Of a DNA stretch of 64,000 nucleotides, positions 1-64,000 are shown in pieces; within the stretch, counting starts at the first letter, position 1; every line of letters begins with the position of its first letter. The DNA comes from Clostridia bacterium. GTDB lineage: Bacteria; Bacillota; Clostridia; Oscillospirales; CAG-272. The notes under the pieces are model-generated. The model had not been told where the DNA came from and did not search any database. It saw nothing but the letters and a program-made list of their open reading frames with translations. A program made the position numbers and the translations under genes. The DNA lies in assembly GCA_017463485.1 (NCBI GenBank), contig JAFTPD010000002.1, positions 65,229 through 129,228 of the forward strand, in the 5' to 3' direction.

Positions 1-211
1 AGCTTTCACAGCCGTAAGAATACTTGTTTTCAATGCGGCTTATAATGGCTGGGAAACGGCTATGTTCTTTTATGCTGAAATATTCACCGTTGCCTTTTTT
101 GTCGCTGTACTGTTGCTTGATGTCGCAGTGCGCGTCATCAAAGCTGTTTCCACCAATAAAAATAGGAGAGGCGTATGAAGAAGTTAACCTGTATTGCTGT
201 GATATGCTCAT
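1..211 (-). CDS. hypothetical protein, N-terminal part only (runs off left edge)
   Basis: My own minus-strand translation: ATG at 211-209, open to position 1 (MSISQQYRLTSSYASPIFIGGNSFDDAHCDIKQQYSDKKGNGEYFSIKEHSRFPAIISRIENKYSYGCES). The listed 24..245 + ORF is its antisense shadow. No clear RBS, and it overlaps the divergent lipoprotein start, so the start is doubtful. Confidence 0.3.
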   Translation of the reverse strand, partial: MSISQQYRLTSSYASPIFIGGNSFDDAHCDIKQQYSDKKGNGEYFSIKEHSRFPAIISRIENKYSYGCES

Positions 212-478
212 TTTTACTCATGATGACATCCTGTTCTGCTTATAACGTTCGGCAAAACATCCTCCGAAATCGTGGAGAAATACGGCAATTTCGACTATAC
301 ATCAAATCCGCAAAATCAAATCAACGGCAATTACTTTGACTGTAAATGCGCTTATAAAACCAAAGAAGAACGAGTAGGCTTTTTCGGAACAGACCCCGCA
401 GAATATTATGCGATCTACTTTGATGCCGATGGGATAGCATATAAAATTGATGAGAAGTGGTACGTTCCGGGTGGATAA
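175..478 (+). pseudogene. small lipoprotein with split reading frame (frameshift or sequencing error)
   Basis: AGGAGAGG RBS 6 nt before ATG 175. Frame 1 encodes a lipoprotein signal peptide (MKKLTCIAVICSFLLMMTSCSAY) and stops near 330. The body continues open in frame 2 from about 227 (ITFGKTSSEIVEKYGNFDYTS... = listed ORF 272..478). A 1-nt shift near 238-250 would join them. Confidence 0.4.
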
Positions 479-549
479 TATTTTACAAAGCGCGTAAGTG
501 ACTATAACAACCAAATAAAGTAAATGCGTTTTTGAATAAAGGAGCAATA

Positions 550-1035
550 ATGAATAATAATAGGAAGGGCTGGACAAGGGTAGAAATTCAAACGAATGGG
601 AAAAAGATTTCATTTGAAATTGAAACATCAGGATTATACAATCTTAATTTCGGAGGATATCGCATAAGTTCATTGGATAAAATATACGGTGTTTTTATCA
701 CGGATAATATGGTATTCTTAATGAAACAAGATCCTGTTTTCCGTGACGGAGCATTGTTTGCACCGGCTATTAAAGAGGATAGACGTATTAATTGTGTTGA
801 TGCATATGATCGAAAGGGGGTACATTTGTGGAATATAGGCGATATAGTGGGCGATATTAAATTCGTTTTTCAAAGTACTTGGCTGACAACGAGAGATGAA
901 CTGATTTCCTCTGGTATATTGCCTAACGACGTCGACTGTTCTTTTGATATTTTGGCTTCTGTAGCCGAAGGTTTTCTGTATTATATTGATCCAATCCAGA
1001 AAAAAATTCTTAAAATAGTTACCGGCATTAAATAA
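550..1035 (+). CDS. hypothetical protein (161 aa), AT-rich gene
   Basis: AAAGGAG RBS 5 nt before ATG 550, inside listed ORF 532..1035. No motif recognised and no signal peptide. GC is clearly lower than the flanking sequence. Confidence 0.6.
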   Translation: MNNNRKGWTRVEIQTNGKKISFEIETSGLYNLNFGGYRISSLDKIYGVFITDNMVFLMKQDPVFRDGALFAPAIKEDRRINCVDAYDRKGVHLWNIGDIVGDIKFVFQSTWLTTRDELISSGILPNDVDCSFDILASVAEGFLYYIDPIQKKILKIVTGIK

Positions 1036-1070
1036 ATGCAAATAGGATTTTTGATAGTATAAACATTCAA

Positions 1071-1096
1071 GCGCCGCGCTGATTTCAGCGCGGCGC
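1071..1096. terminator. bidirectional hairpin between convergent genes
   Basis: GCGCCGCGCTG-atttc-AGCGCGGCGC perfect GC-rich stem between the 550..1035 stop and the gpmI stop. Confidence 0.6.
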
Positions 1097-1114
1097 AGGG
1101 TTTATACTTATCAA

Positions 1115-2773
1115 TCAAAACTCAATAATGGACTCGTCCCACATGTCGGGTGCTTCGTAGCCCATGAGATTTACCATGGTAGCGGCAACGTTGGAAAGAC
1201 CGAAGCTGCCGTTGTCAGCCTTCACCTTGTATGCGTTCTTTGCATCCGTGTTGTCATAGATGATGCAGGGAACGGGATTGAGCGTGTGGCTGGTCTTTGC
1301 CTTGAACTTGCCGTCCTTGCCTGCTTTGGGCTGGGCGGTCTTTTTGTCCATCTCGTACATCTCGTCTGCGTTTCCGTGGTCAGCGGTAATAAGAACCACG
1401 CCGCCGAGCTTATCAACGACTGCGAGGATTCTTGCAAGCTGAAGGTCCAGAGCCTCCATGGAGCAGAGAGTAGCGGCAAGCGAGCCTGTGTGACCTACCA
1501 TGTCGCCGTTGGGGAAGTTAACGCGGTAGTAGCGGTACTCGCCCTTTTCCAGCTCCTCAATAAGTCTGTCGGTGATCTCTGCGCACTTCATCCAGGGGCG
1601 CTGCTCGAAGGGAACAACGTCGGAGGGAATTTCAACGTAGGTTTCCAGCTCCTCGGAGAACTTTCCGGACTTGTTACCGTTCCAGAAGTAGGTAACGTGA
1701 CCGAACTTCTGCGTTTCGGACATAGCAAATTGACGGACACCCGTGTTAGCGAGATACTCGCTCATGGTGTTGGTGATCTCAGGGGGATTTACAAGGAACT
1801 TGGAGGGGATATGAAGGTCGCCGTCATATTCCAGCATACCTGCATATACTACCTTGGGGTAGCGCACCCTGTCAAACTTGTCAAACTCTCCTGCGGGCGT
1901 ATCAAACGCCTTGGAGATCTCAATAGAGCGGTCGCCGCGGAAGTTAAAGAAGATAACGCTGTCGCCGTCGTTGACAGTACCTACTGCCTCGCCGTCCTTT
2001 GCAATAACGAAGGGAGGAAGATCCTGGTCGATAACGTGATATTCCTCACGGTAAGCCTTAACAGCTTCTTCCGCGGAAGCAAATTGACGTCCCTCGCCGA
2101 GCACGTGAGTTTTCCAACCAAGCTCGACCATAGACCAGTCAGCCTCGTATCTATCCATAGTTACCTTCATACGTCCGCCGCCCGAAGCTATACAAACGTC
2201 GAAGTCGGGGGAGCGAAGCTCGCTCATAAACTCCTCAAAGGGAAGGATATAATCAAGCGCGGAGGTTTCTCCTACGTCACGTCCGTCGATAAGGATGTGG
2301 ATGCGCACGCGGTTGATTCCCTCAACCTTTGCCTGCTTTACCATAGCCTTGAGGTGGTCGATGTGGGAGTGAACGTTACCGTCGGAGAAAAGTCCGAGGA
2401 AGTGGAGGGTGGAGTTGTTGCTCTTTGCGTTTGCAACAAGCTCGCACCATGTGGAGGAAGCGAACATCTTGCCCGACTCGATTGAGTTGGAAACAAGCTT
2501 CGCGCCCTGCGCGAATACCTGGCCTGCACCGAGGGCGTTGTGACCGACCTCGCTGTTACCCATGTCGTCGTCACTGGGCAGACCGACGGCAGTACCGTGA
2601 GCCTTGAGCGAAACCATGGGGTAGTTAGCCATCAGCATATCGAGGGTAGGGGTGTAAGCAGTTGCAACTGCGTTGGAAACGGTGTTGGGAGCAAGTCCTA
2701 CGCCGTCCATAACGATAGTGAGAACGGGACCCTTTACGCCGTCAAAACCATTGATCTTGTTAAGCTTATTCAT
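1115..2773 (-). CDS. gpmI: 2,3-bisphosphoglycerate-independent phosphoglycerate mutase
   Basis: 552 aa. The N-terminus (VLTIVMDGVGL), NSEVGHNALGAG, and the C-terminal ADHGNADEM metal site are typical of iPGM. Start moved to the second ATG, 8 nt after AAAGGAGA; the 5' extension in the listed ORF lies upstream of this RBS and is unlikely to be translated. Confidence 0.9.
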   Translation of the reverse strand: MNKLNKINGFDGVKGPVLTIVMDGVGLAPNTVSNAVATAYTPTLDMLMANYPMVSLKAHGTAVGLPSDDDMGNSEVGHNALGAGQVFAQGAKLVSNSIESGKMFASSTWCELVANAKSNNSTLHFLGLFSDGNVHSHIDHLKAMVKQAKVEGINRVRIHILIDGRDVGETSALDYILPFEEFMSELRSPDFDVCIASGGGRMKVTMDRYEADWSMVELGWKTHVLGEGRQFASAEEAVKAYREEYHVIDQDLPPFVIAKDGEAVGTVNDGDSVIFFNFRGDRSIEISKAFDTPAGEFDKFDRVRYPKVVYAGMLEYDGDLHIPSKFLVNPPEITNTMSEYLANTGVRQFAMSETQKFGHVTYFWNGNKSGKFSEELETYVEIPSDVVPFEQRPWMKCAEITDRLIEELEKGEYRYYRVNFPNGDMVGHTGSLAATLCSMEALDLQLARILAVVDKLGGVVLITADHGNADEMYEMDKKTAQPKAGKDGKFKAKTSHTLNPVPCIIYDNTDAKNAYKVKADNGSFGLSNVAATMVNLMGYEAPDMWDESIIEF

Positions 2774-2792
2774 ATTCATATCTCCTTTTTGA

Positions 2793-4037
2793 TCAGTAAA
2801 GAGGATGCTTTGCGCAAAGTGCGGCAACGGTCTTGCGGCACTCGTCGGCAGAGTTTTCAAAGTCGGTAGCTACCAGCTTGAAGAGGTGAGCGATCACCTT
2901 CATATCCTCGGCATCAAAGCCGCGGGTAGTAGCCGCCGCAGTACCTACGCGGATACCGGATGTAACGAAGGGCTTTTCGGGGTCGTTGGGGATAGCGTTC
3001 TTGTTGACGGTGATGTGTACCTCGTCAAGACGCTTTTCCATTTCCTTGCCCGTGATTCCCATAGGACGGAGGTCAACGAGAGCGAGATGGTTGTCCGTTC
3101 CGCCGGAAACGAGGTCAAATCCTTCTGCAATCAACGCGTCTGCAAGAGCTTTGCAGTTTACAATGACATTGTGCTGATACTCCTTGAACTCGGGCTTGAG
3201 AGCCTCGCCGAAGCAAACAGCCTTAGCCGCGATAATGTGGAGCAGAGGACCACCCTGAATACCGGGGAATATAGCCTTGTTTATTTTCTTTGCAATTTCC
3301 TCGTCGTTGCAGAGGATAAGACCGCCTCTGGGACCGCGGAGAGTCTTGTGAGTGGTGGTGGTAACAACGTCAGCGTAAGGAACGGGGGAGGGATGCTCGC
3401 CTGTTGCCACAAGTCCCGCAATGTGCGCCATATCTACCATAAGGTATGCGCCGACGGAGTGTGCGATATTCGCAAGACGCTCAAAGTCGATAACACGAGG
3501 GTACGCGGACGCGCCTGCAACGAGCAGCTTGGGACGCACGGTCTTGACCTGCTCCTCCAGCTTGTCGTAGTCAATGGTGTGAGTGTCGTCCTCAACACCG
3601 TAGGAAACGAAATTATAGTAAATACCCGAAAGGTTAACGGGGCTTCCGTGAGTAAGATGTCCGCCGTGAGCAAGGCTCATTCCCATAACGGTGTCGCCGG
3701 GCTGAAGCAGAGCAACGTAGACAGCGGTGTTAGCCTGCGAGCCGCTGTGGGGCTGTACGTTTGCGTAATTTGCGCCGAAGAGCTGCTTTGCGCGCTCGAT
3801 AGCGATATTTTCGACAACGTCAACGCACTGACATCCGCCGTAGTAGCGCTTTGCAGGGTAGCCCTCTGCATATTTGTTTGTAAGTATGCTTCCTGCCGCA
3901 GCCAGAACAGCTGTCGATACGAAGTTTTCAGACGCGATAAGCTCAATGCCGTCGCACTCGCGCTTGTACTCGGCGTCAATAGCCGACGCAACCTCTTCAT
4001 CAAAGGAAGCAAGATACTGATTCAATTCTTTAACCAT
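2793..4037 (-). CDS. glyA: serine hydroxymethyltransferase
   Basis: [22 protein letters not shown] (PLP lysine motif). Start at internal Met (MVKELNQYL). 19 nt upstream of gpmI, so likely co-transcribed. Confidence 0.92.
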
Positions 4038-4183
4038 GGGATTTACCGTTCCTTTCAGTAGTCGTATTACGGGAATGTATCTATAATACACCTATAATAA
4101 TATATTATACTACATTTTTCCCCGTCTGCCAAGTAAACAAATATACAAAAATAAAAAAGTTTTGAAAATTATTGTATATATCA

Positions 4184-4212
4184 TTGACAAAAAGATGCTT
4201 TTGTGATATAAT
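4184..4212 (+). promoter_or_regulatory. sigma-A type promoter for the MGS-like gene
   Basis: TTGACA (4184-4189), 17-nt spacer, TGaTATAAT extended -10 (4204-4212), about 75 nt upstream of ATG 4287. Confidence 0.55.
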
Positions 4213-4286
4213 AAGCTAAAGTTTGGAGTGAGCGCGTCGGCGTTTACCCAAAACGGCGACACTAAAACGTAAGAGAGGGGTATTTA

Positions 4287-4727
4287 ATGGAGATTGCGAT
4301 CATTGCACACGACTTGAAAAAAGAGCTGGTCACCCAGTTTTGTATTGCATACTGCGGCATTTTGAGCAAGCACAATCTTTGCGCTACGAATATTACCGCT
4401 AAATATATTTCCGAGGCGACCGGTCTTGAAATAGAAAAGCTGCTTGCGGGCGAGCAGGGCGGCGAACAGCAGATAGCATCGCGTATCGCCTATAACGAGA
4501 TCGATATTCTCCTTTATTTCAGAGATACCCGCCCCACTGCGGGATATGACGAGACCGAGCACGAGCTGCTCCGCATGTGCGACCTTTACAATATCCCCGT
4601 TGCTACCAATATTGCAACGGCTGAGGTGCTTGTAATGGCACTTGACCGCGGCGACCTTGATTGGCGTGAGGTCATGAACCCCCGTTCCGAGTATAACAGA
4701 AAAAAGAACGCGAAGGCGGGTCTTTGA
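4287..4727 (+). CDS. methylglyoxal synthase-like domain protein (active-site motifs degenerate)
   Basis: Collinear with MgsA (IAIIAHD..., NIPVATNIATAE), but TGTTG is TNITA, GGDQQ is GGEQQ, and PHxPD is GYDETE. Confidence 0.75.
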   Translation: MEIAIIAHDLKKELVTQFCIAYCGILSKHNLCATNITAKYISEATGLEIEKLLAGEQGGEQQIASRIAYNEIDILLYFRDTRPTAGYDETEHELLRMCDLYNIPVATNIATAEVLVMALDRGDLDWREVMNPRSEYNRKKNAKAGL

Positions 4728-4789
4728 GGTTATAATTTAATATCACATTCAGCGTGAAGTGCCGCGGTATGCGGCGTTTTACGGAATAG

Positions 4790-4993
4790 CGCGTCGAGTT
4801 TTCCGCGTACAGAGAGGAAGGGCAGGTGAGAGCCTTCCGGTATTGACTCGACTGTGTACCGACCGTGAAATATTCACGCCGCTTGTACGCGCAATTTGCG
4901 CCCTGAGTTAAAAATTCGGGTGGAACCGTGCATTATTTTGTAAATATGCACCCCGAAGGATAGCAGTCGGCTGTCCTTCGGGGCTTATTTTTT
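4790..4993 (+). promoter_or_regulatory. T-box leader (tRNA-Thr sensing) of thrS
   Basis: AGAGAG and GGTGAGA stem I motifs (4811-4830). T-box sequence AATTCGGGTGGAACCGTGC (4913-4930). Terminator CCCCGAAGGATAG...CTGTCCTTCGGGG plus T-run (4951-4992). Candidate Thr specifier ACT (4846) or ACC (4858). Confidence 0.8.
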
Positions 4994-5033
4994 GTAAACA
5001 ATAATTTTTATATATTTTTTGGAGGAGATCAAA

Positions 5034-6968
5034 ATGAAGATCAATTTTGGTTCAAAGGTCGTAGAGCTTGAAGCTCCTATGACCGTTTACGACGCGGCGG
5101 CATCGGCAGAGCTTATCAGCCGAAGCGTTATCGGAGCAAGGGTGAACGGCAAGCTTTGCGCACTCACTGAAGCACTCGCATCTGACGCGGACGTTCAGCT
5201 CCTTACCTTTGAGGATGCCGACGGCAAGCATATTTTCCGTCACAGCGCGTCCCACATTCTCGCGCAGGCTGTAAAAAGACTTTATCCCGACACAAAGCTT
5301 ACTATCGGTCCTGCAATCGAGAACGGATTTTACTACGATTTTGACAGTGAAGTGTCCTTTACGCCCGACGTTCTCAAAAAGTTAGAGGACGAAATGAAGA
5401 AAATCGTCAAGGAAAATCACAAGATCGAAAGATTTGAGCTGCCGAGAGCGGAGGCGATCGCTCTTATGCAGGAAAAGGACGAGCCCTACAAGGTACAGCT
5501 TATCCAGGAGCTGCCCGAGGGCGAGGTCATCAGCTTCTACCGTCAGGGCGAGTTTGTGGACCTGTGTGCAGGACCTCACCTGTTTGCAACGGGTGCTGTC
5601 AAGGCTCTCAAGCTGACTCAATGCACGGGCGCTTATTGGAAGGGCGACCAGAAAAATAAGATGCTCCAGCGCGTTTACGGCGTGGCTTTCCCCTCAAAGG
5701 ACGAGCTGAGAGTTTACCTTGAGGCAGTTGAGGAAGCCAAGAAGCGCGACCACAATAAGCTCGGTCGAGAGCTTGAATTCTTTACCACGGTGGACACTAT
5801 CGGTCAGGGACTTCCCATTATTCTTCCCAAGGGCTCTCGCGTTATTCAGACGCTCCAGCGTTGGATAGAGGACGAGGAGCAAAGAAGGGGATACCTGCTC
5901 ACCAAAACGCCGCTTATGGCAAAGCGCGAGCTGTATAAGATATCGGGACACTGGGATCACTATCTTGACGGTATGTTCGTGCTGGGCGATCCTCACGACG
6001 AAACCAAGGAGTGCTTTGCTCTCCGTCCTATGACTTGCCCCTTCCAGTATCAGGTGTTCCTGAATAAGAAGCGCTCTTACCGCGACCTGCCCATGCGTCT
6101 TGGCGAAACGTCTACTCTGTTCCGTAATGAGGATTCGGGTGAGATGCACGGACTTATCCGCGTGCGTCAGTTCACCATCTCCGAGGGACATCTTATTCTC
6201 CGTCCCGAGCAGCTTGAGGAGGAGTTCCGCGGCTGTCTGGAGCTTGCAAAGTACGTCCTCGATACCGTTGGTATGCTTGAAAATTGCTCTTTCAGATTCT
6301 CGCAGTGGGATCCCGCGAGAGCAGGCATCAAGTATGAGGGAACGGCAGAGCAGTGGGAGCATGCGCAGGCTGTAATGAAGGATATTCTTGACAAGCTTGA
6401 GGTTAAATACGAGATCGGTATCGACGAGGCGGCGTTCTACGGACCAAAGTTGGATATTCAGTATAAGAACGTGTTCGGTAAGGAGGATACTATCGTAACC
6501 ATTCAGATCGATATGCTGCTTGCGGAAAAGTTCGGTATGGAATATGTTGATTCCGACGGACAGCTCAAAAAGCCGTATATCATTCACCGCACGTCTCTCG
6601 GATGCTACGAGCGTACACTTGCATACCTTATCGAAAGATACGCAGGCGCACTGCCTACTTGGATGGCACCCGTTCAGGTCAAGATGCTTCCTATGGGCGA
6701 CGAGCAGATCGAGTACTGCGAGGAATTCGCAAAGCGCGCGGGCGCTATGGGCGTGCGTGTTGAGATAGATCGAAGCAACAACACCGTAGGATACAAGATC
6801 CGTAACGCACAGCAGGAAAAAGTGCCTTATATGCTGATAATCGGCGGTAAGGAAATGGCAGACAACACAGTTGCTGTTCGCTCCCGTAAGGAGGGCGATA
6901 TCGGAGCAGTGGATAAGGATAAATTCCTCTCCGACCTTCTCGTTGAGATCGCTGAAAAGCGCAGATAA
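5034..6968 (+). CDS. thrS: threonine--tRNA ligase
   Basis: TGS, editing and class II core motifs (FRHSASHILAQA, RPMTCPFQ, RVRQFTISEGH, YIIHRTSLG). ATG 5034 follows a GGAGGAG RBS; the listed TTG start lies inside the RBS. Confidence 0.93.
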   Translation: MKINFGSKVVELEAPMTVYDAAASAELISRSVIGARVNGKLCALTEALASDADVQLLTFEDADGKHIFRHSASHILAQAVKRLYPDTKLTIGPAIENGFYYDFDSEVSFTPDVLKKLEDEMKKIVKENHKIERFELPRAEAIALMQEKDEPYKVQLIQELPEGEVISFYRQGEFVDLCAGPHLFATGAVKALKLTQCTGAYWKGDQKNKMLQRVYGVAFPSKDELRVYLEAVEEAKKRDHNKLGRELEFFTTVDTIGQGLPIILPKGSRVIQTLQRWIEDEEQRRGYLLTKTPLMAKRELYKISGHWDHYLDGMFVLGDPHDETKECFALRPMTCPFQYQVFLNKKRSYRDLPMRLGETSTLFRNEDSGEMHGLIRVRQFTISEGHLILRPEQLEEEFRGCLELAKYVLDTVGMLENCSFRFSQWDPARAGIKYEGTAEQWEHAQAVMKDILDKLEVKYEIGIDEAAFYGPKLDIQYKNVFGKEDTIVTIQIDMLLAEKFGMEYVDSDGQLKKPYIIHRTSLGCYERTLAYLIERYAGALPTWMAPVQVKMLPMGDEQIEYCEEFAKRAGAMGVRVEIDRSNNTVGYKIRNAQQEKVPYMLIIGGKEMADNTVAVRSRKEGDIGAVDKDKFLSDLLVEIAEKRR

Positions 6969-7124
6969 ACGGGCTGTCTCACTAATGTGATCCAGCCCAC
7001 GAAATCGAACTTGACGAATGAAATTCGTCATTTTGGCGCTAAAAAAGCATAAAATTTTCTCCGAAAAGACGCCAAAAACGTTCGAGTTTCCGAAAATGAT
7101 GGATTCCTTGCCATCATTTTCGAG

Positions 7125-7150
7125 GGGGCTGTCGCATTTGCGACAGCCCC
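7125..7150. terminator. hairpin downstream of the DeoR-family gene
   Basis: GGGGCTGTCGC-attt-GCGACAGCCCC perfect stem, 3 nt from the stop at 7154. Weak U-tract. Confidence 0.45.
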
Positions 7151-7153
7151 TTA

Positions 7154-7894
7154 TCAAATGAATTTTTCTTTGTATTTCGGAAAATGCTCGGATATGTCCC
7201 GCTCGCTGATAACGTGATCCACGTTTTCGAGGGAACAAAGAGTACTCAGACACGGCTCGCCTATTTTTTGCGAGTCCAGCATCAGCACGCGCTTTTTGGA
7301 GCGGGACAGCATTGCCCGACGAATGGAATTTTCGGCTATCGCATTGTCGGTCAGAGCACCGTATTCCGTCAGCGTGCGCACCGAGAAAAAGCAAATGTCG
7401 GCGTTGAATGAGCGAATAAAATTCTCCGCATAGCTGCCAACGTAAACCAGCGTGTCGGGGACAAGCTCGCCGCCCGTGACAAAGGTCTTAATATTGGCGT
7501 TTGCAAGAATGAGCGGAGCTTTTGCGCTGTTGGTAATAACGATTATAGACTTTTTTCCGTCAAGCAAGCGTAGCAGGGCAAGGGCAGAGGAGGAACCGTC
7601 CGTCATGATGATATCGCCGTCGCGAATGAGGTCAAGACATTTCTTGCCAATAATATTTTTAGCGTCCGAATGCTCCCGCTCACGCAAGGACAGCGGCAGA
7701 TTTTCGCCAAGCTCGCTCTTATGCTCTGCGCCGCCGTGGGTGCGGATTATTTTTCCCTCTGAACTCAAGGTAGCAAGATCGCGGCGCATTGTGGGCTCGC
7801 TGACGTAAAAGGCGCGGCAAAGCTCCTCAACCGTCGCGCGCTTGTTCTGGCGCAGATATTCAAGAATTTTTGCTTCTCTTTCTTTGACTGACAT
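7154..7894 (-). CDS. DeoR/GlpR family transcriptional regulator
   Basis: N-terminal HTH (ILEYLRQNKRATVEELCRAFYVSEPTMRRDL) and a C-terminal DeoR sugar-phosphate-binding-type domain. Confidence 0.85.
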   Translation of the reverse strand: MSVKEREAKILEYLRQNKRATVEELCRAFYVSEPTMRRDLATLSSEGKIIRTHGGAEHKSELGENLPLSLREREHSDAKNIIGKKCLDLIRDGDIIMTDGSSSALALLRLLDGKKSIIVITNSAKAPLILANANIKTFVTGGELVPDTLVYVGSYAENFIRSFNADICFFSVRTLTEYGALTDNAIAENSIRRAMLSRSKKRVLMLDSQKIGEPCLSTLCSLENVDHVISERDISEHFPKYKEKFI

Positions 7895-7946
7895 TGTTGA
7901 CCTCCCGTGAGCGTATGAATGAATTTTAAGTGTTAATCTATTAAAT

Positions 7947-7998
7947 TTTGAGCGAAACGGTCAGAATATGCATAAACTCTTGACAAATCCGCTCAAAA
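7947..7998. promoter_or_regulatory. inverted repeat flanking the promoter of the Ldh_2/malic enzyme operon (candidate DeoR operator)
   Basis: TTTTGAGCG (7947-7955) and CGCTCAAAA (7990-7998) are inverted copies. TTGACA at 7980-7985 with TATAAC 17 nt downstream. Confidence 0.4.
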
Positions 7999-8049
7999 CG
8001 ATTATAACATAAGTAGTAGAAAAAATCAATACTTTAAGGAGAATTTTTT

Positions 8050-9162
8050 ATGCCAAAGGTCAATCTTGATTGGAAAACAGCCACAGAATTTATTACCGAC
8101 GCATTCGTAGGTGCGGGCGTACCTCGTGAGGATGCCGAGATCTGTACCGACGTATTGCTTGAAAGTGACCGCCGCGGAATCGAGTCCCACGGCTGCAATC
8201 GTTTCAAGCCCATCTATATCGACAGAATCAAGGCGGGTATCCAGAACCCGGTGACGAATTTTGAAATTGTCAAGGAAACTCCCACCACCGCCGTTGTTGA
8301 CGGACACGACGGAATGGGACAGGTTATCGGTCACAAGGCTATGAGTATGGCTATCGCGAAGGCAAAGGAGTACGGTATGGGCATGGTAGTTGTTCGCAAT
8401 TCCTGCCACTATGGTATTGCGGGCTACTATGCAACGATGGCAACCAATGCAGGCTGTATCGGTATGACGGGTACGAATGCGCGTCCCTCCGTTGCACCCA
8501 CCTTCGGCGTTGAGGGTATGTTCGGCACCAATCCCTATACCGTAGGCATTCCTACCGACGAGGAGTTTGACTTTATCTTCGACTGCGCAACCTCTATCAC
8601 GCAGAACGGTAAAATTGAGTATTACGAGAGAATAGGTGAGGACGTTCACCCCGGCACCGTTATCGACAGCGACGGAAACGCAGTCGAGGGCGACGCGGGA
8701 GTTGCGCTCAAAAAGATCCGACAGGGTACTGCCGCACTGACTACCCTCGGAGGTATCGGAGAGGCTCTCGGCGGTTACAAGGGCTATGGATTTGCTATGG
8801 TAGTTGAGCTTCTGTCCGCCGCATTGCAGGACGGTCACTATGGAAAATACCTTGACGGAAAAGACGAAAACGGCAACATTCGCCCCTACGGACTCGGACA
8901 TTTCTTTATCGCTATCGACACCGAGCATTTCCTTGGCGAGGCGGCTTGCCGCAAGACGGCGGGCGATATCATCCGTGCCGTCCGCGCATCCAAGAAAGCA
9001 CCTGATGCGGAAAGAATTTATACCGCAGGCGAGAAGGAGTACGAGATCTGGTGCGCGCGCAAGGACAGCGGCGTTCCGATCAACGAATCCGTTCAGCAGG
9101 AAATGATAAAGGTAAGAGACGAGATGGGACTTACACAGTATACGTTCCCTTGGGAGAAATAA
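8050..9162 (+). CDS. Ldh_2 family (malate/L-lactate/sulfolactate dehydrogenase type 2) oxidoreductase
   Basis: ESDRRGIESHGCNRF and the overall layout are typical of the Ldh_2 family. AAGGAGA RBS. Confidence 0.8.
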   Translation: MPKVNLDWKTATEFITDAFVGAGVPREDAEICTDVLLESDRRGIESHGCNRFKPIYIDRIKAGIQNPVTNFEIVKETPTTAVVDGHDGMGQVIGHKAMSMAIAKAKEYGMGMVVVRNSCHYGIAGYYATMATNAGCIGMTGTNARPSVAPTFGVEGMFGTNPYTVGIPTDEEFDFIFDCATSITQNGKIEYYERIGEDVHPGTVIDSDGNAVEGDAGVALKKIRQGTAALTTLGGIGEALGGYKGYGFAMVVELLSAALQDGHYGKYLDGKDENGNIRPYGLGHFFIAIDTEHFLGEAACRKTAGDIIRAVRASKKAPDAERIYTAGEKEYEIWCARKDSGVPINESVQQEMIKVRDEMGLTQYTFPWEK

Positions 9163-9163
9163 T

Positions 9164-10336
9164 ATGAACTATTCTGAAGAATCACTGAAAAAGCATTATG
9201 AGTGGCAGGGAAAGATCGAGGTTACAGCCCGTGTTCCCGTAAAGAACAGGGAAGACCTGTCGCTTGCTTATACCCCCGGCGTTGCACAGCCTTGCCTTGA
9301 AATACAAAAGGACGAAAGCCGCTCCTACGACCTCACCCGCCGTTGGAACACCGTCGCCGTTATTACCGACGGAACGGCAGTCCTTGGACTCGGCGATATC
9401 GGACCTGTTGCGGGCATGCCCGTCATGGAAGGAAAAGCTTTGCTGTTCAAGGAATTTGGCGACGTTGATGCTATTCCACTGTGCATCAAGAGCAAGGACG
9501 TCGACGAGATAGTGCGCACGATCTACTTGCTGTCTGGTAGCTTTGGAGGTATCAATCTTGAGGATATCTCCGCTCCCCGTTGCTTTGAAATTGAGGATAG
9601 ACTCAAAGAGATCTGCGATATTCCCGTATTCCACGACGATCAGCACGGAACTGCTATCGTGCTTGGCGCGGCGCTTATCAACGCGCTGAAGGTGGTAGGC
9701 AAAAGCATCGACGGCGTGCGCGTCGTCATCAACGGCGCGGGCAGCGCGGGTATCGCTATTGCAAAATTCCTGCTTCGTATGGGTGTCAGGGATATGATAG
9801 TCTGCGACAAGATCGGTACGCTGACAGTGGGCAAAGAGGGAATGAACAAAGCGCAGGCTGAGCTTGCGGAAAAGACCAATTTTGACCGCCTTGACGGCAC
9901 ACTTGCGGATGCTATGCGCGGCGCTGACGTTTTTGTAGGCGTTTCCGCTCCCAATATTGTCAGCGAGGAAATGGTCGCGTCTATGAATAAGGGCGCTATC
10001 GTTTTCCCGATGGCAAATCCCGTTCCCGAAATTTCTCCTGATGCGGCTTTGCGTGCAGGTGCTGTTGTCGTAGGTACGGGAAGAAGCGACGCGGACAATC
10101 AGATAAACAACGTGCTGGCTTTCCCGGGTATCTTCCGCGGAGTGCTTGACGCAAGAGCGAGCGAGATCAACGAGGATATGAAGCTTGCGGCGGCTTACGC
10201 TATCGCGTCCCTCATCAGTGATGACGAGCTTTCCGCCAAGTACATTATCCCCAAGGCATTTGACCCGCGGGTAGGCAAGACGGTTGCCGCGGCGGTTAAG
10301 GAGTGCGCCCGCAAAACCGGTGTTGCAAGAATATAA
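9164..10336 (+). CDS. NAD(P)-dependent malic enzyme (short form)
   Basis: [53 protein letters not shown]. 1-nt gap after the previous gene. Confidence 0.9.
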
Positions 10337-10343
10337 AAAAAGT

Positions 10344-10375
10344 CAGAGCCGATATGGAAATCCATATCGGCTCTG
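10344..10375. terminator. bidirectional terminator
   Basis: CAGAGCCGATATGG-aaat-CCATATCGGCTCTG, flanked by an A-run and a T-run, between convergent genes. Confidence 0.7.
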
Positions 10376-10380
10376 TAATT

Positions 10381-11529
10381 TTATTCAGCCGTATAAACGA
10401 CTTTTCCGTCAACGACGGTAATATGCGCCGCCGCTCCCACGGTGGTGATGGGGTCAGCCGTCCAGATGACGACATCGCCGTCTTTGCCTACCTCAAGGCT
10501 TCCCACGCGGTCAGAAATGCCGACACCGCGAGCAGGATTGATGGTAATGGCTCTCCACGCGACCTCGTAATCAAGTCCCGCATCATGAGCAAGTCCCGCG
10601 CACATAGGCAGATACTGCAAGGGAATAACGGGCGCGTCGGTAATTATGGAAATGTCAACGCCCGCCTTGTGAAGCACGTCGGGGGTAGTGAAGGACTTGT
10701 TTTTAAGCTCGATTTTTGACTTTGAGCCGAGAGAAGGACCTACGAATGCGGGATAACCCTCCCGTGCAAGCGCGTCTGCAATAAGCGCGCCGTCGGTACA
10801 GTGATCGAGTGTGAGATCAACGTCGAACTCCTTAGCTACACGAATAGCCGTGAAAATATCGTCCGCGCGGTGAGCGTGAGCCTTGAGCGGTATCTCCTTT
10901 TTGATAACGGGGATCATAGCCTCCAGCTTCATGTCAAAGGCAGGCTCTTTGCCGCTTTCCTTTGCCGCAAGGTAGTTTCGGGTCTTGAAAAGCACCTCGC
11001 GGAGAAGCGACGCGGTCGCCATACGGGTGACGGGGGACTTGCCCTTCTGACCGAAGCAGCCCTTGGGATTTTCGCCGAAAGCGCATTTCATGGCAAGGGG
11101 ATCCTTGATTATCATATCGTCCACGCGGTCACCTACAAGCTTTATCGCTACGAAGGTTCCGCCAACGACGTTTGCACTGCCGGGACCCGTGCAAGCAGAC
11201 GTAACGCCGCCCTGCACAGCAAGACCGAAGCTTTCATCCTGCGGATTGATACTGTCAATGGCGCGGAGCTGGGGAGTGATGGGCTCTATGTACTCGTTGT
11301 AGTCCATACCCTCCCAACGCATGGATTCGTTGTGAAGTCCGATATGGCAGTGCGCGTCCACGCAACCGGGGGTAACAAGGCGTCCCTCGGCGTCAATAAC
11401 TGTTGCGCCGTCAGCCGAAATATCCTTGCCTACGGCGGCAATTTTCCCGTCGTCACCAATGAGGACACAGCCCGAAGGGATATCCTCGCCGACCATGGTT
11501 TTAACGTAACCGTTTTTGATAAGCAGCAT
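10381..11529 (-). CDS. amidohydrolase family protein
   Basis: VDAHCHIGL metal-binding HxH motif. Start at Met after AAGGAGA (MLLIKNGYV). Confidence 0.8.
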   Translation of the reverse strand: MLLIKNGYVKTMVGEDIPSGCVLIGDDGKIAAVGKDISADGATVIDAEGRLVTPGCVDAHCHIGLHNESMRWEGMDYNEYIEPITPQLRAIDSINPQDESFGLAVQGGVTSACTGPGSANVVGGTFVAIKLVGDRVDDMIIKDPLAMKCAFGENPKGCFGQKGKSPVTRMATASLLREVLFKTRNYLAAKESGKEPAFDMKLEAMIPVIKKEIPLKAHAHRADDIFTAIRVAKEFDVDLTLDHCTDGALIADALAREGYPAFVGPSLGSKSKIELKNKSFTTPDVLHKAGVDISIITDAPVIPLQYLPMCAGLAHDAGLDYEVAWRAITINPARGVGISDRVGSLEVGKDGDVVIWTADPITTVGAAAHITVVDGKVVYTAE

Positions 11530-11589
11530 AATTTTATCTCCTTTGTCTATTAAGAAAGCCCGTGGAGTCACGGGCTTTTCTGTTTTGAT

Positions 11590-12267
11590 TTAAGCTTCCT
11601 CCGCGAAATTTTCAACCAGCGTGATGTTGAGGTTTCCGTTGCGGATGCGGATCTCGTCGATCATTTCCTTTTCATTTGCCCCCGCAGACATTACCACGCG
11701 GTAATCAAGCTCCAGCACCGTGCCGTAATCGGCGGTTTTGATGCGGTTGAGATGATAAGAACGGCAGTATTTTTTCAAGACGGGGTCAAACACGCCTCTG
11801 TAATCAAGGCTTTCGGGAATAAGGATACGCAGTCGCTTGCCGTGACCGCCTATCTTGTCAACTCCAAAGAGGGAGAAGAAGAATAAAACAGCAAGAATTA
11901 TGCCGACCGCGATAAGACCAAATCCGATAAATCCAACGCCGCAAGCCATACCGGACGCGAGCGAGAGGAACAGATAAAGCAGATCGCGCGGATCGTCAAC
12001 GCGGTTGCGGAATCGGATAAGAGCAAGACCGCCGCCGATACTGATCGCGCGGGCAAGGTTACTACCGACTGAGATAACGATAATGGCAACGATAGGTCCG
12101 AGTACCATGACCGTCATAAGCATTGAGGGGCGGAAGCCCGTGCGGCGGTGAGTGAACATATAGACCAGCATGATAGCCAGCGCAAGTCCGAGAGCGCAGC
12201 CCATGATAGTCAGTGCGCGACCGAGGGTAATGGTCGTGATATCAATGGATTGAAGTATGTAATTCAT
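11590..12267 (-). CDS. DUF4956 domain membrane protein
   Basis: Multi-TM N-terminal half with the GGGLALIRFRN..DPRD motif typical of DUF4956; usual partner of VTC-domain proteins. Confidence 0.75.
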   Translation of the reverse strand: MNYILQSIDITTITLGRALTIMGCALGLALAIMLVYMFTHRRTGFRPSMLMTVMVLGPIVAIIVISVGSNLARAISIGGGLALIRFRNRVDDPRDLLYLFLSLASGMACGVGFIGFGLIAVGIILAVLFFFSLFGVDKIGGHGKRLRILIPESLDYRGVFDPVLKKYCRSYHLNRIKTADYGTVLELDYRVVMSAGANEKEMIDEIRIRNGNLNITLVENFAEEA

Positions 12268-12299
12268 AATTGACAGTGCGGCGTATGCCGTCCTCCGTA

Positions 12300-13067
12300 T
12301 TATTTTTGAGAGCCTGTTTTTTCATAAGGCGGCAGTGAATTTCCAAGGGATCGAGAGTAGTCGTAGGTATATTTTTTAAACGAAGTTCCGTACTTTGAAA
12401 ACGTGTTGAAGGATATGCCCATATCGCTCATAATGTGCGAAAACCACACCGGTACAGCTCCTGAAAATTTGACCTCGACGAGTGTAATGTCGGGCGGGAG
12501 CAGGGGATCGCCGTAGCGTCCGAGCGTAAGATCAAGGTCGTACCTGCGCGTGAGGATATCGTGGTCAAAGGTCACGCGGAAGGATGGATCGTCCTTGCCG
12601 AAATATGCATCTCGCAAATAACTGACGTAGGTGCGCGGATATACGGTCTCGTGTGACAGATAGTACTCTATCTCCCGCAATACCTGATTGTCAATGTACT
12701 TAAGCCCCGCAGGGATCTTTTTGGTTTCAATGAACTCGTTGACCTGACGCAGAGTGATCTTGGCGCGCCGCTTCGTACCGACGCCGTTCAGCTTCTTTTT
12801 CAGCTCTATAAACACCTTTGAATCAAGAGTAGGTGTGCCGTAGCTTCGGAGTCGAAGCTTTTCCTTGTATTTGGGAAGCTGAATAGAGTTGCGGATGACG
12901 CTGTTGGAGTCGTCGTCGTAATACAGATTGCAAATCATGTACGGCTCACCGTTTTTATTGTACTCGTCAGCGTTCATAAAGGGGGTGATACGAGCCTTAA
13001 GTAGCTCGACGTCGGAAGTCTTTATATGGATCTTTTTTTCCATACGCCTAAACGTATTCAAGGACAC
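12300..13067 (-). CDS. VTC (polyphosphate polymerase-like, CYTH-type) domain protein
   Basis: FRRMEKKIHI..., LRLRSYG, IELKKK, EVKF strands typical of the VTC domain. Start set to GTG 7 nt after GGAGG; this start is uncertain. Confidence 0.7.
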   Translation of the reverse strand: MSLNTFRRMEKKIHIKTSDVELLKARITPFMNADEYNKNGEPYMICNLYYDDDSNSVIRNSIQLPKYKEKLRLRSYGTPTLDSKVFIELKKKLNGVGTKRRAKITLRQVNEFIETKKIPAGLKYIDNQVLREIEYYLSHETVYPRTYVSYLRDAYFGKDDPSFRVTFDHDILTRRYDLDLTLGRYGDPLLPPDITLVEVKFSGAVPVWFSHIMSDMGISFNTFSKYGTSFKKYTYDYSRSLGNSLPPYEKTGSQK

Positions 13068-13184
13068 GACGTCACCTCCGTACGCAAAATATACACGAAT
13101 ATTACAAAATGCACAACATTCCTTATAAATTATACATATTATATATGTCTTGATTTTTAACAAACGCAGACATATTTATGAACT

Positions 13185-13835
13185 TTACAGCTTGGATTGA
13201 AAGGCCACAGCACGTCCGATAATTTTGATGCTTTCAAGCTCGTGGCCTATAAATACGAGCGGCTCGTACTTTGGGTTTTCGGGAGTCAGCACAAGCTTGG
13301 ATTGCTCGGGATAGTAGTAGACTCGCTTGAGCGTCGCCTCGTCCCCGATAATTACTGCCGCGATCTCGCCGTTGTCAACTGTTTCCGCTTGCTTGATGTA
13401 TACTATATCGCCGTCATATATTCTTGCACCCGTCATGCTGTCGCCCTTGGCTGTAAGACAGAAATCGGCATTGATGTCCGCGCCGCTGACGTATTCGCTC
13501 CAGTCTTGATCTGCAATTATAGGCATTCCGCAGGCAATGTCGCCAAGCACGGGATAGGAGGAAGTTCCTATCGTAGAAATGTTGTCAGGAATGTGGAGGG
13601 TAGGGGAGGTGGTGCGCTCCATTGCTACGTCGCCGCCCATCAGCCACGCCTCGGAGACGTCCAGCGCCTCGGCAATAAGGCACAAGGCCTTGGGCTTTGC
13701 CTCGTAGACACCGTTGGTGTATTGACTGATGCGAGCCTTTGAAAGTCCTGTCAGCCGCGACAGCTCCGCCGCCTTGATACCTCTCGACACCATTGCCGCG
13801 TTGAGTCGGTCCTTAAAGCTTCTGCTTGTTTCCAT
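13185..13835 (-). CDS. CI/LexA-like repressor (XRE HTH + S24 peptidase)
   Basis: HTH (IKAAELSRLTGLSKARISQYTNG). S24 catalytic motifs GDSM (Ser) and ATLKRV (Lys). Start at Met after AAAGGAAA. Confidence 0.88.
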   Translation of the reverse strand: METSRSFKDRLNAAMVSRGIKAAELSRLTGLSKARISQYTNGVYEAKPKALCLIAEALDVSEAWLMGGDVAMERTTSPTLHIPDNISTIGTSSYPVLGDIACGMPIIADQDWSEYVSGADINADFCLTAKGDSMTGARIYDGDIVYIKQAETVDNGEIAAVIIGDEATLKRVYYYPEQSKLVLTPENPKYEPLVFIGHELESIKIIGRAVAFQSKL

Positions 13836-13954
13836 AGTGATATTTCCTTTCAAAAGGTAAAATTTCGCATGGTAGTATGGCTTTATTATAAACCAAAGTT
13901 AAGCTTCTGTCAAGAGGTTTTGATAAAAAAGTTAAGGAAATGTCAAAATGGGGG

Positions 13955-13984
13955 TTGACAAGGGCAAGGATGGTGTGGTATACT
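13955..13984 (+). promoter_or_regulatory. early/lytic promoter of the island
   Basis: TTGACA (13955-13960), 18-nt spacer, TGgTATACT extended -10 (13976-13984). Faces away from the repressor gene. Confidence 0.6.
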
Positions 13985-13991
13985 ATCGGCA

Positions 13992-14007
13992 GTTAAGCGA
14001 ACTTAAC
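13992..14007. promoter_or_regulatory. operator palindrome O1
   Basis: GTTAAGcgaaCTTAAC, a perfect 6+4+6 palindrome immediately downstream of the -10. Confidence 0.55.
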
Positions 14008-14073
14008 TTTGACTTGCATTTAAAAAGATGCGCTCCTGTTGCAAGTCGGGAGCGTAAAATTTTTACCTATTTA

Positions 14074-14089
14074 GTTAAGCAAACTTAAT
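14074..14089. promoter_or_regulatory. operator palindrome O2
   Basis: GTTAAGcaaaCTTAAt, a near copy of O1 82 bp downstream. GTTAAG half-sites also at 13898 and 13931. Confidence 0.5.
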
Positions 14090-14168
14090 TTGAAGGAAGG
14101 CAGGGTGGGAAGAAAGGTCAAAATATGAGCTATACGATATACGTTATCAGAAGAAAGGAAGTACTAAA

Positions 14169-14444
14169 ATGCAGGAGAAAAACAATTCCGTAGGGGCGAG
14201 CGAGCCCATGCGGGCTATCGGAATGTGCCCTTATTTTCAGAGGGAGAGAGGAAACGGACTTGTGTATTGCGAATGTGCAAAATTCCGTTTTCCCGATAAG
14301 ATCTCGCGCCGTGAGATCGTTTACAGATTTTGCGCGCACCCCGAAAATTACAAGGCTTGCGTGATCAAGCAGACGATGGACCACTTCTACGAGCGCAAGT
14401 ATAATCAGATAGAAGGCGGACAGAGAGGAGTGTCCAATGGCTGA
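14169..14444 (+). CDS. hypothetical Cys-rich phage protein (91 aa)
   Basis: First ORF after the promoter. Five Cys residues (MCPYF..YCEC..FC..AC) suggest a zinc-binding fold. No family recognised. Confidence 0.55.
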   Translation: MQEKNNSVGASEPMRAIGMCPYFQRERGNGLVYCECAKFRFPDKISRREIVYRFCAHPENYKACVIKQTMDHFYERKYNQIEGGQRGVSNG

Positions 14445-14697
14445 GAGAAAACGCAAGACGGGTAGCGACTGCCTGAGCGATGTCAAAGCCTACGAGGAGC
14501 TGCTCCGCGTATACGGCGCGTGGCTTGGATATCTGTTGTCGCGTCTTGGTGAGGGCGAGCTTCGCGTTGATGTGTCCGAGATATCGAAAGGACTTGACGC
14601 CGCTTGCGTGAGCGCGTGGCGAGAGGGTGACGAATACGTCATCCGTGTGGATAAAAAGGATGTGGCTGACAATGGCGGAGAAAAAAAGGGGACTTGA
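14437..14697 (+). CDS. hypothetical phage protein (86 aa)
   Basis: ORF overlapping the neighbours by 8 nt and 26 nt. No motif recognised. Confidence 0.45.
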   Translation: MAERKRKTGSDCLSDVKAYEELLRVYGAWLGYLLSRLGEGELRVDVSEISKGLDAACVSAWREGDEYVIRVDKKDVADNGGEKKGT

Positions 14698-15058
14698 ATT
14701 TATTCCGTCGGATGTCGCCGCAGATGACGCAAGACGCAGTCGCCGCGTTGAGGATTCCATCTATAAGCGCGCACGCGGATATAAGGTAGCCGTCAAAAAG
14801 ACTTACAAGGTCAAGCGCGTAGAATACGATCCCGATACGGGTAAGAAAACGTCGGAGCGGGAGGAGCTGGCGACGGGCATTGACGAGGTACATATTCCCG
14901 CCGACGTCCGCGCAGGGGAGTATTGGCTCAAAAACCGTTCCCCCGAGCGTTGGAGTGAGCATCCCGCAGTACCCGACGCGGATGACGGTGATGATGGCGT
15001 GGGGATAATTCTGCTCCCCGACGTAGAGGCGTCTGACGGAGGAAAAAATGAAGCCTGA
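14672..15058 (+). CDS. terminase small subunit
   Basis: Position before TerL and the C-terminal motif PADVRAGEYWLKNRSPERW, typical of small terminases. Start at internal ATG (MAEKKRG). Confidence 0.7.
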   Translation: MAEKKRGLEFIPSDVAADDARRSRRVEDSIYKRARGYKVAVKKTYKVKRVEYDPDTGKKTSEREELATGIDEVHIPADVRAGEYWLKNRSPERWSEHPAVPDADDGDDGVGIILLPDVEASDGGKNEA

Positions 15059-16496
15059 CAAGGTGATCTGGTCGCCACAGCCCAAGCAGAGGATATTTAT
15101 GAGTCGGTGGGAGGACGAGGCACTGTACGGAGGTGCGGCGGGCGGAGGAAAGAGCGATTGCGCCATAGTTGAAGCCTTGCGGCAGGTAAACGTGCCGCAC
15201 TATCACGGGCTGATACTCCGCAAGACCTATCCGCAGCTCTCCGACATTATCAGCCGCTCCCACGAGCTGTACTCTCGCGCATTTCCCGAGGCAAGGTATA
15301 ACGACTCAAAGCACGTGTGGACTTTCCCAAGCGGCGCGAAGATATATTTCGGCTCGCTGCAGCACGCCTCAGACCGTTTCAATTATCAAGGCAAGAGATA
15401 CGACTTTATCGACTTTGACGAGCTGACGCAGTTTACAGCGGACGAGTATACGTACCTCTTTTCGCGAAACCGTCCAAACGGCCCCGGTACGCGGTGCTAT
15501 ATAAGGGCGCAGGCAAACCCCGGCGGTATCGGACACGGCTGGGTAAAGGCTCGGTTTATAACTCCCGCGCCTCCCATGACTACGATATGGGAGGACGTCA
15601 AGGTGCGCTTTCCTGATGGACGCGAGGAAAACCGCCGCCGTTCAAGGATCTTTGTGCCGTCCACCGTGTTTGACAATCAGAAGCTGCTGGAAAACGACCC
15701 CGAATATCTCACAAGCCTTGCGGCACTGCCCGAGGCAGAGAGAAACGCACTGCTTTACGGCAACTGGGACAGCTTTTCGGGGCAGGTCTTTACCGAGTGG
15801 CGCAACGATCCCGATCATTACCGTGACCGTGTGAACACTCACGTTATAGAGCCGTTTGCCATTCCCGAGAATTGGACGGTGTGGCGCGGATTTGACTGGG
15901 GATATACCCGCCCGTTTTCGGTGGGGTGGTACGCAGTGGACTGCGACCGACGGCTTTACCGCATCCGCGAGCTGTACGGCTGTGCGGCAGACTCAAACGG
16001 AAACGCTATCGCCAACCGCGGCGTTATGTGGACGGCTGACCGTGTGGCAAAGGAGATCCGCCGCATTGAAGCAGAGGACGTAAATCTGCGCGGCAGACAT
16101 ATTCACGGAATATGCGATCCAGCGGTGTTTGCCAGAAACGGCGGCGAGAGCATTGGCGAGATAATGGAACGCTCCGGCGTTTACTTCGACAAGGCTGACA
16201 ATACCCGAATCGCGGGCAAAAATCAGATACACAACCGCCTTGCTTTTGACGAATACGGCGTGCCTATGCTGTACGTCTTTTCGACCTGCAAGCACTTTAT
16301 CCGCACCGTACCCGAGCTTGTATACAGTCAGACCGACGTGGAGGATATCGACACCGACGGCGAGGATCACATCTATGACGAATTGAGATACATGTGCATG
16401 GAAAACCCCGTGGCGGCGCGAGAGGATAAAAGAAAGGAAAGTCTGTGTGAGCCGCCGCAATATATGCCGTATCTCGTGCGGCACGAATATTGTTGA
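15048..16496 (+). CDS. terminase large subunit
   Basis: Walker A (YGGAAGGGKSD), Walker B-like (FIDFDELTQF), C-terminal nuclease region (DTDGEDHIYDELRY). Confidence 0.9.
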   Translation: MKPDKVIWSPQPKQRIFMSRWEDEALYGGAAGGGKSDCAIVEALRQVNVPHYHGLILRKTYPQLSDIISRSHELYSRAFPEARYNDSKHVWTFPSGAKIYFGSLQHASDRFNYQGKRYDFIDFDELTQFTADEYTYLFSRNRPNGPGTRCYIRAQANPGGIGHGWVKARFITPAPPMTTIWEDVKVRFPDGREENRRRSRIFVPSTVFDNQKLLENDPEYLTSLAALPEAERNALLYGNWDSFSGQVFTEWRNDPDHYRDRVNTHVIEPFAIPENWTVWRGFDWGYTRPFSVGWYAVDCDRRLYRIRELYGCAADSNGNAIANRGVMWTADRVAKEIRRIEAEDVNLRGRHIHGICDPAVFARNGGESIGEIMERSGVYFDKADNTRIAGKNQIHNRLAFDEYGVPMLYVFSTCKHFIRTVPELVYSQTDVEDIDTDGEDHIYDELRYMCMENPVAAREDKRKESLCEPPQYMPYLVRHEYC

Positions 16497-16529
16497 CAGA
16501 AAAAAGAATTCGGAGGCAGGGTGGGAATT

Positions 16530-18146
16530 ATGAGGAATGGAGAAAATATGAGAAAAACAGAAACAGAAGGCTATGAAAATACCTGTGCCATAGGCAAGGT
16601 AGAGCTTCGGGAGGCGCTGGAGCTTTTGCAATCCTACAAGGAGGCAAAGCGGCGTACCGACGAGCGTATATGGGATGAGATGCAGTGGTGGCAGAAGCGC
16701 CACGACATCAAAGCTGCGGCAAGTGTCAGCGGGGTGCGTCCCGTGTCGGCGTGGCTGTTCAACAGCGTTTGCAACAAGCATGCGGATATGTGCGACAATA
16801 TCCCCGTCGCAAAGGCACTGCCCCGTGAAATGGGGGACGAGATGGCGGCGGATATGCTGTCCAAGATACTCCCCGTGATCTGCGAGAGATGCGGATTTGA
16901 AAAGACCTATTCGGACAATGCGTGGTACAAGCTGCGCCACGGAATGAGCGCGTGGGGCGTGTTCTGGAATTCACGGCTTGAAAATGGGCTTGGCGATATT
17001 GATATATGTCGTATGGACGTTATGGATATCTTCTGGGACGTGAGTGTTGCCGACATTCAGGACAGCCGCGGACTTTTTATCATCTCTGCCGATACTGCGG
17101 AGGGTGTGAGGAGCGCATATCCTCATTTCAAGGGCGAGTATAGGGACGGAGAGCGCGGCGACAGGGTAGAGGTCATTGACTGGTACTACAAGCGCCGCAT
17201 GCCCGACGGACGAAGTCTGCTTCACTATGCGAAAATATGCGGTGATGAGCTGCTTTACTCGTCCGAAAACGACCCTATGTTTGCAGATCGCGGCTGGTAC
17301 GAGCACGGAATGTACCCCGTGGTGCTGGACGTGCTTTTCCCCGACGTGAGTGGTAGCACGGGCTACGGATTCCTTGCTGTGGGCAGAAATCCGCAGGGCT
17401 ATATCGACGAGCTGGACGGCAATATTCTTGAATATGCCAACACCGTCAGCCGCGCAAGATACTGGGCAAAGCGCTCTCTTGGCATCAACGAGCGCGATTT
17501 CCTCAATCCCGATAAGCGTATTATCGAGGTGGAGGGAGATATCGACGACGAAAAGCTCCGTCAGATAAAGGTAGAGCCTATCGACTCAACGCTGACGTCC
17601 ATCCGCACTATGAAGATAGACGAGCTGAAGGAAACCACGGGCAACCGCGACGTGTCGCAGGGAAGCACCTCGGGAGGCGTTACTGCGGCATCTGCTATCG
17701 TTGCCCTGCAGGAGTCGGGCAATAAAGGAAGCCGCGACGTGATAATGGGAACTTACCGCGCCTACGTTTCGGTGATCACTCTCGTTATCGAGCTTATCCG
17801 CGAGTTTTACGACGGAGAGAGATGCTTCCGCATCTGCGGCGACGGCAGTAAGGCTAACCCCTATCAGTATCTGAACTATACCAACCGCGATCTCAAAACG
17901 GTGACGGTGGGCGTGGGTGCTGACGGCGAGGCGTTGTATTACCGTCCCGTATTTGATATCGAGGTCAAGGCAGAGCGCCGCGACCCTCTGACCCAAAGCG
18001 CGAGAAATCAGCTCATACTTCAGCTCTACGAGGCGGGAATGTTCGATCCCGAAAACAGCGCCGCCGCGTCGGTAGCCCTTGAATGTATGGATTTTGACGG
18101 AATCGACGCCGCCCGCGCGATGGTGCGTACTGGGGTACAGGTATGA
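16530..18146 (+). CDS. portal protein
   Basis: About 540 aa, directly after TerL, with a size and composition typical of portals. Exact start uncertain (GTG 16521, ATG 16530 or ATG 16548). Confidence 0.75.
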   Translation: MRNGENMRKTETEGYENTCAIGKVELREALELLQSYKEAKRRTDERIWDEMQWWQKRHDIKAAASVSGVRPVSAWLFNSVCNKHADMCDNIPVAKALPREMGDEMAADMLSKILPVICERCGFEKTYSDNAWYKLRHGMSAWGVFWNSRLENGLGDIDICRMDVMDIFWDVSVADIQDSRGLFIISADTAEGVRSAYPHFKGEYRDGERGDRVEVIDWYYKRRMPDGRSLLHYAKICGDELLYSSENDPMFADRGWYEHGMYPVVLDVLFPDVSGSTGYGFLAVGRNPQGYIDELDGNILEYANTVSRARYWAKRSLGINERDFLNPDKRIIEVEGDIDDEKLRQIKVEPIDSTLTSIRTMKIDELKETTGNRDVSQGSTSGGVTAASAIVALQESGNKGSRDVIMGTYRAYVSVITLVIELIREFYDGERCFRICGDGSKANPYQYLNYTNRDLKTVTVGVGADGEALYYRPVFDIEVKAERRDPLTQSARNQLILQLYEAGMFDPENSAAASVALECMDFDGIDAARAMVRTGVQV

Positions 18147-18448
18147 TAGACGTAAGCTATGCGGTAAACGCCGAGAGCGGAAAATGCCAAATTGAAGCGT
18201 GCGGTCACGCAGGCTGTGCCGAGCGCGGAGGAGACGTTATCTGCGCGGGAGTGTCCGCGCTCCTGTACGGATTTCTGTACTACCTCTCCGAAAAGCACGG
18301 CTCAAGTCTTGTGTGGCACGAGAGCGACGACAGCCTTTTTATGTGCTTCCCGTCGGAGAGCGCGGAGGCACTTGAGGTGATAACGGCATCTCTCAGACTT
18401 ATGTCGGACACCTATCCCGAATACGTTAGCTTGCAAGAAGGAAGGTAA
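18143..18448 (+). CDS. Prp-like (DUF464) cysteine protease, phage-encoded
   Basis: GHAGCAERGGDVICAGVSAL matches the Prp His/Cys catalytic dyad motif. Compare host Prp at 55679 (GHTGYGEEGGDVLCAAISAM). ATGA overlap with the portal gene. Confidence 0.8.
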   Translation: MIDVSYAVNAESGKCQIEACGHAGCAERGGDVICAGVSALLYGFLYYLSEKHGSSLVWHESDDSLFMCFPSESAEALEVITASLRLMSDTYPEYVSLQEGR

Positions 18449-18451
18449 AAT

Positions 18452-18928
18452 ATGGAACAAATCACAGAAACCGAAATCATAACGGAAAACGAACAGACAG
18501 AGCCGACCGCAGAGTCGACACTTGAGGTAACGGAGACGGAGGAGGTCATCAGTCAGCCGACAGAGCCGCAGACGCAGGGTATTGATATGGAGGAATTTAC
18601 CCGTTCACTCCTTGATGCTTACCCCGACGCAGACGTCGCTGACGAAAGACTGCTCGCCTACGCCGAAGGTCGCGAGCGACTCAGTGCCGTTGACCTTTAC
18701 CGAGCTTTGAATTTTGACAGCCTTGTGGCAAAGGCGGCAAACGCCGCCGCGCTGGAAGCCGAATCAAAGCTTATCGCACATATCCGTCTTTGCGGAATTC
18801 GCCCCGCAGAGAACGGAACAGACAGACAAAAGGGAGGAAAGAAAACCCCTCCCGTGGCAAGGCTCAGCCGCGCCGAGCGAGCAAAAATTGCCGCAAGAGC
18901 AGGTCGCGGAGAGCGCATTGAATTTTAA
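18452..18928 (+). CDS. putative scaffolding protein
   Basis: Highly acidic N-terminus, Ala-rich helical middle, basic C-terminus. Sits between the protease and the capsid gene. Confidence 0.6.
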   Translation: MEQITETEIITENEQTEPTAESTLEVTETEEVISQPTEPQTQGIDMEEFTRSLLDAYPDADVADERLLAYAEGRERLSAVDLYRALNFDSLVAKAANAAALEAESKLIAHIRLCGIRPAENGTDRQKGGKKTPPVARLSRAERAKIAARAGRGERIEF

Positions 18929-18946
18929 AAAAGAAAGGACAAAAAA

Positions 18947-20221
18947 ATGAACAACACAAACCTTTATATCGGCAAGGACTACATTCAGCATTTTGCTTCG
19001 GGTGAGCGTGTAATGGGAACTGCGGGCGTGTCCAATAACAACGCCGCTACCGTAACCCCTTACGAGGGCGAAGGACTTTCTGCCGAGATGAGAACCTATT
19101 ACAGCGACTATCTTATCGATAACGCAGAGCCTTATCTGGTGCACGATCTGTTCGCACAGAAGCACCGCATCCCCACGGGCGGCGGTAAGACTATCTCCTT
19201 CCGCAAGTACGATCCGCTGCCCAAGCGCACCTCTCCCATTGTAGAGGGCGTTACCCCTGACGGTCAGGATTTCCACGTTAGCGTAGTGGAGGCAACCGTT
19301 TCCCAGTACGGCGGATATATCGAGCTTACCGACCTACTTCTCATGACGGCGGTTGATAACAACCTCTGCATGGCAACCAAGCTGCTCGGTGCGCAGGCAG
19401 GACGTACCCTTGACACCATCTCGCGCGAGGTGCTTTCAGGCGGTACAAACGTTCAGTACGGCGAGAACGCCGTATCTGCGCGTCATCTGCTGGTGGGAGG
19501 CAAGGAGAGCGGCAACCATTACCTTACCGTTGACTGTATCCGCCGCGCGGTAAGATTCCTCAAGAGTCAGAATGCTGAGAAGATCGACGGCTCTTACGTG
19601 GCAATCATCCACCCCGACTGCACCTACGACCTTATGAACGATCCCAACTGGAAAACGCCCAATCAGTACGCCGATAGCAAGCGTATCTTCGAGGGCGAAA
19701 TCGGCAAGATCGAGGGCGTGCGCTTTATCGAGTCCAGCGAAGCCAAGATCTTCCACGCAGAGGATCTTTATGAAGGTCAGCGCACAGTCCCTGTTACCAA
19801 CGGCACAGCAGACGGAGGTCTTTATCTGCAGGGCAACACATTGCCTGACAGATGGATTATCGTTAACGGCAAACGCGTATATTACAGCGCGTCAAAGTGC
19901 TACACCGATTCCACCAAACAGAATACCGTCGATATGAGTGGAGCCAAAGTAAACGATATCGTCTATCCTGGTGAAGCAGGTGCAGAGGGCCGCGATGTAT
20001 ATTCCACCCTTATCATCGCGGATAACGCATACGGTACAACCGAAATTTCGGGGGGCGGACTTGAGCATATCGTAAAGCAACTCGGTAGCGCAGGAACGTC
20101 CGACCCGCTCAATCAGAGAGCAACCGTCGGTTGGAAGGCGTCCAAGGTCACTACTCGTCTTGTAGAGGCGTTTATGGTGAGAATCGAGACCACCTCCACC
20201 TTCGAATCGGGCAACAACTGA
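18947..20221 (+). CDS. major capsid protein (N4-gp56-like family)
   Basis: 424 aa. ISFRKYDPLP..EGVTPDG..VSQYGGYIELTDLL..LLGAQAGRTLD matches my memory of the N4-gp56 capsid family. N-terminal IQHF-AS motif. Confidence 0.8.
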   Translation: MNNTNLYIGKDYIQHFASGERVMGTAGVSNNNAATVTPYEGEGLSAEMRTYYSDYLIDNAEPYLVHDLFAQKHRIPTGGGKTISFRKYDPLPKRTSPIVEGVTPDGQDFHVSVVEATVSQYGGYIELTDLLLMTAVDNNLCMATKLLGAQAGRTLDTISREVLSGGTNVQYGENAVSARHLLVGGKESGNHYLTVDCIRRAVRFLKSQNAEKIDGSYVAIIHPDCTYDLMNDPNWKTPNQYADSKRIFEGEIGKIEGVRFIESSEAKIFHAEDLYEGQRTVPVTNGTADGGLYLQGNTLPDRWIIVNGKRVYYSASKCYTDSTKQNTVDMSGAKVNDIVYPGEAGAEGRDVYSTLIIADNAYGTTEISGGGLEHIVKQLGSAGTSDPLNQRATVGWKASKVTTRLVEAFMVRIETTSTFESGNN

Positions 20222-20277
20222 TAATTTATAAACACCCCGCCCTCGGGCGGGGGAGAGATAAAGAAAGGAAAAAGAAT

Positions 20278-20562
20278 ATGAGTACGAATACCGAAAATAA
20301 AAACAAGACCGTTTCCACTCCCGAGGACTACCTTGAGGAGCTGGTTTCCATAAAGCTTTTCCGCGACGGCGGACGTTATCGCGACAACGTGTACGTTGCT
20401 GTCAACGGACAGAACTGCATCATCAAGCGCGGTGAATGGGTAAAGGTAAAGCGCAAGTTTGCCATGGTGCTTGACGCCTCCGAAATTCAGGATATGAAGA
20501 CCGCGCAGATGATCGAAGCCGAGGAGAAAAAGTTCCAAACTGCCGAATCCAAGCTCGCCTGA
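20278..20562 (+). CDS. hypothetical phage head-associated protein (94 aa)
   Basis: ATG after AAAGGAAAAAG, inside listed ORF 20131..20562. No family recognised. Confidence 0.55.
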   Translation: MSTNTENKNKTVSTPEDYLEELVSIKLFRDGGRYRDNVYVAVNGQNCIIKRGEWVKVKRKFAMVLDASEIQDMKTAQMIEAEEKKFQTAESKLA

Positions 20563-20580
20563 CGGAGCGGGGGTGAGTTT

Positions 20581-20919
20581 ATGACTATCGGTAAATGTAT
20601 CGGCATAGCCGAAACCATAGCGCCCAACAAGATCGACAGAGAGCTGAAGCTCCGTTGGCTCAGCGAGCTTGAGGGCAAGATAGCCGTAGAGCTTTTCGAC
20701 GCTATGCCGGAGGAGCTGAACGAGTACAGCGCCGAGTGTGAGGACGGGGTGCAGCTTTACGTCCCGTTTCCGTTTGACCAGATATACTGGATGTACCTCG
20801 TGGCAATGCTTGACCTTGCCAATGGGGACAACGCAAGATACGGAAATTCCGCAGGCGCGTTCAATTCCGCCTTTGAGAGCTACGCCAAATGGGTATTGCG
20901 CAACGGAGTGACGAGGTAA
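20581..20919 (+). CDS. hypothetical phage protein (112 aa), possible head-tail connector
   Basis: Position after the capsid gene. No motif recognised. Confidence 0.5.
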   Translation: MTIGKCIGIAETIAPNKIDRELKLRWLSELEGKIAVELFDAMPEELNEYSAECEDGVQLYVPFPFDQIYWMYLVAMLDLANGDNARYGNSAGAFNSAFESYAKWVLRNGVTR

Positions 20920-20923
20920 GCCC

Positions 20924-21067
20924 ATGGACGTTCAGAAAATAACGCTCACCTCGGGCAGATTTATTCCTTCCCGCTCGGAGGACCTTGAAAAAAGGATAGA
21001 CGAGCTTGAAAAATATCTCATGCTGCTTACCGAAGAGCTTGAAAAGCGTTCAGATAACACACAGTAA
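20924..21067 (+). CDS. small coiled-coil ORF (47 aa)
   Basis: My own translation: MDVQKITLTSGRFIPSRSEDLEKRIDELEKYLMLLTEELEKRSDNTQ. It fills the gap between plus-strand phage genes and is below the ORF-track size cut-off. Confidence 0.35.
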   Translation: MDVQKITLTSGRFIPSRSEDLEKRIDELEKYLMLLTEELEKRSDNTQ

Positions 21068-21091
21068 GCAAAGAGGAAAGGAGAATGAGTA

Positions 21092-22666
21092 ATGTCAGGT
21101 AAAACAGCGGTATCCCTACCTTTGGGAATAGCCAAAGACTCAAACGTCAAAAAAAGGACGCAGACAAAATTCGGCGGACTTTGCCGCGAGAGAATGGCGA
21201 GCGGTGAGGACATCAGCTATATGCTCAATACGACGTGCTGTGATCATCCGAGAATATCCGCGCGAGAGAGGAGAAGGCTGTCCTCTGCGAGTGCCGTGGC
21301 GGGAAGCACGTCGTATACCGTCGCAGTGTCGGATAAGGTATACGTAGTCGAGGGCGACAAGCTCTACATTTCTGAAAACGGTGCACGTACCGAATGCTGT
21401 ACTCTGTCATCCGAATCGGATAAAAAGATAATCTGCTACGGTAACGACCTTGTGATCCTGCCCGATTATATCCATTATCAGTCGCCCTTTGGATATACTA
21501 AAAGTATGCGTATTTCAACAGACGTTATCAAAGCAACAATAAGCGGCAACTCGCTTGTTGCAGAGTCCGTCGATTTTGAGGATATTGGCTTCAGAATGGG
21601 CGACGGTGTAACAGTTACCTCAGTGGCAAGCACGCTGTCCAGTCATGTGTTCACGGTAAACTCTACCGTTTATTACGTAGACGGAAACACCTTGCTTATA
21701 GACGGAGTTTTTCCGAGCGACGGGGAATATGCGATTCGCGTAAGACGTGACATACCCTCACTTACCCACGCCGTATGCTGGGGCGAGCGAATGTACGGCA
21801 CGTCGGGAAGCAACGTCAACATTTCGGAAGAAGGAAATATCTATAACTGGAAAGGGAAAAGGGGACTTGACAGCGACCCCGTGACTATGCCGTCAGTCTC
21901 CGTCGGCAGCTTTACCGCTTGCGCCGAATGGAACGGTTATATTGTCTTTTTTAAGGAAGGCTCGATATGCAAGCTGCTTGGCAATAAGGCGTCAAGCTAC
22001 GTGTTGTCAGAGGTAACGGCGCCGGGTATTCCCGAGGGTGGACATAAAACGCTTGTTTCTCTCGGCGGCGCGCTCTACTACTGCGGCACAATGGGAGTTT
22101 ATAAGTACGACGGTACGCATCCCAAGCGGATAGATCAGGGCGCGCTTCCCGACGGCTTGAAGGCGACGGCAGCCGCCACTGACGGAGAAAGATATTATCT
22201 TGCGGCAAACGGTAAAGTGTACGTTTACGACCCCGTGCGACAACTATGGAGCGCAGAATCGGGCGCGGCTATCGTCAGTATGGCAGGCAGAGCGGGCGAG
22301 GTATATATGTTGACGTCGGGCGGATTGCTGTTTGCGTCGGGCGATACGGCAGAGGGCGGACTTGAGGACGCGACCGACGCATGGCTGTCCTTTGGATACG
22401 ACGACGGAGGCGCGGCAGAAAAGAAATCCCTCCTATCATTGAGTTTAACCGTCCGATTGGGAGAGGGAGCTGACCTCGAGGTGCTCGCAGAATTCGACGA
22501 GGACGGCGAGCAGGTGCTTGTCGGAAACAGCAGAGGACGTGGCGCGTGGGAAAATCTCACCTATATGTGTCCGCCCAATATCTGCGGTGGATTCCGAATA
22601 CATCTTCATGCCCGCGGTAGCTTTACGCTCGCGTCGCTGACGCGCAATTACCGCATCATAAGCTGA
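21092..22666 (+). CDS. 524-aa beta-rich phage structural protein of unknown role
   Basis: GAGGAAAGGAGA RBS. Recurrent G-x-hydrophobic-Y motifs (KVYVVEGDKLYI, GALYYCGTMGVYKYDG, GERYYLAANGKVYVYD, GEVYMLTSGGLLFA) suggest a propeller or beta-sandwich. Confidence 0.6.
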   Translation: MSGKTAVSLPLGIAKDSNVKKRTQTKFGGLCRERMASGEDISYMLNTTCCDHPRISARERRRLSSASAVAGSTSYTVAVSDKVYVVEGDKLYISENGARTECCTLSSESDKKIICYGNDLVILPDYIHYQSPFGYTKSMRISTDVIKATISGNSLVAESVDFEDIGFRMGDGVTVTSVASTLSSHVFTVNSTVYYVDGNTLLIDGVFPSDGEYAIRVRRDIPSLTHAVCWGERMYGTSGSNVNISEEGNIYNWKGKRGLDSDPVTMPSVSVGSFTACAEWNGYIVFFKEGSICKLLGNKASSYVLSEVTAPGIPEGGHKTLVSLGGALYYCGTMGVYKYDGTHPKRIDQGALPDGLKATAAATDGERYYLAANGKVYVYDPVRQLWSAESGAAIVSMAGRAGEVYMLTSGGLLFASGDTAEGGLEDATDAWLSFGYDDGGAAEKKSLLSLSLTVRLGEGADLEVLAEFDEDGEQVLVGNSRGRGAWENLTYMCPPNICGGFRIHLHARGSFTLASLTRNYRIIS

Positions 22667-22688
22667 AGCACGCACAGGAGGAACAGAC

Positions 22689-23009
22689 ATGAATTCGCAC
22701 GACGGACCGAGAGGGTACAATCATCATTCGATCGACAGAGAATATTCCGCCGAGCTTTGCGACGAGCGACACGACAGGCTGGATTTTGATATCCGCCATG
22801 TGGAGGAAAAGCTTGAAAAGCTGGAGATCTGCACCGTAAAGCTGACGGATATGATCGAGCGGCACGATAAAATGATAGACGCCCAGCAGGAAAAGATAAG
22901 CACCCTTGAAAAGCATCCGGGGGCACAGCTTCAAAAGATACTGTGGTATGCCATCAGCGCCGTGGCAGGCGCTCTGGCGGTTGCCCTTACGGATCATATC
23001 GCGCTTTGA
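22689..23009 (+). CDS. XhlA-like membrane protein (lysis-associated)
   Basis: N-terminal coiled coil (HVEEKLEKLEICTVKLTDMIERHDKMIDAQQEKISTLEK) and a single C-terminal TM (ILWYAISAVAGALAVAL), as in XhlA-family proteins. Confidence 0.6.
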   Translation: MNSHDGPRGYNHHSIDREYSAELCDERHDRLDFDIRHVEEKLEKLEICTVKLTDMIERHDKMIDAQQEKISTLEKHPGAQLQKILWYAISAVAGALAVALTDHIAL

Positions 23010-23067
23010 CGCACAAAGCCCCGTATCGCGGAAATCTCTGCGGTACGGGGCTGAAAGAGCAGCTTTG

Positions 23068-23136
23068 CGGAGTGAAATCCGCCTGCGGCGGATTATCGTT
23101 GCTTTTCGCTTTGCGAAAAGCGTCATTTCATTGAAA
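23068..23136. repeat. copy A, 5' module of the two-copy intergenic element
   Basis: GGAGTGAAAT + hairpin + ATTATCGTTGCTTTTCGCTTTGCGAAAAGCGTCATTTCATTGAAA. Matches 28170-28312. Confidence 0.7.
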
Positions 23137-23269
23137 CGGGCGACCGCAGGTCGCCCCTACGGTATAAAAATCTTTGCCTGAAAACTACTGAAAGCATCTT
23201 ATTTTCCACGTAGGGGCGAATTGCTTGCTCCTCCCGCTACGGAAAAATTTTTGATTTTACACGTATAAC

Positions 23270-23406
23270 GGACAGTCGGGGACGCCTGTCCCTACAATTT
23301 TGAAAAGATTTTCGTTATTGAATAACAGAAAGGCAATATAAACCTTTTGGTGTTAAAACAACGAAAAATTCTAATCATTTGTAGGGACAGGCGTCCCCGA
23401 CTGTCC
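23270..23406. repeat. MITE-like unit bounded by a perfect 28-bp inverted repeat
   Basis: GGACAGTCGGGGACGCCTGTCCCTACAA (23270-23297) and its exact reverse complement (23379-23406) flank 81 AT-rich nt. The core recurs at 43795. Confidence 0.7.
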
Positions 23407-23488
23407 GGAACATCGAATAAATTATAGAGATGGTCTTGACCGTTTGGCGCGGTTAAAAGAATAAACAATAAATAATAAATAATAAATA

Positions 23489-23647
23489 CCACAGTGGGTA
23501 AGGGTCCCACGGGGGTTATAGAGATGGTTTTTGTTGTCATCATACGAAACAAATCCAAACCAAAAAATACTTCAAGCAAGTTCTTTGGGATCAAACCCTT
23601 TCTCGAAAGAAAGGGTTTGCAGGGCGCGGGACAGAGTCCCGCATATA
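23489..23647. repeat. copy A, 3' module of the two-copy intergenic element
   Basis: Collinear with 28315-28468. Three hairpins at 23494-23510, 23592-23619 and 23626-23642. Confidence 0.7.
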
Positions 23648-23661
23648 CTAAAAATCATACA

Positions 23662-23692
23662 ATAAAAATCAAGGGCTTCTAACGAAGCCCCT
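23662..23692 (-). terminator. typA terminator
   Basis: GGGCTTC-taac-GAAGCCC, followed on the minus strand by TTGATTTTTATT. Confidence 0.65.
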
Positions 23693-23699
23693 TCATTGT

Positions 23700-25544
23700 T
23701 TACTGCTGTTGCATAGCGCGACGCTTGCGCATCATTTCCTTCATACGCAACTCGGTATTAAGGATGACCTTACGCAGGCGAATGGATTTGGGAGTAACCT
23801 CGATAAGCTCGTCCTCGTTGATGAACTCGATAGCCTCCTCCAGCGTCATAATAACAGGGGGAGTGAGGAGCAGCTTTTCGTCCGCACCGGAGGAGCGGAT
23901 AGCGGTAAGGTGCTTTTCTTTGCAGGGATTGACCGCGATATCGTCGTTCTTGGGATTCTCGCCCACGATCATACCCTCGTAAACGGGAGTCTGAGGTCCA
24001 ACGAACATTCTGCCGCGTTCCTGCGTGTTGAAAAGACCGTATCTCGTAGTTTCGCCTGCCTCGGAAGCGACCAGCGAGCCTGTAAATCTCATAACGATCT
24101 CTCCGCGGTAAGGCTGATAGCCGTCAAAAATGGAGTTGAGCGTACCCTCACCGTGAGTGGCGGTCAAAAATTCGGAGCGGTATCCGAACAGACAGCGGGT
24201 AGGAATAATATATTCAATTCTCATGCGGTTGCCCGAGCCGAGAGGAGTCATTTCGATTAGATCGCCCTTGCGCTGTCCCAGCTTTTCAACGACCGCGCCA
24301 ACGTAGTCGTTTGGAACGTCAAGCGTTACGCGCTCCATAGGCTCGCATTTCTCGCCGTCGATCTCCTTGAAAAGCACGCGAGGATTGGAGCAGGTAAGCT
24401 CGTAGCCCTCACGGCGCATGGTCTCGATCAAAATAGAGAGATGCATCTCGCCTCTGCCCGCAACCTTGAACTCGTCAGTGGTGTCACCGTCGGATACGCG
24501 CAGGGAGACATCCTTGAGAAGCTCGCGGTAAAGTCTGTCGCGGAGCTGACGGGAGGTAACAAACTTACCCTCCTTGCCCGCAAGCGGGCTGTCGTTGACC
24601 GAGAAGGTCATTTCCAGCGTCGGCTCACTAACCTTTACAAATTCAAGCGGCTCGGGAGTGTCAAGAGCCGTAACGGTGTCGCCGATAGAAATATCAGCCG
24701 CACCTGAGAAGCACACGATATCGCCAACCGTCGCGCTTTCAACGGGGGTACGAACAAGTCCCTCAATCTGCATCACGGTCACGATCTTGGTACGTTTTTT
24801 GCTTTCGGGCGTAAAGAAATTGCATATAGCCGCCTCTTGGTTTACCTTGAGAGTTCCGCGCTCAATACGACCGATACCGATACGTCCGACGTAGTCGTTG
24901 TAGTCGATGGAGGACACGAGAAGCTGAAGCGGCTCGTCGGGCTCGCCTTCGGGAGCGGGAACATAGTCCACGATGGTTTCAAACAGGGGAGTGAGGTCAA
25001 CGCCCTCCTCGTCAGGAGAGCGGGTAGCCGTGCCGTCACGTCCCGAGCAGTAGAGGAAGGGGAAATCAAGCTGCTCGTCGTTTGCATCGAGGTCGAGCAG
25101 CAGCTCAAGCACCTCGTCCTCAACCTCGCCAAGGCGCGCGTCGGGCTTGTCTATCTTGTTGATACAAACAATGACACGGTGGTTAAGCGCAAGCGCCCTC
25201 TGAAGCACGAAGCGAGTCTGGGGCATGGGACCCTCTGCCGCGTCAACAAGCAGAATAACGCCGTTTACCATTTTGAGAACGCGCTCCACCTCGCCGCCGA
25301 AATCTGCGTGACCGGGAGTGTCGATAATGTTTATCTTAACGTCCTTGTAATGCACAGATGTGTTTTTGGCAAGGATGGTGATGCCGCGCTCGCGCTCAAG
25401 TGCGCCCGAATCCATAACACGGTTTACGGTTTCCTGATTGTCGCGGTAGATTCCGCCCTGCTTCAAAAGACCGTCAACAAGGGTGGTCTTTCCGTGGTCA
25501 ACATGGGCGATTATTGCAATATTTCTGAGATCGCTTCTTATCAC
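23700..25544 (-). CDS. typA: translational GTPase TypA/BipA
   Basis: IRNIAIIAHVDHGKTTLVD, DTPGHADFGGEV, NKIDK, and the C-terminal BipA-specific domain. Confidence 0.93.
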   Translation of the reverse strand: MIRSDLRNIAIIAHVDHGKTTLVDGLLKQGGIYRDNQETVNRVMDSGALERERGITILAKNTSVHYKDVKINIIDTPGHADFGGEVERVLKMVNGVILLVDAAEGPMPQTRFVLQRALALNHRVIVCINKIDKPDARLGEVEDEVLELLLDLDANDEQLDFPFLYCSGRDGTATRSPDEEGVDLTPLFETIVDYVPAPEGEPDEPLQLLVSSIDYNDYVGRIGIGRIERGTLKVNQEAAICNFFTPESKKRTKIVTVMQIEGLVRTPVESATVGDIVCFSGAADISIGDTVTALDTPEPLEFVKVSEPTLEMTFSVNDSPLAGKEGKFVTSRQLRDRLYRELLKDVSLRVSDGDTTDEFKVAGRGEMHLSILIETMRREGYELTCSNPRVLFKEIDGEKCEPMERVTLDVPNDYVGAVVEKLGQRKGDLIEMTPLGSGNRMRIEYIIPTRCLFGYRSEFLTATHGEGTLNSIFDGYQPYRGEIVMRFTGSLVASEAGETTRYGLFNTQERGRMFVGPQTPVYEGMIVGENPKNDDIAVNPCKEKHLTAIRSSGADEKLLLTPPVIMTLEEAIEFINEDELIEVTPKSIRLRKVILNTELRMKEMMRKRRAMQQQ

Positions 25545-25580
25545 TGTTTTACGTCCTTTCAGTAGTAGAGGTGGGTGGAT

Positions 25581-27632
25581 TTAATGGAGTCTTGTTCCTT
25601 CGGGAACAATGTCGTCAACGAAAATTACCTGACAGCCGCAAGCGTTGTTGGTAGCCGCCAGCAGCATGCCGTTGCTGGTAACGCCGGTAATACGCGCGGG
25701 AGTAAGGTTTGCAAGAACGATTATCTTTCGTCCAACAAGCTCGTCAGGCTTGTAGTCGTGCTTGATGCTGGAAACGATAACGCGTTCGCCAATACCGTCG
25801 CTGAGGGTCAGCTTGTAGCAGTTATGAGATTTGCGGATCTCCTGGCACTTGATTATCTTGCATACTCGCAGATCCATCTTGCCAAACTCGTCAATGCTTA
25901 CCTCCTCGGTGGAGATGGGAGAGACGGGATCGGGCTCGCCGTATACTTTTTCCTCCACTACGGGAGCGGCCGCCGCAGCCGCTGCCTCGTCAGCTGCGAT
26001 CTCATCATCCGTTCTCGCGTAGGAGAAGTCAAGCAGTCCTACGTACTGCGCAGGATCGATAGCATAGAGGAACAGATACAGACGCGGACCTCTTTCCTTG
26101 TCAATGAGCAGACGGTATACGTTCTTGAAGAACGCACCCTGATGACCCTTAAGCTCCTTGTCGGGCAGGTCCTCTCCGAATACGCGCTTGGGGATGGCGT
26201 AAAGCTCGGAGTTCAGCTCGTCAAGGGAGTAGCCACCCTTTGCAAGATATTCGTGGAGCAGTGCGATCTCGCGCTTCTCGTCGTCGGAAAGTGCTTCGTA
26301 TACTTCAAAGTTTCGAGTCTTGCGCAGACGGTTCACCTGGTCGGGGGCGCACTGCTCCAGCCAATATTTAGCTCTGTCAAGACGGTCTGAAAATTGCTCT
26401 GCCTTGTAAGGCGTGCCGATCTTCTCGAAAACGGTTTCGAGCATGGGCACGTTAAAGTTTACAATAGATCCGAGCTGAACGAGCAGACTCATGGGAACGG
26501 TTTCGATCTCATTGCCCTCAATGTGGCAAAGATCCATAATGTCACAAATAAGGTCGGACGCCTTGCCCTCGCGCACGTCGGTCAGCATCTTGTCAAACTC
26601 GAAATATTGACGCAGAATTCCGTCGTCAAAGCAAATGTCAAACGCCTTTACGGGGTCGGTCTTTGCGTACAGCCACAAAAGCACCTCGGGCTGATACAGC
26701 TTAAGCAGAGTTTCGGGGGTGAGGTTAAGTCCGGAGGAGCTGGACATCTTGCCCGTCATGCCCTTGATTCCGATAAACTCGTATCCCTGATAGATGGGCG
26801 CGTCGTGACCGAATATCTTTTTTGCGATAAGCTTGGAGTTGTTGTAAGAGCCCGTGGGGGCGGAGTGGTCCTTTCCTCCCGGCTCAAAGTCAACGCCCTC
26901 GTATCCCCAACGCATAGCCCAGTCAACCTTCCAACCAAGCTTGCAGTTGAAGTTTTCAAGGAAATTGAAGTGTCCCTTGTGGCCGCAACGACAGGTATAG
27001 TCCGCCTCTGTGCCGTCCTCGGAGAAGGAGGTGATAGTGGTAAAGTCGGTGTGACACTCGGGGCAGAAGATGCTGACGGGGGAGTAAACAGCCTTCTCCG
27101 CATCATGCTCTGCGCGACGTTCCTCCTCGGATTTGGACATATCCTTGGTCTTGAAGGAGTCGAGAATCTCAAATATCTCACCGCGCTTCTGAATAGCAGT
27201 GATAAGCTTGTCCGTGTATTTACCCGAGCGGTACATCTCCGCCTGATGACGGCAGTCGAGCTTAATGCCGAAGGGAGCTATGCCGTTGAGAAATTCCTCC
27301 TCAAAATGCTCGGCGTAATTCTTGTGACAGCCCCAAGGGTCGGGCATGTCAACGTAAGGACAGCCAATGTATTTGTCGTAGCTGTCGCCCACAACTGCTT
27401 GAACGTTTGCAGGGATCTTACGGCAACGGTCAAACTCGTCCCAAGATATAAGCAGACGAGCCTTCTTGCCGCGCTTCTGCAAGGATTTGACAACGAAAAG
27501 GGGAGTGGCAACGTCACGGAAGTTACCGATATGGATAGAGCCGGAGGGGCTTACACCCGCCGCACAAACGTACTCCTCCTTGTCGGGATTTTTCTTGATA
27601 ATTTGCTCTGCAATTTCATCTGACCAATGCAT
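25581..27632 (-). CDS. lysK: class I lysine--tRNA ligase with fused C-terminal tRNA-binding (Trbp111/EMAP-like) domain
   Basis: MHWSDEIAE..SGSIHIGNFRD (HIGN), KMSSSSG (KMSKS), zinc-type CxxC..CxC. Ala-rich linker, then DLRVCKII..LVGRKIIVLANLTPARITGVTSNGMLLAA. Confidence 0.85.
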   Translation of the reverse strand: MHWSDEIAEQIIKKNPDKEEYVCAAGVSPSGSIHIGNFRDVATPLFVVKSLQKRGKKARLLISWDEFDRCRKIPANVQAVVGDSYDKYIGCPYVDMPDPWGCHKNYAEHFEEEFLNGIAPFGIKLDCRHQAEMYRSGKYTDKLITAIQKRGEIFEILDSFKTKDMSKSEEERRAEHDAEKAVYSPVSIFCPECHTDFTTITSFSEDGTEADYTCRCGHKGHFNFLENFNCKLGWKVDWAMRWGYEGVDFEPGGKDHSAPTGSYNNSKLIAKKIFGHDAPIYQGYEFIGIKGMTGKMSSSSGLNLTPETLLKLYQPEVLLWLYAKTDPVKAFDICFDDGILRQYFEFDKMLTDVREGKASDLICDIMDLCHIEGNEIETVPMSLLVQLGSIVNFNVPMLETVFEKIGTPYKAEQFSDRLDRAKYWLEQCAPDQVNRLRKTRNFEVYEALSDDEKREIALLHEYLAKGGYSLDELNSELYAIPKRVFGEDLPDKELKGHQGAFFKNVYRLLIDKERGPRLYLFLYAIDPAQYVGLLDFSYARTDDEIAADEAAAAAAAPVVEEKVYGEPDPVSPISTEEVSIDEFGKMDLRVCKIIKCQEIRKSHNCYKLTLSDGIGERVIVSSIKHDYKPDELVGRKIIVLANLTPARITGVTSNGMLLAATNNACGCQVIFVDDIVPEGTRLH

Positions 27633-27945
27633 AACGTACTCCTTAAAACTGAATTTTTATATACAAATTTTTTTACAAATAAAATTCGCGCCTGCGACAC
27701 AACATACTATTATAACATATATTTATATATATTTCAATAGCCAAATGTAAAAAATGTTTCCGCTGCCGACAAAATTTATGGTGCAATTTGCAAAAAAACG
27801 TTATGAGGGGCAAATACCTCAAATGTGAAAATTTAACTCTACATAAAACGGTGCAGACAAGGCAAACTAACTGTGAGCGGAGTATAGCGAAAAACAAACT
27901 CCGTCACAGGCGGCGAGATATCGACGTCGGAAAGGACACAAGAAA

Positions 27946-28161
27946 ATGATAATGGACAGAATTGCGCTCATTATTTCTATAATCGGTGCGCTTAACTGGG
28001 GTAGCATAGGACTTTTCCAGTTTGACCTTGTCGCATGGATCTGCGGTGGTATGGACAGCCTTGCGGCGCGCATTATTTATACAGTTGTCGCTCTTGCGGG
28101 AATTTGGTGTATTTCGCTTCTTTTCCGCACCAGAGAGGCTTTTGACTCTATTGAGGACTGA
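27946..28161 (+). CDS. DUF378 family small membrane protein
   Basis: IIGALNWGSIGLFQFDLVA motif, two TM segments. Confidence 0.8.
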   Translation: MIMDRIALIISIIGALNWGSIGLFQFDLVAWICGGMDSLAARIIYTVVALAGIWCISLLFRTREAFDSIED

Positions 28162-28169
28162 CCGCTTCG

Positions 28170-28468
28170 CGGAGTGAAATCGTGCTTCACACGGTGAAAT
28201 CACTTTGTGATGGAATTCGTCCTTCGGACGAGTGAAATGCGCCGTGCAGATTTTCTGCACGGCGCATTATCGTTGCTTTTTGCGTGGCGAAAAGCGTCCA
28301 TTTTCAATTAAATATCACAGTGGGTAAGGTACCCACGGGGGTTATAGAGACGGCTCTTGTTGTAACCATCTAAACAAATTTAAACAAAAACAAATTGCTG
28401 TAAAGTTCTTTGATCCAAACTTTCTTTCAAGAAAGTTTGGTGGGGTGTGGGGCAAAGCCCCACATATA
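28170..28468. repeat. copy B (uninterrupted) of the two-copy intergenic element
   Basis: Fills the whole DUF378-rarA gap. GTGAAAT-hairpin units (28174-28265), then ATTATCGTTGC... (28266-28312), then the three-hairpin module (28315-28468). Confidence 0.7.
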
Positions 28469-29698
28469 TTACTTTTTCTTGATAGCATCCCAATACGCCT
28501 TGGCGGCTTGTTCGGTCTTGTTTTCGCCGGGAATGTAGTATTTTCTATCCTTGAGGCTATGCGGCAAATACTGTTGATCTACATAGTGATTTGGATAGTC
28601 GTGGGGATAGACGTAGCCCTTGAAAAGCGGGCTTTTGAGGTGAGTGGGGATATCCTTGCCGAGTCCTGCCTTGACATCCTCCGAAGCGGCGGCAAGGGCA
28701 AGGTAGGCGGAGTTGGATTTCGGAGCAGTGGCAAGCAGGAGAGCGGCGTTGATGAGGGGGATGCGCGCCTCGGGAAGCCCGAGCTCGCGCGCGGACATAC
28801 ATAGCGAATGAACGATAGCCGCCACCTGCGGGTAAGCAAGTCCGATATCCTCGCTGGCAATAACCTGAAGCCTGCGGCAAAGGGAAATGATCTCGCCACA
28901 TTCCAGCATCTTTGCAACGTAGAAGGCAGTCGCGTCGGGATCGGAGCCGCGAATGGACTTTTGCAGGCAGCCGAGCAGGTCGTAATGCACGTCGTCGTCA
29001 AAGTTGCCGACACCGCTGTCAAAGTCGGAAACGCATTCCTTGGTAATAGCAAAATTTGTCTGCTCCGACGTCGCATAATACGTGTTTTCAAGAAGCACCA
29101 CGGCGCGTCGCACATCGCCGCCCGATAAGCCTGCGATCTTCAACGCCACGCCCTCGTCAAGCGTTACAGATGAAGCGTAAGTGGAGTTGAGATAGTCAAG
29201 CGCGCGGTAAAGCATGGGCAGTATGCTCTTTGGTAAAACGGGCTTGAATTCAAACAGTGAGGAACGCGAAATTATCGCGTTGTGAACGTAAAAATGCGGG
29301 TTTTCGGTGGTGGACGCGATAAGCGTTATGCGCCCGTCCTCCATGTATTCCAGCAGTGATTGCTGCTGCTTTTTATTGAAGTATTGGATCTCGTCGAGAT
29401 ACAAAAGAATACCGTTTGAGCCGAACAGCCCACCCGTTTCCGAAAGTATGCTTTTGACGTCGGCAAGGGAGGCGGTGGTGGCGTTGAGCTTGTGAAACTC
29501 CATCCCCGACATTTTAGCAATAATTGACGCAGAAGTAGTCTTGCCCGTGCCGGGAGGGCCGAAGAATATCATGTTAGTAACTCTGCCCGCAGACAGCATA
29601 CGGCGAAGCACTCCGCGTGGACCGAACAAATGCTCCTGACCTACGATCTCGTCAATATTTGACGGTCTTATCGCATCAGCAAGAGGGGATTGAACCAT
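28469..29698 (-). CDS. rarA: replication-associated recombination protein A (AAA+ ATPase)
   Basis: FFGPPGTGKTT Walker A, LYLDEIQYFNK Walker B, C-terminal MgsA domain. Start at Met after AAAGGAG. Confidence 0.9.
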   Translation of the reverse strand: MVQSPLADAIRPSNIDEIVGQEHLFGPRGVLRRMLSAGRVTNMIFFGPPGTGKTTSASIIAKMSGMEFHKLNATTASLADVKSILSETGGLFGSNGILLYLDEIQYFNKKQQQSLLEYMEDGRITLIASTTENPHFYVHNAIISRSSLFEFKPVLPKSILPMLYRALDYLNSTYASSVTLDEGVALKIAGLSGGDVRRAVVLLENTYYATSEQTNFAITKECVSDFDSGVGNFDDDVHYDLLGCLQKSIRGSDPDATAFYVAKMLECGEIISLCRRLQVIASEDIGLAYPQVAAIVHSLCMSARELGLPEARIPLINAALLLATAPKSNSAYLALAAASEDVKAGLGKDIPTHLKSPLFKGYVYPHDYPNHYVDQQYLPHSLKDRKYYIPGENKTEQAAKAYWDAIKKK

Positions 29699-29945
29699 GT
29701 ATCTCGCTCCTTTCCTAATTTGATAACTCTCCTTACATTCTACCACAATCGCCGTCGTTTGTCAATCGACAAGCAAAAATATGGCACAAAAAGTTGAAAT
29801 TTCCGAAAAATTCGCGCCTTCTTAATGAAAACTTAATAATCTGCGCACTAAAATTTATAAAATCGCTATTGATATATTATAAAATATATGTTATAATGTA
29901 ATTTGAATTTTACGATGGACGTATTTTGTCGAAAGGCGGCGAAAA

Positions 29946-30542
29946 ATGAATAAAAAGATCGACCTCATCCTCGCATCCGCATCACCGCGAAGAAGCGAGA
30001 TACTCACCTCGCTCGGTGTTGATTTCCGAGTGCTCGTGTCGGATGCAGACGAATCCTCCGACGCAACCGACGCAGGTGCGCACGTTGAGAGCATAGCCCG
30101 CGCCAAGTGTCTTGCTGTGGCAGATTCCCTTGGCGGAGTTGAGAATATAGATGGCGACAAAATGATACTCGCCGCAGATACTCTTGTGGTGGCGGACAGT
30201 GAGTTTTTAGGTAAGCCCTCAGACGCCGAGGATGCCGCGCGAATGCTCCGACAGCTTTCGGGACGCGAGCATTTCGTTGTAACGGGATTTGCCGTCTGCT
30301 ATGACGGGAGGGTGAGCGTATCACACGAAAAAACCGTTGTCAGATTTGCAGAAATGACAGACTCGGATATAGATAGCTACGTGGATAGCGGCGAGCCGTT
30401 CGGCAAGGCGGGAGCTTATGCCATACAAGGGCGCGGCGCAAGATATATTGAGGGCATCACGGGCGATTATTTTAACGTCGTGGGTCTGCCCGCACACAAA
30501 ATTTTTGATTTCGTAAGACGGGAGTTCGGTGTCGAGCTTTAA
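29946..30542 (+). CDS. maf: Maf-like nucleoside triphosphate pyrophosphatase
   Basis: ILASASPRRSEIL, GKAGAYAIQG motifs. Confidence 0.9.
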   Translation: MNKKIDLILASASPRRSEILTSLGVDFRVLVSDADESSDATDAGAHVESIARAKCLAVADSLGGVENIDGDKMILAADTLVVADSEFLGKPSDAEDAARMLRQLSGREHFVVTGFAVCYDGRVSVSHEKTVVRFAEMTDSDIDSYVDSGEPFGKAGAYAIQGRGARYIEGITGDYFNVVGLPAHKIFDFVRREFGVEL

Positions 30543-30587
30543 CGCTCTGCAAACACAGCTTGATTTTTGCTGAAAGGAGGAATGTCT

Positions 30588-31595
30588 ATGGCACAGATCG
30601 TGGGACTTGATCTGGGTACTGCTTATACGCGCATCTGGCTTGACGGAAAAGGAATAATACTGCGTTGCCCATCGGCGGTTGCTATGGACAGCCAGACTCA
30701 CGATATAGTGGCGGTTGGCGAGAAGGCGCGGATGATGCTGGGCAAAACGCCCGAGGATATCCTCGCATACAGCCCCGTAAAGGACGGCACCATCGCCGAT
30801 TTCCAAGCGGCGGCGGGAATGGTGAACGAGTTTTTCTACAACAAGCACCTCTCCTCGCTGTTCAACCGTCCCACTGTTATTGTCACTGAGCCTTACAGCA
30901 TAAACGAGGTTGAAAGCCTTGCCGTTGAAAACGCAGTGCTTGCGGCGGGCGCAAGATCGGTGGCACAGATACCTGCCGTGTACGCGGCGGCAGTAGGTGC
31001 AGGACTTAACGTAAGCAGTCCGAGAGGATGTATGATAGTCAATATCGGAGCGGGCAGGGCAGAGGCGGCTATAATCAGCTCCTGCGGCATCATCCGCGCG
31101 CGCTCAATGAAGCTCGCGGGCGAAAAATTTGATATGGCGATAAGCAATTACCTCAAAAAGAATATGGGAATACTTGTCGGTGACCGCACGGCGCATAAGC
31201 TGAAAATAAACGTCGGAACGGCGTTGCCCTCCATTGACAGAGGCTATATGACCGTCCACGGGCAGAACGACCGCACCAAGCTTCCGCTCAGCCTTGACGT
31301 ACATAGCTCACACGTCAGCGAGGCACTCCTGCCGTGTATCGAAGCAATATCCAGAATGATAATGAGTACCTTTGACGGTGCGCCGCCCGAAATTATTGGC
31401 GATATATATAATTACGGCTTTATGCTGAGCGGCGGAAGCGCACTGCTGCCCGGACTGCCCGAGGTGCTGTCAAAGAAAACGGGGCTTCGCGTGACGGTGG
31501 CAAAGAATCCGCGCGATACCGTAGTTGAAGGACTTGGTACGCTTATTGCTAAGCCGTACCTTTACGGTGACTCGCCGCAGTTTAAGATCAAATAA
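30588..31595 (+). CDS. MreB-family actin-like protein (divergent)
   Basis: GLDLGTAYTR, VKDGTIADF, NIGAGRAEAAI, LSGGSALLPGL. Motif variants differ from canonical MreB. ATG is 7 nt after AAAGGAGG. Confidence 0.8.
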   Translation: MAQIVGLDLGTAYTRIWLDGKGIILRCPSAVAMDSQTHDIVAVGEKARMMLGKTPEDILAYSPVKDGTIADFQAAAGMVNEFFYNKHLSSLFNRPTVIVTEPYSINEVESLAVENAVLAAGARSVAQIPAVYAAAVGAGLNVSSPRGCMIVNIGAGRAEAAIISSCGIIRARSMKLAGEKFDMAISNYLKKNMGILVGDRTAHKLKINVGTALPSIDRGYMTVHGQNDRTKLPLSLDVHSSHVSEALLPCIEAISRMIMSTFDGAPPEIIGDIYNYGFMLSGGSALLPGLPEVLSKKTGLRVTVAKNPRDTVVEGLGTLIAKPYLYGDSPQFKIK

Positions 31596-31609
31596 CCGAG
31601 GAGAAAGTT

Positions 31610-32725
31610 ATGAGTGAAGAAAATATAAACATTACACAAAATAACGAGCAAAAAAGAGTGACACCGCTCGCAATAGATTTTGTCTTGCTCGATAAGGAAA
31701 ATACCATGCAGGCAAGAAGGGATTTTTCCGCCGTTGGTATAGCGCTTGCACTGCTTGCACTCGTGCGGCTTGCGGCACAGACGGTAATGATGGGCGTTAT
31801 ATACCTTTTCTTTCCCGCCGTTGTCGACGCTTGGTGGATGAATTGGCTTTTGTCCATAGTTCCGCTTTACGTTTTCGCGCTTCCAGTGTTTATGCTTGCG
31901 CTCCATAAGGTGAGGACCGCGCCGCACGCGGACACCTACCTTGTTAAAGGCAGACTCGGCGAGGAGGATACGCTCCTATCCAAGCCGCGCTTCGGCGTGA
32001 AGGAGCTGCTCCTTTTTGCGGTGGCTTCAATGGGCGTTATGTATATCGGCAGCTATATCGGCGAGACCGTTATGACTATTCTGTCGGCTATTATGGGCTA
32101 CGATTATTCCTCGGCGTTGGGAACTATGGTGGATGCAACCCCGCAGTGGTTTACCCTTATTATGACTTGCATTATCGCGCCCTTTGGCGAGGAGCTGATA
32201 TTCCGTAAGCTGCTTATCGACAAAACGCGCAGATACGGCGACGTCGTTGCAATAGTCGTGTCCGCACTGTCCTTCGGTCTGTTCCACATGAACTTTTACC
32301 AGTTCTTCTACGCTGTGCTTATCGGATTTATAGTGGCTTATGCTTACACGCTGACGGGTAAGCTCAGATGGAGCATTGCCATTCACTCATTCGTAAACTT
32401 TATCGGTTCTATCGTTATCCCCGCTATGGCGTCGAAAGTGGATTTCGAGGTGATAAACTCGGGGGATGTGAATGCTATTTTGGAGTCGATAATGGCAGCT
32501 CCCGTGGGATATCTGCTTTATGCATTTGCTCTCCTTCTTACCTATGCGGCGTCAATCGCGGCAGTGGTGATAATTATACTGAATTTCAAAAGGCTTGCCC
32601 TGTCAAAGGGTCGGGTACAGCTCGTATCCGCTAAGCTGTCAAGCGTGACTGTAAACAACGGCGGAATGATATTCGCTATCATTGTGATGGCGTTGATGTT
32701 TGCGCTGAATCTCTTGCCCGCGTAA
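31610..32725 (+). CDS. CPBP family intramembrane glutamic endopeptidase
   Basis: FGEELIFRK, FGLFHMN and AIHSFVNF motifs, multiple TM segments. Confidence 0.8.
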   Translation: MSEENINITQNNEQKRVTPLAIDFVLLDKENTMQARRDFSAVGIALALLALVRLAAQTVMMGVIYLFFPAVVDAWWMNWLLSIVPLYVFALPVFMLALHKVRTAPHADTYLVKGRLGEEDTLLSKPRFGVKELLLFAVASMGVMYIGSYIGETVMTILSAIMGYDYSSALGTMVDATPQWFTLIMTCIIAPFGEELIFRKLLIDKTRRYGDVVAIVVSALSFGLFHMNFYQFFYAVLIGFIVAYAYTLTGKLRWSIAIHSFVNFIGSIVIPAMASKVDFEVINSGDVNAILESIMAAPVGYLLYAFALLLTYAASIAAVVIIILNFKRLALSKGRVQLVSAKLSSVTVNNGGMIFAIIVMALMFALNLLPA

Positions 32726-32760
32726 GAGATATTGAATTTTTGCGAAAGGAGTGCCACGGC

Positions 32761-34917
32761 GTGTATATCCATAACAAAAAAGCTGCGCGTATCGCGGCGC
32801 TCGGCGCTTTTTTCGCGATATGCTGTATAGTTTACATAATCCGCCTCGGCACTCTGGAGCTGAGCGGTGAAAATATCGGCGGGCATAAAAGCGACGGTAC
32901 GACCCAACGATCCGTTATCGTTCAGGCTCAAAGGGGACAGATATACGACCGAGAGGGCAGAGTGCTGGTGTCCAACAGCTATACCTACGATATCACTCTT
33001 GATTACAGCGTTTTCCCCAAGGAGGAGTCCGAGCGCAACGGTGTTATTATAAAGGTTTTGGAGGCGCTTACAGCCTTTCGCGGCTATGCGGGATTTTCGG
33101 AGGAAAGATATCCTCTTGTCGGAGAGTACCCGAATCTCGAATATTCCGAGAGCGCATACGATACCGAGGGGAATACGTATTCCTCGCTCGTCTACTTTAT
33201 AGAGGAGAGCGGACTTCGCGCGGATGCTATCTCAAAGCTCCGCAAAAACGGTTACAGCCGTGACGGAGCGGCAAAGGAGTTTGACAGCGATCCGCTGAAA
33301 TACGTCAGTGCCGCCGACGTGGTGGAGTATATGACGGAGGAATACGGTCTTTTGCTGTCCGACGGCGAGAGCGGCGAGCGGTACTTTTCGGATTACGAGG
33401 TAGAGCTTTTGCTCATGATCCGATACAGTATGGTAGTATCCGGCTTTTCCCGTGCAAACGATTATACTTTTATTAAAAACGTCCCGCTGGATACCATAAC
33501 GTCCGTCCTTGAATGGGGACTTGACGGCGTCTGGTATTCCGTTTCGGCGACGCGCGTTTACGAATACCCGGGATACGCTTCCCACATTCTCGGTCAGACA
33601 GGACCGATATACGCGGAGGATTGGGAATATTACAAGTCCAAGGGCTACAATATGAACGCCACGGTTGGAATTTCCGGCTGTGAGCTTGCGTTTGAGGAAT
33701 ATCTGCGCGGCTCGGACGGCGTGAAAGTGGTCGTAGAGGATAAAAACGGCAACGTGGTGGACGAGTATATGAAGACCGAGGCCATAGCAGGTCGCGACGT
33801 GTATCTCACCATAGATATCAATCTGCAAATAGCCGCAGAGGACGGACTGAAGGATAACGTTGCGTACGTCAACGGTCTTTCCACGGGTACGGAAAGCCGC
33901 GCGGGTGCGTTGACGGCGATAGATCCGTCAAACGGAGAGGTGCTTGTGCTTGCATCCTATCCAAGCTTTGACCTTACCACGCTTGGCGAGGACTACAATA
34001 CGCTTGCCTCCGACGAGGCACTGCCTCTGCTCAACCGCGCGCTTCAGGGAACGTATGCGCCCGGATCTACCTTTAAGCCCGGTGTGGCACTTGCCGCGCT
34101 GTGCGAGGGAGTAGTCGGCGCATCAACACGTGTCGACTGTGAGGGCGTGTATAGATATTACGATAGCTATCAACCAAAATGCTGGGTGTATAACAGCACC
34201 TCCAGCCCCATAAAAATGCACGGACCTATCAACGCCGTCGGCGCGCTTGAGGTGTCCTGTAACTGCTATTTTTATGAGGTCGGCAGAGTTATGGGTATTG
34301 ACGTCCTAAACCGCTATTCCAACGGCTACGGACTTGGACTCAGTACGGGAATTGAGCTGTCCGAGGCTGTGGGAAGTCTTGCAGGTCCCGCTTACCGCGC
34401 GGACTATCACCTCATAGATTGGCAACCCACCGATACGATTGCCGCCGCCATAGGTCAGTCGGATAACGCATTTACGCCGCTTCAGCTAAGCTCGTATATC
34501 TCTACCGTTGTCAATTACGGAACGAGATACAAAACGCACCTTTTGCTCAAGGTAGTGGATTTTGCAACGGGTGAAGTGGTCTATGCCCCCGAGGCTGAAA
34601 TAATGAGCGCTATGGAATTGCCCGAGGAGCACGTTTCTACAGTTATTCGCGGAATGGAAAGAGTGGTGTCGGAGGGCGATACCGTAGGTTATTTTATGCG
34701 AAACGTTCCCGTCACCGTGGCGGGTAAAACGGGTACTGCACAGGTTGGCGGCGATCAGTCGGATAACGGACTTTTCGTTTGCGTTGCACCCTCAAGATCG
34801 CCCGAAATAGTTATCAGCTCGGTGGTCGAGCGGTGCGGCGGCGGATCTTATGCGGCGCTTGCCGCGGCGCGTGTGCTTGAGGAATATTATAATCCGAGTG
34901 AGGAGGTCGTGGAGTAA
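32761..34917 (+). CDS. mrdA: penicillin-binding protein 2 (class B transpeptidase)
   Basis: N-terminal TM anchor. STFK, SCN and KTGTAQ motifs. Start set to GTG 9 nt after GAAAGGAG; this start is uncertain. Confidence 0.85.
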   Translation: MYIHNKKAARIAALGAFFAICCIVYIIRLGTLELSGENIGGHKSDGTTQRSVIVQAQRGQIYDREGRVLVSNSYTYDITLDYSVFPKEESERNGVIIKVLEALTAFRGYAGFSEERYPLVGEYPNLEYSESAYDTEGNTYSSLVYFIEESGLRADAISKLRKNGYSRDGAAKEFDSDPLKYVSAADVVEYMTEEYGLLLSDGESGERYFSDYEVELLLMIRYSMVVSGFSRANDYTFIKNVPLDTITSVLEWGLDGVWYSVSATRVYEYPGYASHILGQTGPIYAEDWEYYKSKGYNMNATVGISGCELAFEEYLRGSDGVKVVVEDKNGNVVDEYMKTEAIAGRDVYLTIDINLQIAAEDGLKDNVAYVNGLSTGTESRAGALTAIDPSNGEVLVLASYPSFDLTTLGEDYNTLASDEALPLLNRALQGTYAPGSTFKPGVALAALCEGVVGASTRVDCEGVYRYYDSYQPKCWVYNSTSSPIKMHGPINAVGALEVSCNCYFYEVGRVMGIDVLNRYSNGYGLGLSTGIELSEAVGSLAGPAYRADYHLIDWQPTDTIAAAIGQSDNAFTPLQLSSYISTVVNYGTRYKTHLLLKVVDFATGEVVYAPEAEIMSAMELPEEHVSTVIRGMERVVSEGDTVGYFMRNVPVTVAGKTGTAQVGGDQSDNGLFVCVAPSRSPEIVISSVVERCGGGSYAALAAARVLEEYYNPSEEVVE

Positions 34918-35282
34918 TGGAGCTTGAAAACAAAAGATTTTCCAAGAATGACGACGGCTTTGTCTGCGAAAACTGCAAAAATACCGTCCTGCCGCTTGGA
35001 TATACCTCCCGCGACCATTGTCCGTTTTGTCTGTGGTCGCTTCACGTGGATATAAACCCCGGGGACAGAGCAAACCCCTGCCGCGGAGCTATGAAGCCAA
35101 TATCTGCCGAGCCCGACAGCAAAAAGGGCTACATCATAATCTATCAGTGTACCCGTTGCGGTGAAATACACCGAAACCGCGCCGCACTGCGCGACGGTCA
35201 GCAGACAGACGATATTTCGCTGATAATAAAGCTTACCGCCTGCGGTAAGCCCGAGCCTAAAAAACGCTCGGTGAGAAAGTAA
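34917..35282 (+). CDS. RNHCP domain protein
   Basis: RDHCPFCLWSLHVD and CTRCG zinc-ribbon motifs. Start overlaps the PBP2 stop. Confidence 0.75.
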   Translation: MELENKRFSKNDDGFVCENCKNTVLPLGYTSRDHCPFCLWSLHVDINPGDRANPCRGAMKPISAEPDSKKGYIIIYQCTRCGEIHRNRAALRDGQQTDDISLIIKLTACGKPEPKKRSVRK

Positions 35283-35296
35283 TTCAAGAGGTCATT

Positions 35297-35770
35297 ATGG
35301 AAAAATTGTTAAACGCGAAAGGTAAGCTTCTCGGTGTGGATTTCGGAGATAAAAGAACGGGACTTGCCATTTCGGACGAGCGGCGCACCGTGGCTTCGGG
35401 CATCACTCAGATATCCGTCGGCGGTATGCAAAGAACTGCCGAGGCGGTGGCGCAGATCGCCCGTGAAAGAGGAGCTGTGGGCGTTGTCGTAGGTCTGCCC
35501 GTTAATATGGACGGCTCGCACGGACCTCGCGCCGCGCACGCCGAAAAGTTCTCCCGCCTGCTTGCCGAAGCACTTGGTGATAGTAATATTCCCGTCTGCA
35601 TGATGGACGAGCGTATGACTACCATGGCGGCATCCCGATACCTTAACGAAACGGATACGCGAGGCAGTCGCCGCAAGGGGGTAATAGATACCTTGTCGGC
35701 GCAGATAATATTGCAAAACGCGCTGGATAAGCTGAAATTTATGGCGGCGGCGCGCGGTGAGGAGGCTTGA
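35297..35770 (+). CDS. ruvX: putative pre-16S rRNA nuclease / Holliday junction resolvase-like YqgF
   Basis: LLGVDFGDKRTGLAISD, GLPVNMDGS, DERMTT motifs. Confidence 0.88.
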   Translation: MEKLLNAKGKLLGVDFGDKRTGLAISDERRTVASGITQISVGGMQRTAEAVAQIARERGAVGVVVGLPVNMDGSHGPRAAHAEKFSRLLAEALGDSNIPVCMMDERMTTMAASRYLNETDTRGSRRKGVIDTLSAQIILQNALDKLKFMAAARGEEA

Positions 35771-35773
35771 CGA

Positions 35774-36523
35774 ATGTATAAGAGCAAGGGACTGCGAATA
35801 GTCGGATACGTCCTCAAGACAATCTGCCTTGTGTTGATATTCGGCACTATCGGAATACTTCTGTGGCGCATATTCTCGTCGGGCGACCCTGCAAGCATGA
35901 ATCGCGTGCAGGTCAATGACGAGCTTCGCGCGGCTTACGACGAGCACGGCGAGGATCTGACTATGTATTGGCTGGAGCTTGATGAAACCACCAGCGTAGT
36001 CAATAAAAACTACGGCTATTTCAGCGTTACGCGCGCACTGTTTATAGAGGAAGCAGAGCAGGTGCAGGTCACGTTCAGATACAACAACAGCACCATAAAG
36101 CACCTCAAGGAGGACTACGGACTCAGCGAAATGCCATCTCGCGACGAGGAGCTTTATGACGTCAGCCTGGTGGTAGCCTACGACCTGACCCCCGACGATA
36201 CCTCGGATAATCTGAAAAGCGAGGAGGGAAGCGTTGAGCTTGTCCGATACTATCCTACCTCGTCAGAAAGCGATAAAAAGAACGTATACAATTATCGCAA
36301 GCTGGTCTTTGACGGCGTAAATATGAACGCATCCCCCAATCGGGTGCTTGCGGTCTATGTGGATATCTACTACAATAAGGACATCAACTACGACAAGGAT
36401 TCCTACGGTACGCTGTGCGTTTACGATTACATTACAGAGGAAAAATACGGCAGAAAGGATTTTGAGTTTTCTGCCGAGGACATAAAGGCTCTCAAGGCGT
36501 ATACGCCTAAAATCAAGGAGTAA
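35774..36523 (+). CDS. membrane-anchored hypothetical protein (249 aa)
   Basis: Single N-terminal TM (IVGYVLKTICLVLIFGTIGILLW), then a soluble domain. No family recognised. Confidence 0.6.
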   Translation: MYKSKGLRIVGYVLKTICLVLIFGTIGILLWRIFSSGDPASMNRVQVNDELRAAYDEHGEDLTMYWLELDETTSVVNKNYGYFSVTRALFIEEAEQVQVTFRYNNSTIKHLKEDYGLSEMPSRDEELYDVSLVVAYDLTPDDTSDNLKSEEGSVELVRYYPTSSESDKKNVYNYRKLVFDGVNMNASPNRVLAVYVDIYYNKDINYDKDSYGTLCVYDYITEEKYGRKDFEFSAEDIKALKAYTPKIKE

Positions 36524-36549
36524 ACGTCCTTTGAAAAGAGGTGAGAGGT

Positions 36550-39500
36550 ATGACTATCATCAAAAAGCGATCGAGCGGTAATATAAATACCGCCGCAGAC
36601 GACAGAATAGGGTTCCTGCAGGAGCGCGTGCTGTCACGCAAGGGAATAATAGGCTGCTCAAACGGATACACCGTCGCCCGATATGAAAACGGAAAGATCT
36701 TCTACGCGGGCGAGAACAGATGGGGACAGGAGGAATGTACCGGATGGACGGACGTTATCAGCATCTCCGTCGCCCATGAGTACGTGCTTGGACTTTTGTC
36801 CGACGGAACTGTCCGCGCGGCAGGCTACGATTCTCACGGACAGCTTCAGATAAGCCGCTTTTCCTGCGCGCGCAGTGTGTCTGCGGGACGCTACCATTCT
36901 GCGGCTATCATACAGAACGGACGCGTGGTATGTGCAGGAGATAACAGCCATGGTCAGTGTGATACCTCCGAGTGGGAGGACGTGTGTGACGTTGTTTGCG
37001 GCAATGATTTCACTCTGGGACTTACGCAAAACGGAAAGGTTCTGTACGCGGGTGGCAGTCGCGCCATGCGAGCAAGATTTTCCCGTTGGGAGAAGATCGC
37101 GGGACTTTTTGCCGACGTTTCGGGCGAGCGGATATACGGTATCCGCGCTGACGGAACGGTGGTGTCAAATGCCTACCTTCCCGCTGAGGTAAAGAAATGG
37201 AAGAACCTTGTGTATCTTTCAGTCGCCGATGGAGTTTATGCCGGAATCACCCTTGGTGGAACTGTCAACGTCCATGGGAATGGCGACCTTGAAAAAATAC
37301 TGTCAAATAAGGCAGAGGAGTTCGTCACCGTGTCTATGTCGGGCGAGCACTCCGCCGCTGTCAACAGCACAGGACAGATATTGACCGTGGGGGACAATCA
37401 CTTCGGTCAGTGCGATACACGTCACCAAAAGCCGCTGTTTGACGACTTTACGGAGCTGTGCGCCAATATGCAGGCGGCTCGCCGCCGTCGCCGTCAGCGC
37501 GAGCTTGAATATAAAAAGCGTGAGTGCGAGGCGGAAAGATTTTCCCGCCGTATGGCTTGCAGTGAGAGAATAAGCGTGGGTATCTCCGCCATGGGCAGAG
37601 TTTATACCACGGGTAGCTTCAAGGACGTGAAATCATGGTCGGACGTTACCACCATAAGCTGTGGCAACGCACACATCCTCGCCCTTCATTCGGACGGAAC
37701 GGTCAGTGCGTCCGGAAACAATGTAGAGGGCTGTACTGCCGTGTCCGAATGGCGCGGTATAGTTGAGATACTTGCGGGTAAATATCACTCGCTTGCTCTT
37801 ACCTCGGACGGCAGAGTGCTTTTTACGGGACAGAATTACAATAATCAGGGCGACGTGAGCTCTTGGAGCGGTATCAAGCATATTTTCGGAACGGATACCT
37901 ATACTCTCGGATTGCGTGTCGATGGCAGTGTGATATCTGCTGGACGCGGACTCCCATGCTCTCGCGACGTGCTTGAGGGCGACGAATGGAAAAATATCAT
38001 TCATATAGTCCCCACTGACAGTCATATCGCCGCATTGCGCGCCGACGGTACGGTAGTCACTGCGGGTAACGCTTCGTATATGAGCCGTTTTACGGGATGC
38101 ACCAACGATTGGCAGGGGGTCAAATCCATAGCCGCAGGGAACGGCTTTACCGCAGGACTTTGCTACGGCGGCAGAGTGCTTGCTGTGGGTGAGAATGCCT
38201 TCGGTCAGTGTGATACTCAAAATTGGAGTAACGTTGTGCGCATATCAGCAGGACGCACGTCGCTTGTCGGACTTTGCGCCGACGGCAAGGTCTATTCTGC
38301 GGGCGCTCAACGCATAAGCGCAGAGCAGGCAAGTCGAATGTTCGATTCTCCCAATCTTATACGAGGGGAGAGGCAGGGAGTCAATTATCTTCGCTGTAAT
38401 ACCGATATGCTGTCGGATATCGTGGCGATAACGTGCGCCCCCGAGCATACCCTTGCCATTGATAAGGGAGGACAGATGTTTGCGCTCGGACTTGACGGCG
38501 ACGGTCAGTGCGCGGTGTCCGCGTTCACAATGTTCAGTAACATATCCCAGTACGATAAGGGCGTGGGCTATTATAAGAGCCGCGCTCACGAGCAAGAAAT
38601 ACTTGTGAGTGATGAAAATACCGCCGAGGCTGACAGCGCTGACACAGCACACGGCGAGATAAAGAGAACGGCACACGAAAATCTTATTTACGATTCAAAT
38701 AGATATACGAGCATGATCGCGGGCGGCGACGACCACGTTACCGTGGCAGACGACGAGGGAAACGTGCGCTCTTACTCATTCTCGGGCGGCGTGATCATTA
38801 CAGAGCCGTTGACGGGTAAAAGACCGATAAAGGTAGTTGCAGGCAAGGCGCACAGCGCAGTGCTTTACGAAAACGGCGACGTGCGCTTGCGTGAATCCTT
38901 TGATTCGCAGCTCAATCCTGCAATGGTGCTTCCTCCGTGGTATAATTCCGTCGGACTTGTAAAGGCTGTTGATATCTGCGCGGGTGACAGACATACCGCA
39001 GTATTGCTGGAGGACGGCACTGTCAGAGCTATGGGAAGCAATAAATTCGGTCAGTGTGACGTGTCTGCTCTGACGGGCATAAAAGCTCTTGGCGCAGGCT
39101 CGGCGCATACGGCGGGACTTACGGAGAGCGGCGAGGTGATCGCAGTCGGCTCTAAAAATCGCGAGATCGCGATAAAGGCGCGCTCTGTGGCTCACGCTCC
39201 CGTTTGGAATCCTTGCCAGACACAGAGATGGAGTGACGTTGCAAGCATTGAATGTACTGCCGATATCACCCTCGGTATCAAGAACGACGGCGACGTGCTG
39301 GCGGTTGGAGGCAATAACTTCGGTCAGTGCCGCACTGGATTTTGGCATAACGTTATCGACGTTAAAACCTCGGGCAGGCATACCGCCGCTTTGCGTGCCG
39401 ACGGTCGCGTGGAGGCTATCGGATGCAACGAGCGCGGAGAATGTAATACCTCCGAATGGAAAAACATCATAATGCTCGCCCTGCGCAGCGGTGTAACCTA

Positions 39501-40656
39501 CGGTCTGCGTGCCGATGGACAGCTTTCTGTGGCGGGATATTGCGATTGCAATACTAATATCGGGGTCGCTTGGAGAGCTGTGTTCTGCTTTGGCGTAAAT
39601 CTTGTGCTGCTCAGCGCCGAGGGATATCTGTATTATCATAGGCTCGGCAGCAAAAAAGAATTGTCGCGTATAGAAAATATGCGAGTATTTACCCCTTTGA
39701 CCGAGAACGGTATCATGAACCGTGTCGGTAAGGTCTCGGGAATGACAAACGTCTTGAATGTCGCCAAAGAGGCAAAGCAGAGGATCGCCGTGGGACTTAC
39801 CCACGCCCTCAAGCTACGTCCCGACGGTCACGTGCGCGCCTACGGCTCAAACGTGGCAGGGCAGTGCGACGCACGTGGCTGGGAGGATATAGCTTCTCTG
39901 TCCTCCGGATTGTATTTCAGTGTGGGACTTACAGCGAGCGGTAAGATATGCTCGTCGGGTAAGGATACCGTAATGTCCACGGACGGCAATAATACCTCGC
40001 GCTCCATAGCGGACGAGCTGAATTTCCTGCTTTACAGCGTGGATATCAGCCTACCGCAGGATAGCGGCGGGGACGACGAGCTGGATGCAACCTATACGCT
40101 CAACGACAGTCAGCTTCGCTACGTCAGCCTGTCTGCAGGTGCTAATTTCGCCGCGGCGGTAAGAAGTGACGGGCGCGTGTTCGGAGTGGGCGACAACAGC
40201 TACGGTCAGTGTGATCTTAACCGAATAAGAAACGCCGCCGAGGTGGCTTGCGGTACTCACCATACGGCAGTGCTACTGCACGACGGTAGAGTGGTATGTT
40301 CGGGCGATAACAGCTTTGGTCAGTGCGATACGCAGTGGTGGCGCAATATCGTTATGCTATCCTGCGGAGAAAATCATACCGTTGGACTCAAATCGGACGG
40401 TTCCGTCGTTGCAGTGGGTGACAACGGACTTTCACAGTGTGACGTGTCGGATATTGCCATCGGCGTGTCCGTGACGGCTATGCCCGAGGCAACTCTTGTA
40501 ATTCTGCCCGGCGGTCGCGTGGTGATACGCGGCGGCAGAGGAGTAATGAATAAATTCGTGGCGTCCCTGCGCGAAACAGTTGCACTTGACGCCTGCGAAT
40601 ACCGTATCGGTGCGCTGTCCTCGGACGGCAAGCTGCATCTCTCGGACGAAAAATAA
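36550..40656 (+). CDS. giant RCC1-repeat (multi beta-propeller) protein, 1368 aa
   Basis: At least 15 copies of the RCC1 hairpin signature (GDNSHGQCD, GDNHFGQCD, GENAFGQCD, GSNKFGQCD, GGNNFGQCR, GDNSYGQCD, GDNSFGQCD...). No N-terminal hydrophobic signal. ATG follows AGAGGTGAGAGG. Confidence 0.85.
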   Translation: MTIIKKRSSGNINTAADDRIGFLQERVLSRKGIIGCSNGYTVARYENGKIFYAGENRWGQEECTGWTDVISISVAHEYVLGLLSDGTVRAAGYDSHGQLQISRFSCARSVSAGRYHSAAIIQNGRVVCAGDNSHGQCDTSEWEDVCDVVCGNDFTLGLTQNGKVLYAGGSRAMRARFSRWEKIAGLFADVSGERIYGIRADGTVVSNAYLPAEVKKWKNLVYLSVADGVYAGITLGGTVNVHGNGDLEKILSNKAEEFVTVSMSGEHSAAVNSTGQILTVGDNHFGQCDTRHQKPLFDDFTELCANMQAARRRRRQRELEYKKRECEAERFSRRMACSERISVGISAMGRVYTTGSFKDVKSWSDVTTISCGNAHILALHSDGTVSASGNNVEGCTAVSEWRGIVEILAGKYHSLALTSDGRVLFTGQNYNNQGDVSSWSGIKHIFGTDTYTLGLRVDGSVISAGRGLPCSRDVLEGDEWKNIIHIVPTDSHIAALRADGTVVTAGNASYMSRFTGCTNDWQGVKSIAAGNGFTAGLCYGGRVLAVGENAFGQCDTQNWSNVVRISAGRTSLVGLCADGKVYSAGAQRISAEQASRMFDSPNLIRGERQGVNYLRCNTDMLSDIVAITCAPEHTLAIDKGGQMFALGLDGDGQCAVSAFTMFSNISQYDKGVGYYKSRAHEQEILVSDENTAEADSADTAHGEIKRTAHENLIYDSNRYTSMIAGGDDHVTVADDEGNVRSYSFSGGVIITEPLTGKRPIKVVAGKAHSAVLYENGDVRLRESFDSQLNPAMVLPPWYNSVGLVKAVDICAGDRHTAVLLEDGTVRAMGSNKFGQCDVSALTGIKALGAGSAHTAGLTESGEVIAVGSKNREIAIKARSVAHAPVWNPCQTQRWSDVASIECTADITLGIKNDGDVLAVGGNNFGQCRTGFWHNVIDVKTSGRHTAALRADGRVEAIGCNERGECNTSEWKNIIMLALRSGVTYGLRADGQLSVAGYCDCNTNIGVAWRAVFCFGVNLVLLSAEGYLYYHRLGSKKELSRIENMRVFTPLTENGIMNRVGKVSGMTNVLNVAKEAKQRIAVGLTHALKLRPDGHVRAYGSNVAGQCDARGWEDIASLSSGLYFSVGLTASGKICSSGKDTVMSTDGNNTSRSIADELNFLLYSVDISLPQDSGGDDELDATYTLNDSQLRYVSLSAGANFAAAVRSDGRVFGVGDNSYGQCDLNRIRNAAEVACGTHHTAVLLHDGRVVCSGDNSFGQCDTQWWRNIVMLSCGENHTVGLKSDGSVVAVGDNGLSQCDVSDIAIGVSVTAMPEATLVILPGGRVVIRGGRGVMNKFVASLRETVALDACEYRIGALSSDGKLHLSDEK

Positions 40657-40681
40657 AAAATACATATTATCAAAGGAAAAA

Positions 40682-41413
40682 ATGACTAAAATGAACAGCG
40701 AAATTGCAGTGCTTATGGCGGCGGGACTCGGAACTCGTATGCAGCCCCTGACTAATACCACTCCCAAGCCCCTCATAAAGGTACACGGTACTCCCATGAT
40801 CGAAACCGTCATAGACGGACTTCTCCGCCGCGGAGTGTCCAAAATATACGTCGTTGTCGGCTATAAGGGAGAGCAGTTTGCATACCTCTCCGATAAGTAT
40901 GACAACGTGGAATTTATCCAAAACAACGACTATATGACGAAAAATAATATCTCTTCAATCTATGCTGCAAGAGGCGTTATGGGTAAGGGCGATTGCTTCG
41001 TCTGCGAGGCAGACCTGTATCTTTCCGATCCCTCCATTTTCGATAAGGAAAGCTTTGAGGGTGAGTCCTGCTACTTCGGAAAAATGGTAAAGGGACATTC
41101 GGACGACTGGGTGTTTGACCTTGATGGGGAAGGATATATCAGCCGCGTCGGTAAATACGGAGAGGATACCTATAATATGGTCGGTGTGTCCTACTTCAAG
41201 CAAGAGGATGCACAGAAAATAGCCGATTACGTTACCGAGGAGTACGCAAAAGAGGAGAGCTCACAGCTTTTCTGGGACGACGTCGTCAATATGCACCTTG
41301 ATACACTCCGCCTGACCGTACATCCCGTCAAAGCAGGACAGATAACCGAAATCGACTCGGTTGATGAGCTTGCGGCGATAGATGGGTCGTATGCCTGCGT
41401 GTTGGCAAAATAA
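40682..41413 (+). CDS. LicC-like sugar/alcohol-phosphate nucleotidyltransferase
   Basis: LMAAGLGTRMQPLT..PKPLI nucleotidyltransferase signature. Size and layout resemble CTP:phosphocholine cytidylyltransferase. Confidence 0.7.
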   Translation: MTKMNSEIAVLMAAGLGTRMQPLTNTTPKPLIKVHGTPMIETVIDGLLRRGVSKIYVVVGYKGEQFAYLSDKYDNVEFIQNNDYMTKNNISSIYAARGVMGKGDCFVCEADLYLSDPSIFDKESFEGESCYFGKMVKGHSDDWVFDLDGEGYISRVGKYGEDTYNMVGVSYFKQEDAQKIADYVTEEYAKEESSQLFWDDVVNMHLDTLRLTVHPVKAGQITEIDSVDELAAIDGSYACVLAK

Positions 41414-41517
41414 TCGTGCCTTCCAAGCCAAAAACTCCCACAAAACTATTGACAAAAAAGCAATTTTGTGTTAAAATTTTAAAAGCAAACAACCTACCCG
41501 ACGGAGGATAGACCAAG

Positions 41518-42663
41518 ATGAAAAATTTCCACGTCAACACCGAAATATTTTTCGGCGAAAGAGCGCTTGAAAGACTTGCACAGCTTGAATATGACCGTGT
41601 TATCGTCATTTCCGACCCGTTTGTCGTCACAAGTGGGCTTATAGCTCTTGCTACATCGCGACTTGACAGCGCAAAAATACAGTATTCAGTGTATACCGAT
41701 GTCGTGCCGGATCCGCCTATCGATAAGGTGATCGGCGGCGTTACCGAGGTGCTCAAGACCCGCCCGCCATGTATCGTGGCTATCGGTGGCGGCTCGGCTA
41801 TCGACATGGCAAAGGCAGTGCGCAAGTTTGCAACTCAGATAGAGCCTGCTTACCGCCCGTCGCTTATCGCTATACCCACCACCAGCGGAACGGGAAGCGA
41901 GGTCACCCGCTTCGCGGTGATCACCGATCCCGCAGCGGAGAGAAAATATCCTCTTGCCAGCGAGGACCTTATCCCCGACGAGGCAATACTTGACGAGGAG
42001 CTTGTAAAGAGCGTGCCCGCGTCTATTACCGCTGATACGGGAATGGACGTGCTTACCCACGCTATCGAGGCTTACGTGAGCATCAATAATAACGAGTTTT
42101 CCGCGGCACTTGCCGAGAAGGCGGTGGAAATCTCGGGACAGTTCCTTATTCGCTCTTACAGCGACTGCAACGATACCCACGCGCGTCGAAAAATGCATAT
42201 CGCCGCTTGCCTTGCTGGACTTGCATTCAATTCCGCATCTCTTGGACTCAATCACGGTATGGCGCACCAGCTCGGCGCGAATTTCCATATTCCTCACGGC
42301 AGAGCGAACTCCATACTCCTGCCGCATATCATTGAGTTTAATAGCGGTATCAGCCTTACCAGCCGCTCGCAGGACAACTATCCGCCTTGCGTGTTGAGAT
42401 ACTGTAATATGGCGAGAACGCTGGGTGTAAATAATATCAATAAGGTTACTACCGTCCGCTCGCTTATAAGCTATATTCACTTTATGGCGGCGGAAATGCA
42501 TATCCCAGCGCGCGTGTCCGAGGCTGTCAATATTACGTGGGAGGAATACGAATCCCATATTGAAAGAATGGCAGAGGCCGCACTTGAGGACGGCTGTACC
42601 GCAACCAATCCCCGTAAACCTACCAAGGAAGAGGTTATGGAGATATATAGGAAGATCTGGTAA
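41518..42663 (+). CDS. iron-containing (group III) alcohol dehydrogenase
   Basis: GGGSAIDMAK, PTTSGTGSEVT, and His-rich metal site (HAIEAY, HGMAHQLG, HG). Confidence 0.85.
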   Translation: MKNFHVNTEIFFGERALERLAQLEYDRVIVISDPFVVTSGLIALATSRLDSAKIQYSVYTDVVPDPPIDKVIGGVTEVLKTRPPCIVAIGGGSAIDMAKAVRKFATQIEPAYRPSLIAIPTTSGTGSEVTRFAVITDPAAERKYPLASEDLIPDEAILDEELVKSVPASITADTGMDVLTHAIEAYVSINNNEFSAALAEKAVEISGQFLIRSYSDCNDTHARRKMHIAACLAGLAFNSASLGLNHGMAHQLGANFHIPHGRANSILLPHIIEFNSGISLTSRSQDNYPPCVLRYCNMARTLGVNNINKVTTVRSLISYIHFMAAEMHIPARVSEAVNITWEEYESHIERMAEAALEDGCTATNPRKPTKEEVMEIYRKIW

Positions 42664-42711
42664 TTAATGAATAATGAATGATGAAAAGTGAAAAATGAAT
42701 AATTAATGAAG

Positions 42712-42738
42712 AAAACCGCGCTCTGTGAGCGCGGTTTT
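42712..42738 (+). terminator. terminator of the ADH gene
   Basis: AAAACCGCGCTC-tgt-GAGCGCGGTTTT. Confidence 0.65.
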
Positions 42739-42772
42739 CCACCACAATTATTCATTATTCATTTTTCATTCA

Positions 42773-42799
42773 AAAAGCCTCGCTGAGCGAGGCTTTTTG
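42773..42799 (-). terminator. terminator of the HAD-family gene
   Basis: AAAAAGCCTCGC-tga-GCGAGGCTTTTT, directly after the stop at 42800. Confidence 0.65.
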
Positions 42800-43660
42800 T
42801 TATTCCTTATCCGTGTTTCTCCTGTACTGTGAAAGCTGCTGCTTTTCCTTGGAGTTCAGACGCTCGATCAGCGCCATATTTTCGATCATAAGCTTAACAA
42901 TCTTATCGAGTGCAGAGTTTTCCGAGTAGTCTGCAACGCAAACGTAGTTGATTCGCTCGTCGTCAACCAGGGGCTTGACCGTTTCCGCCTTGCCCGTAGC
43001 GTAAAGAGCGATGGACTTGCCGCCGCGCTCCTTGATCATCTTCATACAGGGAATATCCGTCATTCCGTCACCGATATAAATCATATTGCGGTAAGCAATA
43101 TGACGCAGGCTTTCGTCCTGCTCGCGGTTAAGGTCGTAGTCGTTGGTAACGTCGTGAACGCCCTTGGAAATACGGTAGATGTACTGCGTTTTCATTGTGT
43201 AGTTGATAGCAAGAGCAGGCCAGATAGCCTCGCCTTGCTCGTTATGCATATATCGGCAAGCGTAGACTCGCTTGAAGTATTTAGCGATAGGCGTACCCTG
43301 AATTATCTCGTAAGTACCCGAGGAAATGATGTAATGTTCAATGGTAACTCCGAGAGACTCGCCATACTCGTTGATGCGGTCAAACCAAGAAAGCACGCCC
43401 TTGTAAAGCACGACGTTCTCGCCGCAGGAGCGCAGATATTCCTCGGTGAGGGGGATACCTTTCTCCTTGCATTTCTTGATCATAACGAACATATAAGCGA
43501 GGATCTTGTCGACCTCGTATTTTTTGGTAAGCGCGCCTGCCTCTCCCCAGAAATCACCCGATTCCATGCCGAGGTTTTTTATAAAGTCGTACTCCTGCAT
43601 ATCCGTGGTGCAGAGAGTTTTATCAAAGTCGTATAAAATTCCGATAATTGGCTTTGCCAT
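42800..43660 (-). CDS. HAD-superfamily hydrolase (subfamily IB-like)
   Basis: LYDFDKTL (DxDxT) and IGDGMTD motifs. Start at MAKPII after GGAG. Confidence 0.75.
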   Translation of the reverse strand: MAKPIIGILYDFDKTLCTTDMQEYDFIKNLGMESGDFWGEAGALTKKYEVDKILAYMFVMIKKCKEKGIPLTEEYLRSCGENVVLYKGVLSWFDRINEYGESLGVTIEHYIISSGTYEIIQGTPIAKYFKRVYACRYMHNEQGEAIWPALAINYTMKTQYIYRISKGVHDVTNDYDLNREQDESLRHIAYRNMIYIGDGMTDIPCMKMIKERGGKSIALYATGKAETVKPLVDDERINYVCVADYSENSALDKIVKLMIENMALIERLNSKEKQQLSQYRRNTDKE

Positions 43661-43794
43661 AATAAGCTCCGTTCCGCCGCTCCGCGGCATAAATTATTTC
43701 ACAATTCCATTGTAACATAAATATTTTTAAAAATCAATACCAAAACAGGGGATTTTGTAAAAAAATCTTTCGACATTGAAGTTTTTACGGTAAT

Positions 43795-43820
43795 CCGGAC
43801 AGGCGTCCCCGACTGTCCGG
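43795..43820. repeat. third copy of the GGACAGGCGTCCCCGACTGTCC core
   Basis: CCGGACAGGCGTCCCCGACTGTCCGG, identical core to 23384-23406. Flanked by TTTTTAC / GTAAAAA. Confidence 0.6.
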
Positions 43821-43874
43821 ATGATGTAAAAACAAACCACAAACCATTTTGTTATACAATAACCCTCAAATCGC

Positions 43875-43905
43875 AGAGAGGAGCAGACACCCGTCTGCTC
43901 CTCTC
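43875..43905 (-). terminator. spo0A terminator hairpin
   Basis: AGAGAGGAGCAGAC-accc-GTCTGCTCCTCTC, 4 nt from the spo0A stop. Confidence 0.55.
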
Positions 43906-43908
43906 ATA

Positions 43909-44703
43909 TCAATACAATTTGTATTTCAACCTCAAATTATCCGCGATCATGGCGATAAATTCAGAGTTCGTAGGCTTGCCGCGATTGTTCTGAATGGTGT
44001 ACCCGAAATAAGACGTCAACGTGTCCACGTCGCCTCTGTCCCACGCTACCTCGATGGCGTGGCGGATGGCGCGCTCAACGCGGCTGGTCGTAGTCGAATA
44101 TTTCTTTGCAACGGAAGGGTAGAGCACCTTGGTGACGGAATTGATGATATCCGAATCCTTGACCGTGAGGAGAATTGCCGTGCGCAGATACTGATACCCC
44201 TTAATGTGCGCAGGAACGCCGATCTGGTGAATGATCTGCGTTACCTGCGTTTCAATGTCGGGAGTTCTGTCGCTGTCAGCGTCCGCAGGTGAAAAGTTGC
44301 CGTTTTTGCCGTCGCGCGAGCGGAGCAGCATATCAATATGCTGAACGAGGCTTTCGGACTTTAACGGCTTGATAAGACAAAGCTGTGCGCCCGCCGTCGC
44401 AGCTTGAATAAACATATTTTGATTGGCAACGGGGGACGTCATAATAAATACGGGCGCGCGATCGCCCGAGGCAGCGTAATTGATGCTTTGTGCCGCGCGG
44501 ATAACCCCGATACCGTCAAGCTTTGACAGCCATATATCTACAATGGCAATGTCGGGGTGGGTACGCTCTATTTTTGTCAATGCCTCGTCGCCGTTGGTTG
44601 CCTCGTCTATCATACGATAGCCCGATCTCATAAGTGATTCCTTCAGCAGGGCTCGCCCGCTTGCATTTTCGTCCGCAATAAGTATGCGAGTGGTGTAATC
44701 CAT
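43909..44703 (-). CDS. spo0A: sporulation master regulator Spo0A
   Basis: Receiver domain ([17 protein letters not shown]) and the diagnostic Spo0A C-terminal domain ([16 protein letters not shown]...[15 protein letters not shown]). Confidence 0.93.
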
Positions 44704-44971
44704 GTGTACCTCCTAAAAATTGGTAATTTATTGACAAGAATATAATACCATAAATTGGAAAATATTGCAATAGCTTTTTTGAAAAATAATTGCCAAAAAA
44801 TAGGAGATAATTTTGTAAAAAATGCTCTCTGCACGAACATTTGCCGAATTTTTGAAAATTTGTAGGCAAAAATCAAAATAATTTAAAAATTTCTGTTGAA
44901 AGTCGGAGGAGAATGTGGTATATTATATACGTGTGCCAAAGACAGTTAAAATTATGTAAAGGATATAGAAT

Positions 44972-45703
44972 ATGCTTGAACTTAAAGATATAAGCTACCG
45001 CGTTGAGGGCGCGGACACGAATGCCAAAACCGAAATACTTAAAAACGTAAATTTGAAGATAGACGACCGCTTCGTGGCTATCACAGGCCCTAACGGAAGC
45101 GGAAAATCCACACTTGCAAAGATCATTGCGGGGATAGTTACACCCACGTCGGGACGTATCTATTTTGACGGCGTGGACATTACCAATATGTCTATCACCG
45201 ACCGTGCAAAAATGGGCATCAGCTTTGCATTTCAGCAGCCCGTAAAATTCAAAGGTATTACCGTAAAGGATCTTATCTCACTTGCCGCAGGTGAAAAGAT
45301 AACCGTGGCGCAGGCTTGCGCTTATCTTTCGGAGGTTGGACTTTGCGCAAAGGAATATATCAACCGCGAGGTGGACGGAAGTCTATCGGGCGGTGAATTG
45401 AAGCGCATCGAGATTGCCATGATAAACGCGCGGGGAACTAAATTCTCCGTTTTTGACGAGCCCGAGGCGGGTATCGACCTCTGGAGCTTCAATAACCTCA
45501 TTGAGGTGTTCAAAAAGATGTACGAGCGCACGAAGGGAAGTATTCTCATCATTTCCCATCAGGAGCGTATACTTGATATTGCCGATAAGGTGGTAGTAAT
45601 TGCGGACGGAACGGTTGCCGCTTATGGCACGAAGGAGGAGATCCTTCCCGAGCTGCTCAGCGTTTCTTCGGGCTGCAGATATACCGCCGCACCCAAGGCA
45701 TAA
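44972..45703 (+). CDS. sufC: Fe-S cluster assembly ATPase SufC
   Basis: GPNGSGKST Walker A, LSGGELKR signature, FDEPEAGID Walker B. Confidence 0.88.
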   Translation: MLELKDISYRVEGADTNAKTEILKNVNLKIDDRFVAITGPNGSGKSTLAKIIAGIVTPTSGRIYFDGVDITNMSITDRAKMGISFAFQQPVKFKGITVKDLISLAAGEKITVAQACAYLSEVGLCAKEYINREVDGSLSGGELKRIEIAMINARGTKFSVFDEPEAGIDLWSFNNLIEVFKKMYERTKGSILIISHQERILDIADKVVVIADGTVAAYGTKEEILPELLSVSSGCRYTAAPKA

Positions 45704-45731
45704 CACATATTAATAGGAAAGGTTTCAGACA

Positions 45732-46664
45732 ATGTCACAGAATAAACTCGACCCCATAAAGAAGGAATTGCTCATGCAGGTTGCAGACCTGCACGAAGTG
45801 CCCGAGGGCGCGTATTCACTGCGCATCGACGGTCAGCTCTACGGCAAAAATTCCTCTGCAAATATAACCATTGAAAAGAAAAACGACCTTCCCGGTATAG
45901 ATATCTATATCAAGGAAGGCACGAAAAACGAGAGCGTACACATTCCCGTTTTGCTTGCACAGTCGGGACTTCGCGAGCTTGTATATAACGATTTCCATAT
46001 CGGCGCGGACTGTGATGTTACCATAGTCGCGGGTTGCGGTATTCACAACGGCGGCGACAAGGCGAGCGAGCATAGCGGGATCCACCGCTTCTTCCTTGGC
46101 AAAAACGCCCGCGTAAAATACGTGGAAAAGCACTACGGAAGCGGTGACGGAAACGGCGAGCGAATAATGAATCCCACCACCGAGGCGCATCTTGACGAGG
46201 GCGCGTACATGGAGATGCAGACCGCGCAGATAAAGGGTGTTGACTCCACCAATCGCAAAACAGTGGCAACCCTTGCGGACAAAGCAACGCTTATCGTCCA
46301 CGAAAAAATAATGACACACGGCAAGCAGACGGCGATCACCGAGTTTGAGGTTGACCTCAATGGTGTCGATTGCGGAACGCACGTGGTGTCCCGCTCGGTC
46401 GCAAAGGATCAGTCAACACAGAAATTTTTGTCCTGCATCAACGGAAATAACCGTTGCTCGGGACACACCGAGTGCGACGCTATTATTATGGACGACGCTT
46501 GCGTCGTGGCAGTGCCGCAGATACTTGCAAACCATACCGAAGCGTCACTTATCCACGAGGCGGCTATCGGAAAGATCGCGGGTGAACAGCTCATCAAGCT
46601 TGAAACTCTCGGACTTACCGAGAAGGAAGCCGAGGAGCAAATCATCAACGGATTCCTTAAATAA
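45732..46664 (+). CDS. SufB/SufD family Fe-S assembly protein (short, 310 aa)
   Basis: Beta-helix core with C-terminal LIHEAAIGKIAGEQLIKLETLGLTEKEAEEQIINGFL, typical of SufB/D. Confidence 0.8.
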   Translation: MSQNKLDPIKKELLMQVADLHEVPEGAYSLRIDGQLYGKNSSANITIEKKNDLPGIDIYIKEGTKNESVHIPVLLAQSGLRELVYNDFHIGADCDVTIVAGCGIHNGGDKASEHSGIHRFFLGKNARVKYVEKHYGSGDGNGERIMNPTTEAHLDEGAYMEMQTAQIKGVDSTNRKTVATLADKATLIVHEKIMTHGKQTAITEFEVDLNGVDCGTHVVSRSVAKDQSTQKFLSCINGNNRCSGHTECDAIIMDDACVVAVPQILANHTEASLIHEAAIGKIAGEQLIKLETLGLTEKEAEEQIINGFLK

Positions 46665-46668
46665 ATAC

Positions 46669-46710
46669 AAAAGCAAACGCGAGGGAATTGCTTCCCCCGC
46701 GTTTGCTTTT
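46669..46710. terminator. bidirectional terminator
   Basis: AAAAGCAAACGCG...CGCGTTTGCTTTT between convergent genes. Confidence 0.65.
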
Positions 46711-46712
46711 AT

Positions 46713-48419
46713 TTACTTGCTCGTTTGATATTCGACCTCGTTGAAGTTGACATACATAAATCCGTCACCAAGATCAACGACCTCAATAACGAAATATATC
46801 TCAACCTCGTCGCCCTCCTCGTAGACCTTGTCGGAGGTAATATCTATCGTGGAATCGTAGTAGAAATCCGCATCTTCTCCAAGATCACTTACGGCGACAG
46901 TATAGTAGTATTCGCCGTCCTCGGAATAAGCGTAGGCAATAACGCCCTCGGCCTTGAACACGCAATCGAATTCCTCTGCGGGATTCTCGGAGTTCCAAAT
47001 GTAAAGAAGCTGCTGAGCGCGGCGGTAGGGATCGGAGCTAAGCTCGATATAACCGTCAATATTGGGAACCAGCTCAAGGGATATTACGTCCTCGCCCTCA
47101 ATGTCTATCTCGGGGAAGTAGATTTCATCATCCGGTCCAAAGTAGGAATCCAGCATCTCCATGACTTCCTCTACTGTAATGACAACGTATTCGTCAGCAT
47201 CCTTGGGAGCAGTTACGGTAAGAGTGTCGTCAACTGTAATATCAAGCAGCATGGTAAAGCCGGCACTGACATTGCTGAGTCCCATCATCTCCATATAATC
47301 GCTGTCCTGTCCTGCAATTTCTACATCCGCGCCAAAGCCGCAGAAGTTACCCTTGGCATCGAAAATGAGATCAATGAAAGTAGAGTCGGTCTTTAAGGTA
47401 AAAGAGGAAATGATATCCGTAACGGTCATTCCGCCATACTCCTCAAGCGCTTCCTCGGGAATGAGCGCGTCAAGCGCCGCTGCAAGCTCACCCAGCTTTG
47501 CGTTGATATTATCAAATCCGCCGACAGCAGAAATGTAGAATCTGCTGTGATCATCATTGTAGGACAGCTTTGCATCGCCAAGCATGTCAGCCGCTATGTC
47601 CTCGGGTGTCGCGTCACCGAATACCTCTGCAAGTATAGACTCAAGCTCCTCACGATTAATTACCTCGTCCTCAATGTATGCGGGCTCGGTCTCAACGTAT
47701 TCGTCCTCGTCACCTGGGGCGGGAAGCAGATCAATGATGCTTGTAGTTTCGTCCTCGGGGAGGTCAGTGCTATCCTCGGGAGCTACGCCGCCGAGCTCGT
47801 CGGAGATCATAGCCTGAATTTGCGCGATAAGAGCTTCAAGCTCCTCGTCAGAGGGGGAAATCCGGGCTTTGGTAACCTCGCCCGTGTCCGCGTCGGTCAG
47901 TGAAGCATAGATCACGCCGTCAACGTAAATGCAGCTGTAAAAGGGCTTGTCGTACAAGGTGAGGCTCAGGGAGAAATCTCCGCCGTCAATTGCTACGAAT
48001 TCAAGAACTGCGGGAACAGATATCTCTGTGCTTACTCCGCCGGATTTCGCAGATGCCTTGAGCTCTGCGGAAAGGTTGATCATGAAGCTCTCCGCACCTT
48101 CCTCAAGCTCGGGGTAGGTAACGATATCCTCCACAAGGGCAACTGCCTCGGTAAAGCTGAGCTTTTTGTCCTTGTTAGCAGTGTAGATCGAGTCGAAAAC
48201 AGTGGGGTAAACGGTAGCCGCTTCATCACCGTCAGTTTCCGTGCTGTCAGCTTTAGTCGTATCCTCGTCGGTCTTGTTGCTCGATTCGGACGTGGCTTCG
48301 GTAGTCACGTCGGAGCCTGCAGTGGTGTCCGTGGTAACGTCACCTTGATTGACCGTGTCACAAGAAACCATGGTAACGATCATAACGATAGCGAGCAGCA
48401 TGATTAAAAGCTTTTTCAT
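46713..48419 (-). CDS. acidic lipoprotein of unknown function (568 aa)
   Basis: Signal peptide with lipobox-like VTMVSC. Asp/Glu/Thr-rich mature protein. No family recognised. Confidence 0.7.
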   Translation of the reverse strand: MKKLLIMLLAIVMIVTMVSCDTVNQGDVTTDTTAGSDVTTEATSESSNKTDEDTTKADSTETDGDEAATVYPTVFDSIYTANKDKKLSFTEAVALVEDIVTYPELEEGAESFMINLSAELKASAKSGGVSTEISVPAVLEFVAIDGGDFSLSLTLYDKPFYSCIYVDGVIYASLTDADTGEVTKARISPSDEELEALIAQIQAMISDELGGVAPEDSTDLPEDETTSIIDLLPAPGDEDEYVETEPAYIEDEVINREELESILAEVFGDATPEDIAADMLGDAKLSYNDDHSRFYISAVGGFDNINAKLGELAAALDALIPEEALEEYGGMTVTDIISSFTLKTDSTFIDLIFDAKGNFCGFGADVEIAGQDSDYMEMMGLSNVSAGFTMLLDITVDDTLTVTAPKDADEYVVITVEEVMEMLDSYFGPDDEIYFPEIDIEGEDVISLELVPNIDGYIELSSDPYRRAQQLLYIWNSENPAEEFDCVFKAEGVIAYAYSEDGEYYYTVAVSDLGEDADFYYDSTIDITSDKVYEEGDEVEIYFVIEVVDLGDGFMYVNFNEVEYQTSK

Positions 48420-48541
48420 AATGTTTTCCTTTCTTTGGGGTGTGATTTGTGCCTGTGTACGACGCCATTATAAACTTTAACGTAAGGTCAAAGTCAAGGG
48501 CTTCTATAAAAATTTTTGAAAAAATTCAATTTTGTACGCAA

Positions 48542-48564
48542 GGCGGCTGTGTCACACAGCCGCC
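48542..48564 (-). terminator. PEPCK terminator hairpin
   Basis: GGCGGCTGTG-tca-CACAGCCGCC downstream of the stop at 48591. Confidence 0.5.
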
Positions 48565-48590
48565 AAAGCTGTAGCTCAATTATTTGTCAG

Positions 48591-50396
48591 TTATTTTGCT
48601 GCGTTAAGTCTTGCTTCAAGAGCTGCAAGCTCGTCGTACATAGCGGCAGGAACTCTGCTGCCAACCTGAGCGTAGAACTCCTTGATATTTGCAACGTCCT
48701 CAAGCCATGCGTCAACGTCAACGGACAGAAGACCGCGAATGGTATCGAGAGTAACGTCACTAAGACCGTCAATGCAGATATCCTCAGCCTTCGGTACGTA
48801 ACCGATAGGAGTGATGTCCGCGTCAACCTTACCCTCGCAGCGAGCAAGGATCCACATAAGAACGCGCATGTTGTCGCCGAATCCGGGCCAGATGAAGTTG
48901 CCGTTCTCGTCGGTGCGGAACCAGTTAACGTGGAAGATCTTCGGAGGATTGGGAATACGAGTACCCATAGTAAGCCAGTGAGCCCAGTAGTCGCCCATAT
49001 CGTAGCCTACGAAGGGACGCATAGCCATGGGGTCGCGGCGAACTACGCCGACAGCACCCGCAGCAGCGGCAGTGGTCTCGGAAGCCATGATAGAGCCGAC
49101 GAATGCTCCGTTCTGCCAGCTTGTGGACTGGTAAACCAGAGGAGCGGTCTTAGCACGGCGGCCGCCGAATACGATAGCGGAAACGGGAACGCCTGCGGGA
49201 TTAAAGAATTCCTTAGAAAGGCAAGGGCAGTTTTCAGCCATAGCGGTAAAGCGGGAGTTGGGATGCGCGCCGCAGGTGGACTTATCCTTCTTGTCGTACT
49301 TGGTGCAGTCCCAAGGATTGCCCTTCCAGTCGATAGCGTTGCCGGGTGTGGGAGGATTGTTGTCAAGACCTTCCCACCAAACGGTGTTATCGGCAGTGTT
49401 GTGAACTACGTTGGTGAAGATGGTATCCTTCATTGTAGTGTAGAGAGCGTTGGGGTTGGACTTGAGGTTAGTACCGGGAGCAACTCCAAAGAAGCCGTTC
49501 TCGGGGTTAACAGCCCAGAGTCTTCCGTCCTCGCCGACACGCAGCCAAGCGATATCGTCACCTACGCAGAATACCTTGTAGCCCTGCTTGGAATAGTACT
49601 CGGGCGGGATAAGCATTGCAAGGTTGGTCTTTCCGCAAGCGGAGGGGAATGCAGCAGTAACGTACTTTGTTTCACCGTCGGGGTACTGAACGCCGAGAAT
49701 GAGCATGTGCTCAGCCATCCAGCCCTCCTTACGTCCGAGGTAGGAAGCAATACGGAGAGCGAAGCACTTCTTACCGAGCAGTACGTTTCCGCCGTAACCG
49801 GAGTTAACGGACCAGATGGTGTTTTCCTCGGGGAAGTGAACGATATATCTGTTCTCCTCGTCAAGCTGTGCGCGAGCGTGCAGGCCCTTGATGTAGTCTG
49901 CGCTGTCGCCGAGAGCTTCAAGCACGTTTGTGCCGACGCGGGTCATGATAAGCATGTTGAGAACAACGTAGATGGAGTCGGTCAGCTCAATACCGTATTT
50001 TGCAAAAGGAGAGCCAACGATACTCATGGAGTAGGGAATGACGTACATGGTCTGTCCCTTCATAGACCCTGCATACAGCTTGGTAAGCTTAGCCTTGCAC
50101 TCAGCGGGATCCATCCAGTTATTGATGTTACCTGCATCTTCCTTCTTGGAGGTACAGATAAAGGTTCTGCCTTCAACGCGGGCAACGTCGTTTACCGCGG
50201 TTCTGTGGAGGTAGCATCCGGGGAGCTTCTCCTGATTGAGCTTGATCATTTCGCCTGTAGCGCAAGCCTCGGCTCTCAGCTCTTCTGCTTGCTCCTTGGA
50301 GCCGTCGATCCATACGATCTTGTCGGGCTGAGTAAGAGCAGCCATGTCCTTGATCCAATCAAGAACGTGTTTGTTGGAGGTGGGTGTGTTGTTCAT
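48591..50396 (-). CDS. pck: phosphoenolpyruvate carboxykinase (GTP)
   Basis: FPSACGKTNLAML kinase-1a motif of GTP-PEPCK, about 600 aa. Start at MNNTPTS after AAGGAGA. Confidence 0.9.
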   Translation of the reverse strand: MNNTPTSNKHVLDWIKDMAALTQPDKIVWIDGSKEQAEELRAEACATGEMIKLNQEKLPGCYLHRTAVNDVARVEGRTFICTSKKEDAGNINNWMDPAECKAKLTKLYAGSMKGQTMYVIPYSMSIVGSPFAKYGIELTDSIYVVLNMLIMTRVGTNVLEALGDSADYIKGLHARAQLDEENRYIVHFPEENTIWSVNSGYGGNVLLGKKCFALRIASYLGRKEGWMAEHMLILGVQYPDGETKYVTAAFPSACGKTNLAMLIPPEYYSKQGYKVFCVGDDIAWLRVGEDGRLWAVNPENGFFGVAPGTNLKSNPNALYTTMKDTIFTNVVHNTADNTVWWEGLDNNPPTPGNAIDWKGNPWDCTKYDKKDKSTCGAHPNSRFTAMAENCPCLSKEFFNPAGVPVSAIVFGGRRAKTAPLVYQSTSWQNGAFVGSIMASETTAAAAGAVGVVRRDPMAMRPFVGYDMGDYWAHWLTMGTRIPNPPKIFHVNWFRTDENGNFIWPGFGDNMRVLMWILARCEGKVDADITPIGYVPKAEDICIDGLSDVTLDTIRGLLSVDVDAWLEDVANIKEFYAQVGSRVPAAMYDELAALEARLNAAK

Positions 50397-50665
50397 GGGT
50401 TTCTCCTTATTTGATATTATTTTTTGACTTATTGATGTCGGAGTCGGAGGAAAAGTCACAACAGTGCTGTCAATCCTACTCCACCATATATTTTACAGCA
50501 TTTTTTGCAAATTTGCAATAGTTATTTTTAAAGGTTACGAATTGTTAACATACTGCACAAATTCAAGTCAATAAGTTTGTTGAAATTTTTTGCCGAGTTT
50601 TAAGAAAAAAGTCATAAAAGTATGGTACAATGTAGAGGTAACGAAATTTGACGCTTGGAGTTAAC

Positions 50666-51358
50666 ATGAATATAAAAGGAATACAAAAGCTGACGCTGCT
50701 TGACTATCCTGGGCGGGTGGCTTGCACGCTGTTTACGGGAGGCTGCAATTTCCGTTGCCCCTTCTGCCATAACTCAATGCTGGTCATTGATCCCGAAAAA
50801 AATCTTTCTCACGATATCGGCGAGATCATGTCCTATCTTGAGCGTCGCCGCGGAGTGCTGGACGGCGTGGCTATCACGGGCGGTGAGCCATTGCTACAAC
50901 CCGATATCGCCGACTTTATCCGCGATATACGCGCTCTCGGTTATCCCGTCAAGCTGGATACCAACGGCTCGCGTCCCCGCGTGCTGTCCGAGCTTATCCA
51001 AGGTGGGCTTGTGGATTACGTCGCAATGGATATCAAGAACAGTCGCGAAAAGTACGGTGTCACTGTCGGAATACCCGATTACGATACCTCGGCGGTAGAA
51101 GAAAGCGCGCGCCTTCTTATGCAGGGCGACGTGGAATTCGAGTTCCGCACGACCGTTACCCGACAGCTTCACGAGGCGGATGATTTCGTGAAAATAGGGG
51201 AGTGGCTGTGCGGGGACGAGCGGTTCTACCTGCAACAGTTTAAGGATTCGGGCAGCCTGATCGATTCGGCGGTCAGCGGATGGGACGACGAAACGCTTAG
51301 AAGCTTTGGCGAGATACTCAAAAAGTATATACCGCACACCGACATTCGCGGAATTTAA
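50666..51358 (+). CDS. nrdG: anaerobic ribonucleoside-triphosphate reductase activating protein (radical SAM)
   Basis: GGCNFRCPFCHN radical-SAM cluster motif. Start at MNIKGIQK after TTGGAG. Confidence 0.88.
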   Translation: MNIKGIQKLTLLDYPGRVACTLFTGGCNFRCPFCHNSMLVIDPEKNLSHDIGEIMSYLERRRGVLDGVAITGGEPLLQPDIADFIRDIRALGYPVKLDTNGSRPRVLSELIQGGLVDYVAMDIKNSREKYGVTVGIPDYDTSAVEESARLLMQGDVEFEFRTTVTRQLHEADDFVKIGEWLCGDERFYLQQFKDSGSLIDSAVSGWDDETLRSFGEILKKYIPHTDIRGI

Positions 51359-51399
51359 TATTTTCGGCACTGTATCGCATGGAAACTATTTCCAACAAA

Positions 51400-51485
51400 C
51401 CACAAGATATAGTGCCAATTTTTTTAAAAAATATACAATATCTTGTGAAAAAGGTATTGACAAATTCCAAGATATAGTTTATACT
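51400..51485 (+). promoter_or_regulatory. three NrdR boxes plus the nrdD promoter
   Basis: CACAAGATATAGTG (51401-51414), TACAATATCTTGTG (51434-51447), TCCAAGATATAGTT (51466-51479); centres are 33 and 32 bp apart. TTGACA (51457-51462), 17 nt, TATACT (51480-51485). Box 3 overlaps the promoter. Confidence 0.7.
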
Positions 51486-51587
51486 ATATTCACTGCCATT
51501 TTCGCAGACGACAAATTTCGCGCCCTTTCGGGGGTGCATTTTTGGACTCCGCAGGCTAATATATTATTAATTATGAAAGGAAAAGAT

Positions 51588-53984
51588 ATGTATCAGGTAC
51601 TCAAAAGGGACGGCAAAACAGTCGAATTCGACATTTCAAAAATTTCAAACGCTATTCGCAATGCGTTTGAGGCTCAGAGCAAGCAGTATCACCCGGGCGT
51701 TATCGATTTTCTCGCGCTGAAGGTCACTGCTGACTTCGAGCCCAAGATCAAGGACGGACTTGTTTCCGTCGAGGACATTCAGGACAGCGTTGAGTCGGTG
51801 CTGGTGCAGGCAGGCTATGCTGATATCGCAAAGGCGTACATTCTCTACCGTAAATCGAGAGAGAAGATCCGTAACATGAAGTCCACCATCCTTGATTATA
51901 AGGATGTAGTTGATAAATACGTTAAGGAGACCGACTGGCGCGTAAAGGAGAACTCCACCGTTACCTACTCGGTAGGCGGACTTATTCTGTCCAACTCGGG
52001 TGCTATCACGGCTAACTATTGGCTCTCCGAGATCTACGACGAGGAGGTAGCCGAAGCGCACAGAAATTCGGATATGCATATCCACGACCTCTCCATGCTT
52101 ACGGGCTATTGCGCAGGCTGGTCGCTCCGTCAGCTTATTAAGGAAGGACTCGGCGGCGTAAGAGGTAAGATCACCTCCGCACCCGCAAGCCATCTGTCAA
52201 GCCTTTGCAATCAGATGGTAAACTTCCTCGGCATCATGCAGAACGAATGGGCAGGTGCGCAGGCGTTCTCGTCCTTTGATACATATCTCGCTCCCTTTGT
52301 AAAAATAGATAATCTTGACTACGAGCAGGTAAAGAAGTGCATTGAATCCTTCATCTACGGCGTAAATACGCCCTCCCGTTGGGGAACTCAGGCACCCTTC
52401 TCAAACGTAACTCTCGACTGGGTAGTTCCTAATGATATGGCAGAGCTTAACTGCATTATCGGCGGTAAAGAGGTTGACTTCAAGTATAAGGACTGCCAGC
52501 GTGAAATGGATATGGTCAATAAGGCGTTCCTTGAGATCATGATCGAGGGCGACGCTAATGGACGCGGCTTCCAGTATCCTATTCCTACCTATTCCATTAC
52601 CCGCGATTTCGATTGGTCGGATACAGAAAATAACCGACTTTTGTTCGAGATGACCGCGAAATACGGTACACCTTATTTCTCTAACTATATCAACAGCGAT
52701 ATGGAGCCCTCCGACGTGCGCTCCATGTGCTGCCGTCTCCGCCTTGACCTCCGTGAGCTTCGCAAGAAGTCGGGTGGCTTCTTCGGCTCGGGTGAGTCCA
52801 CAGGCTCTGTCGGCGTAGTTACCATCAATATGCCTCGTATCGCTTACCTTGCAGACAGCAAGGAGGACTTCTACAAGCGCCTTAACAGAATGATGGACCT
52901 CGCAGCTCGCTCGCTCAAGACAAAGAGAACGGTTATCACCCGCCTGCTCAACGAGGGACTGTATCCTTACACAAAGAGATACCTCGGCACGTTTGAAAAC
53001 CATTTCTCTACAATAGGTCTTGTAGGTATGAACGAGGTTGGACTCAATGCAAAGTGGCTGCGCGCTGATATGACTCACCGTGAAACTCAGGAGTTCACCA
53101 AGGAAGTCCTCAACCACATGCGCGAAAGACTTTCCGACTATCAGGAAATGTACGGCGACCTGTATAACCTTGAGGCAACTCCCGCAGAGTCTACCGCATA
53201 CCGTCTTGCAAAGCACGACGTAAAGAGATTCGGCGATATCATCACCGCATCCGATAAGGGACATACTCCTTACTACACAAACAGCTCTCATCTGCCCGTA
53301 GGATATACCGACGATATCTTCTCCGCGCTTGACGTTCAGGACGAGCTTCAAACGCTTTATACCTCTGGAACTGTATTCCACGGCTTCCTTGGCGAAAAGC
53401 TGCCCACATGGCAGTCCGCGGCATCTCTCGTCCGTAAGATCGCCGAGAACTATAAGCTGCCTTACTACACACTCTCTCCCACGTACAGCGTATGTAAGAA
53501 CCACGGTTACCTGTCGGGCGAGACCTACGTTTGCCCGCACTGTGGCGAGAACACCGAGGTTTACAGCCGTATCACGGGTTATTACCGTCCCGTACAGAAC
53601 TGGAACGACGGTAAGTCGCAGGAGTTCAAGGAGAGAAGAGTATATAATATTGAACGCTCCATGGAGCTTCATCCCAACCTCACCGTAGGTGGATGCGGAT
53701 GCGAAACTGTTGACTTTGAGCCTGTTGCCGATACGGCAGAGGAAGCAAAGGTAATACTTTTTGCAACCAAGACCTGCCCTAACTGTAAGATGGCAACTGT
53801 TTTCCTTGATAAGGGCGGCGTCCAGTACGAAAAGGTATACGCAGAGGAAAATCCCGATCTCGTGCGCAAGTACGGAATCATGCAAGCCCCCACTCTCGTC
53901 GTAGTAGGTGAGGACGGAAATGCCGACGTTATCACCAACGTTTCCAATATCAGAAAATACGTTGATTCTCTTGCAACGGTCTGA
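51588..53984 (+). CDS. nrdD: class III (anaerobic) ribonucleotide reductase NrdD with fused C-terminal thioredoxin-fold (CPNC) domain
   Basis: ATP-cone N-terminus (MYQVLKRDGKTVEFD), zinc ribbon (CKNHG..CPHCG), glycyl-radical motif SRITGYYRP. An extra ~95 aa follows: KVILFATKTCPNCKMA...APTLVVV. The listed ORF start at 51306 is upstream of the promoter and RBS. Confidence 0.88.
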   Translation: MYQVLKRDGKTVEFDISKISNAIRNAFEAQSKQYHPGVIDFLALKVTADFEPKIKDGLVSVEDIQDSVESVLVQAGYADIAKAYILYRKSREKIRNMKSTILDYKDVVDKYVKETDWRVKENSTVTYSVGGLILSNSGAITANYWLSEIYDEEVAEAHRNSDMHIHDLSMLTGYCAGWSLRQLIKEGLGGVRGKITSAPASHLSSLCNQMVNFLGIMQNEWAGAQAFSSFDTYLAPFVKIDNLDYEQVKKCIESFIYGVNTPSRWGTQAPFSNVTLDWVVPNDMAELNCIIGGKEVDFKYKDCQREMDMVNKAFLEIMIEGDANGRGFQYPIPTYSITRDFDWSDTENNRLLFEMTAKYGTPYFSNYINSDMEPSDVRSMCCRLRLDLRELRKKSGGFFGSGESTGSVGVVTINMPRIAYLADSKEDFYKRLNRMMDLAARSLKTKRTVITRLLNEGLYPYTKRYLGTFENHFSTIGLVGMNEVGLNAKWLRADMTHRETQEFTKEVLNHMRERLSDYQEMYGDLYNLEATPAESTAYRLAKHDVKRFGDIITASDKGHTPYYTNSSHLPVGYTDDIFSALDVQDELQTLYTSGTVFHGFLGEKLPTWQSAASLVRKIAENYKLPYYTLSPTYSVCKNHGYLSGETYVCPHCGENTEVYSRITGYYRPVQNWNDGKSQEFKERRVYNIERSMELHPNLTVGGCGCETVDFEPVADTAEEAKVILFATKTCPNCKMATVFLDKGGVQYEKVYAEENPDLVRKYGIMQAPTLVVVGEDGNADVITNVSNIRKYVDSLATV

Positions 53985-53999
53985 TAGCTCGGAGGCGGT

Positions 54000-54905
54000 A
54001 TGTACGATATAGTTATAATCGGCGCAGGACCTGCGGGACTTACGGCAGCGCTCTACGCTCGCAGAGCCGAGAAAAGTGTCTTGGTGCTTGAAAGGGAAAC
54101 TTTCGGCGGACAGATAACACATTCTCCAAAGGTAGAGAATTATCCCGGTATCGCGCAGATGAGCGGTAACGAGTTTGCGGATAAGCTGGTCGAGCAGGTT
54201 ATCAGTCACGGTGCTGATATCGAGCTTGACGAGGCGCTGGCTGTCGTTAAGGACGGCGACGTGTTGACTGTGGAGGGCAAGGAGGGAACTTATCTCTGCC
54301 GCTCCGTCATTATCGCAACGGGCTCGCGACACAGACCTCTCGGCGTTGAATACGAGGATAATTACGTAGGTAACGGAATTTCCTATTGCGCAGTATGCGA
54401 CGGCGCTTTCTATGCAGGCAAGTCGGTAGCCGTGGTTGGCGGCGGAAACACCGCACTGCAGGAGGCTGTAATGCTCTCGGATATATGCGAAAAGGTGTAT
54501 ATCGTGCAGAATCTTCCGCATCTGACGGGAGAGTCAAGACTGTACGAAATTCTCCGTAAGCGCAATAACGTGGAGATAATCTGCAACCACCTCGTGGATA
54601 AGATCGCAGGTGAGGGAAGCGTTGATGGCATTATCATTAAGGATGCCGAGAGCGGTACGCGCACACGCCTTGATGTGGATGGAATTTTCGTGGCTATCGG
54701 TCAGATTCCCGAAAACGAAGCGTTTGCAAACGTAGCCGAGCTTACCGAGCGCGGATATATCGACGCAGGCGAGGATTGCCTTACTAAAACGCCCGGCGTG
54801 TTCGTGGCAGGCGATTGCCGTTCCAAAACCATTCGTCAGATCACAACAGCATGCGGCGACGGCGCAGTTGCGGCAACCGCGGCTTGCAGATTTCTTGAAT
54901 CGTAA
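54000..54905 (+). CDS. thioredoxin reductase homolog lacking the NADPH-binding arginine motif
   Basis: GAGPAG FAD motif and CAVC redox centre. GGGNTALQEA is present, but HRRDxFRA is replaced by VQNLPHLTG. Confidence 0.8.
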   Translation: MYDIVIIGAGPAGLTAALYARRAEKSVLVLERETFGGQITHSPKVENYPGIAQMSGNEFADKLVEQVISHGADIELDEALAVVKDGDVLTVEGKEGTYLCRSVIIATGSRHRPLGVEYEDNYVGNGISYCAVCDGAFYAGKSVAVVGGGNTALQEAVMLSDICEKVYIVQNLPHLTGESRLYEILRKRNNVEIICNHLVDKIAGEGSVDGIIIKDAESGTRTRLDVDGIFVAIGQIPENEAFANVAELTERGYIDAGEDCLTKTPGVFVAGDCRSKTIRQITTACGDGAVAATAACRFLES

Positions 54906-54976
54906 GCAATAGAAATCATAAAAAATGGGGCTGAGTCAAGTTTGGAAATCTTCTCCAATTGTTCGTCGGCCTATAC

Positions 54977-55018
54977 AAAAATCACCTGCCATCATTCACA
55001 GATAGCAGGTGATTTTTT
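54977..55018 (+). terminator. terminator after the trxB-like gene
   Basis: AAAAATCACCTGC-(15 nt)-GCAGGTGATTTTTT. Confidence 0.6.
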
Positions 55019-55342
55019 GTTTACTTGTAACAAAGAGATGAGCAAAAATTTTAATTTGACTCAGCCCCTTTGCAAAATTTTAAAGTTTTTATTGCTTGGT
55101 TACTTCTGTCGATACAGAAGTAACATGAAAAATAATTACAATATTTGTTTTACTTTCTGCTTACACGATAACAGACACATAAATAATCAAATTTTTTAAA
55201 AAAGTCGAAAAAAACTATTGACAAGGGAAGATTTGTATGTTATAATAATTTGCCGCTTAAAAAGGGCTTTTTTAAGTGCGTCAAAAATCTTGTGTTTTTG
55301 CGCCGCCCCGTTAGCGAGTCTTAAAGAAACGAGGTGCTTTTC

Positions 55343-55651
55343 ATGTTTGCTGTAATTACTACAGGCGGAAAGCAGTACAAGGTCATTGAGCAGGACATCA
55401 TCTATGTCGAGAAGCTGAATGTTGAAGAGGGCGCAGAGGTTACGTTTGACGTTGTTGCGCTGTCCACCGACGCAGGCTTCAAGGCAGGAACCCCCACAGT
55501 TGCCGGTGCAAAGGTTACCGGTAAGGTGCTTCTCAACGGTAAGGGCAAGAAGGTCTACGTTATGAAGTACAAGTCCAAGAAGAACGAAAAGAAGAAGATG
55601 GGCCACAGACAGCCCTTCACCAAGGTACAGATCACCGCTATCGAGGGCTGA
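55343..55651 (+). CDS. rplU: 50S ribosomal protein L21
   Basis: MFAVITTGGKQYKV. ATG follows GAGGTG. Confidence 0.93.
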   Translation: MFAVITTGGKQYKVIEQDIIYVEKLNVEEGAEVTFDVVALSTDAGFKAGTPTVAGAKVTGKVLLNGKGKKVYVMKYKSKKNEKKKMGHRQPFTKVQITAIEG

Positions 55652-55678
55652 TAAGCTCTATCGGTAAAGGATTCTGTT

Positions 55679-56041
55679 ATGACAAGGATCACTTTTTTTC
55701 GAAGCGACGGAATTTTCTACGGGTTTGAGGAAAAGGGACATACGGGATACGGCGAGGAGGGCGGCGACGTTCTTTGTGCGGCGATCTCAGCTATGACTAT
55801 GTTTCTCATAAATACCGTCGAGGTCGCCTATGCATCTCGCATTGAGTATGAGATAGACGACAACACAACAACGGTGCGAGTCAAGTGCAAATCGGCACTC
55901 CCCGAATTTGAGGAGGACGATATGAAGCGCTACGCCGTGTCGGGAATCTTTCTGGGATATTACCAGCAGCTTACCGATATGCTCGAGGAGTATGAGGATT
56001 ATCTCGACGTCAAGGTCGTAAACCGCGACTACGACGAATAA
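55679..56041 (+). CDS. prp: ribosomal-processing cysteine protease Prp
   Basis: GHTGYGEEGGDVLCAAISA dyad motif. Conserved position between rplU and rpmA. Confidence 0.88.
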   Translation: MTRITFFRSDGIFYGFEEKGHTGYGEEGGDVLCAAISAMTMFLINTVEVAYASRIEYEIDDNTTTVRVKCKSALPEFEEDDMKRYAVSGIFLGYYQQLTDMLEEYEDYLDVKVVNRDYDE

Positions 56042-56119
56042 TTCGCACAAATTCCGCCAAAGACGCCCGACAAAGCGGGCAACTCAAAAATTCAAAACGG
56101 ATAATTTGGAGGTAGAAAG

Positions 56120-56401
56120 ATGTTAAAGCTCAGTTTGCAGTTTTTTGCTCACAAAAAGGGTGTAGGTTCTACTAAGAACGGCCGTGACAGCGAGTCCAAG
56201 CGTTTGGGCGTTAAGAAGGCTGACGGTCAGGCAGTAGTAGCCGGCAACATTATCGTACGTCAGAGAGGAACGGCTATCCGCCCCGGCAACAACGTTGGCA
56301 TGGGTAAGGATCACACTCTGTTCGCTCTTATCGACGGTAAGGTAAAGTTTGAGCATGCAACGAGAACACAGAAGAGAGTAAGCGTTTACGCTGCTGAGTA
56401 A
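56120..56401 (+). CDS. rpmA: 50S ribosomal protein L27 (with Prp-cleaved N-terminal extension)
   Basis: [32 protein letters not shown]. The nine-residue propeptide is typical of Firmicutes. Confidence 0.93.
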
Positions 56402-56415
56402 TCTGTGAAAAGTAT

Positions 56416-56459
56416 AAGCGGCGGTAGTCCGAAAGGATCACCGCCGCTTATTCTTTTTT
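56416..56459 (+). terminator. rpmA terminator
   Basis: AAGCGGCGGT-(14 nt)-ACCGCCGCTT plus a T-run. Confidence 0.75.
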
Positions 56460-56469
56460 GTGCTGTCAT

Positions 56470-56548
56470 GTCATCCTGAGCGAAGCACCGCCGATATGAT
56501 GCGGTGCGTAGTCGAACCCGTAGGGCGAGGCGAAGCCTCGGGATCTTT
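56470..56548. repeat. REP-like hairpin cluster (GTCATCCTGAGCGAAG type)
   Basis: GTCATCCTGAGCGAAG, then hairpins GCACCGC...GCGGTGC and CGAGGcgaagCCTCG. This sequence class recurs in the intergenic DNA of many bacteria. Single copy in this window. Confidence 0.35.
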
Positions 56549-56565
56549 GGACAGCGTAATAGGTT

Positions 56566-57519
56566 TTACAGCGAAAATAGCTTAATTATTTTGATAGCAC
56601 TCGAATCTCCGTCGGGAGCGGCGGAGTCGGGATAGTCGCCAACCTCACCGAGGGCATAAAACTCGCCGCCGCGCTCCGAGTCGTAGAGCCGCACGCGAGT
56701 GCCGAGCGGAAATGACGTGCCTATCTTTTTCTGATATATCACGCATCCGCTTCGTGAAATCCTTGTGTAAAAGGGCGGTGGAGTAACCGTCGCATGATCG
56801 GAGAACAGTGATTCGACGGGTAAAAGCAGGGCATCAAGCGCCGCCGTATCTAAAGTCGATAGCTGTTCAAGCGTATAGCATTTTTCAATAGGGAATCCGC
56901 CCGTTTCGGTGCGGCGTAGGCTTGCCATAGCACCGCCGACTCCGAGCGCCACGCCAATGTCAGCGCACAGTGTGCGTATGTATGTTCCGCCCGAGCAGCG
57001 CACGCGGAGGGTATAATCCGTGGGAGTGCCCGTCGGCGTCGCTTCAATATCAAAAACGGTTATTCTGCGCGCTCTGCGCTCAACCGTCTGACCCTTGCGC
57101 GCGAGATCGCACAGCTTTTGTCCGCCTACCTTCAAGGCGCTATACATTGGAGGAACTTGATATGTGTCGCCCTTGAATCGTTCAACTGCTTCAATGACTT
57201 TTGGGTAGCTCGGAATATCTGCCTGGGGGGACTGCACGAGTATATTTCCGCTTGTGTCCTCGGTGTCGGTAATGATGCCAAGACGCAGAGTGGCAATATA
57301 CTCCTTTTCGTCGTGAGCGAGATACTCGCACGCCTTTGCCGCACGTCCCACAAGCACCACGAGAACACCCGTTGCCATAGGGTCAAGCGTGCCCGTGTGT
57401 CCAACACGGCGGGTATTGTATAGCTTTCGTACCTTGTAAATAACGTCGTGCGAGGTCATTCCTGCAGGCTTGTCCACAAGCAGAACGCCGCAGGGCTCAC
57501 AAATTTCACCGTTGTTCAT
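56566..57519 (-). CDS. truB: tRNA pseudouridine(55) synthase
   Basis: LLVDKPAGMTSHDV, GHTGTLDPMATGVL catalytic Asp motif. Confidence 0.9.
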   Translation of the reverse strand: MNNGEICEPCGVLLVDKPAGMTSHDVIYKVRKLYNTRRVGHTGTLDPMATGVLVVLVGRAAKACEYLAHDEKEYIATLRLGIITDTEDTSGNILVQSPQADIPSYPKVIEAVERFKGDTYQVPPMYSALKVGGQKLCDLARKGQTVERRARRITVFDIEATPTGTPTDYTLRVRCSGGTYIRTLCADIGVALGVGGAMASLRRTETGGFPIEKCYTLEQLSTLDTAALDALLLPVESLFSDHATVTPPPFYTRISRSGCVIYQKKIGTSFPLGTRVRLYDSERGGEFYALGEVGDYPDSAAPDGDSSAIKIIKLFSL

Positions 57520-58331
57520 TCAAATACCTTTCCGAGCAAACGCTCCGCGTTCTTGTAAAAGATGCCCTCCCGCAAGCCGTCGGATATGCTCGCCCGATTT
57601 ATAAATTCAATTTCCTCGCTCGGCTGAGTCCACGGAGTATCCGTGCCGAATAACAGTCTGGCGTGATCGTGATTATTGAATATCTTACATATAATTTCCG
57701 CTTTTTGCGGACGCAGAGAAACAAGGGATGTGTCGAGGTACAGATCCTCTCCGACCAGCTTCTCCAAAACCTCCTCCTCACTGCCCACGCCGCCCACGTG
57801 CGCAGCTATGAATTTAAGCCCCTTATGACGCTTGATAACGTTCAGTATCATGTCGGGCGTCGCGTGGTAGTGATCGGGGGATATAGGGTCATAGCCCGTG
57901 TGGGAAATTACGAAAAGTCCCGCGTCGCGGCATATATCAAATATTCTGTCAAACGAAGGCGAATCAAGATGAGTGCGGATATAGTCGGGATGAATTTTTA
58001 TGCCCTTGATGCCGCTGTCGCAGAGTCGCGCAGCCTCGCCCTCAAGCTCCTCGCCTTCGGGGTGGAGCGATCCGAGAGGTATAAGGCGCGGATGAGTCGA
58101 AAGAAGGGAGATCGCAAAGTCGTTGACCTTGTGCATCTGCCTCGGGTTTGTGGCAATATTGCAAACTACCGAGTAGTCGATTCCAAACTCGTCCATTGAA
58201 CGGATGAGATCACCCGCCGTACCGTCGGTGTGTGCCGTAAGATTGGCATGTCTTGCGTTGAGATTTAACTGCTCCATAGCGCGCGGCGCAAGCGCGTCAG
58301 GGAAGCAGTGAGTGTGAAAATCTATGGTCAT
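57516..58331 (-). CDS. amidohydrolase-2 / TIM-barrel metal-dependent hydrolase
   Basis: MTIDFHTHCFP HxH motif. 4-nt overlap with the truB start. Start at the Met after AAAGGA. Confidence 0.75.
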   Translation of the reverse strand: MTIDFHTHCFPDALAPRAMEQLNLNARHANLTAHTDGTAGDLIRSMDEFGIDYSVVCNIATNPRQMHKVNDFAISLLSTHPRLIPLGSLHPEGEELEGEAARLCDSGIKGIKIHPDYIRTHLDSPSFDRIFDICRDAGLFVISHTGYDPISPDHYHATPDMILNVIKRHKGLKFIAAHVGGVGSEEEVLEKLVGEDLYLDTSLVSLRPQKAEIICKIFNNHDHARLLFGTDTPWTQPSEEIEFINRASISDGLREGIFYKNAERLLGKVFE

Positions 58332-58515
58332 GGTAAAAGTCCTTTCGATGAATAAGACGCAAAAATACATCTACAATATATTATGATACCACAACTTGAT
58401 AATTATTTCAAGTGCAGAGTGAGCAAAAGTTGAAAAAAAGCGATTTTTCCGTCCCGTTGCTTACGCGCACGCGCGCGTATTCAAAAAATATTTACATAAG
58501 TAATATATAACTCAG

Positions 58516-58544
58516 TTGACAAAATCTTGATTTTGTGTTATCAT
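58516..58544 (+). promoter_or_regulatory. promoter of the decarboxylase operon
   Basis: TTGACA (58516-58521), 17 nt, TGtTATCAT extended -10 (58536-58544). Confidence 0.55.
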
Positions 58545-58605
58545 TTATAGTAAATTGGGGTAGAAGGTTTATATTGCGCAAAAGGCGGAAAAATTCGCTT
58601 TTTCG

Positions 58606-58639
58606 CGCCTTCACCGCACAAGACTTGAAGGCGTTTTTT
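58606..58639 (+). terminator. intrinsic terminator inside the operon leader (attenuator candidate)
   Basis: CGCCTTCA-(12 nt)-TGAAGGCG plus TTTTTT, 45 nt before ATG 58684 and downstream of the promoter. No plus-strand gene ends here. Confidence 0.55.
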
Positions 58640-58683
58640 GACCTCAAATTGCGCCAACGGGAAAGGAAAGGGTAATTAACAGT

Positions 58684-60012
58684 ATGGCTAACAAGGAAAC
58701 CAAAGGGTACGAAAAGATCGTATCTCTGTTCGAGCCGGGGACGTTTGTTGAGCTTGGCGCTCATCTTCGCCGCCGCGATGCAAACGGGGATGCAGGCGAG
58801 TACGACGCAGTGATCTGCGGCTACGGCGCTATCAATTCAAAGCTTACCTTCGCTTTCGTTCAGGATATGAGTCGCACGAGCGGCGCACTTGACGATATCG
58901 GAGCGGAGAAGATCAGACGTCTGTACGAGCAGGCGATAAATAACGGCGCACCCGTCGTTGGAGTGTTCGACAGCGCGGGAGCTTCCGTGTATGACGGCAC
59001 AGCGGCGCTTGCGGCTTACGGAAAGGTAATGAAGTGCGTGTCCGACGCTTCAGGCGTAGTTCCGCAGATCGCGTATATCACGGGCGTTTGCTCCGGTGTT
59101 TCCGCTATGATCGCGGCAATGTTCGATATCACCGTCACCGTTGACGGCGTGTCCGAGCTTTACGTCAATACGGGATGCGAGCTTGATATTCCCGCAGTTG
59201 CGACTTCAGACGAGGCTGACGGCGCGGCGAAGGTGCGCGCTCTCGTTGATATCCTTCCGCAGAACAATAAGAGCGTTGCGGACGTAGCACCGCTTGATGA
59301 CCCTGCGAGAGCTTGCAATATAAGCGGTCTTTCAGGACTTGACCTCGTAGCGGCTATCGCTGACGGCGGCTCTGTTACTCAGCTTTATGCAAACGACGCC
59401 GACGGAGTTGTCACTGCTCTTTGCCATATCGGCGGCAGACTTGCAGGCGTTGTCGCGACCGACGCAAAGGTAGACGGCGGCAGAATTACCTCAGCAGGTG
59501 CTAAGCAGGCGGCAAGACTTGTAAAGTTCTGCGACAGCTTCAATATCCCCGTAGTAACTCTGGTTGACAGCCTTGGCGTTGCCGAGGGTGATGACGAGGA
59601 GCTTGCAACGGCAGGCGCAAGACTCGGCGCGCTTTACCTCAAGGCTACTACCGCAAAGGTAACGGCGATAACGGGTAAGGCGTTCGGAGCGTCCTTCCTG
59701 CTTCTCGGCTCTCGCGCACTTGGCGCAGACCTTGCAATAGCAGTAAACGGTGCTCAGATGGGTGCTATGACCCCCGACCGCGCAGTTGCATTCGTTTGGA
59801 ACGATAAGATCACCGCTGATAAGTCCCGTGCCGAGGTTGAGGCAGAGTGGACTGAAAAGTACGCATCTGCCGAGGCGGCTGCGGCAAACGGTGATATCGA
59901 CGATATCGTAGCCCCCGAGGAGCTTCGCGCAAGAATCTGCTCAGCACTTTATATGCTTTCCGCAAAGGCAGATACGACTCCCGCAAAGAAGCATCTGAGC
60001 ATGCCCCTTTGA
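58684..60012 (+). CDS. acyl-CoA carboxyltransferase domain protein (divergent PccB/MmdA-like, 442 aa)
   Basis: Collinear with carboxyltransferase 12S-type subunits (TFVELG..GYGAI..FVQDMSRTSGAL..PVVGVFDSAGASVYDG..PQIAYITGVCSG). Shorter and more diverged than canonical members. Confidence 0.7.
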   Translation: MANKETKGYEKIVSLFEPGTFVELGAHLRRRDANGDAGEYDAVICGYGAINSKLTFAFVQDMSRTSGALDDIGAEKIRRLYEQAINNGAPVVGVFDSAGASVYDGTAALAAYGKVMKCVSDASGVVPQIAYITGVCSGVSAMIAAMFDITVTVDGVSELYVNTGCELDIPAVATSDEADGAAKVRALVDILPQNNKSVADVAPLDDPARACNISGLSGLDLVAAIADGGSVTQLYANDADGVVTALCHIGGRLAGVVATDAKVDGGRITSAGAKQAARLVKFCDSFNIPVVTLVDSLGVAEGDDEELATAGARLGALYLKATTAKVTAITGKAFGASFLLLGSRALGADLAIAVNGAQMGAMTPDRAVAFVWNDKITADKSRAEVEAEWTEKYASAEAAAANGDIDDIVAPEELRARICSALYMLSAKADTTPAKKHLSMPL

Positions 60013-60028
60013 TATACAGGAGGCTAAA

Positions 60029-60538
60029 ATGAAAAAAATTCGTATATTTGCCTTGATGCTTGCAGTGCTTGTCACTCTTGTCACTATGACGGTGTGCGCA
60101 GGCGCGGAAGAGGTCGCTACCTCAGCTGTGACAGAGGCAGAAACAAGACTTGGCGACCTTAGCGGCGCGGATCTTACCTTCGCGGAAAGAGTTCCGTACG
60201 CCGTGCAGGGAGTGGTAACGGGAATGCTCATGGTCTTTGCCGTGCTTACTCTGCTCGCCATTCTTATCTCGCTGTCAAAGTATGTTTTTGCCCCCGCGCA
60301 AGCTAAAAAAGAAGAACCCGTAGCTCAGATGAGCGAAGCACCGGCGCCCGCTCCTCAAAAGAGTGCGCCCGCACCCGCTCCCGTCGCACAAGGCTCGGAT
60401 GACGAGCTTGTTGCAGTTTTAACTGCGGCTGTAGCTGCTATGCTTGAGGGCAGTGAATACCGAAGTGAATTTTCAAGCGGATTCCGTGTAGTTTCCTTCC
60501 ATAGGGTACAGGGAAGCGGCGCTTGGAATAAAAATTGA
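60029..60538 (+). CDS. OadG-like decarboxylase gamma subunit
   Basis: TM helix GMLMVFAVLTLLAILISL, Ala/Pro linker, and C-terminal DDELVAVLTAAVAAML typical of OadG. There is an extra N-terminal hydrophobic segment. Confidence 0.65.
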   Translation: MKKIRIFALMLAVLVTLVTMTVCAGAEEVATSAVTEAETRLGDLSGADLTFAERVPYAVQGVVTGMLMVFAVLTLLAILISLSKYVFAPAQAKKEEPVAQMSEAPAPAPQKSAPAPAPVAQGSDDELVAVLTAAVAAMLEGSEYRSEFSSGFRVVSFHRVQGSGAWNKN

Positions 60539-60568
60539 TATTTAAAACTTGAAAGGTTGGTATTTGAA

Positions 60569-60985
60569 ATGAGAAGATTTAATATAACCGTGAACGGTGT
60601 CACTTATAACGTAGCAGTAGAAGAGGTAGGCGGCGCAGCTCCCGTAGCAGCACCTGCTCCCGTAGTACAGGCAGCTTCCGTAGCTGCACCCGCTCCTGCA
60701 GCGGCACCCGCACCTGCTGCAGCTCCTGCACCCGCAGCAGCACCCGCACCTGCTCCCGCAGGTAACGCAGGCGCAGTAAGCGTAAAGGCTCCCATGCCCG
60801 GCACTATCGTAAAGGTAAACGTATCCGCAGGCGCAGCAGTAAAGAAGGGCGACGTTCTTTGCGTGCTTGAGGCTATGAAGATGGAAAATGACATTTGCGC
60901 TCCCGAGGACGGCACGGTAGCCACCGTAAACGTACAGACAGGCGCATCCGTTCAGACAGACGAAGTGCTCGTAACTCTCAACTGA
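60569..60985 (+). CDS. biotin carboxyl carrier protein (biotinyl domain)
   Basis: CVLEAMKMEN biotinylation motif and an Ala/Pro-rich linker. Start at ATG 60569. Confidence 0.85.
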   Translation: MRRFNITVNGVTYNVAVEEVGGAAPVAAPAPVVQAASVAAPAPAAAPAPAAAPAPAAAPAPAPAGNAGAVSVKAPMPGTIVKVNVSAGAAVKKGDVLCVLEAMKMENDICAPEDGTVATVNVQTGASVQTDEVLVTLN

Positions 60986-61028
60986 TGGGGTATTCCTATT
61001 CACGGTTTAACGAAAGGAATATTCTGCA

Positions 61029-62231
61029 ATGTGGAACAGCATACTTGAAACTATAAAGAACTTTTTGCAAAGTATGGGAATCACCAAGCTCATGAACGAC
61101 GAAAATTGGTGGCAGTATCTCGTAATGTACGCTATCGCGGGAATTCTCATCTACCTTGCAATCGCAAAGCAATTCGAGCCGCTTCTGCTTTTGCCTATCG
61201 CTATCGGAATGCTCCTGACTAACCTTCCGGGCGCAGGACTTTTCCACTTTGATATGTGGATGGGTGACAGTAGCATGACGGTGCTTGAATCACTGCAAAT
61301 GGTGATAAATAAGGGCGGATTTCTCGATCTCCTTTACATTGGCGTAAAGCTTGGTATCTATCCCTGCCTTATATTCGTAGGTATCGGTGCTATGACCGAC
61401 TTTACACCTCTTATCGCGAACCCCAAGTATTTTCTTATCGGCGCGGGCGCACAGCTCGGCGTAGTAGTAGCATTTGCGGCGGCGTTCATGTCGGGACTTT
61501 ATACGCTTGGTGAGGCGGCATCTATCGGTATTATCGGTGGTGCTGACGGACCTACGGCGATACTCGTTACCAAAACGCTCGGTCCCGCACTGCTCGGTGC
61601 TATTGCAATCGCGGCGTATAGCTACATGGCGCTTATCCCCATGATACAGCCTCCCTTTATGAAGCTGCTTACAACTAAGAAGGAAAGATGCATCAGAATG
61701 GATCAGCTTCGTCCCGTATCGCATACCGAGAAGCTGCTTTTCCCGATTATCGTAACCGTTGTCGTAGGACTTATCGTTCCCGACGCGCTTGCCCTTATCG
61801 GTTGCCTTATGTTCGGTAATCTGCTCAACGTTTGCGGAGTTACCGACAGACTTTCCAAGACCGCACAGAATGAAATGATGAACATAGTCACAATATTCCT
61901 CGGTATCAGCGTGGGAGCAACGGCAAGCGCCGAAAACTTCCTCAGCCTCCAGACCGTAGTAATTATTGCGTGCGGACTCGTAGCGTTCTGCATCTCTACC
62001 GTCGGCGGACTGCTTACCGCAAAGGTAATGAACTGGCTGTCGGGCGGAAAGATCAATCCGCTTATCGGCTCTGCGGGCGTTTCCGCAGTACCTATGGCGG
62101 CTCGCGTATCTCAGGTGGTAGGTCAGAAGGAGGATCCCTCCAACTTCCTGCTTATGCACGCAATGGGTCCCAACGTAGCAGGCGTTATCGGCTCAGCCGT
62201 AGCCGCGGGTGTTTTCCTCTCGTGGCTCTGA
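61029..62231 (+). CDS. Na+-translocating decarboxylase beta subunit
   Basis: About 400-aa polytopic membrane protein with GADGPTAI, PMIQPP and IGSAGVSAVPMAARV motifs of the OadB/MmdB/GcdB family. Confidence 0.85.
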   Translation: MWNSILETIKNFLQSMGITKLMNDENWWQYLVMYAIAGILIYLAIAKQFEPLLLLPIAIGMLLTNLPGAGLFHFDMWMGDSSMTVLESLQMVINKGGFLDLLYIGVKLGIYPCLIFVGIGAMTDFTPLIANPKYFLIGAGAQLGVVVAFAAAFMSGLYTLGEAASIGIIGGADGPTAILVTKTLGPALLGAIAIAAYSYMALIPMIQPPFMKLLTTKKERCIRMDQLRPVSHTEKLLFPIIVTVVVGLIVPDALALIGCLMFGNLLNVCGVTDRLSKTAQNEMMNIVTIFLGISVGATASAENFLSLQTVVIIACGLVAFCISTVGGLLTAKVMNWLSGGKINPLIGSAGVSAVPMAARVSQVVGQKEDPSNFLLMHAMGPNVAGVIGSAVAAGVFLSWL

Positions 62232-62259
62232 TAAATAACCTTTAGGAGTGAGTATAACA

Positions 62260-63660
62260 ATGGGAAAAGTAAAAATTACAGAAACAGTGCTTCGTGACTC
62301 ACATCAGTCACTTATCGCGACCCGAATGACTACGGATGAGATGCTTCCCATCCTTGCCGAAATGGATAAGGTAGGATATCATTCTCTCGAGGCGTGGGGA
62401 GGAGCGACCTTCGACTCCTGCATGCGCTTCCTTAACGAAGACCCGTGGGAGCGTCTGCGTAAAATAAGAGCCGAGGTAAAGAATACCAAGCTCCAGATGC
62501 TCTTCCGCGGACAGAACATTCTCGGCTACCGCCACTATTCGGATGACGTGGTTGAGTATTTCGTTCAGAAATCTATCGCTAACGGTATTGATATTCTGCG
62601 TATATTCGACGCGCTCAACGATCCCCGCAACCTCAAAACGGCAATCAATGCCACCATCAAGGAGGGCGGACACGTTCAGGCGGCTGTCAGCTATACCACA
62701 GGTCCCGTATTTACCACCGAGTATTACACCACCTACGCAAAGCAGCTTGAGGAAATGGGTGCTAACTCCATTTGTATCAAGGATATGGCGGGACTTCTCA
62801 AGCCCTACGACGCATACGAGCTCGTAAAGGCTATGAAGGAAACGGTGAAGATACCGATCCAGCTCCATACCCACTATACCTCGGGACTTGCTTCTATGAC
62901 CTTGCTCAAAGCTATTGAGGCAGGCGTTGACGTTGTTGATACCGCGATCTCGCCCATGGCACTCGGTACGTCACAGCCTCCCACCGAGGCACTCGTAGCA
63001 ACGCTCGCAGGCACGGAGTACGATACCGGCATCACCCTCGAATCTCTTGATAGAATTACGAAATATTTCACACCTCTGCGCGAAAAGTATCTTGAGAGCG
63101 GTCTTATGAATACCAAGGCGCTCAAGGTAGACGTAAACGCGCTTATCTACCAAGTTCCCGGCGGAATGCTTTCCAACCTTATGTCCCAGCTCAAGCAGGC
63201 TGGTAAGGAGGATAAGCTGACCGAAGTGCTTGAAGAAGTGCCGAGAGTGCGCGCAGACGTTGGATATCCTCCGCTGGTAACGCCCTCATCGCAGATCGTC
63301 GGAACGCAGGCTGTGTTCAACGTTCTCAACGGCGAGAGATACAAGATGGTTACCAAGGAATTTAAGGGAATCGTAAGAGGCGAATACGGTAAAGCGGCAG
63401 TTCCGATCGACCCTGAATTCGTAAAGAAGATCATTGGCGACGAACAGCCCATAACCTACCGTCCCGCAGATGCGCTTGAGCCCGAGATCGAAAAGCTCCG
63501 TGCGGCTATCCCCGCAGGACTTATCGAGCAGGAGGAGGACGTATTGTCCTACGCGCTGTTCGAGCAGGTGGCGCTCAAATTCTTTGAGTATCGCAAGGCG
63601 CAGAAATATAATCTGGACGCACAGCACGCAAACGCGGCGTCGGGCGTTCATACTATCTGA
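62260..63660 (+). CDS. oxaloacetate decarboxylase alpha / transcarboxylase 5S-type carboxyltransferase (no biotinyl domain)
   Basis: KITETVLRDSHQSL, KDMAGLL, HTHYTSG motifs. Ends without a biotin-attachment domain. Confidence 0.85.
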   Translation: MGKVKITETVLRDSHQSLIATRMTTDEMLPILAEMDKVGYHSLEAWGGATFDSCMRFLNEDPWERLRKIRAEVKNTKLQMLFRGQNILGYRHYSDDVVEYFVQKSIANGIDILRIFDALNDPRNLKTAINATIKEGGHVQAAVSYTTGPVFTTEYYTTYAKQLEEMGANSICIKDMAGLLKPYDAYELVKAMKETVKIPIQLHTHYTSGLASMTLLKAIEAGVDVVDTAISPMALGTSQPPTEALVATLAGTEYDTGITLESLDRITKYFTPLREKYLESGLMNTKALKVDVNALIYQVPGGMLSNLMSQLKQAGKEDKLTEVLEEVPRVRADVGYPPLVTPSSQIVGTQAVFNVLNGERYKMVTKEFKGIVRGEYGKAAVPIDPEFVKKIIGDEQPITYRPADALEPEIEKLRAAIPAGLIEQEEDVLSYALFEQVALKFFEYRKAQKYNLDAQHANAASGVHTI

Positions 63661-63668
63661 TACAAACG

Positions 63669-63696
63669 GTGCGATACTGCTTTTGCGGTATCGCAC
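63669..63696 (+). terminator. operon terminator hairpin
   Basis: GTGCGATAC-(10 nt)-GTATCGCAC after the stop at 63660. Weak T-tract. Confidence 0.45.
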
Positions 63697-63733
63697 TGCG
63701 TTTAAGTCCGATTTTGTCGGGAAAGAGGAGAAT

Positions 63734-64000
63734 ATGGCAAATATAAACGATTACCTCGATTGGAGAGGGGATATTTCCTTTTCAGAGCTGCCGCCGTGTG
63801 AGGTGGACTCGCTGATATTTTCGCTTTTGTCATATATAGATTTTGACGGAATAGTTCCAAGCGGTAAAGAGGGAATCACTGTGCGTGAGGCAGTTGATGC
63901 CTACGTGGGAAAGTATCCCACACCCAAGGACAGGTACTTGGGGCTGATAATGATCCCCGAAATATCCGAGCTGTTTATCCGTCTGCCCGCCTCTCCGCGC
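63734..64000 (+). CDS. DUF2974 (Mbeg1-like) protein, N-terminal part only (runs off right edge)
   Basis: My own translation: MANINDYLDWRGDISFSELPPCEVDSLIFSLLSYIDFDGIVP..., the characteristic DUF2974 N-terminus. GAGGAGAA RBS. Absent from the ORF track because no stop lies in the window. Confidence 0.65.
   Translation, partial: MANINDYLDWRGDISFSELPPCEVDSLIFSLLSYIDFDGIVPSGKEGITVREAVDAYVGKYPTPKDRYLGLIMIPEISELFIRLPASPR

Follow-up and report, generated by a model that had tools for sequence, protein, structure and literature searches.

The island analysed here is a domesticated short-tailed-phage operon for head, neck, and nozzle that carries its own self-cleaving repressor. It is probably the principal structural operon of a gene transfer agent (GTA) of the FpGTA type, derived from a podovirus and chromosomally fixed in a gut Oscillospiraceae/Clostridia bacterium. 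The island covers about 9.8 kb of the 64-kb window, the whole stretch of DNA that was analysed. A repressor gene on the minus strand (13185..13853) is followed by a plus-strand run (14169-23009), in which the genes are closely packed behind the promoter that the repressor faces. The order of the operon is o91, o86, TerS, TerL, portal, Prp, scaffold, capsid, s1, s2, s3, nozzle, and an XhlA-like membrane protein. The island thus encodes a packaging motor, a portal, a Prp-like protease, a scaffold, an N4-gp56 capsid protein, two to three small neck proteins, and a tail nozzle. The FpGTA kind is already known; what sets the island apart from FpGTA operon I is its dedicated repressor, whose operator is conserved, and the conserved Cys-rich o91. 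All ORFs and coordinates of the original prediction were confirmed, and its main genes, promoter, operators, and lack of integrase, replication, and endolysin genes stood, but its claim of a head-only island did not.

The packaging and head genes were assigned by family searches, and the earlier calls for TerS, TerL, portal, Prp-like protease, and capsid protein were upheld. The small terminase subunit TerS (14627..15058, +) matched phrog_309 (1.4e-10). It overlaps by 11 nt with the large terminase subunit TerL (15048..16496, +), which matched Terminase_6N and phrog_979 (7e-59). The portal of P22/podovirus type (16521..18146, +) matched PF16510 (P22_portal) and phrog_156 (8e-61), and its gene shares an ATGA overlap with the Prp gene; both overlaps follow from the coordinates, as had been noticed. 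The Prp-like cysteine protease (18143..18448, +; PF04327, Peptidase_Prp, 4e-12), with His22 and Cys34, is predicted to be the maturation protease of the capsid protein. The scaffolding protein (18452..18928, +) was assigned by its position between the portal/Prp and capsid genes, and its C-terminus matches phrog_13908. The major capsid protein (18947..20221, +; 424 aa) belongs to the N4-gp56 family (TIGR04387, 273 bits; phrog_1357) and has the Prp-type cleavage motif IQHF|ASGE at its N-terminus, conserved across the family.

The 524-aa, beta-rich product of 21092..22666 (+), with a predicted beta-propeller fold, was modelled by AlphaFold2 (pLDDT 89.9, pTM 0.87) and compared with the PDB via Foldseek. 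The top 27 matches were all chains of phage tail or portal-tail complex entries, and P22 gp10 (8eap_D, 1.9e-14) and T7 gp12 (7boy_s) were among the matches. On this model, the protein is assigned with high confidence as a podovirus tail nozzle (hub) of the P22 gp10/T7 gp12 fold. The premise that the island holds only packaging and head genes and no recognisable tail genes is wrong, since one of its products is a tail nozzle. Small proteins are encoded between the capsid and the nozzle. The conserved virion-associated s1 (20278..20562, +; phrog_15239), for which no match was found among PDB sequences, is a candidate head-completion or neck protein. The small conserved protein s2 (20581..20919, +; phrog_12105) is by position a candidate portal adaptor, and its gene immediately precedes the nozzle gene in true phages. 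The 47-aa coiled-coil ORF s3 (20923..21066, +) is kept in some group A loci, its dN/dS exceeds 1 in the comparison with locus L002 (41 codons), and its status as a genuine gene is uncertain. The last gene (22689..23009, +) encodes a coiled coil with a hydrophobic C-terminus. The earlier XhlA-like label is tentatively kept for it, with matches to the 'hemolysin' families phrog_937 (4e-6) and phrog_1193 (1.6e-3) and no match to Pfam XhlA. It is possibly a lysis accessory, and in group B and a number of other loci its gene likewise follows that of the nozzle. The gap behind it (23010-23699) is filled with inverted and dispersed short repeats, as described before.

FpGTA is a podovirus-like GTA of Faecalibacterium prausnitzii that was described experimentally (Borodovich et al., Nat Commun 2026, PMC12946183). 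It makes particles, into which chromosomal DNA is packaged at random, with a measured size of 8.4-8.9 kb (PMC12946183). On a faecal VLP contig (L087), the capsid gene encodes the 'MULTISPECIES [Faecalibacterium] N4-gp56 major capsid protein' (ATP00716.1/EEU97359.1). The chromosomal locus of this capsid type in Faecalibacterium genomes (L089-L091) spans about 10 kb with ten ORFs, matching FpGTA I in PMC12946183. Eight island products are collinear with their FpGTA operon I homologues, and the identities to the Faecalibacterium locus are 62% for TerL, 39% for portal, 30% for Prp, 28% for scaffold, 48-52% for capsid, 45% for s1, 34% for s2, and 31% for nozzle. The FpGTA counterparts of s1, s2, and nozzle are proteins of 70 aa, 127 aa, and 623 aa, respectively. 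The PDB homologue given for the FpGTA protein RCH50846.1 is 8eap, as for the island nozzle (PMC12946183). Both FpGTA I and the island are chromosomal units of about 10 kb amid housekeeping genes, without replication or integration genes, and their hosts belong to the same order (Oscillospirales sensu GTDB). For the island, particle production and DNA content are predicted by analogy with Faecalibacterium, as is transfer, which is itself putative there.

The two units also differ. Prp and scaffold are separate genes in the island, whereas in Faecalibacterium they are the N-terminal and C-terminal parts of one fusion. No similarity was detected between the island TerS and the 94-aa TerS of FpGTA. 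The nozzle is 524 aa in the island and 623 aa in FpGTA, and the capsid protein is 424 aa versus 332 aa. The island capsid protein has an insertion of about 60-90 aa that is not in FpGTA, and its capsid may therefore have another size and capacity. At the 3' end, the XhlA-like ORF stands in place of a 67-aa protein and a 421-aa protein (TolA-like, virion-abundant) of FpGTA. An operon II is known for FpGTA, whereas no such locus with fibres, receptor-binding protein, holin, and endolysin was seen in the 64-kb window. Integrase, replication, fibre, and endolysin genes were found neither in the island nor in the scanned rest of the window (28.5-57.5 kb), which consists of housekeeping genes. The scan for tRNA genes and the Rfam search gave zero matches, and no convincing att-like direct repeats were found at the island flanks.

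The same reduced unit recurs across related genomes. Cassette relatives gave 176 confirmed matches in a one-genome-per-species collection, corresponding to at least about 170 species-level gut Clostridia genomes. In the 80 loci that were mapped, the same gene set recurs amid housekeeping genes, and an integrase, replication, or fibre module was beside the cassette in none of the 80. Loci L082 and L083 have host genes on the cassette flanks. The dN/dS values of the cassette are 0.025-0.29, which indicates purifying selection with the exception of s3; the lowest, 0.025, is that of TerL, whose conservation equals that of FtsZ. The dS of the cassette is 0.16-0.57, compared with 0.30-0.40 for the flanks, and the divergence of the cassette tracks that of the flanks (rho 0.4-0.95). 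The position of the cassette is constant within clades. Its chromosomal site differs between clades, which is compatible with both old rearrangements and past mobility. Terminal overlaps of the contigs were not seen. The wide recurrence, the purifying selection, and the divergence in step with the flanks make a truncated prophage and a cf-PICI-like satellite unlikely. Of the three readings offered originally, the GTA-like module is borne out by the collinear homology to FpGTA operon I, the recurrence among host genes, the selection, and the flank-like dS. The same data contradict the recently truncated prophage. The reduced gene set is shared by all relatives whose capsid identity is 60% or more, and full-length phages of about 40 kb appear only at 54-60%. 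The cf-PICI-like reading fails because no integrase, replication genes, or att sites were found.

The control region agrees with the earlier description of an HTH and S24 repressor facing a near-consensus promoter with GTTAAG-N4-CTTAAC operators. The CI/LexA-type repressor (13185..13853, -) has an N-terminal HTH (Pfam HTH_3, 4e-10) and a C-terminal self-cleaving S24 domain (Peptidase_S24, 4e-23); its score against NCBIfam LexA is 79 bits, under the 111-bit cut-off. Its translation carries the motifs IAC-GMP, GDSM, and TLKR, from which cleavage at Cys108-Gly109 and a catalytic pair of Ser139 and Lys176 are predicted. Among 41 repressor homologues, (A/S)CGxP and TLKR are kept in all and GDSM in 40. 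The promoter-like site of the structural operon (13955..13984, +) reads TTGACA-18-TATACT with an extended -10 TG. Divergent from it, the promoter-like site of the repressor gene (13885..13913, -) reads TTGACA-17-TATAAT (12/12 matches), and a GTTAAG half-site (13898-13903) adjoins its -35 hexamer (13908-13913). The putative operator O1 (13992..14007) is the perfect palindrome GTTAAGcgaaCTTAAC directly downstream of the operon -10 hexamer, and the putative O2 (14074..14089), GTTAAGcaaaCTTAAT, has one mismatch to it; at up to one mismatch, these are the only two sites in the 64 kb. A terminator-like hairpin with a T-run (14029..14065, +) lies between them in the 5' leader. The O1 palindrome is kept in the repressor-o91 spacer of L002, L006, L013, L014, L038, L043, L047, L055, L067, and L081, and it is constant although the repressors are just 51-62% identical.

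The first two operon genes encode small proteins. The 91-aa Cys/His-rich o91 (14169..14444, +) has the invariant residues C20, C34, C36, C55, H57, and C64 in alignments and a dN/dS of 0.06. It is present in most cassettes that have their 5' end on the contig, and its family has 327 representatives at 50% identity. No match to o91 was found in Pfam, PHROG, NCBIfam, or PDB, nor among 50,697 phage records. The conserved o86 (14437..14697, +; dN/dS 0.22) is kept in groups A-C and has no family match in the Pfam and PHROG searches. Because neither a divergent S24 repressor with operators nor o91 or o86 adjoins FpGTA operon I, the regulatory inference is without experimental precedent in the cassette family.

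A mechanism can be proposed. The divergent repressor would bind the GTTAAG-N4-CTTAAC operators over and downstream of the operon promoter and beside its own promoter. DNA damage (RecA*) would cause its self-cleavage at Cys108-Gly109 and derepress the operon. Procapsids would form on the portal with the scaffold, and the Prp-like protease would trim about 16 N-terminal capsid residues at IQHF|A. The terminase would pack chromosomal DNA by the headful into small heads; the 8.4-8.9 kb measured in Faecalibacterium is below the 9.8 kb of the island. The portal would be closed by s1/s2 and the nozzle. A second locus beyond the window, comparable to FpGTA operon II, would supply the fibres or receptor-binding proteins and the holin/endolysin, and the XhlA-like protein may help lysis.

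An alternative, which we consider unlikely, is that DNA-filled capsids are made and the DNA is not delivered. Such particles would have another purpose or none, for instance stress-induced lysis that releases DNA or cytoplasmic goods, or PBSX-like behaviour. The FpGTA paper leaves transfer to recipients open, sees no visible tails on the particles, and draws the comparison to PBSX (PMC12946183). Also in its favour, no fibre or receptor-binding gene was found in island or window, and the SOS-type control with a lysis-associated XhlA-like gene fits a damage-triggered lysis programme. However, terminase, portal, and nozzle are under strong purifying selection across many species, which suggests that DNA packaging and a working exit channel matter. 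The nozzle diverges fast among relatives, as host-contact parts do (25-56% identity versus about 73% for the capsid protein), and a podovirus stub lacks a contractile device for killing. Far less probable is a capsid-forming satellite with its own heads and nozzle that packages itself and obtains fibres and lysis from a helper podophage. The size of about 9.8 kb is close to small-capsid capacity, the island has its own TerS and a potentially helper-responsive repressor, the same habitats contain related true podophages of about 40 kb whose s2 and nozzle are homologous, and one MAG holds a cassette together with a phage-like relative (L011 and L051). Against this, integrase, excisionase, primase/replication genes, and att repeats were found neither here nor in any of the 80 mapped loci, the flanks co-diverge with a cassette of conserved position within clades, the contigs have no terminal overlaps, and the DNA packaged in Faecalibacterium is chromosomal and random (PMC12946183). 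An inactive relic, a prophage remnant that keeps head genes out of use, is largely refuted and very improbable: the absent integrase, replication, fibre, and endolysin genes and the s3 ratio would fit it, but every other ORF is intact and translationally coupled, selection acts at a dS resembling housekeeping flanks, the gene set, operators, and repressor catalytic motifs are conserved in about 80 examined species, and the Faecalibacterium homologue produces particles (PMC12946183).

As a probable GTA operon, the island resembles other known systems in part. PBSX, a defective and GTA-like prophage of Bacillus subtilis, and the island are both chromosomal phage-derived units in Firmicutes, with SOS-inducible particle production that is predicted for the island. 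They are also alike in a divergent repressor acting on repeated operators, putative in the island, at the late promoter. PBSX also has an XhlA-type lysis accessory (xre/xhlA), to which the XhlA-like gene of the island would correspond. In contrast, PBSX is about 28 kb and myovirus-like; it encodes a complete contractile tail as well as a holin and an amidase of its own. Its Xre repressor lacks an S24 domain, and its structural genes are unrelated to those of the island. The RcGTA-type GTAs of Alphaproteobacteria share the concept of a domesticated head and packaging cluster that is inherited vertically and kept by purifying selection, whose accessory genes lie elsewhere in the genome and whose capacity is below the locus size. 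However, they are siphovirus-like, with HK97-type genes, a tape measure, and no sequence relationship to the island, and they are controlled by host CtrA/GafA and quorum sensing instead of an adjacent CI-like repressor. The cf-PICIs are similarly small chromosomal islands with their own terminase, portal, protease, and capsid and no complete tail. Unlike the island, they carry an integrase, AlpA, replication genes, and att sites; they package their own DNA and depend on helpers for siphovirus tails, whereas the island encodes its own podovirus nozzle.

The true podophages of about 40 kb (IMG/VR contigs L120-L171) share TerL (65-70%), portal, scaffold, capsid (54-60%), s1, s2, and nozzle with the cassette, and Bacillus phage Page is a more distant relative with a capsid protein 36-47% identical. 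In the 40-kb podophages there are genes for RecT, a replication initiator, and tail fibres, none of which is in the cassette. These podophages have 4-6 kb between s1 and s2, and neither Prp nor an adjacent S24 repressor. In one of them, a reverse transcriptase gene lies beside the tail fibre gene.

The open reading frames (ORFs) of the island at 13185-23009 were re-called, and the original layout was correct. A 222-aa repressor is encoded on the minus strand (13185-13853) with HTH_3 and Peptidase_S24 domains. A densely packed plus-strand run then extends from o91 to the XhlA-like ORF. It starts with two small ORFs, o91 (14169-14444) and o86 (14437-14697), and continues with TerS (14627-15058; phrog_309, matched over residues 39-113), TerL (15048-16496), a P22-type portal (16521-18146), a Prp-type cysteine peptidase (18143-18448), a scaffold (18452-18928; C-terminus matching phrog_13908), and a capsid protein (18947-20221) of the TIGR04387 N4-gp56 family, with 273 bits against a cut-off of 60. 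The capsid gene is followed by s1 (20278-20562; phrog_15239), s2 (20581-20919; phrog_12105), the 47-aa ORF s3 (20923-21066), a 524-aa protein (21092-22666; partial match to phrog_511), and an XhlA-like ORF (22689-23009) with weak similarity to XhlA/hemolysin PHROGs. The left flank contains VTC, DUF4956, and amidohydrolase genes, and the right flank contains typA and class-I lysS, in a housekeeping context.

The island had been predicted to encode packaging and head genes only, which was refuted by the fold of the 524-aa protein. Its AlphaFold2 model, built with a 14-sequence alignment, had a pLDDT of 89.9 and a pTM of 0.87. When the model was compared with the PDB via Foldseek, the top 27 matches were all chains of phage tail or portal-tail complex entries. 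The matches include Pa223, Kp9, PhiM1, HRP29, P22 gp10 (8eap_D, E 1.9e-14), T7 gp12, and the Sf6 entry 7sg7. The relationship came from the fold search; the sequence profile of this nozzle protein returned only noise against PDB sequences. The nozzle fold therefore indicates that the island encodes a portal, the neck candidates s1 and s2, and a nozzle. Together, these proteins make up the axial core of a short tail. Fibres, needle, and lysis enzymes were not found in the island. Of the two intervals proposed for profile and structure searches, 20278-22666 thus yielded the nozzle fold, and 14169-14697, containing o91 and o86, gave no match in Pfam, PHROGs, or NCBIfam. Profiles of o91, s1, and s2 gave no match against PDB sequences.

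The best-supported interpretation is that the island is a domesticated podovirus-type gene transfer agent (GTA) operon under a self-cleaving repressor. This kind of element is already known, and the island adds a member: FpGTA was described in Faecalibacterium prausnitzii (Borodovich et al., Nat Commun 2026, PMC12946183; preprint 2024). FpGTA operon I is ~10.5 kb with ten ORFs, including TerS, TerL, portal, scaffold, capsid, and conserved hypotheticals related to short-tailed phages (PMC12946183). The link to the island was based on Faecalibacterium accessions in the shared capsid-protein cluster and on the locus architecture. The human-faecal VLP contig MT836159 (L087), which matches the window capsid, encodes a capsid identical to the multispecies Faecalibacterium proteins ATP00716.1/EEU97359.1. 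The Faecalibacterium chromosomal locus (e.g., CP082235.1), with an M16 peptidase on one side and an ABC transporter on the other, encodes in order a 94-aa protein, TerL, portal, a 317-aa Prp-scaffold fusion, a 332-aa capsid, and proteins of 70, 127, 623, 67, and 421 aa. This is the published FpGTA I architecture.

Window proteins were compared by blastp with the Faecalibacterium locus L090, and eight products were collinear at 28-62% identity. The identities were 62% for TerL, 39% for the portal, 30% for Prp (N-terminal part of the fusion), 28% for the scaffold (C-terminal part of the fusion), 48-52% for the capsid, 45% for s1, 34% for s2, and 31% for the nozzle. Window TerS had no similarity to the 94-aa TerS of FpGTA detectable by blastp. 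In contrast to the island, the FpGTA I locus has no counterpart of the repressor, o91, o86, or the XhlA-like gene. Judged from sequence, the island appears to be an FpGTA operon I-type locus, with collinear structural genes in a host-gene context without replication or integration genes.

The evidence consists of homology, gene content, conservation, and regulatory motifs. In the proposed mechanism, the self-cleaving repressor would couple operon expression to DNA damage, small heads would package chromosomal DNA by headful, the neck proteins and the nozzle would close the filled heads, and other loci in the genome would provide the fibres and lysis functions. Induction, lysis, and transfer, as well as capsid size and the specificity of packaging, are extrapolated from the Faecalibacterium prototype and from what is generally known of S24 repressors and headful packaging. 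A rival explanation is a particle without transfer function. The prototype has capsids of ~40 nm without visible tails and packages 8.4-8.9 kb of apparently random chromosomal DNA, a packaging shown for Faecalibacterium only; its transfer to recipients is still unproven, according to the authors (PMC12946183).

The second FpGTA operon, 5.5 kb in length and ~125 kb away, contains the fibre, receptor-binding, holin, and endolysin genes and was undetected in 7 of 12 F. prausnitzii strains (PMC12946183). Its products include a BppU-like fibre, an upper fibre, a sialidase-like receptor-binding protein, and an SGNH anchor. No such operon II genes were found in the 64-kb window, in which the large ORFs scanned were mostly housekeeping. 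The scanned part outside the island (28.5-57.5 kb) encodes Maf, MreB, PBP2, RuvX, Spo0A, Suf, NrdDG, TrxB, TruB, and similar proteins. Three scanned ORFs had no family match: 35774-36523, 46713-48419 on the minus strand, and 48516-50414. The latter two encode 568 and 632 aa and had no credible family match; no link to the island was seen for them or for a 1371-aa RCC1-repeat protein at 36541-40656.

IMG/VR relatives with at least 60% capsid identity were short cassette fragments, and those at 54-60% were phage contigs of 36-43 kb. These phage contigs share TerL, portal, scaffold, capsid, s1, s2, and nozzle with the cassette. They differ from it by 4-6 kb of extra genes between s1 and s2 and by having no Prp and no nearby S24 repressor. 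One ~40 kb relative (L125) encodes RecT, a replication initiator, a 798-aa tail fibre, a reverse transcriptase, and a nozzle. Its reverse transcriptase gene, at 14303-15706 of that contig, adjoins the tail fibre gene, an arrangement that probably represents a diversity-generating retroelement. Among cultured phages, the closest are ~40 kb Bacillus megaterium podophages such as Page, with a capsid ~36-47% identical. In a genome without fibre genes for it, the cassette could make complete DNA-filled heads with a bare adaptor-nozzle stub and borrow fibres from co-resident ~40 kb podophages, which have homologous s2 and nozzle proteins, or use adjacent BspA-type LRR proteins instead. We consider this improbable. 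If true, borrowed fibres would set the host range of an immobile chromosomal GTA, as the podovirus counterpart of tail-stealing cf-PICIs. The [Eubacterium] siraeum contig MT835662 (L084) has head, nozzle, 594-aa tail protein, holin, and endolysin genes contiguous in ~12.5 kb. It is a one-locus version of what Faecalibacterium splits into two operons, and the single block therefore suggests that the two-locus split is lineage-specific.

The GTA operon interpretation was examined further by its recurrence. More than 8,000 relatives of the capsid protein are in the databases, and their identity shows a plateau near 73%. A scan of a one-genome-per-species collection gave 176 confirmed matches, and the best 80 were fetched; these are human and herbivore gut MAGs assigned to Oscillospiraceae, Clostridia, and Eubacteriales. 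Gene maps were made from tblastn because a simple ORF caller often chose antisense ORFs. By tblastn mapping and clustering, almost all loci have the same order: repressor on the minus strand, then o91, o86, TerS, TerL, portal, Prp, scaffold, capsid, and s1. After s1, many loci continue with s2, s3, nozzle, and the XhlA-like gene. Gene calls and Pfam labels placed host genes on both sides of the cassette in two long contigs (L082 and L083), with an LRR_5 protein followed by acetyltransferase, CNNM, and DXP synthase on the left and rhamnosidase, DUF4349, permease, and V-ATPase on the right. The cassette neighbours in other clades are sigma factor, FtsZ, RadC, and Ffh, and in still others glycerol kinase or, by visual inspection, a putative GH36 alpha-galactosidase. 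None of the 80 loci showed an integrase, replication, or fibre module next to the cassette. The comparison with relatives proposed in the original prediction thus recovered the same unit in related genomes; its head-only premise did not hold, and the VTC-typA site was common only to L002 (Oscillospiraceae SIG628, capsid 94% identical) among the loci examined.

Some neighbours of the cassette are BspA-type LRR_5 proteins. Those of 235-340 aa lie beside the repressor, on its left, in six loci (L005, L011, L013, L014, L082, and L083), and those of 950-1700 aa lie immediately 3' of s1 in three (L040, L048, and L056). They may be either surface proteins without relation to the cassette or candidates for a part in receptor binding.

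Selection was measured against L002. The dN/dS values were 0.025 for TerL, 0.047 for the portal, 0.055 for the capsid, 0.07 for the repressor, and 0.165 for the nozzle, with a maximum of 0.29 for the scaffold. The dS of the island genes (0.16-0.57) was comparable to that of the flanking housekeeping genes (0.30-0.40). The dN/dS check proposed for the island therefore gave values of 0.025-0.29 with flank-like dS, and the sole departure from the purifying-selection pattern was s3, a doubtful ORF. Within clades, the cassette position is conserved, and TerL conservation equals that of FtsZ. In clades with shared flanks, cassette divergence follows flank divergence (Spearman 0.4-0.95); the pairs are non-independent, so this correlation is supportive evidence and not a formal test. 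The cassette is under purifying selection and appears to be inherited vertically rather than by autonomous spread. Together with the recurrence among host genes, these data argue for long-term chromosomal maintenance and against a recently truncated prophage, which had been one of the original readings and is contradicted by the dN/dS values, the flank-like dS, and the same unit recurring among host genes. Several independent results likewise contradict an inert relic.

Replication, integration, and phage metabolism genes were not found among the island ORFs, all of which were scanned with Pfam, PHROG, and NCBIfam. An intact temperate prophage was rejected, since its integration, replication, tail fibre, and lysis gene set is absent in these scans; true phage relatives have such genes. 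No tRNA gene or Rfam match was found in the window, and the direct repeats around the island were only short, low-identity pairs, none longer than chance. A capsid-forming PICI or other phage satellite, which would share the capsid genes, is contradicted by several independent results, as integrase, excision control, replication module, and att repeats are absent from the island and were unseen in the 80 related loci. A free element of ~11-12 kb was also rejected: although a length of 10-13 kb is common among related contigs, terminal overlaps were found in none of them, and the longer contigs run into host genes. Megablast of the island against 50,697 phage records gave no match.

The control region of the island was further analyzed. 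The region separating the repressor gene from o91 contains two divergent, near-consensus promoter-like sequences. The minus-strand one (13913-13885) reads TTGACA-17-TATAAT; the plus-strand one (13955-13984) reads TTGACA-18-TATACT and has an extended -10 TG. The palindrome GTTAAGcgaaCTTAAC at 13992-14007 is immediately 3' of the plus-strand -10 hexamer, and a second copy with one mismatch is located at 14074-14089; no further copies with one mismatch or fewer were found in the 64 kb. The same GTTAAG-N4-CTTAAC is present in the repressor-to-o91 spacer of at least 10 related loci. The repressors there are only 51-62% identical to that of the window, which indicates that the palindrome is not a chance feature. 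We propose these palindromes as putative operators of the window repressor. Between the two copies, a strong terminator-like hairpin with a T-run lies in the operon leader (14029-14065), which hints that attenuation, antitermination, or a similar mechanism adds a further level of control.

The repressor scored 79 bits against the NCBIfam LexA model (TIGR00498), below the cut-off of 111, and is therefore a dedicated regulator and not the host LexA. It has a UmuD-like Cys108-Gly109 site; its GDSM motif contains Ser139 and its TLKR motif Lys176, a Ser-Lys spacing of 37 residues. Among its homologues, (A/S)CGxP and TLKR are kept in 41 of 41 and GDSM in 40 of 41. From its N-terminal HTH, Ser-Lys dyad, and cleavage site, it is predicted to be a LexA/CI-type self-cleaving repressor (peptidase S24). 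In the group D clade (L059-L078), the S24 repressor is replaced by a 129-aa HTH (XRE) protein and a conserved 171-aa protein on the opposite strand, adjoining glycerol kinase. This pair may be an ImmR/ImmA-like alternative switch.

The first operon gene in most cassettes having their 5' end on the contig is o91. Its products, in the window and in the equivalents of L002-L083, are Cys/His-rich proteins of 70-120 aa with the pattern CPY...CEC...FPD..RR..Y..C.HP...C. At 50% identity, the family comprises 327 representatives. The AlphaFold2 model of o91, built from 33 aligned sequences, had a pLDDT of 54, and tblastn against the 50,697 phage records gave no match. In a few phage contigs of ~31-36 kb (L133 and L134), weak copies (~32% identity) precede TerS by 3 kb.

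FpGTA homologues were found in Faecalibacterium only, and no repressor was described (PMC12946183). Three points appear to be new compared with that report: how widely the family is distributed in gut Clostridia, the conserved module of repressor and operator, and the o91 family. GTA-like packaging of 4-10 kb of host DNA was also reported in many other uncultured Oscillospirales and Christensenellales, and the responsible genes were not found (PMC12946183). The operon type spans at least ~170 species-level gut Clostridia genomes and provides candidate loci for these packaging events. Most lineages keep the dedicated, predicted self-cleaving repressor, the conserved operator, and the Cys-rich first gene, which offers a handle on how GTAs are switched on in gut commensals. 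Cassettes of the FpGTA-type family (L087, L084, L088, and L092-L119) were deposited as 'Bacteriophage sp.' or as IMG/VR viral contigs, and virus-prediction pipelines therefore count them as phages. The cassette marker set could help to separate such elements from prophages when viromes and MAGs are annotated; at present, virus predictors call them viral.

Capsid maturation can also be read from the cassette. Prp of Staphylococcus aureus has the catalytic pair His22/Cys34; its substrates, cut after a ...LQFF|A motif, are ribosomal protein L27 and the capsid and scaffold proteins of phage 80alpha. The cassette enzyme retains both residues in the arrangement GH22A...IC34AGVS. The N-terminus of the window capsid protein is MNNTNLYIGKDYIQHF|ASGE, and almost all family members have the motif [LI]-[QH]-x-F-[AG] here, including Faecalibacterium with IQLF|AE. 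The cassette protease would thus be predicted to trim ~16 residues off the capsid protein. Compared with the Faecalibacterium FpGTA capsid (332 aa), the window capsid (424 aa) has an insertion of ~60-90 aa at about residues 270-328, and the capsid proteins of E. siraeum (375 aa) and another Oscillospiraceae (404 aa) are of intermediate length. The insertion is possibly an extra surface domain affecting capsid size or stability.

Several minor features were also observed. The gap before typA (23010-23699) contains an inverted repeat with 65-nt arms at 23269-23407, and short repeats of this gap recur in two other intergenic regions of the window (28260-28390 and 43797-43821). In L002, the gap is instead occupied by the gene for a 446-aa multi-pass membrane protein. 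Relatives of the module extend past Clostridia, as a related TerL-portal-capsid cluster is present in a Dialister sp. of the Negativicutes (L086, MT836150). The genome fecal_MAG_145 has two copies, a typical cassette and a more phage-like one (L011 and L051); in the second, the portal and nozzle are larger, the o91-like ORFs are duplicated, and one protein contains WDGH and crAss001_48 domains.

Follow-up and report, generated by a model that had tools for sequence, protein, structure and literature searches.

The stretch of DNA analysed here (hereafter the window; 64,000 nucleotides from a gut Clostridia bacterium) carries on its forward strand a small phage-like gene cluster which begins with a small terminase candidate (14627-15058; phrog_309, phrog_23444) and a large terminase (15048-16496; Terminase_6N, phrog_979). 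These are followed by a portal protein (16521-18146; P22_portal, phrog_156), an open reading frame (ORF) of 101 amino acids (18143-18448), a scaffolding protein of 158 amino acids with a C-terminal match to phrog_13908 (18452-18928), and a major capsid protein of 424 amino acids from the N4-gp56 family (18947-20221; TIGR04387, phrog_1357). Further downstream are a conserved small head or neck gene (20278-20562; phrog_15239) encoding 94 amino acids from the ATG at 20278, with start codon and ribosome-binding site read from the sequence, a conserved gene of 112 amino acids (20581-20919; phrog_12105), and a tail-nozzle homologue of 524 amino acids (21092-22666). At the edge of the element, Pfam identified a divergent HTH and Peptidase_S24 repressor of LexA/cI type (13185-13853, reverse strand); the S24 repressor accompanies the operon in 44 related genome loci and also in locus L045, and the element appears to be under the control of such a repressor.

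The initial annotation had called this cluster an island. The Prp-carrying gene cluster itself stood, while the generic label gave way to a more specific one: judged from gene order and sequence similarity, it is a GTA-like operon of podovirus type, collinear with FpGTA I, a podovirus-like gene transfer agent of Faecalibacterium prausnitzii (Nat Commun 2026, PMC12946183). The two share an operon of about 10 kb with TerS, TerL, portal, Prp or Prp-scaffold, N4-gp56 capsid, two small genes and nozzle. Our comparison used the FpGTA-type operon L284, which was equated with FpGTA I by gene order, sizes and annotations and not by a match of sequence accessions, and the identities to it were 62% for TerL, 39% for the portal, 48-52% for the capsid, and 30% for the nozzle. 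The nozzle counterpart in L284 is a protein of 623 amino acids which, from gene order, we infer to correspond to RCH50846.1, listed as 'Tail nozzle' in Supplementary Data 2 of PMC12946183. The small gene at 20278 had a BLASTP match to g70 of L284, and the gene at 20581 is a homologue of g127 in the same operon.

The island was found to lack integrase, replication and lysis genes as well as att repeats, and its GC content is like that of the host, as might be expected of a decaying prophage remnant in which the Prp gene and the capsid motif described below are relics without current function. We regard such decay as very improbable, since all ORFs of the island are intact, portal, Prp, scaffold and capsid have dN/dS values of 0.05-0.29, hundreds of species retain this gene set, and the homologous FpGTA I operon produces DNA-filled particles (PMC12946183).

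The element-encoded Prp-family protein

The ORF at 18143-18448, which includes the stretch ...EACGHAGCAERGGDVICAGVSAL..., matched PF04327 (Peptidase_Prp) with 46.6 bits against a Pfam cut-off of 27 and phrog_4478 ('peptidase') in PHROGs, and its top PDB sequence match was the Prp of Staphylococcus aureus (4peo/7kld); a PDB search with a profile of the island Prp clade matched only Prp entries. The AF2 model (pLDDT 92.2, pTM 0.84) gave 11 Foldseek matches in the PDB with E <= 0.001, all of them Prp structures, the top fold match being 7jvs, a Prp with bound substrate peptide (TMq 0.82). Residues G21, H22, C34 and S38 were invariant in an alignment (A2) of the island Prp with the host Prp, 15 phage Prps and the orf13 protease of Streptococcus phage Cp-1, and H22, C34 and S38 were likewise invariant in a larger alignment of 103 sequences (A3). 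The predicted catalytic histidine (His22, S. aureus Prp numbering) and nucleophile (Cys34) are encoded at 18206-18208 and 18242-18244, respectively. By sequence and modelled fold, the 101-aa protein is thus a Prp-family (MEROPS C108) cysteine protease with an intact catalytic dyad. The initial annotation had read it as a Prp paralogue and had named paralogue alignment and structure prediction as checks, both of which agree with this reading; the coordinates and sequence strings it gave for Prp, capsid and L27 were all recovered when the window was re-read.

The start codon of the island prp shares bases with the portal stop codon (ATGA at 18143-18146), and the scaffold gene lies in frame behind it, separated by TAA and one codon. 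Between portal and scaffold, the gene occupies the usual position of a prohead protease. Even in rearranged relatives (e.g., L150 and L153), Prp directly follows the portal gene, and by gene order the conserved unit is this portal-Prp pair. The dN/dS of the island Prp was 0.195 in comparison to L005. Neither Pfam nor PHROGs gave a match of any island ORF to conventional prohead-protease families, in line with the earlier proposal that Prp takes the place of such an enzyme here.

The capsid leader and the host L27 locus

A second Prp paralogue is encoded on the forward strand in the host L21-Prp-L27 locus (55334-56401), which consists of ribosomal protein L21 (rplU, 55334-55651; TIGR00061, 107.6 bits), the ribosomal-processing Prp of 120 amino acids (55679-56041; PF04327, 67.5 bits, cut-off 27), which includes GHTGYGEEGGDVLCAAISAM, and ribosomal protein L27 (56120-56401; PF01016 match from residue 10). 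Island and host Prp resemble each other only around the active site, with 42% identity over 48 amino acids in comparison to 21% overall. The host L27 begins MLKLSLQFF↓AHKK (the arrow marks the known or predicted cleavage site here and below), and its 9-aa propeptide is encoded at 56120-56146.

The capsid protein matched TIGR04387 with 273 bits (cut-off 60), only from residue 43 onward, and phrog_1357 with an E-value of 1.8e-82, and at least 7992 homologues were found with E <= 1e-20. Its N-terminus reads MNNTNLYIGKDYIQHFASGERV, in which residues 1-16, MNNTNLYIGKDYIQHF before ↓ASG, form the predicted propeptide (18947-18994) and I13-Q14-H15-F16↓A17 the recognition motif (18983-18997), with the predicted scissile bond between bases 18994 and 18995. 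The L27-like site noted earlier on this capsid aligns with a motif which is kept across the family at the end of a variable leader: 119 of 120 close capsid homologues retain [FY]LQ[HRA]F↓A at the leader end, while the leaders themselves are of variable sequence and about 6-30 amino acids long.

A motif of five residues in a single sequence could in principle resemble L27 by accident. Nevertheless, when the whole window was translated in six frames (63,604 aa), the tight pattern [LIVMFY]Q[HLFRM]F[AG] had just two occurrences, namely the N-termini of the capsid and of L27. In viral contigs chosen independently, by the Prp active-site pattern only, L27-like N-terminal leaders were 21-fold enriched within 4.5 kb downstream of Prp (p = 3e-74). 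By these sequence statistics the capsid motif is more than chance; we give coincidence a probability close to nil, and the conservation data in the close homologues and the wider family rule it out. Since a looser pattern had no site in the other island ORFs, the scaffold, the portal and the small ORFs are without the motif, as had been noted.

Taken together, the element probably encodes its own active Prp (His22/Cys34), which acts as head-maturation protease and cuts the capsid at F16↓A17. The enzyme would be made in translational coupling with the portal gene, its substrate would be the major capsid protein with a 16-residue leader ending D-Y-I-Q-H-F↓A-S, and the mature capsid would start at ASGERV. 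The scaffold, having no site, would presumably be released intact, as in P22-like systems. We infer the cleavage itself, its position at F16↓A17, and the island rather than the host Prp as its agent.

Prp and leader in related loci

Among the related loci with enough upstream DNA, a Prp gene lies upstream of the capsid in 132 of 138, and 129 of these 132 retain a (D/N)-L-(Q/R/H)-x-F↓(A/G/D) motif in a leader that is otherwise variable, so that Prp gene and motif occur together in 129 of 138 loci. The survey of N4-gp56-type capsids for neighbouring DUF464 genes, which the initial annotation had suggested, was positive. The family-wide site profile was D/N at P5, L/I at P4, Q/R/H at P3, L/R/H at P2, F at P1 and A/G/D at P1'. 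In at least 23 relatives the motif is found on the scaffold too, and Bacillus phage Page has neither Prp nor motif.

Conceivably, the capsid leader is removed by the host ribosomal Prp (55679-56041), on the model of phage 80alpha, and the island Prp is redundant or has another job, for example with host L27 or some other protein as its target. The capsid site IQHF↓AS equals the host L27 site LQFF↓AH at P3, P1 and P1', and the host Prp could suffice alone; from P3 to P2' (QHF↓AS) it agrees in every residue with the site LQHF↓AS of the 80alpha capsid, where host Prp cuts (PMC9405229, Table 1). In addition, two loci with portal and scaffold adjacent and no Prp gene between them retain an F↓A leader, on the capsid in L133 and on the scaffold in L132. 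Against this, Prp adjoins the head genes in nearly all informative loci, as counted above, and is under purifying selection, and no other motif-bearing protein is present in the island as a target for another job. In Faecalibacterium-type relatives, moreover, Prp is fused to the scaffold, and MMDLQLF↓A lies exactly at the junction; in the 317-aa FpGTA-type fusion, residues 1-107 align with the island Prp and residues 240-317 with the island scaffold, and two such fusion proteins fall in clusters of 4660 and 4990 members. Furthermore, 43 of 48 loci use a single P1' residue throughout the genome (F↓A, F↓G or F↓D), in comparison to 31.8 expected by shuffling. The L27 sequences examined from Table 2 of PMC9405229 carry A at this position, and the genomes that are F↓D or F↓G throughout, being unlike those L27 sites, suggest an own enzyme over host Prp. 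We consider trimming by the host Prp unlikely, and removal of the leader by the island Prp most likely.

The leader and Prp could also serve mainly as an assembly or chaperone tag, with Prp binding the leaders of self-assembling proteins and cleavage being incidental and unneeded for particles. Phage 80alpha is viable without capsid cleavage by Prp, as its pre-cleaved and uncleavable capsid mutants show, and therefore a leader need not exist to be cleaved; the scaffold leader, on the other hand, is needed for assembly, and a shared chaperone role was proposed by the authors (PMC5744158). Such a role would also fit leaders on three unrelated self-assembling proteins, namely scaffold, capsid and tail tube, and the co-purification of the Prp-annotated protein of FpGTA with particles: RCH50850.1 ('Prp'), encoded between the portal and N4-gp56 capsid genes of FpGTA I, gave 14 peptides and 103 spectra in CsCl-purified particles, its function being listed as 'Unknown' with protease or L27 unmentioned (PMC12946183). 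However, every element-borne Prp examined conserves the catalytic His and Cys, which argues that catalysis is selected for. A tag is in any case compatible with cleavage and would change only its purpose, and we judge it quite unlikely to be the main role.

Comparison with known systems

The proposed cleavage of the capsid by an own Prp has relatives on several sides. The Faecalibacterium type differs in its fused Prp-scaffold and a capsid leader ending NIQLF↓AE, in comparison to two genes and IQHF↓AS in the window, and the window element has the divergent S24 repressor and is without the 421-aa TolA-like last gene of FpGTA I.

The S. aureus host Prp (MEROPS C108, YsxB/DUF464) shares family, dyad and fold with the island Prp, and its substrates (L27 and the 80alpha capsid and scaffold) likewise carry a short N-terminal leader ending LQ(F/H)F↓A(S/H). 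Phage 80alpha, however, has no protease of its own and relies on an essential host gene in the rplU-prp-rpmA operon, whereas the window holds a second, divergent Prp inside the head-gene cluster; cleavage in 80alpha extends to the scaffold as well as the capsid, whereas the site in the window is on the capsid only.

A self-encoded Prp-family head protease is already known from Cp-1, as is the use of host Prp from 80alpha. The orf13 product of Cp-1 is a C108 protease which removes 48 residues from the major head protein, and its part in maturation was established by experiment (as cited by PMC12445089 and PMC9261936); it is phage-encoded, about 100 amino acids long, acts at the N-terminus of its substrate and has G21, H22, C34 and S38 in common with the island Prp. 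If 48 residues are removed, its site would read ARINH↓ATVP, which is not L27-like and ends a 48-aa propeptide. In contrast to the window, the phi29-like genome of Cp-1 has its protease gene far away from those for portal and capsid, and Cp-1 is a lytic phage with protein-primed replication, whereas the window holds a chromosomal GTA-like operon.

Further precedents are the genes annotated 'peptidase' in the temperate siphophages Enterococcus phiFL3A (gp45) and Brochothrix BL3 (gp6), which are DUF464 genes of PHROG 4478; others occur in Lactococcus PLgT-1 and TP712, Oenococcus Krappator and Latilactobacillus TMW 1.1365 P3. In these siphophages the Prp homologue immediately follows the portal gene, as in the island, and 'peptidase', 'ribosomal protein' or 'hypothetical' are its sole annotations. 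The cultured phages phiFL3A, BL3 and TMW 1.1365 P3 combine the Prp gene with leaders on both scaffold and head protein, which in phiFL3A are the L27-like LLNLQFF↓AEK and MNLQIF↓AAK. Unlike the island, these siphophages are SPP1-like: they encode a MuF minor head protein, their capsids belong to unrelated families, and the tag is on the scaffold as well as the capsid. In the contigs picked by Prp, the leader carriers were scaffolds, three major-head-protein families and major tail proteins, and as far as sequence can tell the same Prp/leader pairing is present in many phages of Gram-positive bacteria. We found no paper connecting the siphophage DUF464 genes with leaders, nor one describing the pairing of a self-encoded Prp with a capsid leader.

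With conventional prohead proteases (HK97 gp4/S78, U35, ClpP-like S14, and the fusions lambda C/Nu3 and P2 gpO) the island system shares the gene position between portal and scaffold/capsid and the predicted removal of an N-terminal capsid segment, and the joined Prp-scaffold of the Faecalibacterium type has its counterpart in the protease-scaffold fusions of lambda C/Nu3 and P2 gpO. It differs in its His/Cys dyad and small alpha/beta fold, in comparison to the serine-protease herpesvirus-assemblin or ClpP folds, and in that the segment predicted to be removed is a 16-aa tag instead of a delta domain.

Gene content of the element and its relation to FpGTA I

The element, at 13.2-23.1 kb of the window, is a phage-like operon of compact build that runs along the + strand, and as a whole it looks like a gene transfer agent (GTA)-type podovirus head-and-nozzle operon. 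It comprises, after a divergent repressor gene with HTH_3 and Peptidase_S24 domains of the LexA/cI type (13185-13853, - strand) and two small ORFs, a small terminase candidate (14627-15058, +), the large terminase (15048-16496, +), a P22-type portal (16521-18146, +), a 101-aa ORF of the Prp family (18143-18448, +), the scaffolding protein (18452-18928, +), an N4-gp56-type capsid (18947-20221, +), two conserved small genes (20278-20562 and 20581-20919, +), a 524-aa nozzle homologue (21092-22666, +) and, as last ORF, a 106-aa protein with a coiled-coil N-terminal part and a hydrophobic C-terminus (22689-23009). Host genes border the operon, VTC and DUF4956 at one end and BipA at the other. No integrase was found in the ORFs of the island or in the two genes next to it, no att-type flanking repeats or tRNA genes were found around the island, and there was no GC anomaly, the GC content of the island being that of the host. 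Relatives of the island were present in at least 341 stretches of species-representative genomes.

The S24 repressor gene accompanies the operon in 44 related genome loci as well as in the related locus L045, which suggests a RecA/SOS-triggered control of particle production. In L045 the structural genes are interspersed with genes for Barstar, the barnase inhibitor, and for an Mbeg1-like lipase (11053-11511 and 13474-14550 of that locus), which may represent cargo or serve accessory roles. A 26-nt purine-rich repeat (GG.G.G.GA.A.AAAGAAAGGAAA) was observed at 16415-16440 and 20246-20271, ahead of the portal gene and of the gene starting at 20278, suggesting a shared ribosome-binding context for these two genes, and behind the stop codon of the capsid gene, at 20222-20256, there is a GC-rich hairpin (CCCGCCCTCGGGCGGG) comparable to the terminator behind the capsid gene of phage Page. 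The 106-aa ORF recurs in 18 related genome loci and takes the position that is held in the Faecalibacterium operon by a 421-aa TolA-like protein.

FpGTA is a podovirus-like GTA of Faecalibacterium, the operon I of which has ten ORFs in 10.5 kb (TerS, TerL, portal, scaffolding, capsid and hypothetical proteins) and the particles of which measure about 40 nm and contain DNA of about 8.5-9 kb (PMC12946183); the packaging of random host DNA fragments of about 8-9 kb in small particles is described for Faecalibacterium only (PMC12946183), whose GTA also has a second operon, FpGTA II, with genes for tail fibre and lysis. Contigs that carry a 317-aa fusion of Prp and scaffold have a ten-ORF operon with the gene order of FpGTA I in a fixed host context. 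When the window genes were compared with the ten-ORF FpGTA-type operon of locus L284, eight matches in preserved order were obtained, with identities of 62% for TerL, 39% for the portal, 48% to 52% for the capsid and 30% for the nozzle; L284 is equated with FpGTA I on the basis of agreement in description, accession order and annotations, and not of an accession-level match. Like FpGTA, the window element is chromosomal and has no integrase, replication genes or att sites, and it has a repressor of its own; no repressor is mentioned in the FpGTA paper (PMC12946183). Because of the collinearity with the 317-aa-fusion operon, the most fitting reading of the window element is that of an FpGTA-type operon belonging to a further lineage of Clostridia.

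The proteomics of CsCl-purified FpGTA particles from F. prausnitzii ATCC 27766 detected the portal (RCH50851.1), the N4-gp56 capsid (RCH50849.1) and the tail nozzle (RCH50846.1), together with RCH50850.1, which was named 'ribosomal-processing cysteine protease Prp', was given the function 'Unknown', and was represented by 14 peptides, 52.6% coverage and 103 spectra (PMC12946183). The words protease, cysteine and L27 are absent from the main text of that paper (PMC12946183). Expression and particle association are known for the Faecalibacterium homologue only (PMC12946183).

The element-borne Prp and the host enzyme

With Pfam PF04327 (Peptidase_Prp, cut-off 27) the 101-aa ORF scored 46.6 bits over positions 1-89 of the 90 in the profile, and it also matched PHROG 4478, 'peptidase'; phage homologues already carry the label 'peptidase' in databases. 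Its best PDB sequence match was S. aureus Prp, H22 and C34 of the two proteins coinciding in the alignment to residues 1-46 of 4peo, and a profile of the island Prp clade matched only Prp chains in PDB. The His/Cys dyad (H22 and C34, S. aureus Prp numbering) is present in the context GH...D(I/V)(I/V)CA(G/A)(V/A)S. Columns M1, G21, H22, C34 and S38 were invariant in an alignment of the island Prp, the host Prp, 15 element-borne Prps and the Cp-1 orf13 protease, and H22, C34 and S38 were also invariant across 103 homologues; the homologue set was gathered with an alignment query. The AF2 model built on the 103-homologue alignment had a pLDDT of 92.2 and a pTM of 0.84, and the Foldseek search of this model against PDB returned Prp structures at all of ranks 1-11 (E <= 0.001, TMq 0.68-0.82), with S. 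aureus Prp bound to a substrate peptide (7jvs, TMq 0.82) as the top match, while the match after the Prp set was insignificant (E = 0.058, TMq 0.36). By family, predicted fold and catalytic residues, all established in silico, the 101-aa protein is a Prp-family protease. Selection was likewise assessed in silico against the closest relative, L005, and the dN/dS values were 0.195 for Prp, 0.047 for the portal, 0.289 for the scaffold and 0.067 for the capsid.

The sequence strings quoted in the initial annotation were all present at their positions, and its view of the ORF as a Prp relative with the dyad was borne out by the Pfam match and the invariance of H22 and C34. It had also named the absence of a Prp fold as grounds for giving up the assignment; the fold is present in the AF2 model, and all 11 significant Foldseek matches were Prp. 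No island ORF matched the S78, U35 or S14 prohead protease families in Pfam or PHROGs, which agrees with the further proposal that a Prp paralogue stands in place of a conventional HK97-type prohead protease. Judged from sequence, the island Prp would work like a prohead or head-maturation protease while not belonging to any of these three families.

The island Prp as a recent duplicate of the host gene was ruled out, as the similarity of the two is confined to the active-site region (42% over 48 aa) and amounts to 21% overall. The ribosomal context, between rplU (L21) and rpmA (L27), is that of the host gene at 55679-56041 in the L21-Prp-L27 operon (55.3-56.4 kb); the island gene sits between portal and scaffold, in a head module where it adjoins the portal, scaffold and capsid genes. 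The start codon of the island Prp and the stop codon of the portal gene overlap as ATGA, which points to translational coupling. With the NCBIfam ribosomal Prp equivalog, the cut-off of which is 135, the best score was 34 bits, and the host copy, at 33.5 bits, was likewise below, so that this comparison carries little weight. The public record of the island protein, MBQ9161734.1, bears the name 'ribosomal-processing cysteine protease Prp' with the gene outside the ribosomal operon, and because that gene lies between portal and scaffold, the name should be taken as a family name rather than as a demonstrated function.

Leader motifs on head and tail proteins

The capsid matched the N4-gp56 model TIGR04387 with 273.1 bits (cut-off 60), and the match begins at residue 43; residues 1-42 are an extension outside the family core. 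In the six-frame translation of all 64 kb, the motif [LIVMFY]Q[HLFRM]F[AG] occurred twice, at capsid residues 13-17 and at L27 residues 6-10. A looser version of the motif gave no site in any island ORF besides the capsid, so that the scaffold, portal and small ORFs lack it, as the initial annotation had stated. The capsid site QHF|AS, where the bar marks the cut, is identical at P3-P2' with the 80alpha capsid site cleaved by Prp, as given in a Prp review (PMC9405229). The capsid family numbers at least 7992 proteins at E <= 1e-20, and among the 120 closest capsids (71% to 94% identity) the form [FY]LQ[HRA]F|A(S/A)G was kept in 119, with the window site aligning at F16|A17, while the leader ahead of it was free to vary in sequence and in length (about 6-30 residues). 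A kept motif behind a variable leader is the pattern expected of a recognition site that ends a disposable leader.

Public gene models conceal this putative substrate, since the capsid start M48 chosen by NCBI removes the leader; the NCBI model (MBQ9161736.1, 377 aa) is 47 residues shorter and omits leader and motif (window 18947-19090). The capsid also contains an insertion of about 75 aa at residues about 270-345 (window about 19755-19980), which is absent from the capsids of phage Page and of the human-gut contigs L002 and L003. The AF2 model of the whole capsid had a pLDDT of 41, with a shallow input alignment in which all sequences were at least 73% identical, and its confident part was this insertion only (pLDDT 76-92, beta-rich), which may be a surface or decoration domain.

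The same type of leader, which the window scaffold lacks, was found in the scaffolds of at least 23 relatives. In L002 and L003, a single ORF encodes Prp and scaffold, and MMDLQLF|A marks precisely the point where the two meet; the fusions lie at 4526-5683 in L002, 4778-5788 in L003 and 7001-7954 in L284, and that of L002 has a second internal site, FMLQLF|AEGE. An assembly artefact was ruled out, as the fusion proteins of 317 and 362 aa belong to clusters of 4660 and 4990 members and the identical 317-aa sequence recurs on 282 contigs, the longest of 315 kb. In the window the Prp and scaffold genes are in the same frame, separated by TAA and one codon (18446-18454), and in the alignment to the fusion the island Prp corresponds to residues 1-107 and the island scaffold to residues 240-317. 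Read-through of this stop codon is not claimed; the split of an ancestral fusion, or a forerunner of one, is the simpler explanation.

The survey of N4-gp56-type capsid loci for adjacent DUF464 genes, as advised in the initial annotation, covered 160 related loci, taken from IMG/VR and from species-representative genomes that are MAGs of Oscillospiraceae and other Clostridia, and scanned with a custom Prp profile; the 138 loci that extended 2.6 kb or more upstream of the capsid core were informative. The results showed a Prp gene upstream of the capsid on the same strand in 132 of the 138, and in 129 of these 132 the capsid carried an N-terminal [LIVM]xxF|[AGDSE] motif, with near-variants in the remaining three. 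One further locus had Prp at another place within the locus, three had the motif with no Prp in the locus, and two had neither, among them Bacillus phage Page, whose capsid also has no N-terminal extension. Prp stands directly behind the portal gene even in the rearranged loci L150 and L153. The 115 distinct sites have D/N at P5, L at P4 (101/115), Q/R/H at P3, L/R/H at P2, F at P1 and A/G/D at P1', and this profile of predicted sites is the L27 leader consensus. Conservation and co-occurrence, as established in silico, point to head proteins that bear a conserved putative cleavage motif matched to the Prp of the element.

When IMG/VR was independently searched with a degenerate DNA pattern encoding the active-site string DIVCA[AG]VSA of Prp, 116 new loci were obtained, 115 of which matched the Prp profile. 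Sequence reached 2.5 kb or more downstream in 67 of the loci, and 58 of the 67 had one to three same-strand ORFs with an N-terminal L27-like leader; only 17 of these were of the N4-gp56 type. The density of leader sites was 9.28 per 10,000 aa within 4.5 kb downstream in comparison to 0.44 in the rest of those contigs (odds ratio 21, Fisher p = 3e-74), and the leader-bearing targets sampled were head scaffolding proteins, three major-head-protein families and major tail proteins. Enterococcus phiFL3A combines gp45 ('peptidase, DUF464') with a scaffold reading LLNLQFF|AEK and a head protein reading MNLQIF|AAK, and Brochothrix BL3 and Latilactobacillus TMW 1.1365 P3 have a similar set of three features, the Prp gene of the latter being annotated as a hypothetical protein with a truncated start. 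In four siphophage-type IMG/VR contigs that encode their own Prp (L224, L238, L193 and L258), the major tail protein (phrog_238) begins with an L27-like leader, for example MSMNRYKLQLF|AEAVSG, and the tail-tube protein seems to be a third substrate class.

Instead of the element-borne enzyme, the host Prp could cut the F|A site of the capsid, and two relatives without Prp retain F|A leaders. The P1' residue bears on this question, as in 43 of 48 loci (L168-L283 and L005-L164) a single class, be it F|A, F|G or F|D, held throughout the genome, in comparison to 31.8 expected by shuffling; genomes with F|D throughout exist, and A and D are mixed in L110 and L114. Since the L27 sites shown in the Prp review have Ala at P1' (PMC9405229), this uniformity, together with the all-F|D genomes, argues that the element-borne and not the host enzyme would set the specificity there. 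None of the Prp residues was found to track the P1' class, as the mutual information between Prp columns and capsid P1' gave a phylogeny-like signal only.

Proposed processing and comparison with known Prp systems

We infer cleavage of the capsid, its exact position and the element-borne Prp as the responsible enzyme. Upon derepression, portal and Prp would be translated together, and Prp would remove the capsid leader by a cut behind F16, either ahead of procapsid assembly or in its course; the window scaffold, having no site, would exit uncut. In relatives, Prp would free itself from the scaffold and trim the scaffold and tail-tube leaders. This proposes a concrete function for a gene that is given as "Unknown" in the 2026 gut GTA paper (PMC12946183) and is called a ribosomal enzyme by genome pipelines.

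A wider 'tag-and-trim' reading is tentative, and we consider it possible without regarding it as the likelier case: the L27-type leader and Prp would form a portable module in a large share of Firmicutes phages and gut GTAs, in which one small protease encoded right behind the portal processes all major self-assembling proteins (scaffold, capsid and tail tube), sometimes as a self-releasing Prp-scaffold polyprotein, with genome-specific F|A, F|G and F|D classes. If it is true, the viral module and the pair formed by Prp and the propeptide of ribosomal L27 would have a common evolutionary history, and induced F|A-class elements such as the island could cross-react with host L27 maturation. Independently of this wider reading, the results touch on the question of why Firmicutes L27 carries a cleavable extension at all. 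Prp is pursued as an antibiotic target; its inhibitors could thus interrupt the maturation of phages and GTAs as well, and element-borne Prps might serve as a bypass for L27 processing.

No description was found in the literature of the pairing of an element-borne Prp with an L27-type leader, of a Prp-scaffold polyprotein with a junction site, or of the tail-tube extension, the P1' classes and a role of Prp in a GTA, although an earlier mention in the founding Prp papers is possible for each. The present results suggest that Prp-dependent trimming, so far attributed to one staphylococcal phage using the host enzyme and to Cp-1, is common in Gram-positive phages and GTAs, and that many of these have a Prp enzyme of their own. 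In 80alpha, it is established that capsid and scaffold are cut by the host Prp (PMC9405229, PMC5744158), and capsid cleavage is dispensable (PMC5744158). In Cp-1, a phage-encoded C108 protease is established to trim the major head protein (PMC12445089, PMC9261936), and Cp-1 is the only other characterised clan member according to the 2022 Prp reviews (PMC9405229, PMC9261936). The Cp-1 site as taken from the genome, ...ARINH|ATVP, is not L27-like, whereas the site in the window is.

Follow-up and report, generated by a model that had tools for sequence, protein, structure and literature searches.

Two copies of one structured element lie in the stretch of DNA analysed here (hereafter the window, 64,000 nucleotides), at 28162–28468 (copy B) and at 23068–23124 plus 23483–23650 (copy A). 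Copy B fills the gap between the convergent genes DUF378 and rarA, extending from 28162, directly after the TGA stop codon of DUF378, to 28468, where it abuts the rarA stop codon (28469–28471). A preliminary description had let the element begin at 28170, and this start is corrected here to 28162. Three modules follow one another from 5' to 3' on the + strand, namely a hairpin array, an optional block-1 hairpin, and a core of 152–156 nt. The array of copy B comprises five short hairpins of unrelated sequence with (A)GTGAAAT linkers. The core runs from stem P1 through the invariant GGGGGTTATAGAGA, an A/C-rich spacer, and the invariant AAGTTCTTTG to P3 (a palindrome of 26–28 bp), P4 (a GC-rich hairpin), and the end motif CATATA. 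The features of copy B are as follows.

28162..28265, + strand: Gut-1-type hairpin array, read from the sequence; sub-threshold to Rfam RF01706
28162–28172, + strand: array hairpin 1, CCGCTTCGCGG, then linker AGTGAAAT
28181–28193, + strand: array hairpin 2, then linker GTGAAAT
28201–28209, + strand: array hairpin 3, then linker GGAATT
28218–28230, + strand: array hairpin 4, then linker AGTGAAAT
28239–28265, + strand: array hairpin 5, resembling the DUF378 terminator hairpin of relatives
28266..28315, + strand: block 1, with ATTATCGTTGC as its head; two matches in the window, none in shuffles
28274–28296, + strand: block-1 hairpin TGCTTTTTGCGTGGCGAAAAGCG, then a T/A-rich linker ending in the conserved edge motif AAATATC
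28316..28468, + strand: core with a type I 3' half; model R1 177.4 bits, E 8e-42
28320–28336, + strand: P1, stem GTGGGT/ACCCAC with loop AAGGn
28336 (start), + strand: invariant CGGGGGTTATAGAGA, from the sequence
28340–28347 pairing with 28360–28367, + strand: P2 (weak), from the fold
28368–28402, + strand: A/C-rich spacer, from the sequence
28403–28412, + strand: invariant AAGTTCTTTG, from the sequence
28415–28440, + strand: P3 palindrome, from pair counts
28445–28465, + strand: P4, from pair counts, then the end motif CATATA

Judged from its sequence, the hairpin at 28239–28265 looks like an ancestral DUF378 terminator hairpin that is also present in relatives. This likeness was read by eye, and MAFFT did not align the two. 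In a terminator scan of the + strand, block 1 scored as a weak terminator-like feature; this module also precedes the copies between grpE and dnaK. Relative to shuffled sequences, the core of copy B folded with z-scores of −4.1 (+ strand) and −5.8 (− strand).

Copy A lies on the typA side and is split by ~350 nt (23137–23488), mainly an unrelated REPIN-type palindrome insertion. Its features are listed below.

23068..23124, + strand: front modules, consisting of one array unit, then ATTATCGTTGC, then the block-1 hairpin
23079–23091, + strand: hairpin of the array unit, the other part of which is CGGAGTGAAAT, from the sequence
23100–23122, + strand: block-1 hairpin, from the sequence and the repeat search
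23146–23407: GTAGGG REPIN insertion, an inverted pair of GTAGGG-headed palindromes plus a 139-nt palindrome
23415..23441, + strand: degenerate core fragment GAATAAAT-TATAGAGATGGTCTTGACC without P1, upstream of core A, read from the sequence
23483..23650, + strand: core with a type II 3' half; model R1 152.1 bits, E 1.3e-35
23494–23510, + strand: P1, from the sequence
23578–23587, + strand: invariant AAGTTCTTTG, from the sequence
23592–23619, + strand: P3, from the sequence
23626–23642, + strand: P4, then CATATAC, then CTAAAA
23671–23692, − strand: typA terminator, between copy A and typA, from the terminator scan

The collinearity of the DUF378–rarA gap with the typA side, first noticed by eye on the sequence, was reproduced in a three-way alignment, where 28160–28475 matched 23058–23140 plus 23480–23655. 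Two of the shared blocks named in the preliminary description, ATTATCGTTGCTTTTnGCnTnGCGAAAAGCGTC (23092–23124 and 28266–28298) and GTGGGTAAGGnnCCCACGGGGGTTATAGAG (23494–23523 and 28320–28349), each had exactly two matches in the window and none in 100 shuffles, and in a repeat search of the window they were 87% and 90% identical between copies A and B. The stems were also found as quoted, with GCGGGAC/GTCCCGC in copy A versus GTGGGGC/GCCCCAC in copy B for the terminal stem and CAAACCCTTTCT/AGAAAGGGTTTG versus CCAAACTTTC/GAAAGTTTGG for the middle stem. Partial duplicates of the 5' region of the core (about its first 20 nt) lie upstream of several arrays (L050, 7204–7226; L002, ~2062–2075; the typA copy in L013), and the fragment at 23415–23441 in copy A is a duplication of this kind. 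The 5' edge of the core, AAATATCAC, is the reverse complement of the array linker.

Five copies served to build a covariance model, R1, with which we searched loci retrieved via neighbouring proteins and via viral-contig scans. Ten distinct core copies at six loci were recovered with scores of 124–177 bits. The copies came from the species of the window (W), a SIG628-like species (S, RarA 95% identical to that of W), a third species (Y, GrpE 93% identical), and a phage, at the following loci.

DUF378/rarA (convergent genes): core copies in W (copy B) and S (L013)
upstream gene/typA (convergent genes): core copies in W (copy A) and S (L013), the upstream gene in S being an MFS gene
grpE-dnaK: three core copies (L001, L048, L050), one each in W, S, and Y, sense
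DUF370/remB-gyrB: core copy in S (L002), sense
pyrB/carA: core copy in S (L003/L008), antisense to both genes
phage contig L021/L024: one core copy, sense, 50 nt upstream of the rep gene

The copy search covered ~0.4 Mb of clade DNA, so that ten copies are a lower bound for the clade. Species W carried at least three copies and species S at least five, numbers that look low. A scan of a genome collection added three core copies, each of them in the Oscillospiraceae MAG SIG628 and none in another genome. The hosts seen were a small set of related Oscillospiraceae from the gut, together with a single phage of this group. Two scans of JGI metagenomes with core patterns gave no matches, the collection evidently being without the lineage; JGI samples carrying the lineage were reached via protein look-ups despite these empty pattern scans. 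Looser core patterns and triple-GTGAAAT patterns in viral contigs gave unrelated matches only, and R1 found nothing there. A blastn search against plasmids and phages returned only a 22–23 nt match of P4 to small Bacillus plasmids, judged to be chance at E ~0.3. Six-frame pseudo-peptides of the core, used as a search query, matched a single spurious ORF, P0001, corresponding to the pyrB-carA copy. Gene callers place spurious ORFs such as this one on the element, and its recognition is therefore useful for annotation.

No Rfam family reached its gathering score anywhere in the 64-kb window. At E values up to 10, the core gave hairpin-level noise only (rnk_pseudo, 24 bits; wcaG, 18; SmY, 18), and the cores of L050 and L002 gave similar noise. 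The 152-nt core is a family not described before. The preliminary description had found no known RNA family in the gap, which holds for the core of ~150 nt and fails for the 5' third, where the Rfam scan it suggested gave a sub-threshold signal of the Gut-1 type (RF01706). Against a cut-off of 50 bits, the window array scored 30.8 bits at 28139–28205 and 19.7 bits at 28208–28267, and the L002 array scored 21.5 bits. The array of the sister species Y (L050, 7237–7309), which has GUGAUAU linkers, scored 53.1 bits (E 8e-10). Since this homologous array passes the cut-off and that of the window falls below it, the link to Gut-1 is genuine, with the window array as a diverged member. The defining Gut-1 feature, tandem short hairpins with GUGAAAU linkers, is present at 28162–28265 as GGAGTGAAAT-hairpin repeats. 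The pattern CGGAGTGAWAT was found only directly upstream of cores and on the same strand, in the window and at 52 loci. Between copies, the array varied from 0 to 5 short, GC-rich hairpin units with GUGA(A/U)AU linkers. The array at grpE has no units in W and S and four in Y, and that at rarA has about 4–5 hairpin units in W and none in S. As unit number differs in this way between orthologous copies, the array is the most dynamic module of the element. Gut-1 was described as an orphan motif from human-gut metagenome reads with no known organism and was rated a likely non-cis-regulatory RNA (Weinberg et al. 2010, PMC2864571).

The pairing of the core was conserved across copies. In the 10-copy alignment, which was fitted to the model and hence favours the structure, 94.3% of pair cells were standard pairs compared with 86.7% in shuffles (none of 500 reached the observed value), and 40–48% of cells were paired when the partners were slid. 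Both partners had changed in eleven pairs, most of them in P3 or P4. Double changes occurred in 6 of the 12 pairs of P3 and in 3 of the 9 pairs of P4; one P4 pair alternates between U-A and C-G in each of the two sequence types. P1 was nearly invariant except that the phage copy has A-U in place of one U-A pair, and P2 showed only G-U pairs and one-sided changes, with no double compensatory change that would exclude chance. The claim of a structured repeat family, for which a covariance model had been proposed as a check, is therefore borne out by ten distinct copies in which compensatory changes maintain P3 and P4. Between copies A and B, much of the compensatory variation reflects a contrast of two types of 3' half, I and II, and does not represent independent events, because copies exchange segments (see below); pair flips recur within type I and within type II. 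RNAalifold on plain MAFFT alignments recovered P1 and P4 on either strand. The long-range helices that it also returned were rejected as an artefact of misaligned P3 types. The consensus energies of the two strands were similar (−23.9 and −22.4 kcal/mol), and a few A-C mismatches on the + strand (P1 of the rarA copy in S, P4 of L002) are G-U pairs on the − strand. Given the similar folding of both strands, a role as a palindrome at the DNA level is as compatible with these data as a role in RNA.

The two long unpaired stretches CGGGGGUUAUAGAGA and AAGUUCUUUG were invariant in all ten copies. Invariance of this kind is more usual for a site recognised by a protein or through base pairing than for a selfish element in decay, and in this respect speaks against a mobile repeat.

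One way to read this conservation is that the copies are paralogous ncRNA genes, whose array and core would form one structured + strand RNA acting in trans, with a further copy carried by the phage. The invariant unpaired stretches would then be its functional sites, and the compensatory changes in P3 and P4, with one in P1, would preserve its fold. The many G-U pairs of the weak P2, which exist on the + strand only, the better conservation of the core than of the surrounding intergenic DNA between W and Y, and the published rating of Gut-1 all fit such an RNA. However, a crude consensus scan found no sigma-70-type promoter before either window copy, P4 is not followed by a U-tract, and it is on the − strand that P1 followed by UGUGAUAUUU makes a weak terminator. 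P2 lacks a decisive double change, the A-C mismatches pair on the other strand, both strands fold equally well, and in outgroups the corresponding loci are empty. We regard trans-acting RNA genes, the main rival of the reading preferred below, as rather unlikely. An independent sRNA gene was not supported by the same crude scan, which gave neither a promoter nor a good intrinsic terminator for the two window copies, and a remnant of a group II intron, retron, or omega or bridge RNA was rejected as having no Rfam signal and no partner gene.

Comparison of orthologous sites provided evidence for insertion. The DUF378–rarA gap without the element measured 81 nt in L017 (RarA 94% identical) and 76 nt in L019 (85%), with nothing in it but a shared terminator and a brief AT-rich run. 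The grpE–dnaK gap without the element measured 46 nt in L173, the closest outgroup (GrpE 82% identical). These empty sites in the nearest outgroups indicate that the element was inserted, being gained in a narrow clade at at least two loci, and the alternative of a novel, transposable-element-like repeat raised in the preliminary description thus survives. The same loci keep the element in two or three species. Type I 3' halves occur in copy B, in the grpE copies of W and S, and in the pyrB copy, and type II 3' halves in copy A, in the typA and rarA copies of S, and in the grpE copy of Y. Copy B and the rarA copy of S were 85% identical in the 5' half and 58% in the 3' half, and the grpE copies of W and Y were 84% and 63% identical, respectively. 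Since the 3'-half types cut across positional orthology, copies exchange segments by recombination. Paralogues were only 66–88% identical, with no near-identical copies at any two loci, giving no sign of recent jumping.

Taken together, these data are best explained by a clade-restricted, modular, structure-constrained, non-autonomous interspersed repeat of the MITE/BOX-like kind that is passively transcribed, a reading to which we give about an even chance. It is supported by the multi-copy, intergenic, non-coding nature of the element, its length below 500 nt, the empty orthologous sites, and the 3'-half swaps. The element would spread as non-autonomous mobile DNA, with a trans-acting enzyme recognising the hairpins, and the best candidate for this partner would be an HUH-type nuclease such as the phage Rep beside the phage copy. 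Inserted copies would be transcribed passively with their neighbours, and at co-directional loci the hairpins could act as 3'-end or intercistronic RNA structures. Against a mobile repeat, the copies examined showed neither terminal inverted repeats nor a convincing target-site duplication, and no transposase was found beside them, where the phage rep was the sole adjacent enzyme gene. The lack of near-identical copies and the retention of the same loci in two or three species also count against it. Both ends of the element are hairpins; those of copy B are alike (ATAT..GTGGG..CCCAC), and those of copy A and of most other copies are not. Alignment of filled and empty sites, whose flanks are AT-rich and diverged, gave at most a possible ATAC duplication at grpE.

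The relation of the copies to neighbouring genes bears on two further proposals. The preliminary description had noted that both copies lie immediately 3' of a minus-strand housekeeping gene, which is true of the two window copies and does not extend to the family. As other copies lie between co-directional genes, antisense in an operon, or in a phage, this link is not a family property and arose by coincidence in the two window copies. An sRNA derived from the 3' UTR of typA or rarA, as had been suggested, does not fit, with the strong typA terminator sitting between typA and copy A and the other copies lying in unrelated contexts in either orientation to their neighbours. The element could instead be a domesticated cis-acting RNA, serving as an mRNA 3'-end stabiliser, processing site, or transcription insulator for any transcript running through it. 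E. coli REP and pneumococcal BOX sequences can act in cis on transcripts in such ways. Several element edges meet stop codons (28162 after the DUF378 TGA, 28468 at rarA, and position 2000 of L002 after a TAG), and in species S the MFS gene ends at a TGA inside the first linker of the typA copy (L013). The position between grpE and dnaK is shared by three species, hairpins are stable on both strands, and the element is co-directional with the upstream gene at 5 of 6 loci. This last proportion was, however, not significant (one-sided P ~0.11), close relatives lack the element at the same loci, and a mere block to exonucleases needs no invariant unpaired sequence. We consider a domesticated cis-acting RNA unlikely.

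We also considered whether the core encodes a small ORF or leader peptide, in which GGGGG, 8 nt, and AUG open the peptide M-x-(L/F)-V-V-(I/T)-I. The Shine-Dalgarno-like GGGGG lies 8 nt before AUG in 9 of the 10 copies, and the first seven codons are similar, with synonymous-looking wobble in the GUN codons. But copy B has ACG in place of AUG, the frame ends after 6, 7, 14, or about 45–52 codons because indels shift it, a membrane toxin would need a longer hydrophobic stretch, and the downstream genes are unrelated or convergent. A peptide function is therefore barely credible, and a type I toxin, toxin-antitoxin system, or leader peptide was rejected as the ORF is not conserved.

The phage copy brings a candidate enzyme into view. 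Genes for terS, terL, a portal of the P22 type, and a capsid protein are present on the 37.9-kb phage contig, and in L024 the core occupies the intergenic region just ahead of rep. The product of this gene matched phrog_3584, annotated as 'replication initiation protein' (E 2.9e-48), and PF23343 (32 bits, cut-off 27.8). The HUH-type motifs ITLTF, HPHLLM, and YLTKQ were read in its sequence; judging from these matches and motifs, Rep is an HUH-type rolling-circle initiator. Homologues with 27–33% identity occur in Clostridium, Latilactobacillus, and Butyrivibrio phages and in C. perfringens phage-plasmids, and none of the relatives detectable by sequence has a solved structure. A search for loci related to Rep returned the same phage only.

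The core could accordingly be considered a phage origin-like module, namely the nick-and-bind region (double-strand origin) of the adjacent Rep, with chromosomal copies that respond to Rep. These copies would be scattered origin relics or sites used by a capsid island beside copy A. Non-coding DNA also precedes the homologous reps of phages PhiS63, Saumur, and Arawn, and in Arawn it includes CTTGATA. CTTGATA is the classical nick motif of pC194/phiX-like Reps, and it is absent from the intergenic region upstream of rep in L024. There, the invariant GTTCTTT followed by the CCAAAC palindrome resembles the nick region of Ff gene II, a likeness that concerns a 7-mer, could be chance, and serves as a lead only. 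That the HUH link consists of adjacency in one phage and a motif likeness is a point against the mobile-repeat reading as well. Origins of such Reps consist of a nick site and palindromic binding sites (review PMC5714925).

The capsid island (13185–23009, 9.8 kb) lies just left of copy A and encodes a repressor, a terS-like protein, terL, portal, Prp, and capsid; it contains no integrase, tail genes, or rep. Its terL, portal, and capsid, which it has in common with the phage, were 57%, 39%, and 43% identical to the phage proteins, and its ending beside copy A would suit an origin-like site. Against an origin, no Rep homologue was found in the window or any host locus retrieved, an MFS gene lies between the island and the typA copy in species S, and several dispersed origins in a host chromosome have no known precedent. 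The phage copy was also not more central to the family than other copies (66–77% identity to them). We judge an origin-like module improbable. The two window copies were rejected as attL/attR of a prophage, since housekeeping genes lie between A and B and the left end of the island carries no copy.

A related idea, which we regard as a long shot, is that an HUH nuclease such as the phage Rep acts on the core (GTTCTTT plus P3) and on the hairpin-GUGAAAU units, and that the chromosomal copies are Rep-responsive initiator and terminator sites. If true, DNA beside or between copies of the same orientation could on infection be rolled out as single-stranded circles, or be amplified in place and packaged. 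Candidate DNA would be the interval between copies A and B, which lie 4.8 kb apart around typA-lysS-DUF378, or the integrase-less capsid island. Host genes would thereby be mobilised by a phage or satellite in a new way, and Gut-1 would gain a function at the DNA level.

Under the preferred reading as a non-autonomous interspersed repeat, the core is a new structured family with insertion polymorphism, and the phage copy beside the HUH rep gene offers a concrete candidate enzyme. In other respects the element would be one more clade-restricted intergenic repeat. BOX of Streptococcus pneumoniae has the arrangement boxA-boxB(n)-boxC. Like BOX, the present element is modular, intergenic, hairpin-rich, multi-copy, variable in module number, located near genes, non-coding, and without a known transposase. 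It differs in having no sequence similarity to BOX, conserved 7-nt linkers with free hairpin sequence, an apparently low copy number, and one phage copy. Bacterial MITEs with conserved RNA-like folds, such as bcr1 of the Bacillus cereus group and Correia/NEMIS of Neisseria, have terminal inverted repeats and a defined target-site duplication (TTTAT, TA). A length of ~150 nt, an intergenic location, variable occupancy of orthologous sites, and compensatory changes that preserve the fold are shared with these elements, whereas their inverted repeats and target-site duplication were not demonstrated here.

REP hairpins of one family share a common sequence and a GTAG head, and REP/REPIN sequences are mobilised by RAYT (HUH Y1) transposases. 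The present element likewise has short hairpins after a short conserved motif, arrays right after stop codons, and a possible HUH partner. In contrast to REP, its array hairpins vary freely and have the head GUGAAAU, and the true GTAGGG REPINs at 23146–23407 are a separate family. With HUH origins (pC194/phiX174, Ff), the phage copy shares, at the level of sequence, a hairpin-rich non-coding block upstream of rep and a palindrome by the pyrimidine-rich GTTCTTT; the general architecture of rolling-circle double-strand origins is that of PMC5714925. It differs from them in lacking CTTGATA, and the host copies are scattered without a rep gene. With Gut-1, the array shares at least three short variable hairpins with GUGAAAU linkers on the same strand. 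Unlike the published Gut-1, which is free-standing, the array is a 5' module here and is always followed by the 152-nt core. These copies provide a first host lineage (gut Oscillospiraceae MAGs) and genomic setting for a motif known since 2010 from metagenome reads, and Gut-1 may be better approached as a component of an element that disperses, possibly with a DNA-level role, than as a stand-alone RNA.

At the typA locus of the sister species (L013), an MFS transporter gene runs through the first hairpin of the array, the 5' module of the repeat (16295-16313), and stops at the TGA within a GAGTGAAAT linker of the array, so that the element provides the last six codons and the stop of this gene. 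The MFS gene is entirely missing from the window's species. In public gene calls, P0001, an 82-aa "protein", is the minus strand of the core copy between pyrB and carA; the element gives rise to spurious ORF predictions in metagenome annotations.

L003 4849-5000 / L008 1044-1292, minus strand: P0001 call on the pyrB-carA core copy

Simple repeats of the form AATTGAAAATTGA(A/G)AAT closely precede several core copies on the upstream side, and occur at a rarA site that is empty of the repeat element as well. They might serve as a preferred target, or else constitute a fourth optional module of the element.

Positions of AATTGAAAATTGA(A/G)AAT repeats
L024 5790-5812: phage
L050 7176-7203: grpE-dnaK locus of species Y
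L003 4770-4805: pyrB-carA copy
L013 about 11440-11470: sister species
L017 about 11240-11270: empty rarA site of a relative

Hairpin P4 of copy B, in the DUF378-rarA gap (window 28440-28462), exactly matched 22-23 nt of small mobilisable plasmids of the Bacillus thuringiensis/cereus group (E about 0.3-0.9), which we attributed to chance.

Two further kinds of repeat lie elsewhere in the window. At 36900-40700, multiple diverged units that end in GGTCAGTG(C/T)GAT, spaced at distances divisible by 114 nt, form part of the coding sequence of a very large RCC1/WD40-like repeat protein, whose length is 1368 aa in the sister species. The tandem repeat at 60650-60770, with an 18-nt unit (GCnGCACCCGCnCCTGCn), would encode an Ala/Pro-rich low-complexity stretch.

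Two further features were identified at copy A, beside typA.

Window 13185-23009: compact phage-like island left of copy A
Window 23137-23420: REPIN-type insertion interrupting copy A

The island, common to the window's species and the sister species, lacks genes for an integrase, rep and tail proteins. It encodes an S24/CI-type repressor, a terS-like protein, terL, a P22-type portal, Prp protease and capsid, together with two proteins of 524 aa and 106 aa. Homology links the island to the structural module of the core-bearing phage, and it may represent either a satellite that forms capsids or an element resembling a gene transfer agent.

In the REPIN-type insertion, the inverted pair GCAGGTCGCCCCTACG / CGTAGGGGCGAATTGC at 23146-23224 is followed at 23269-23407 by a palindrome of 139 nt with GTAGGG heads and 65-nt arms that are 77% complementary. 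A related lone hairpin occupies 43793-43822. The sister species (L013) has no such insertion at the orthologous locus, suggesting that a REP/RAYT-like system is active in the window's genome.
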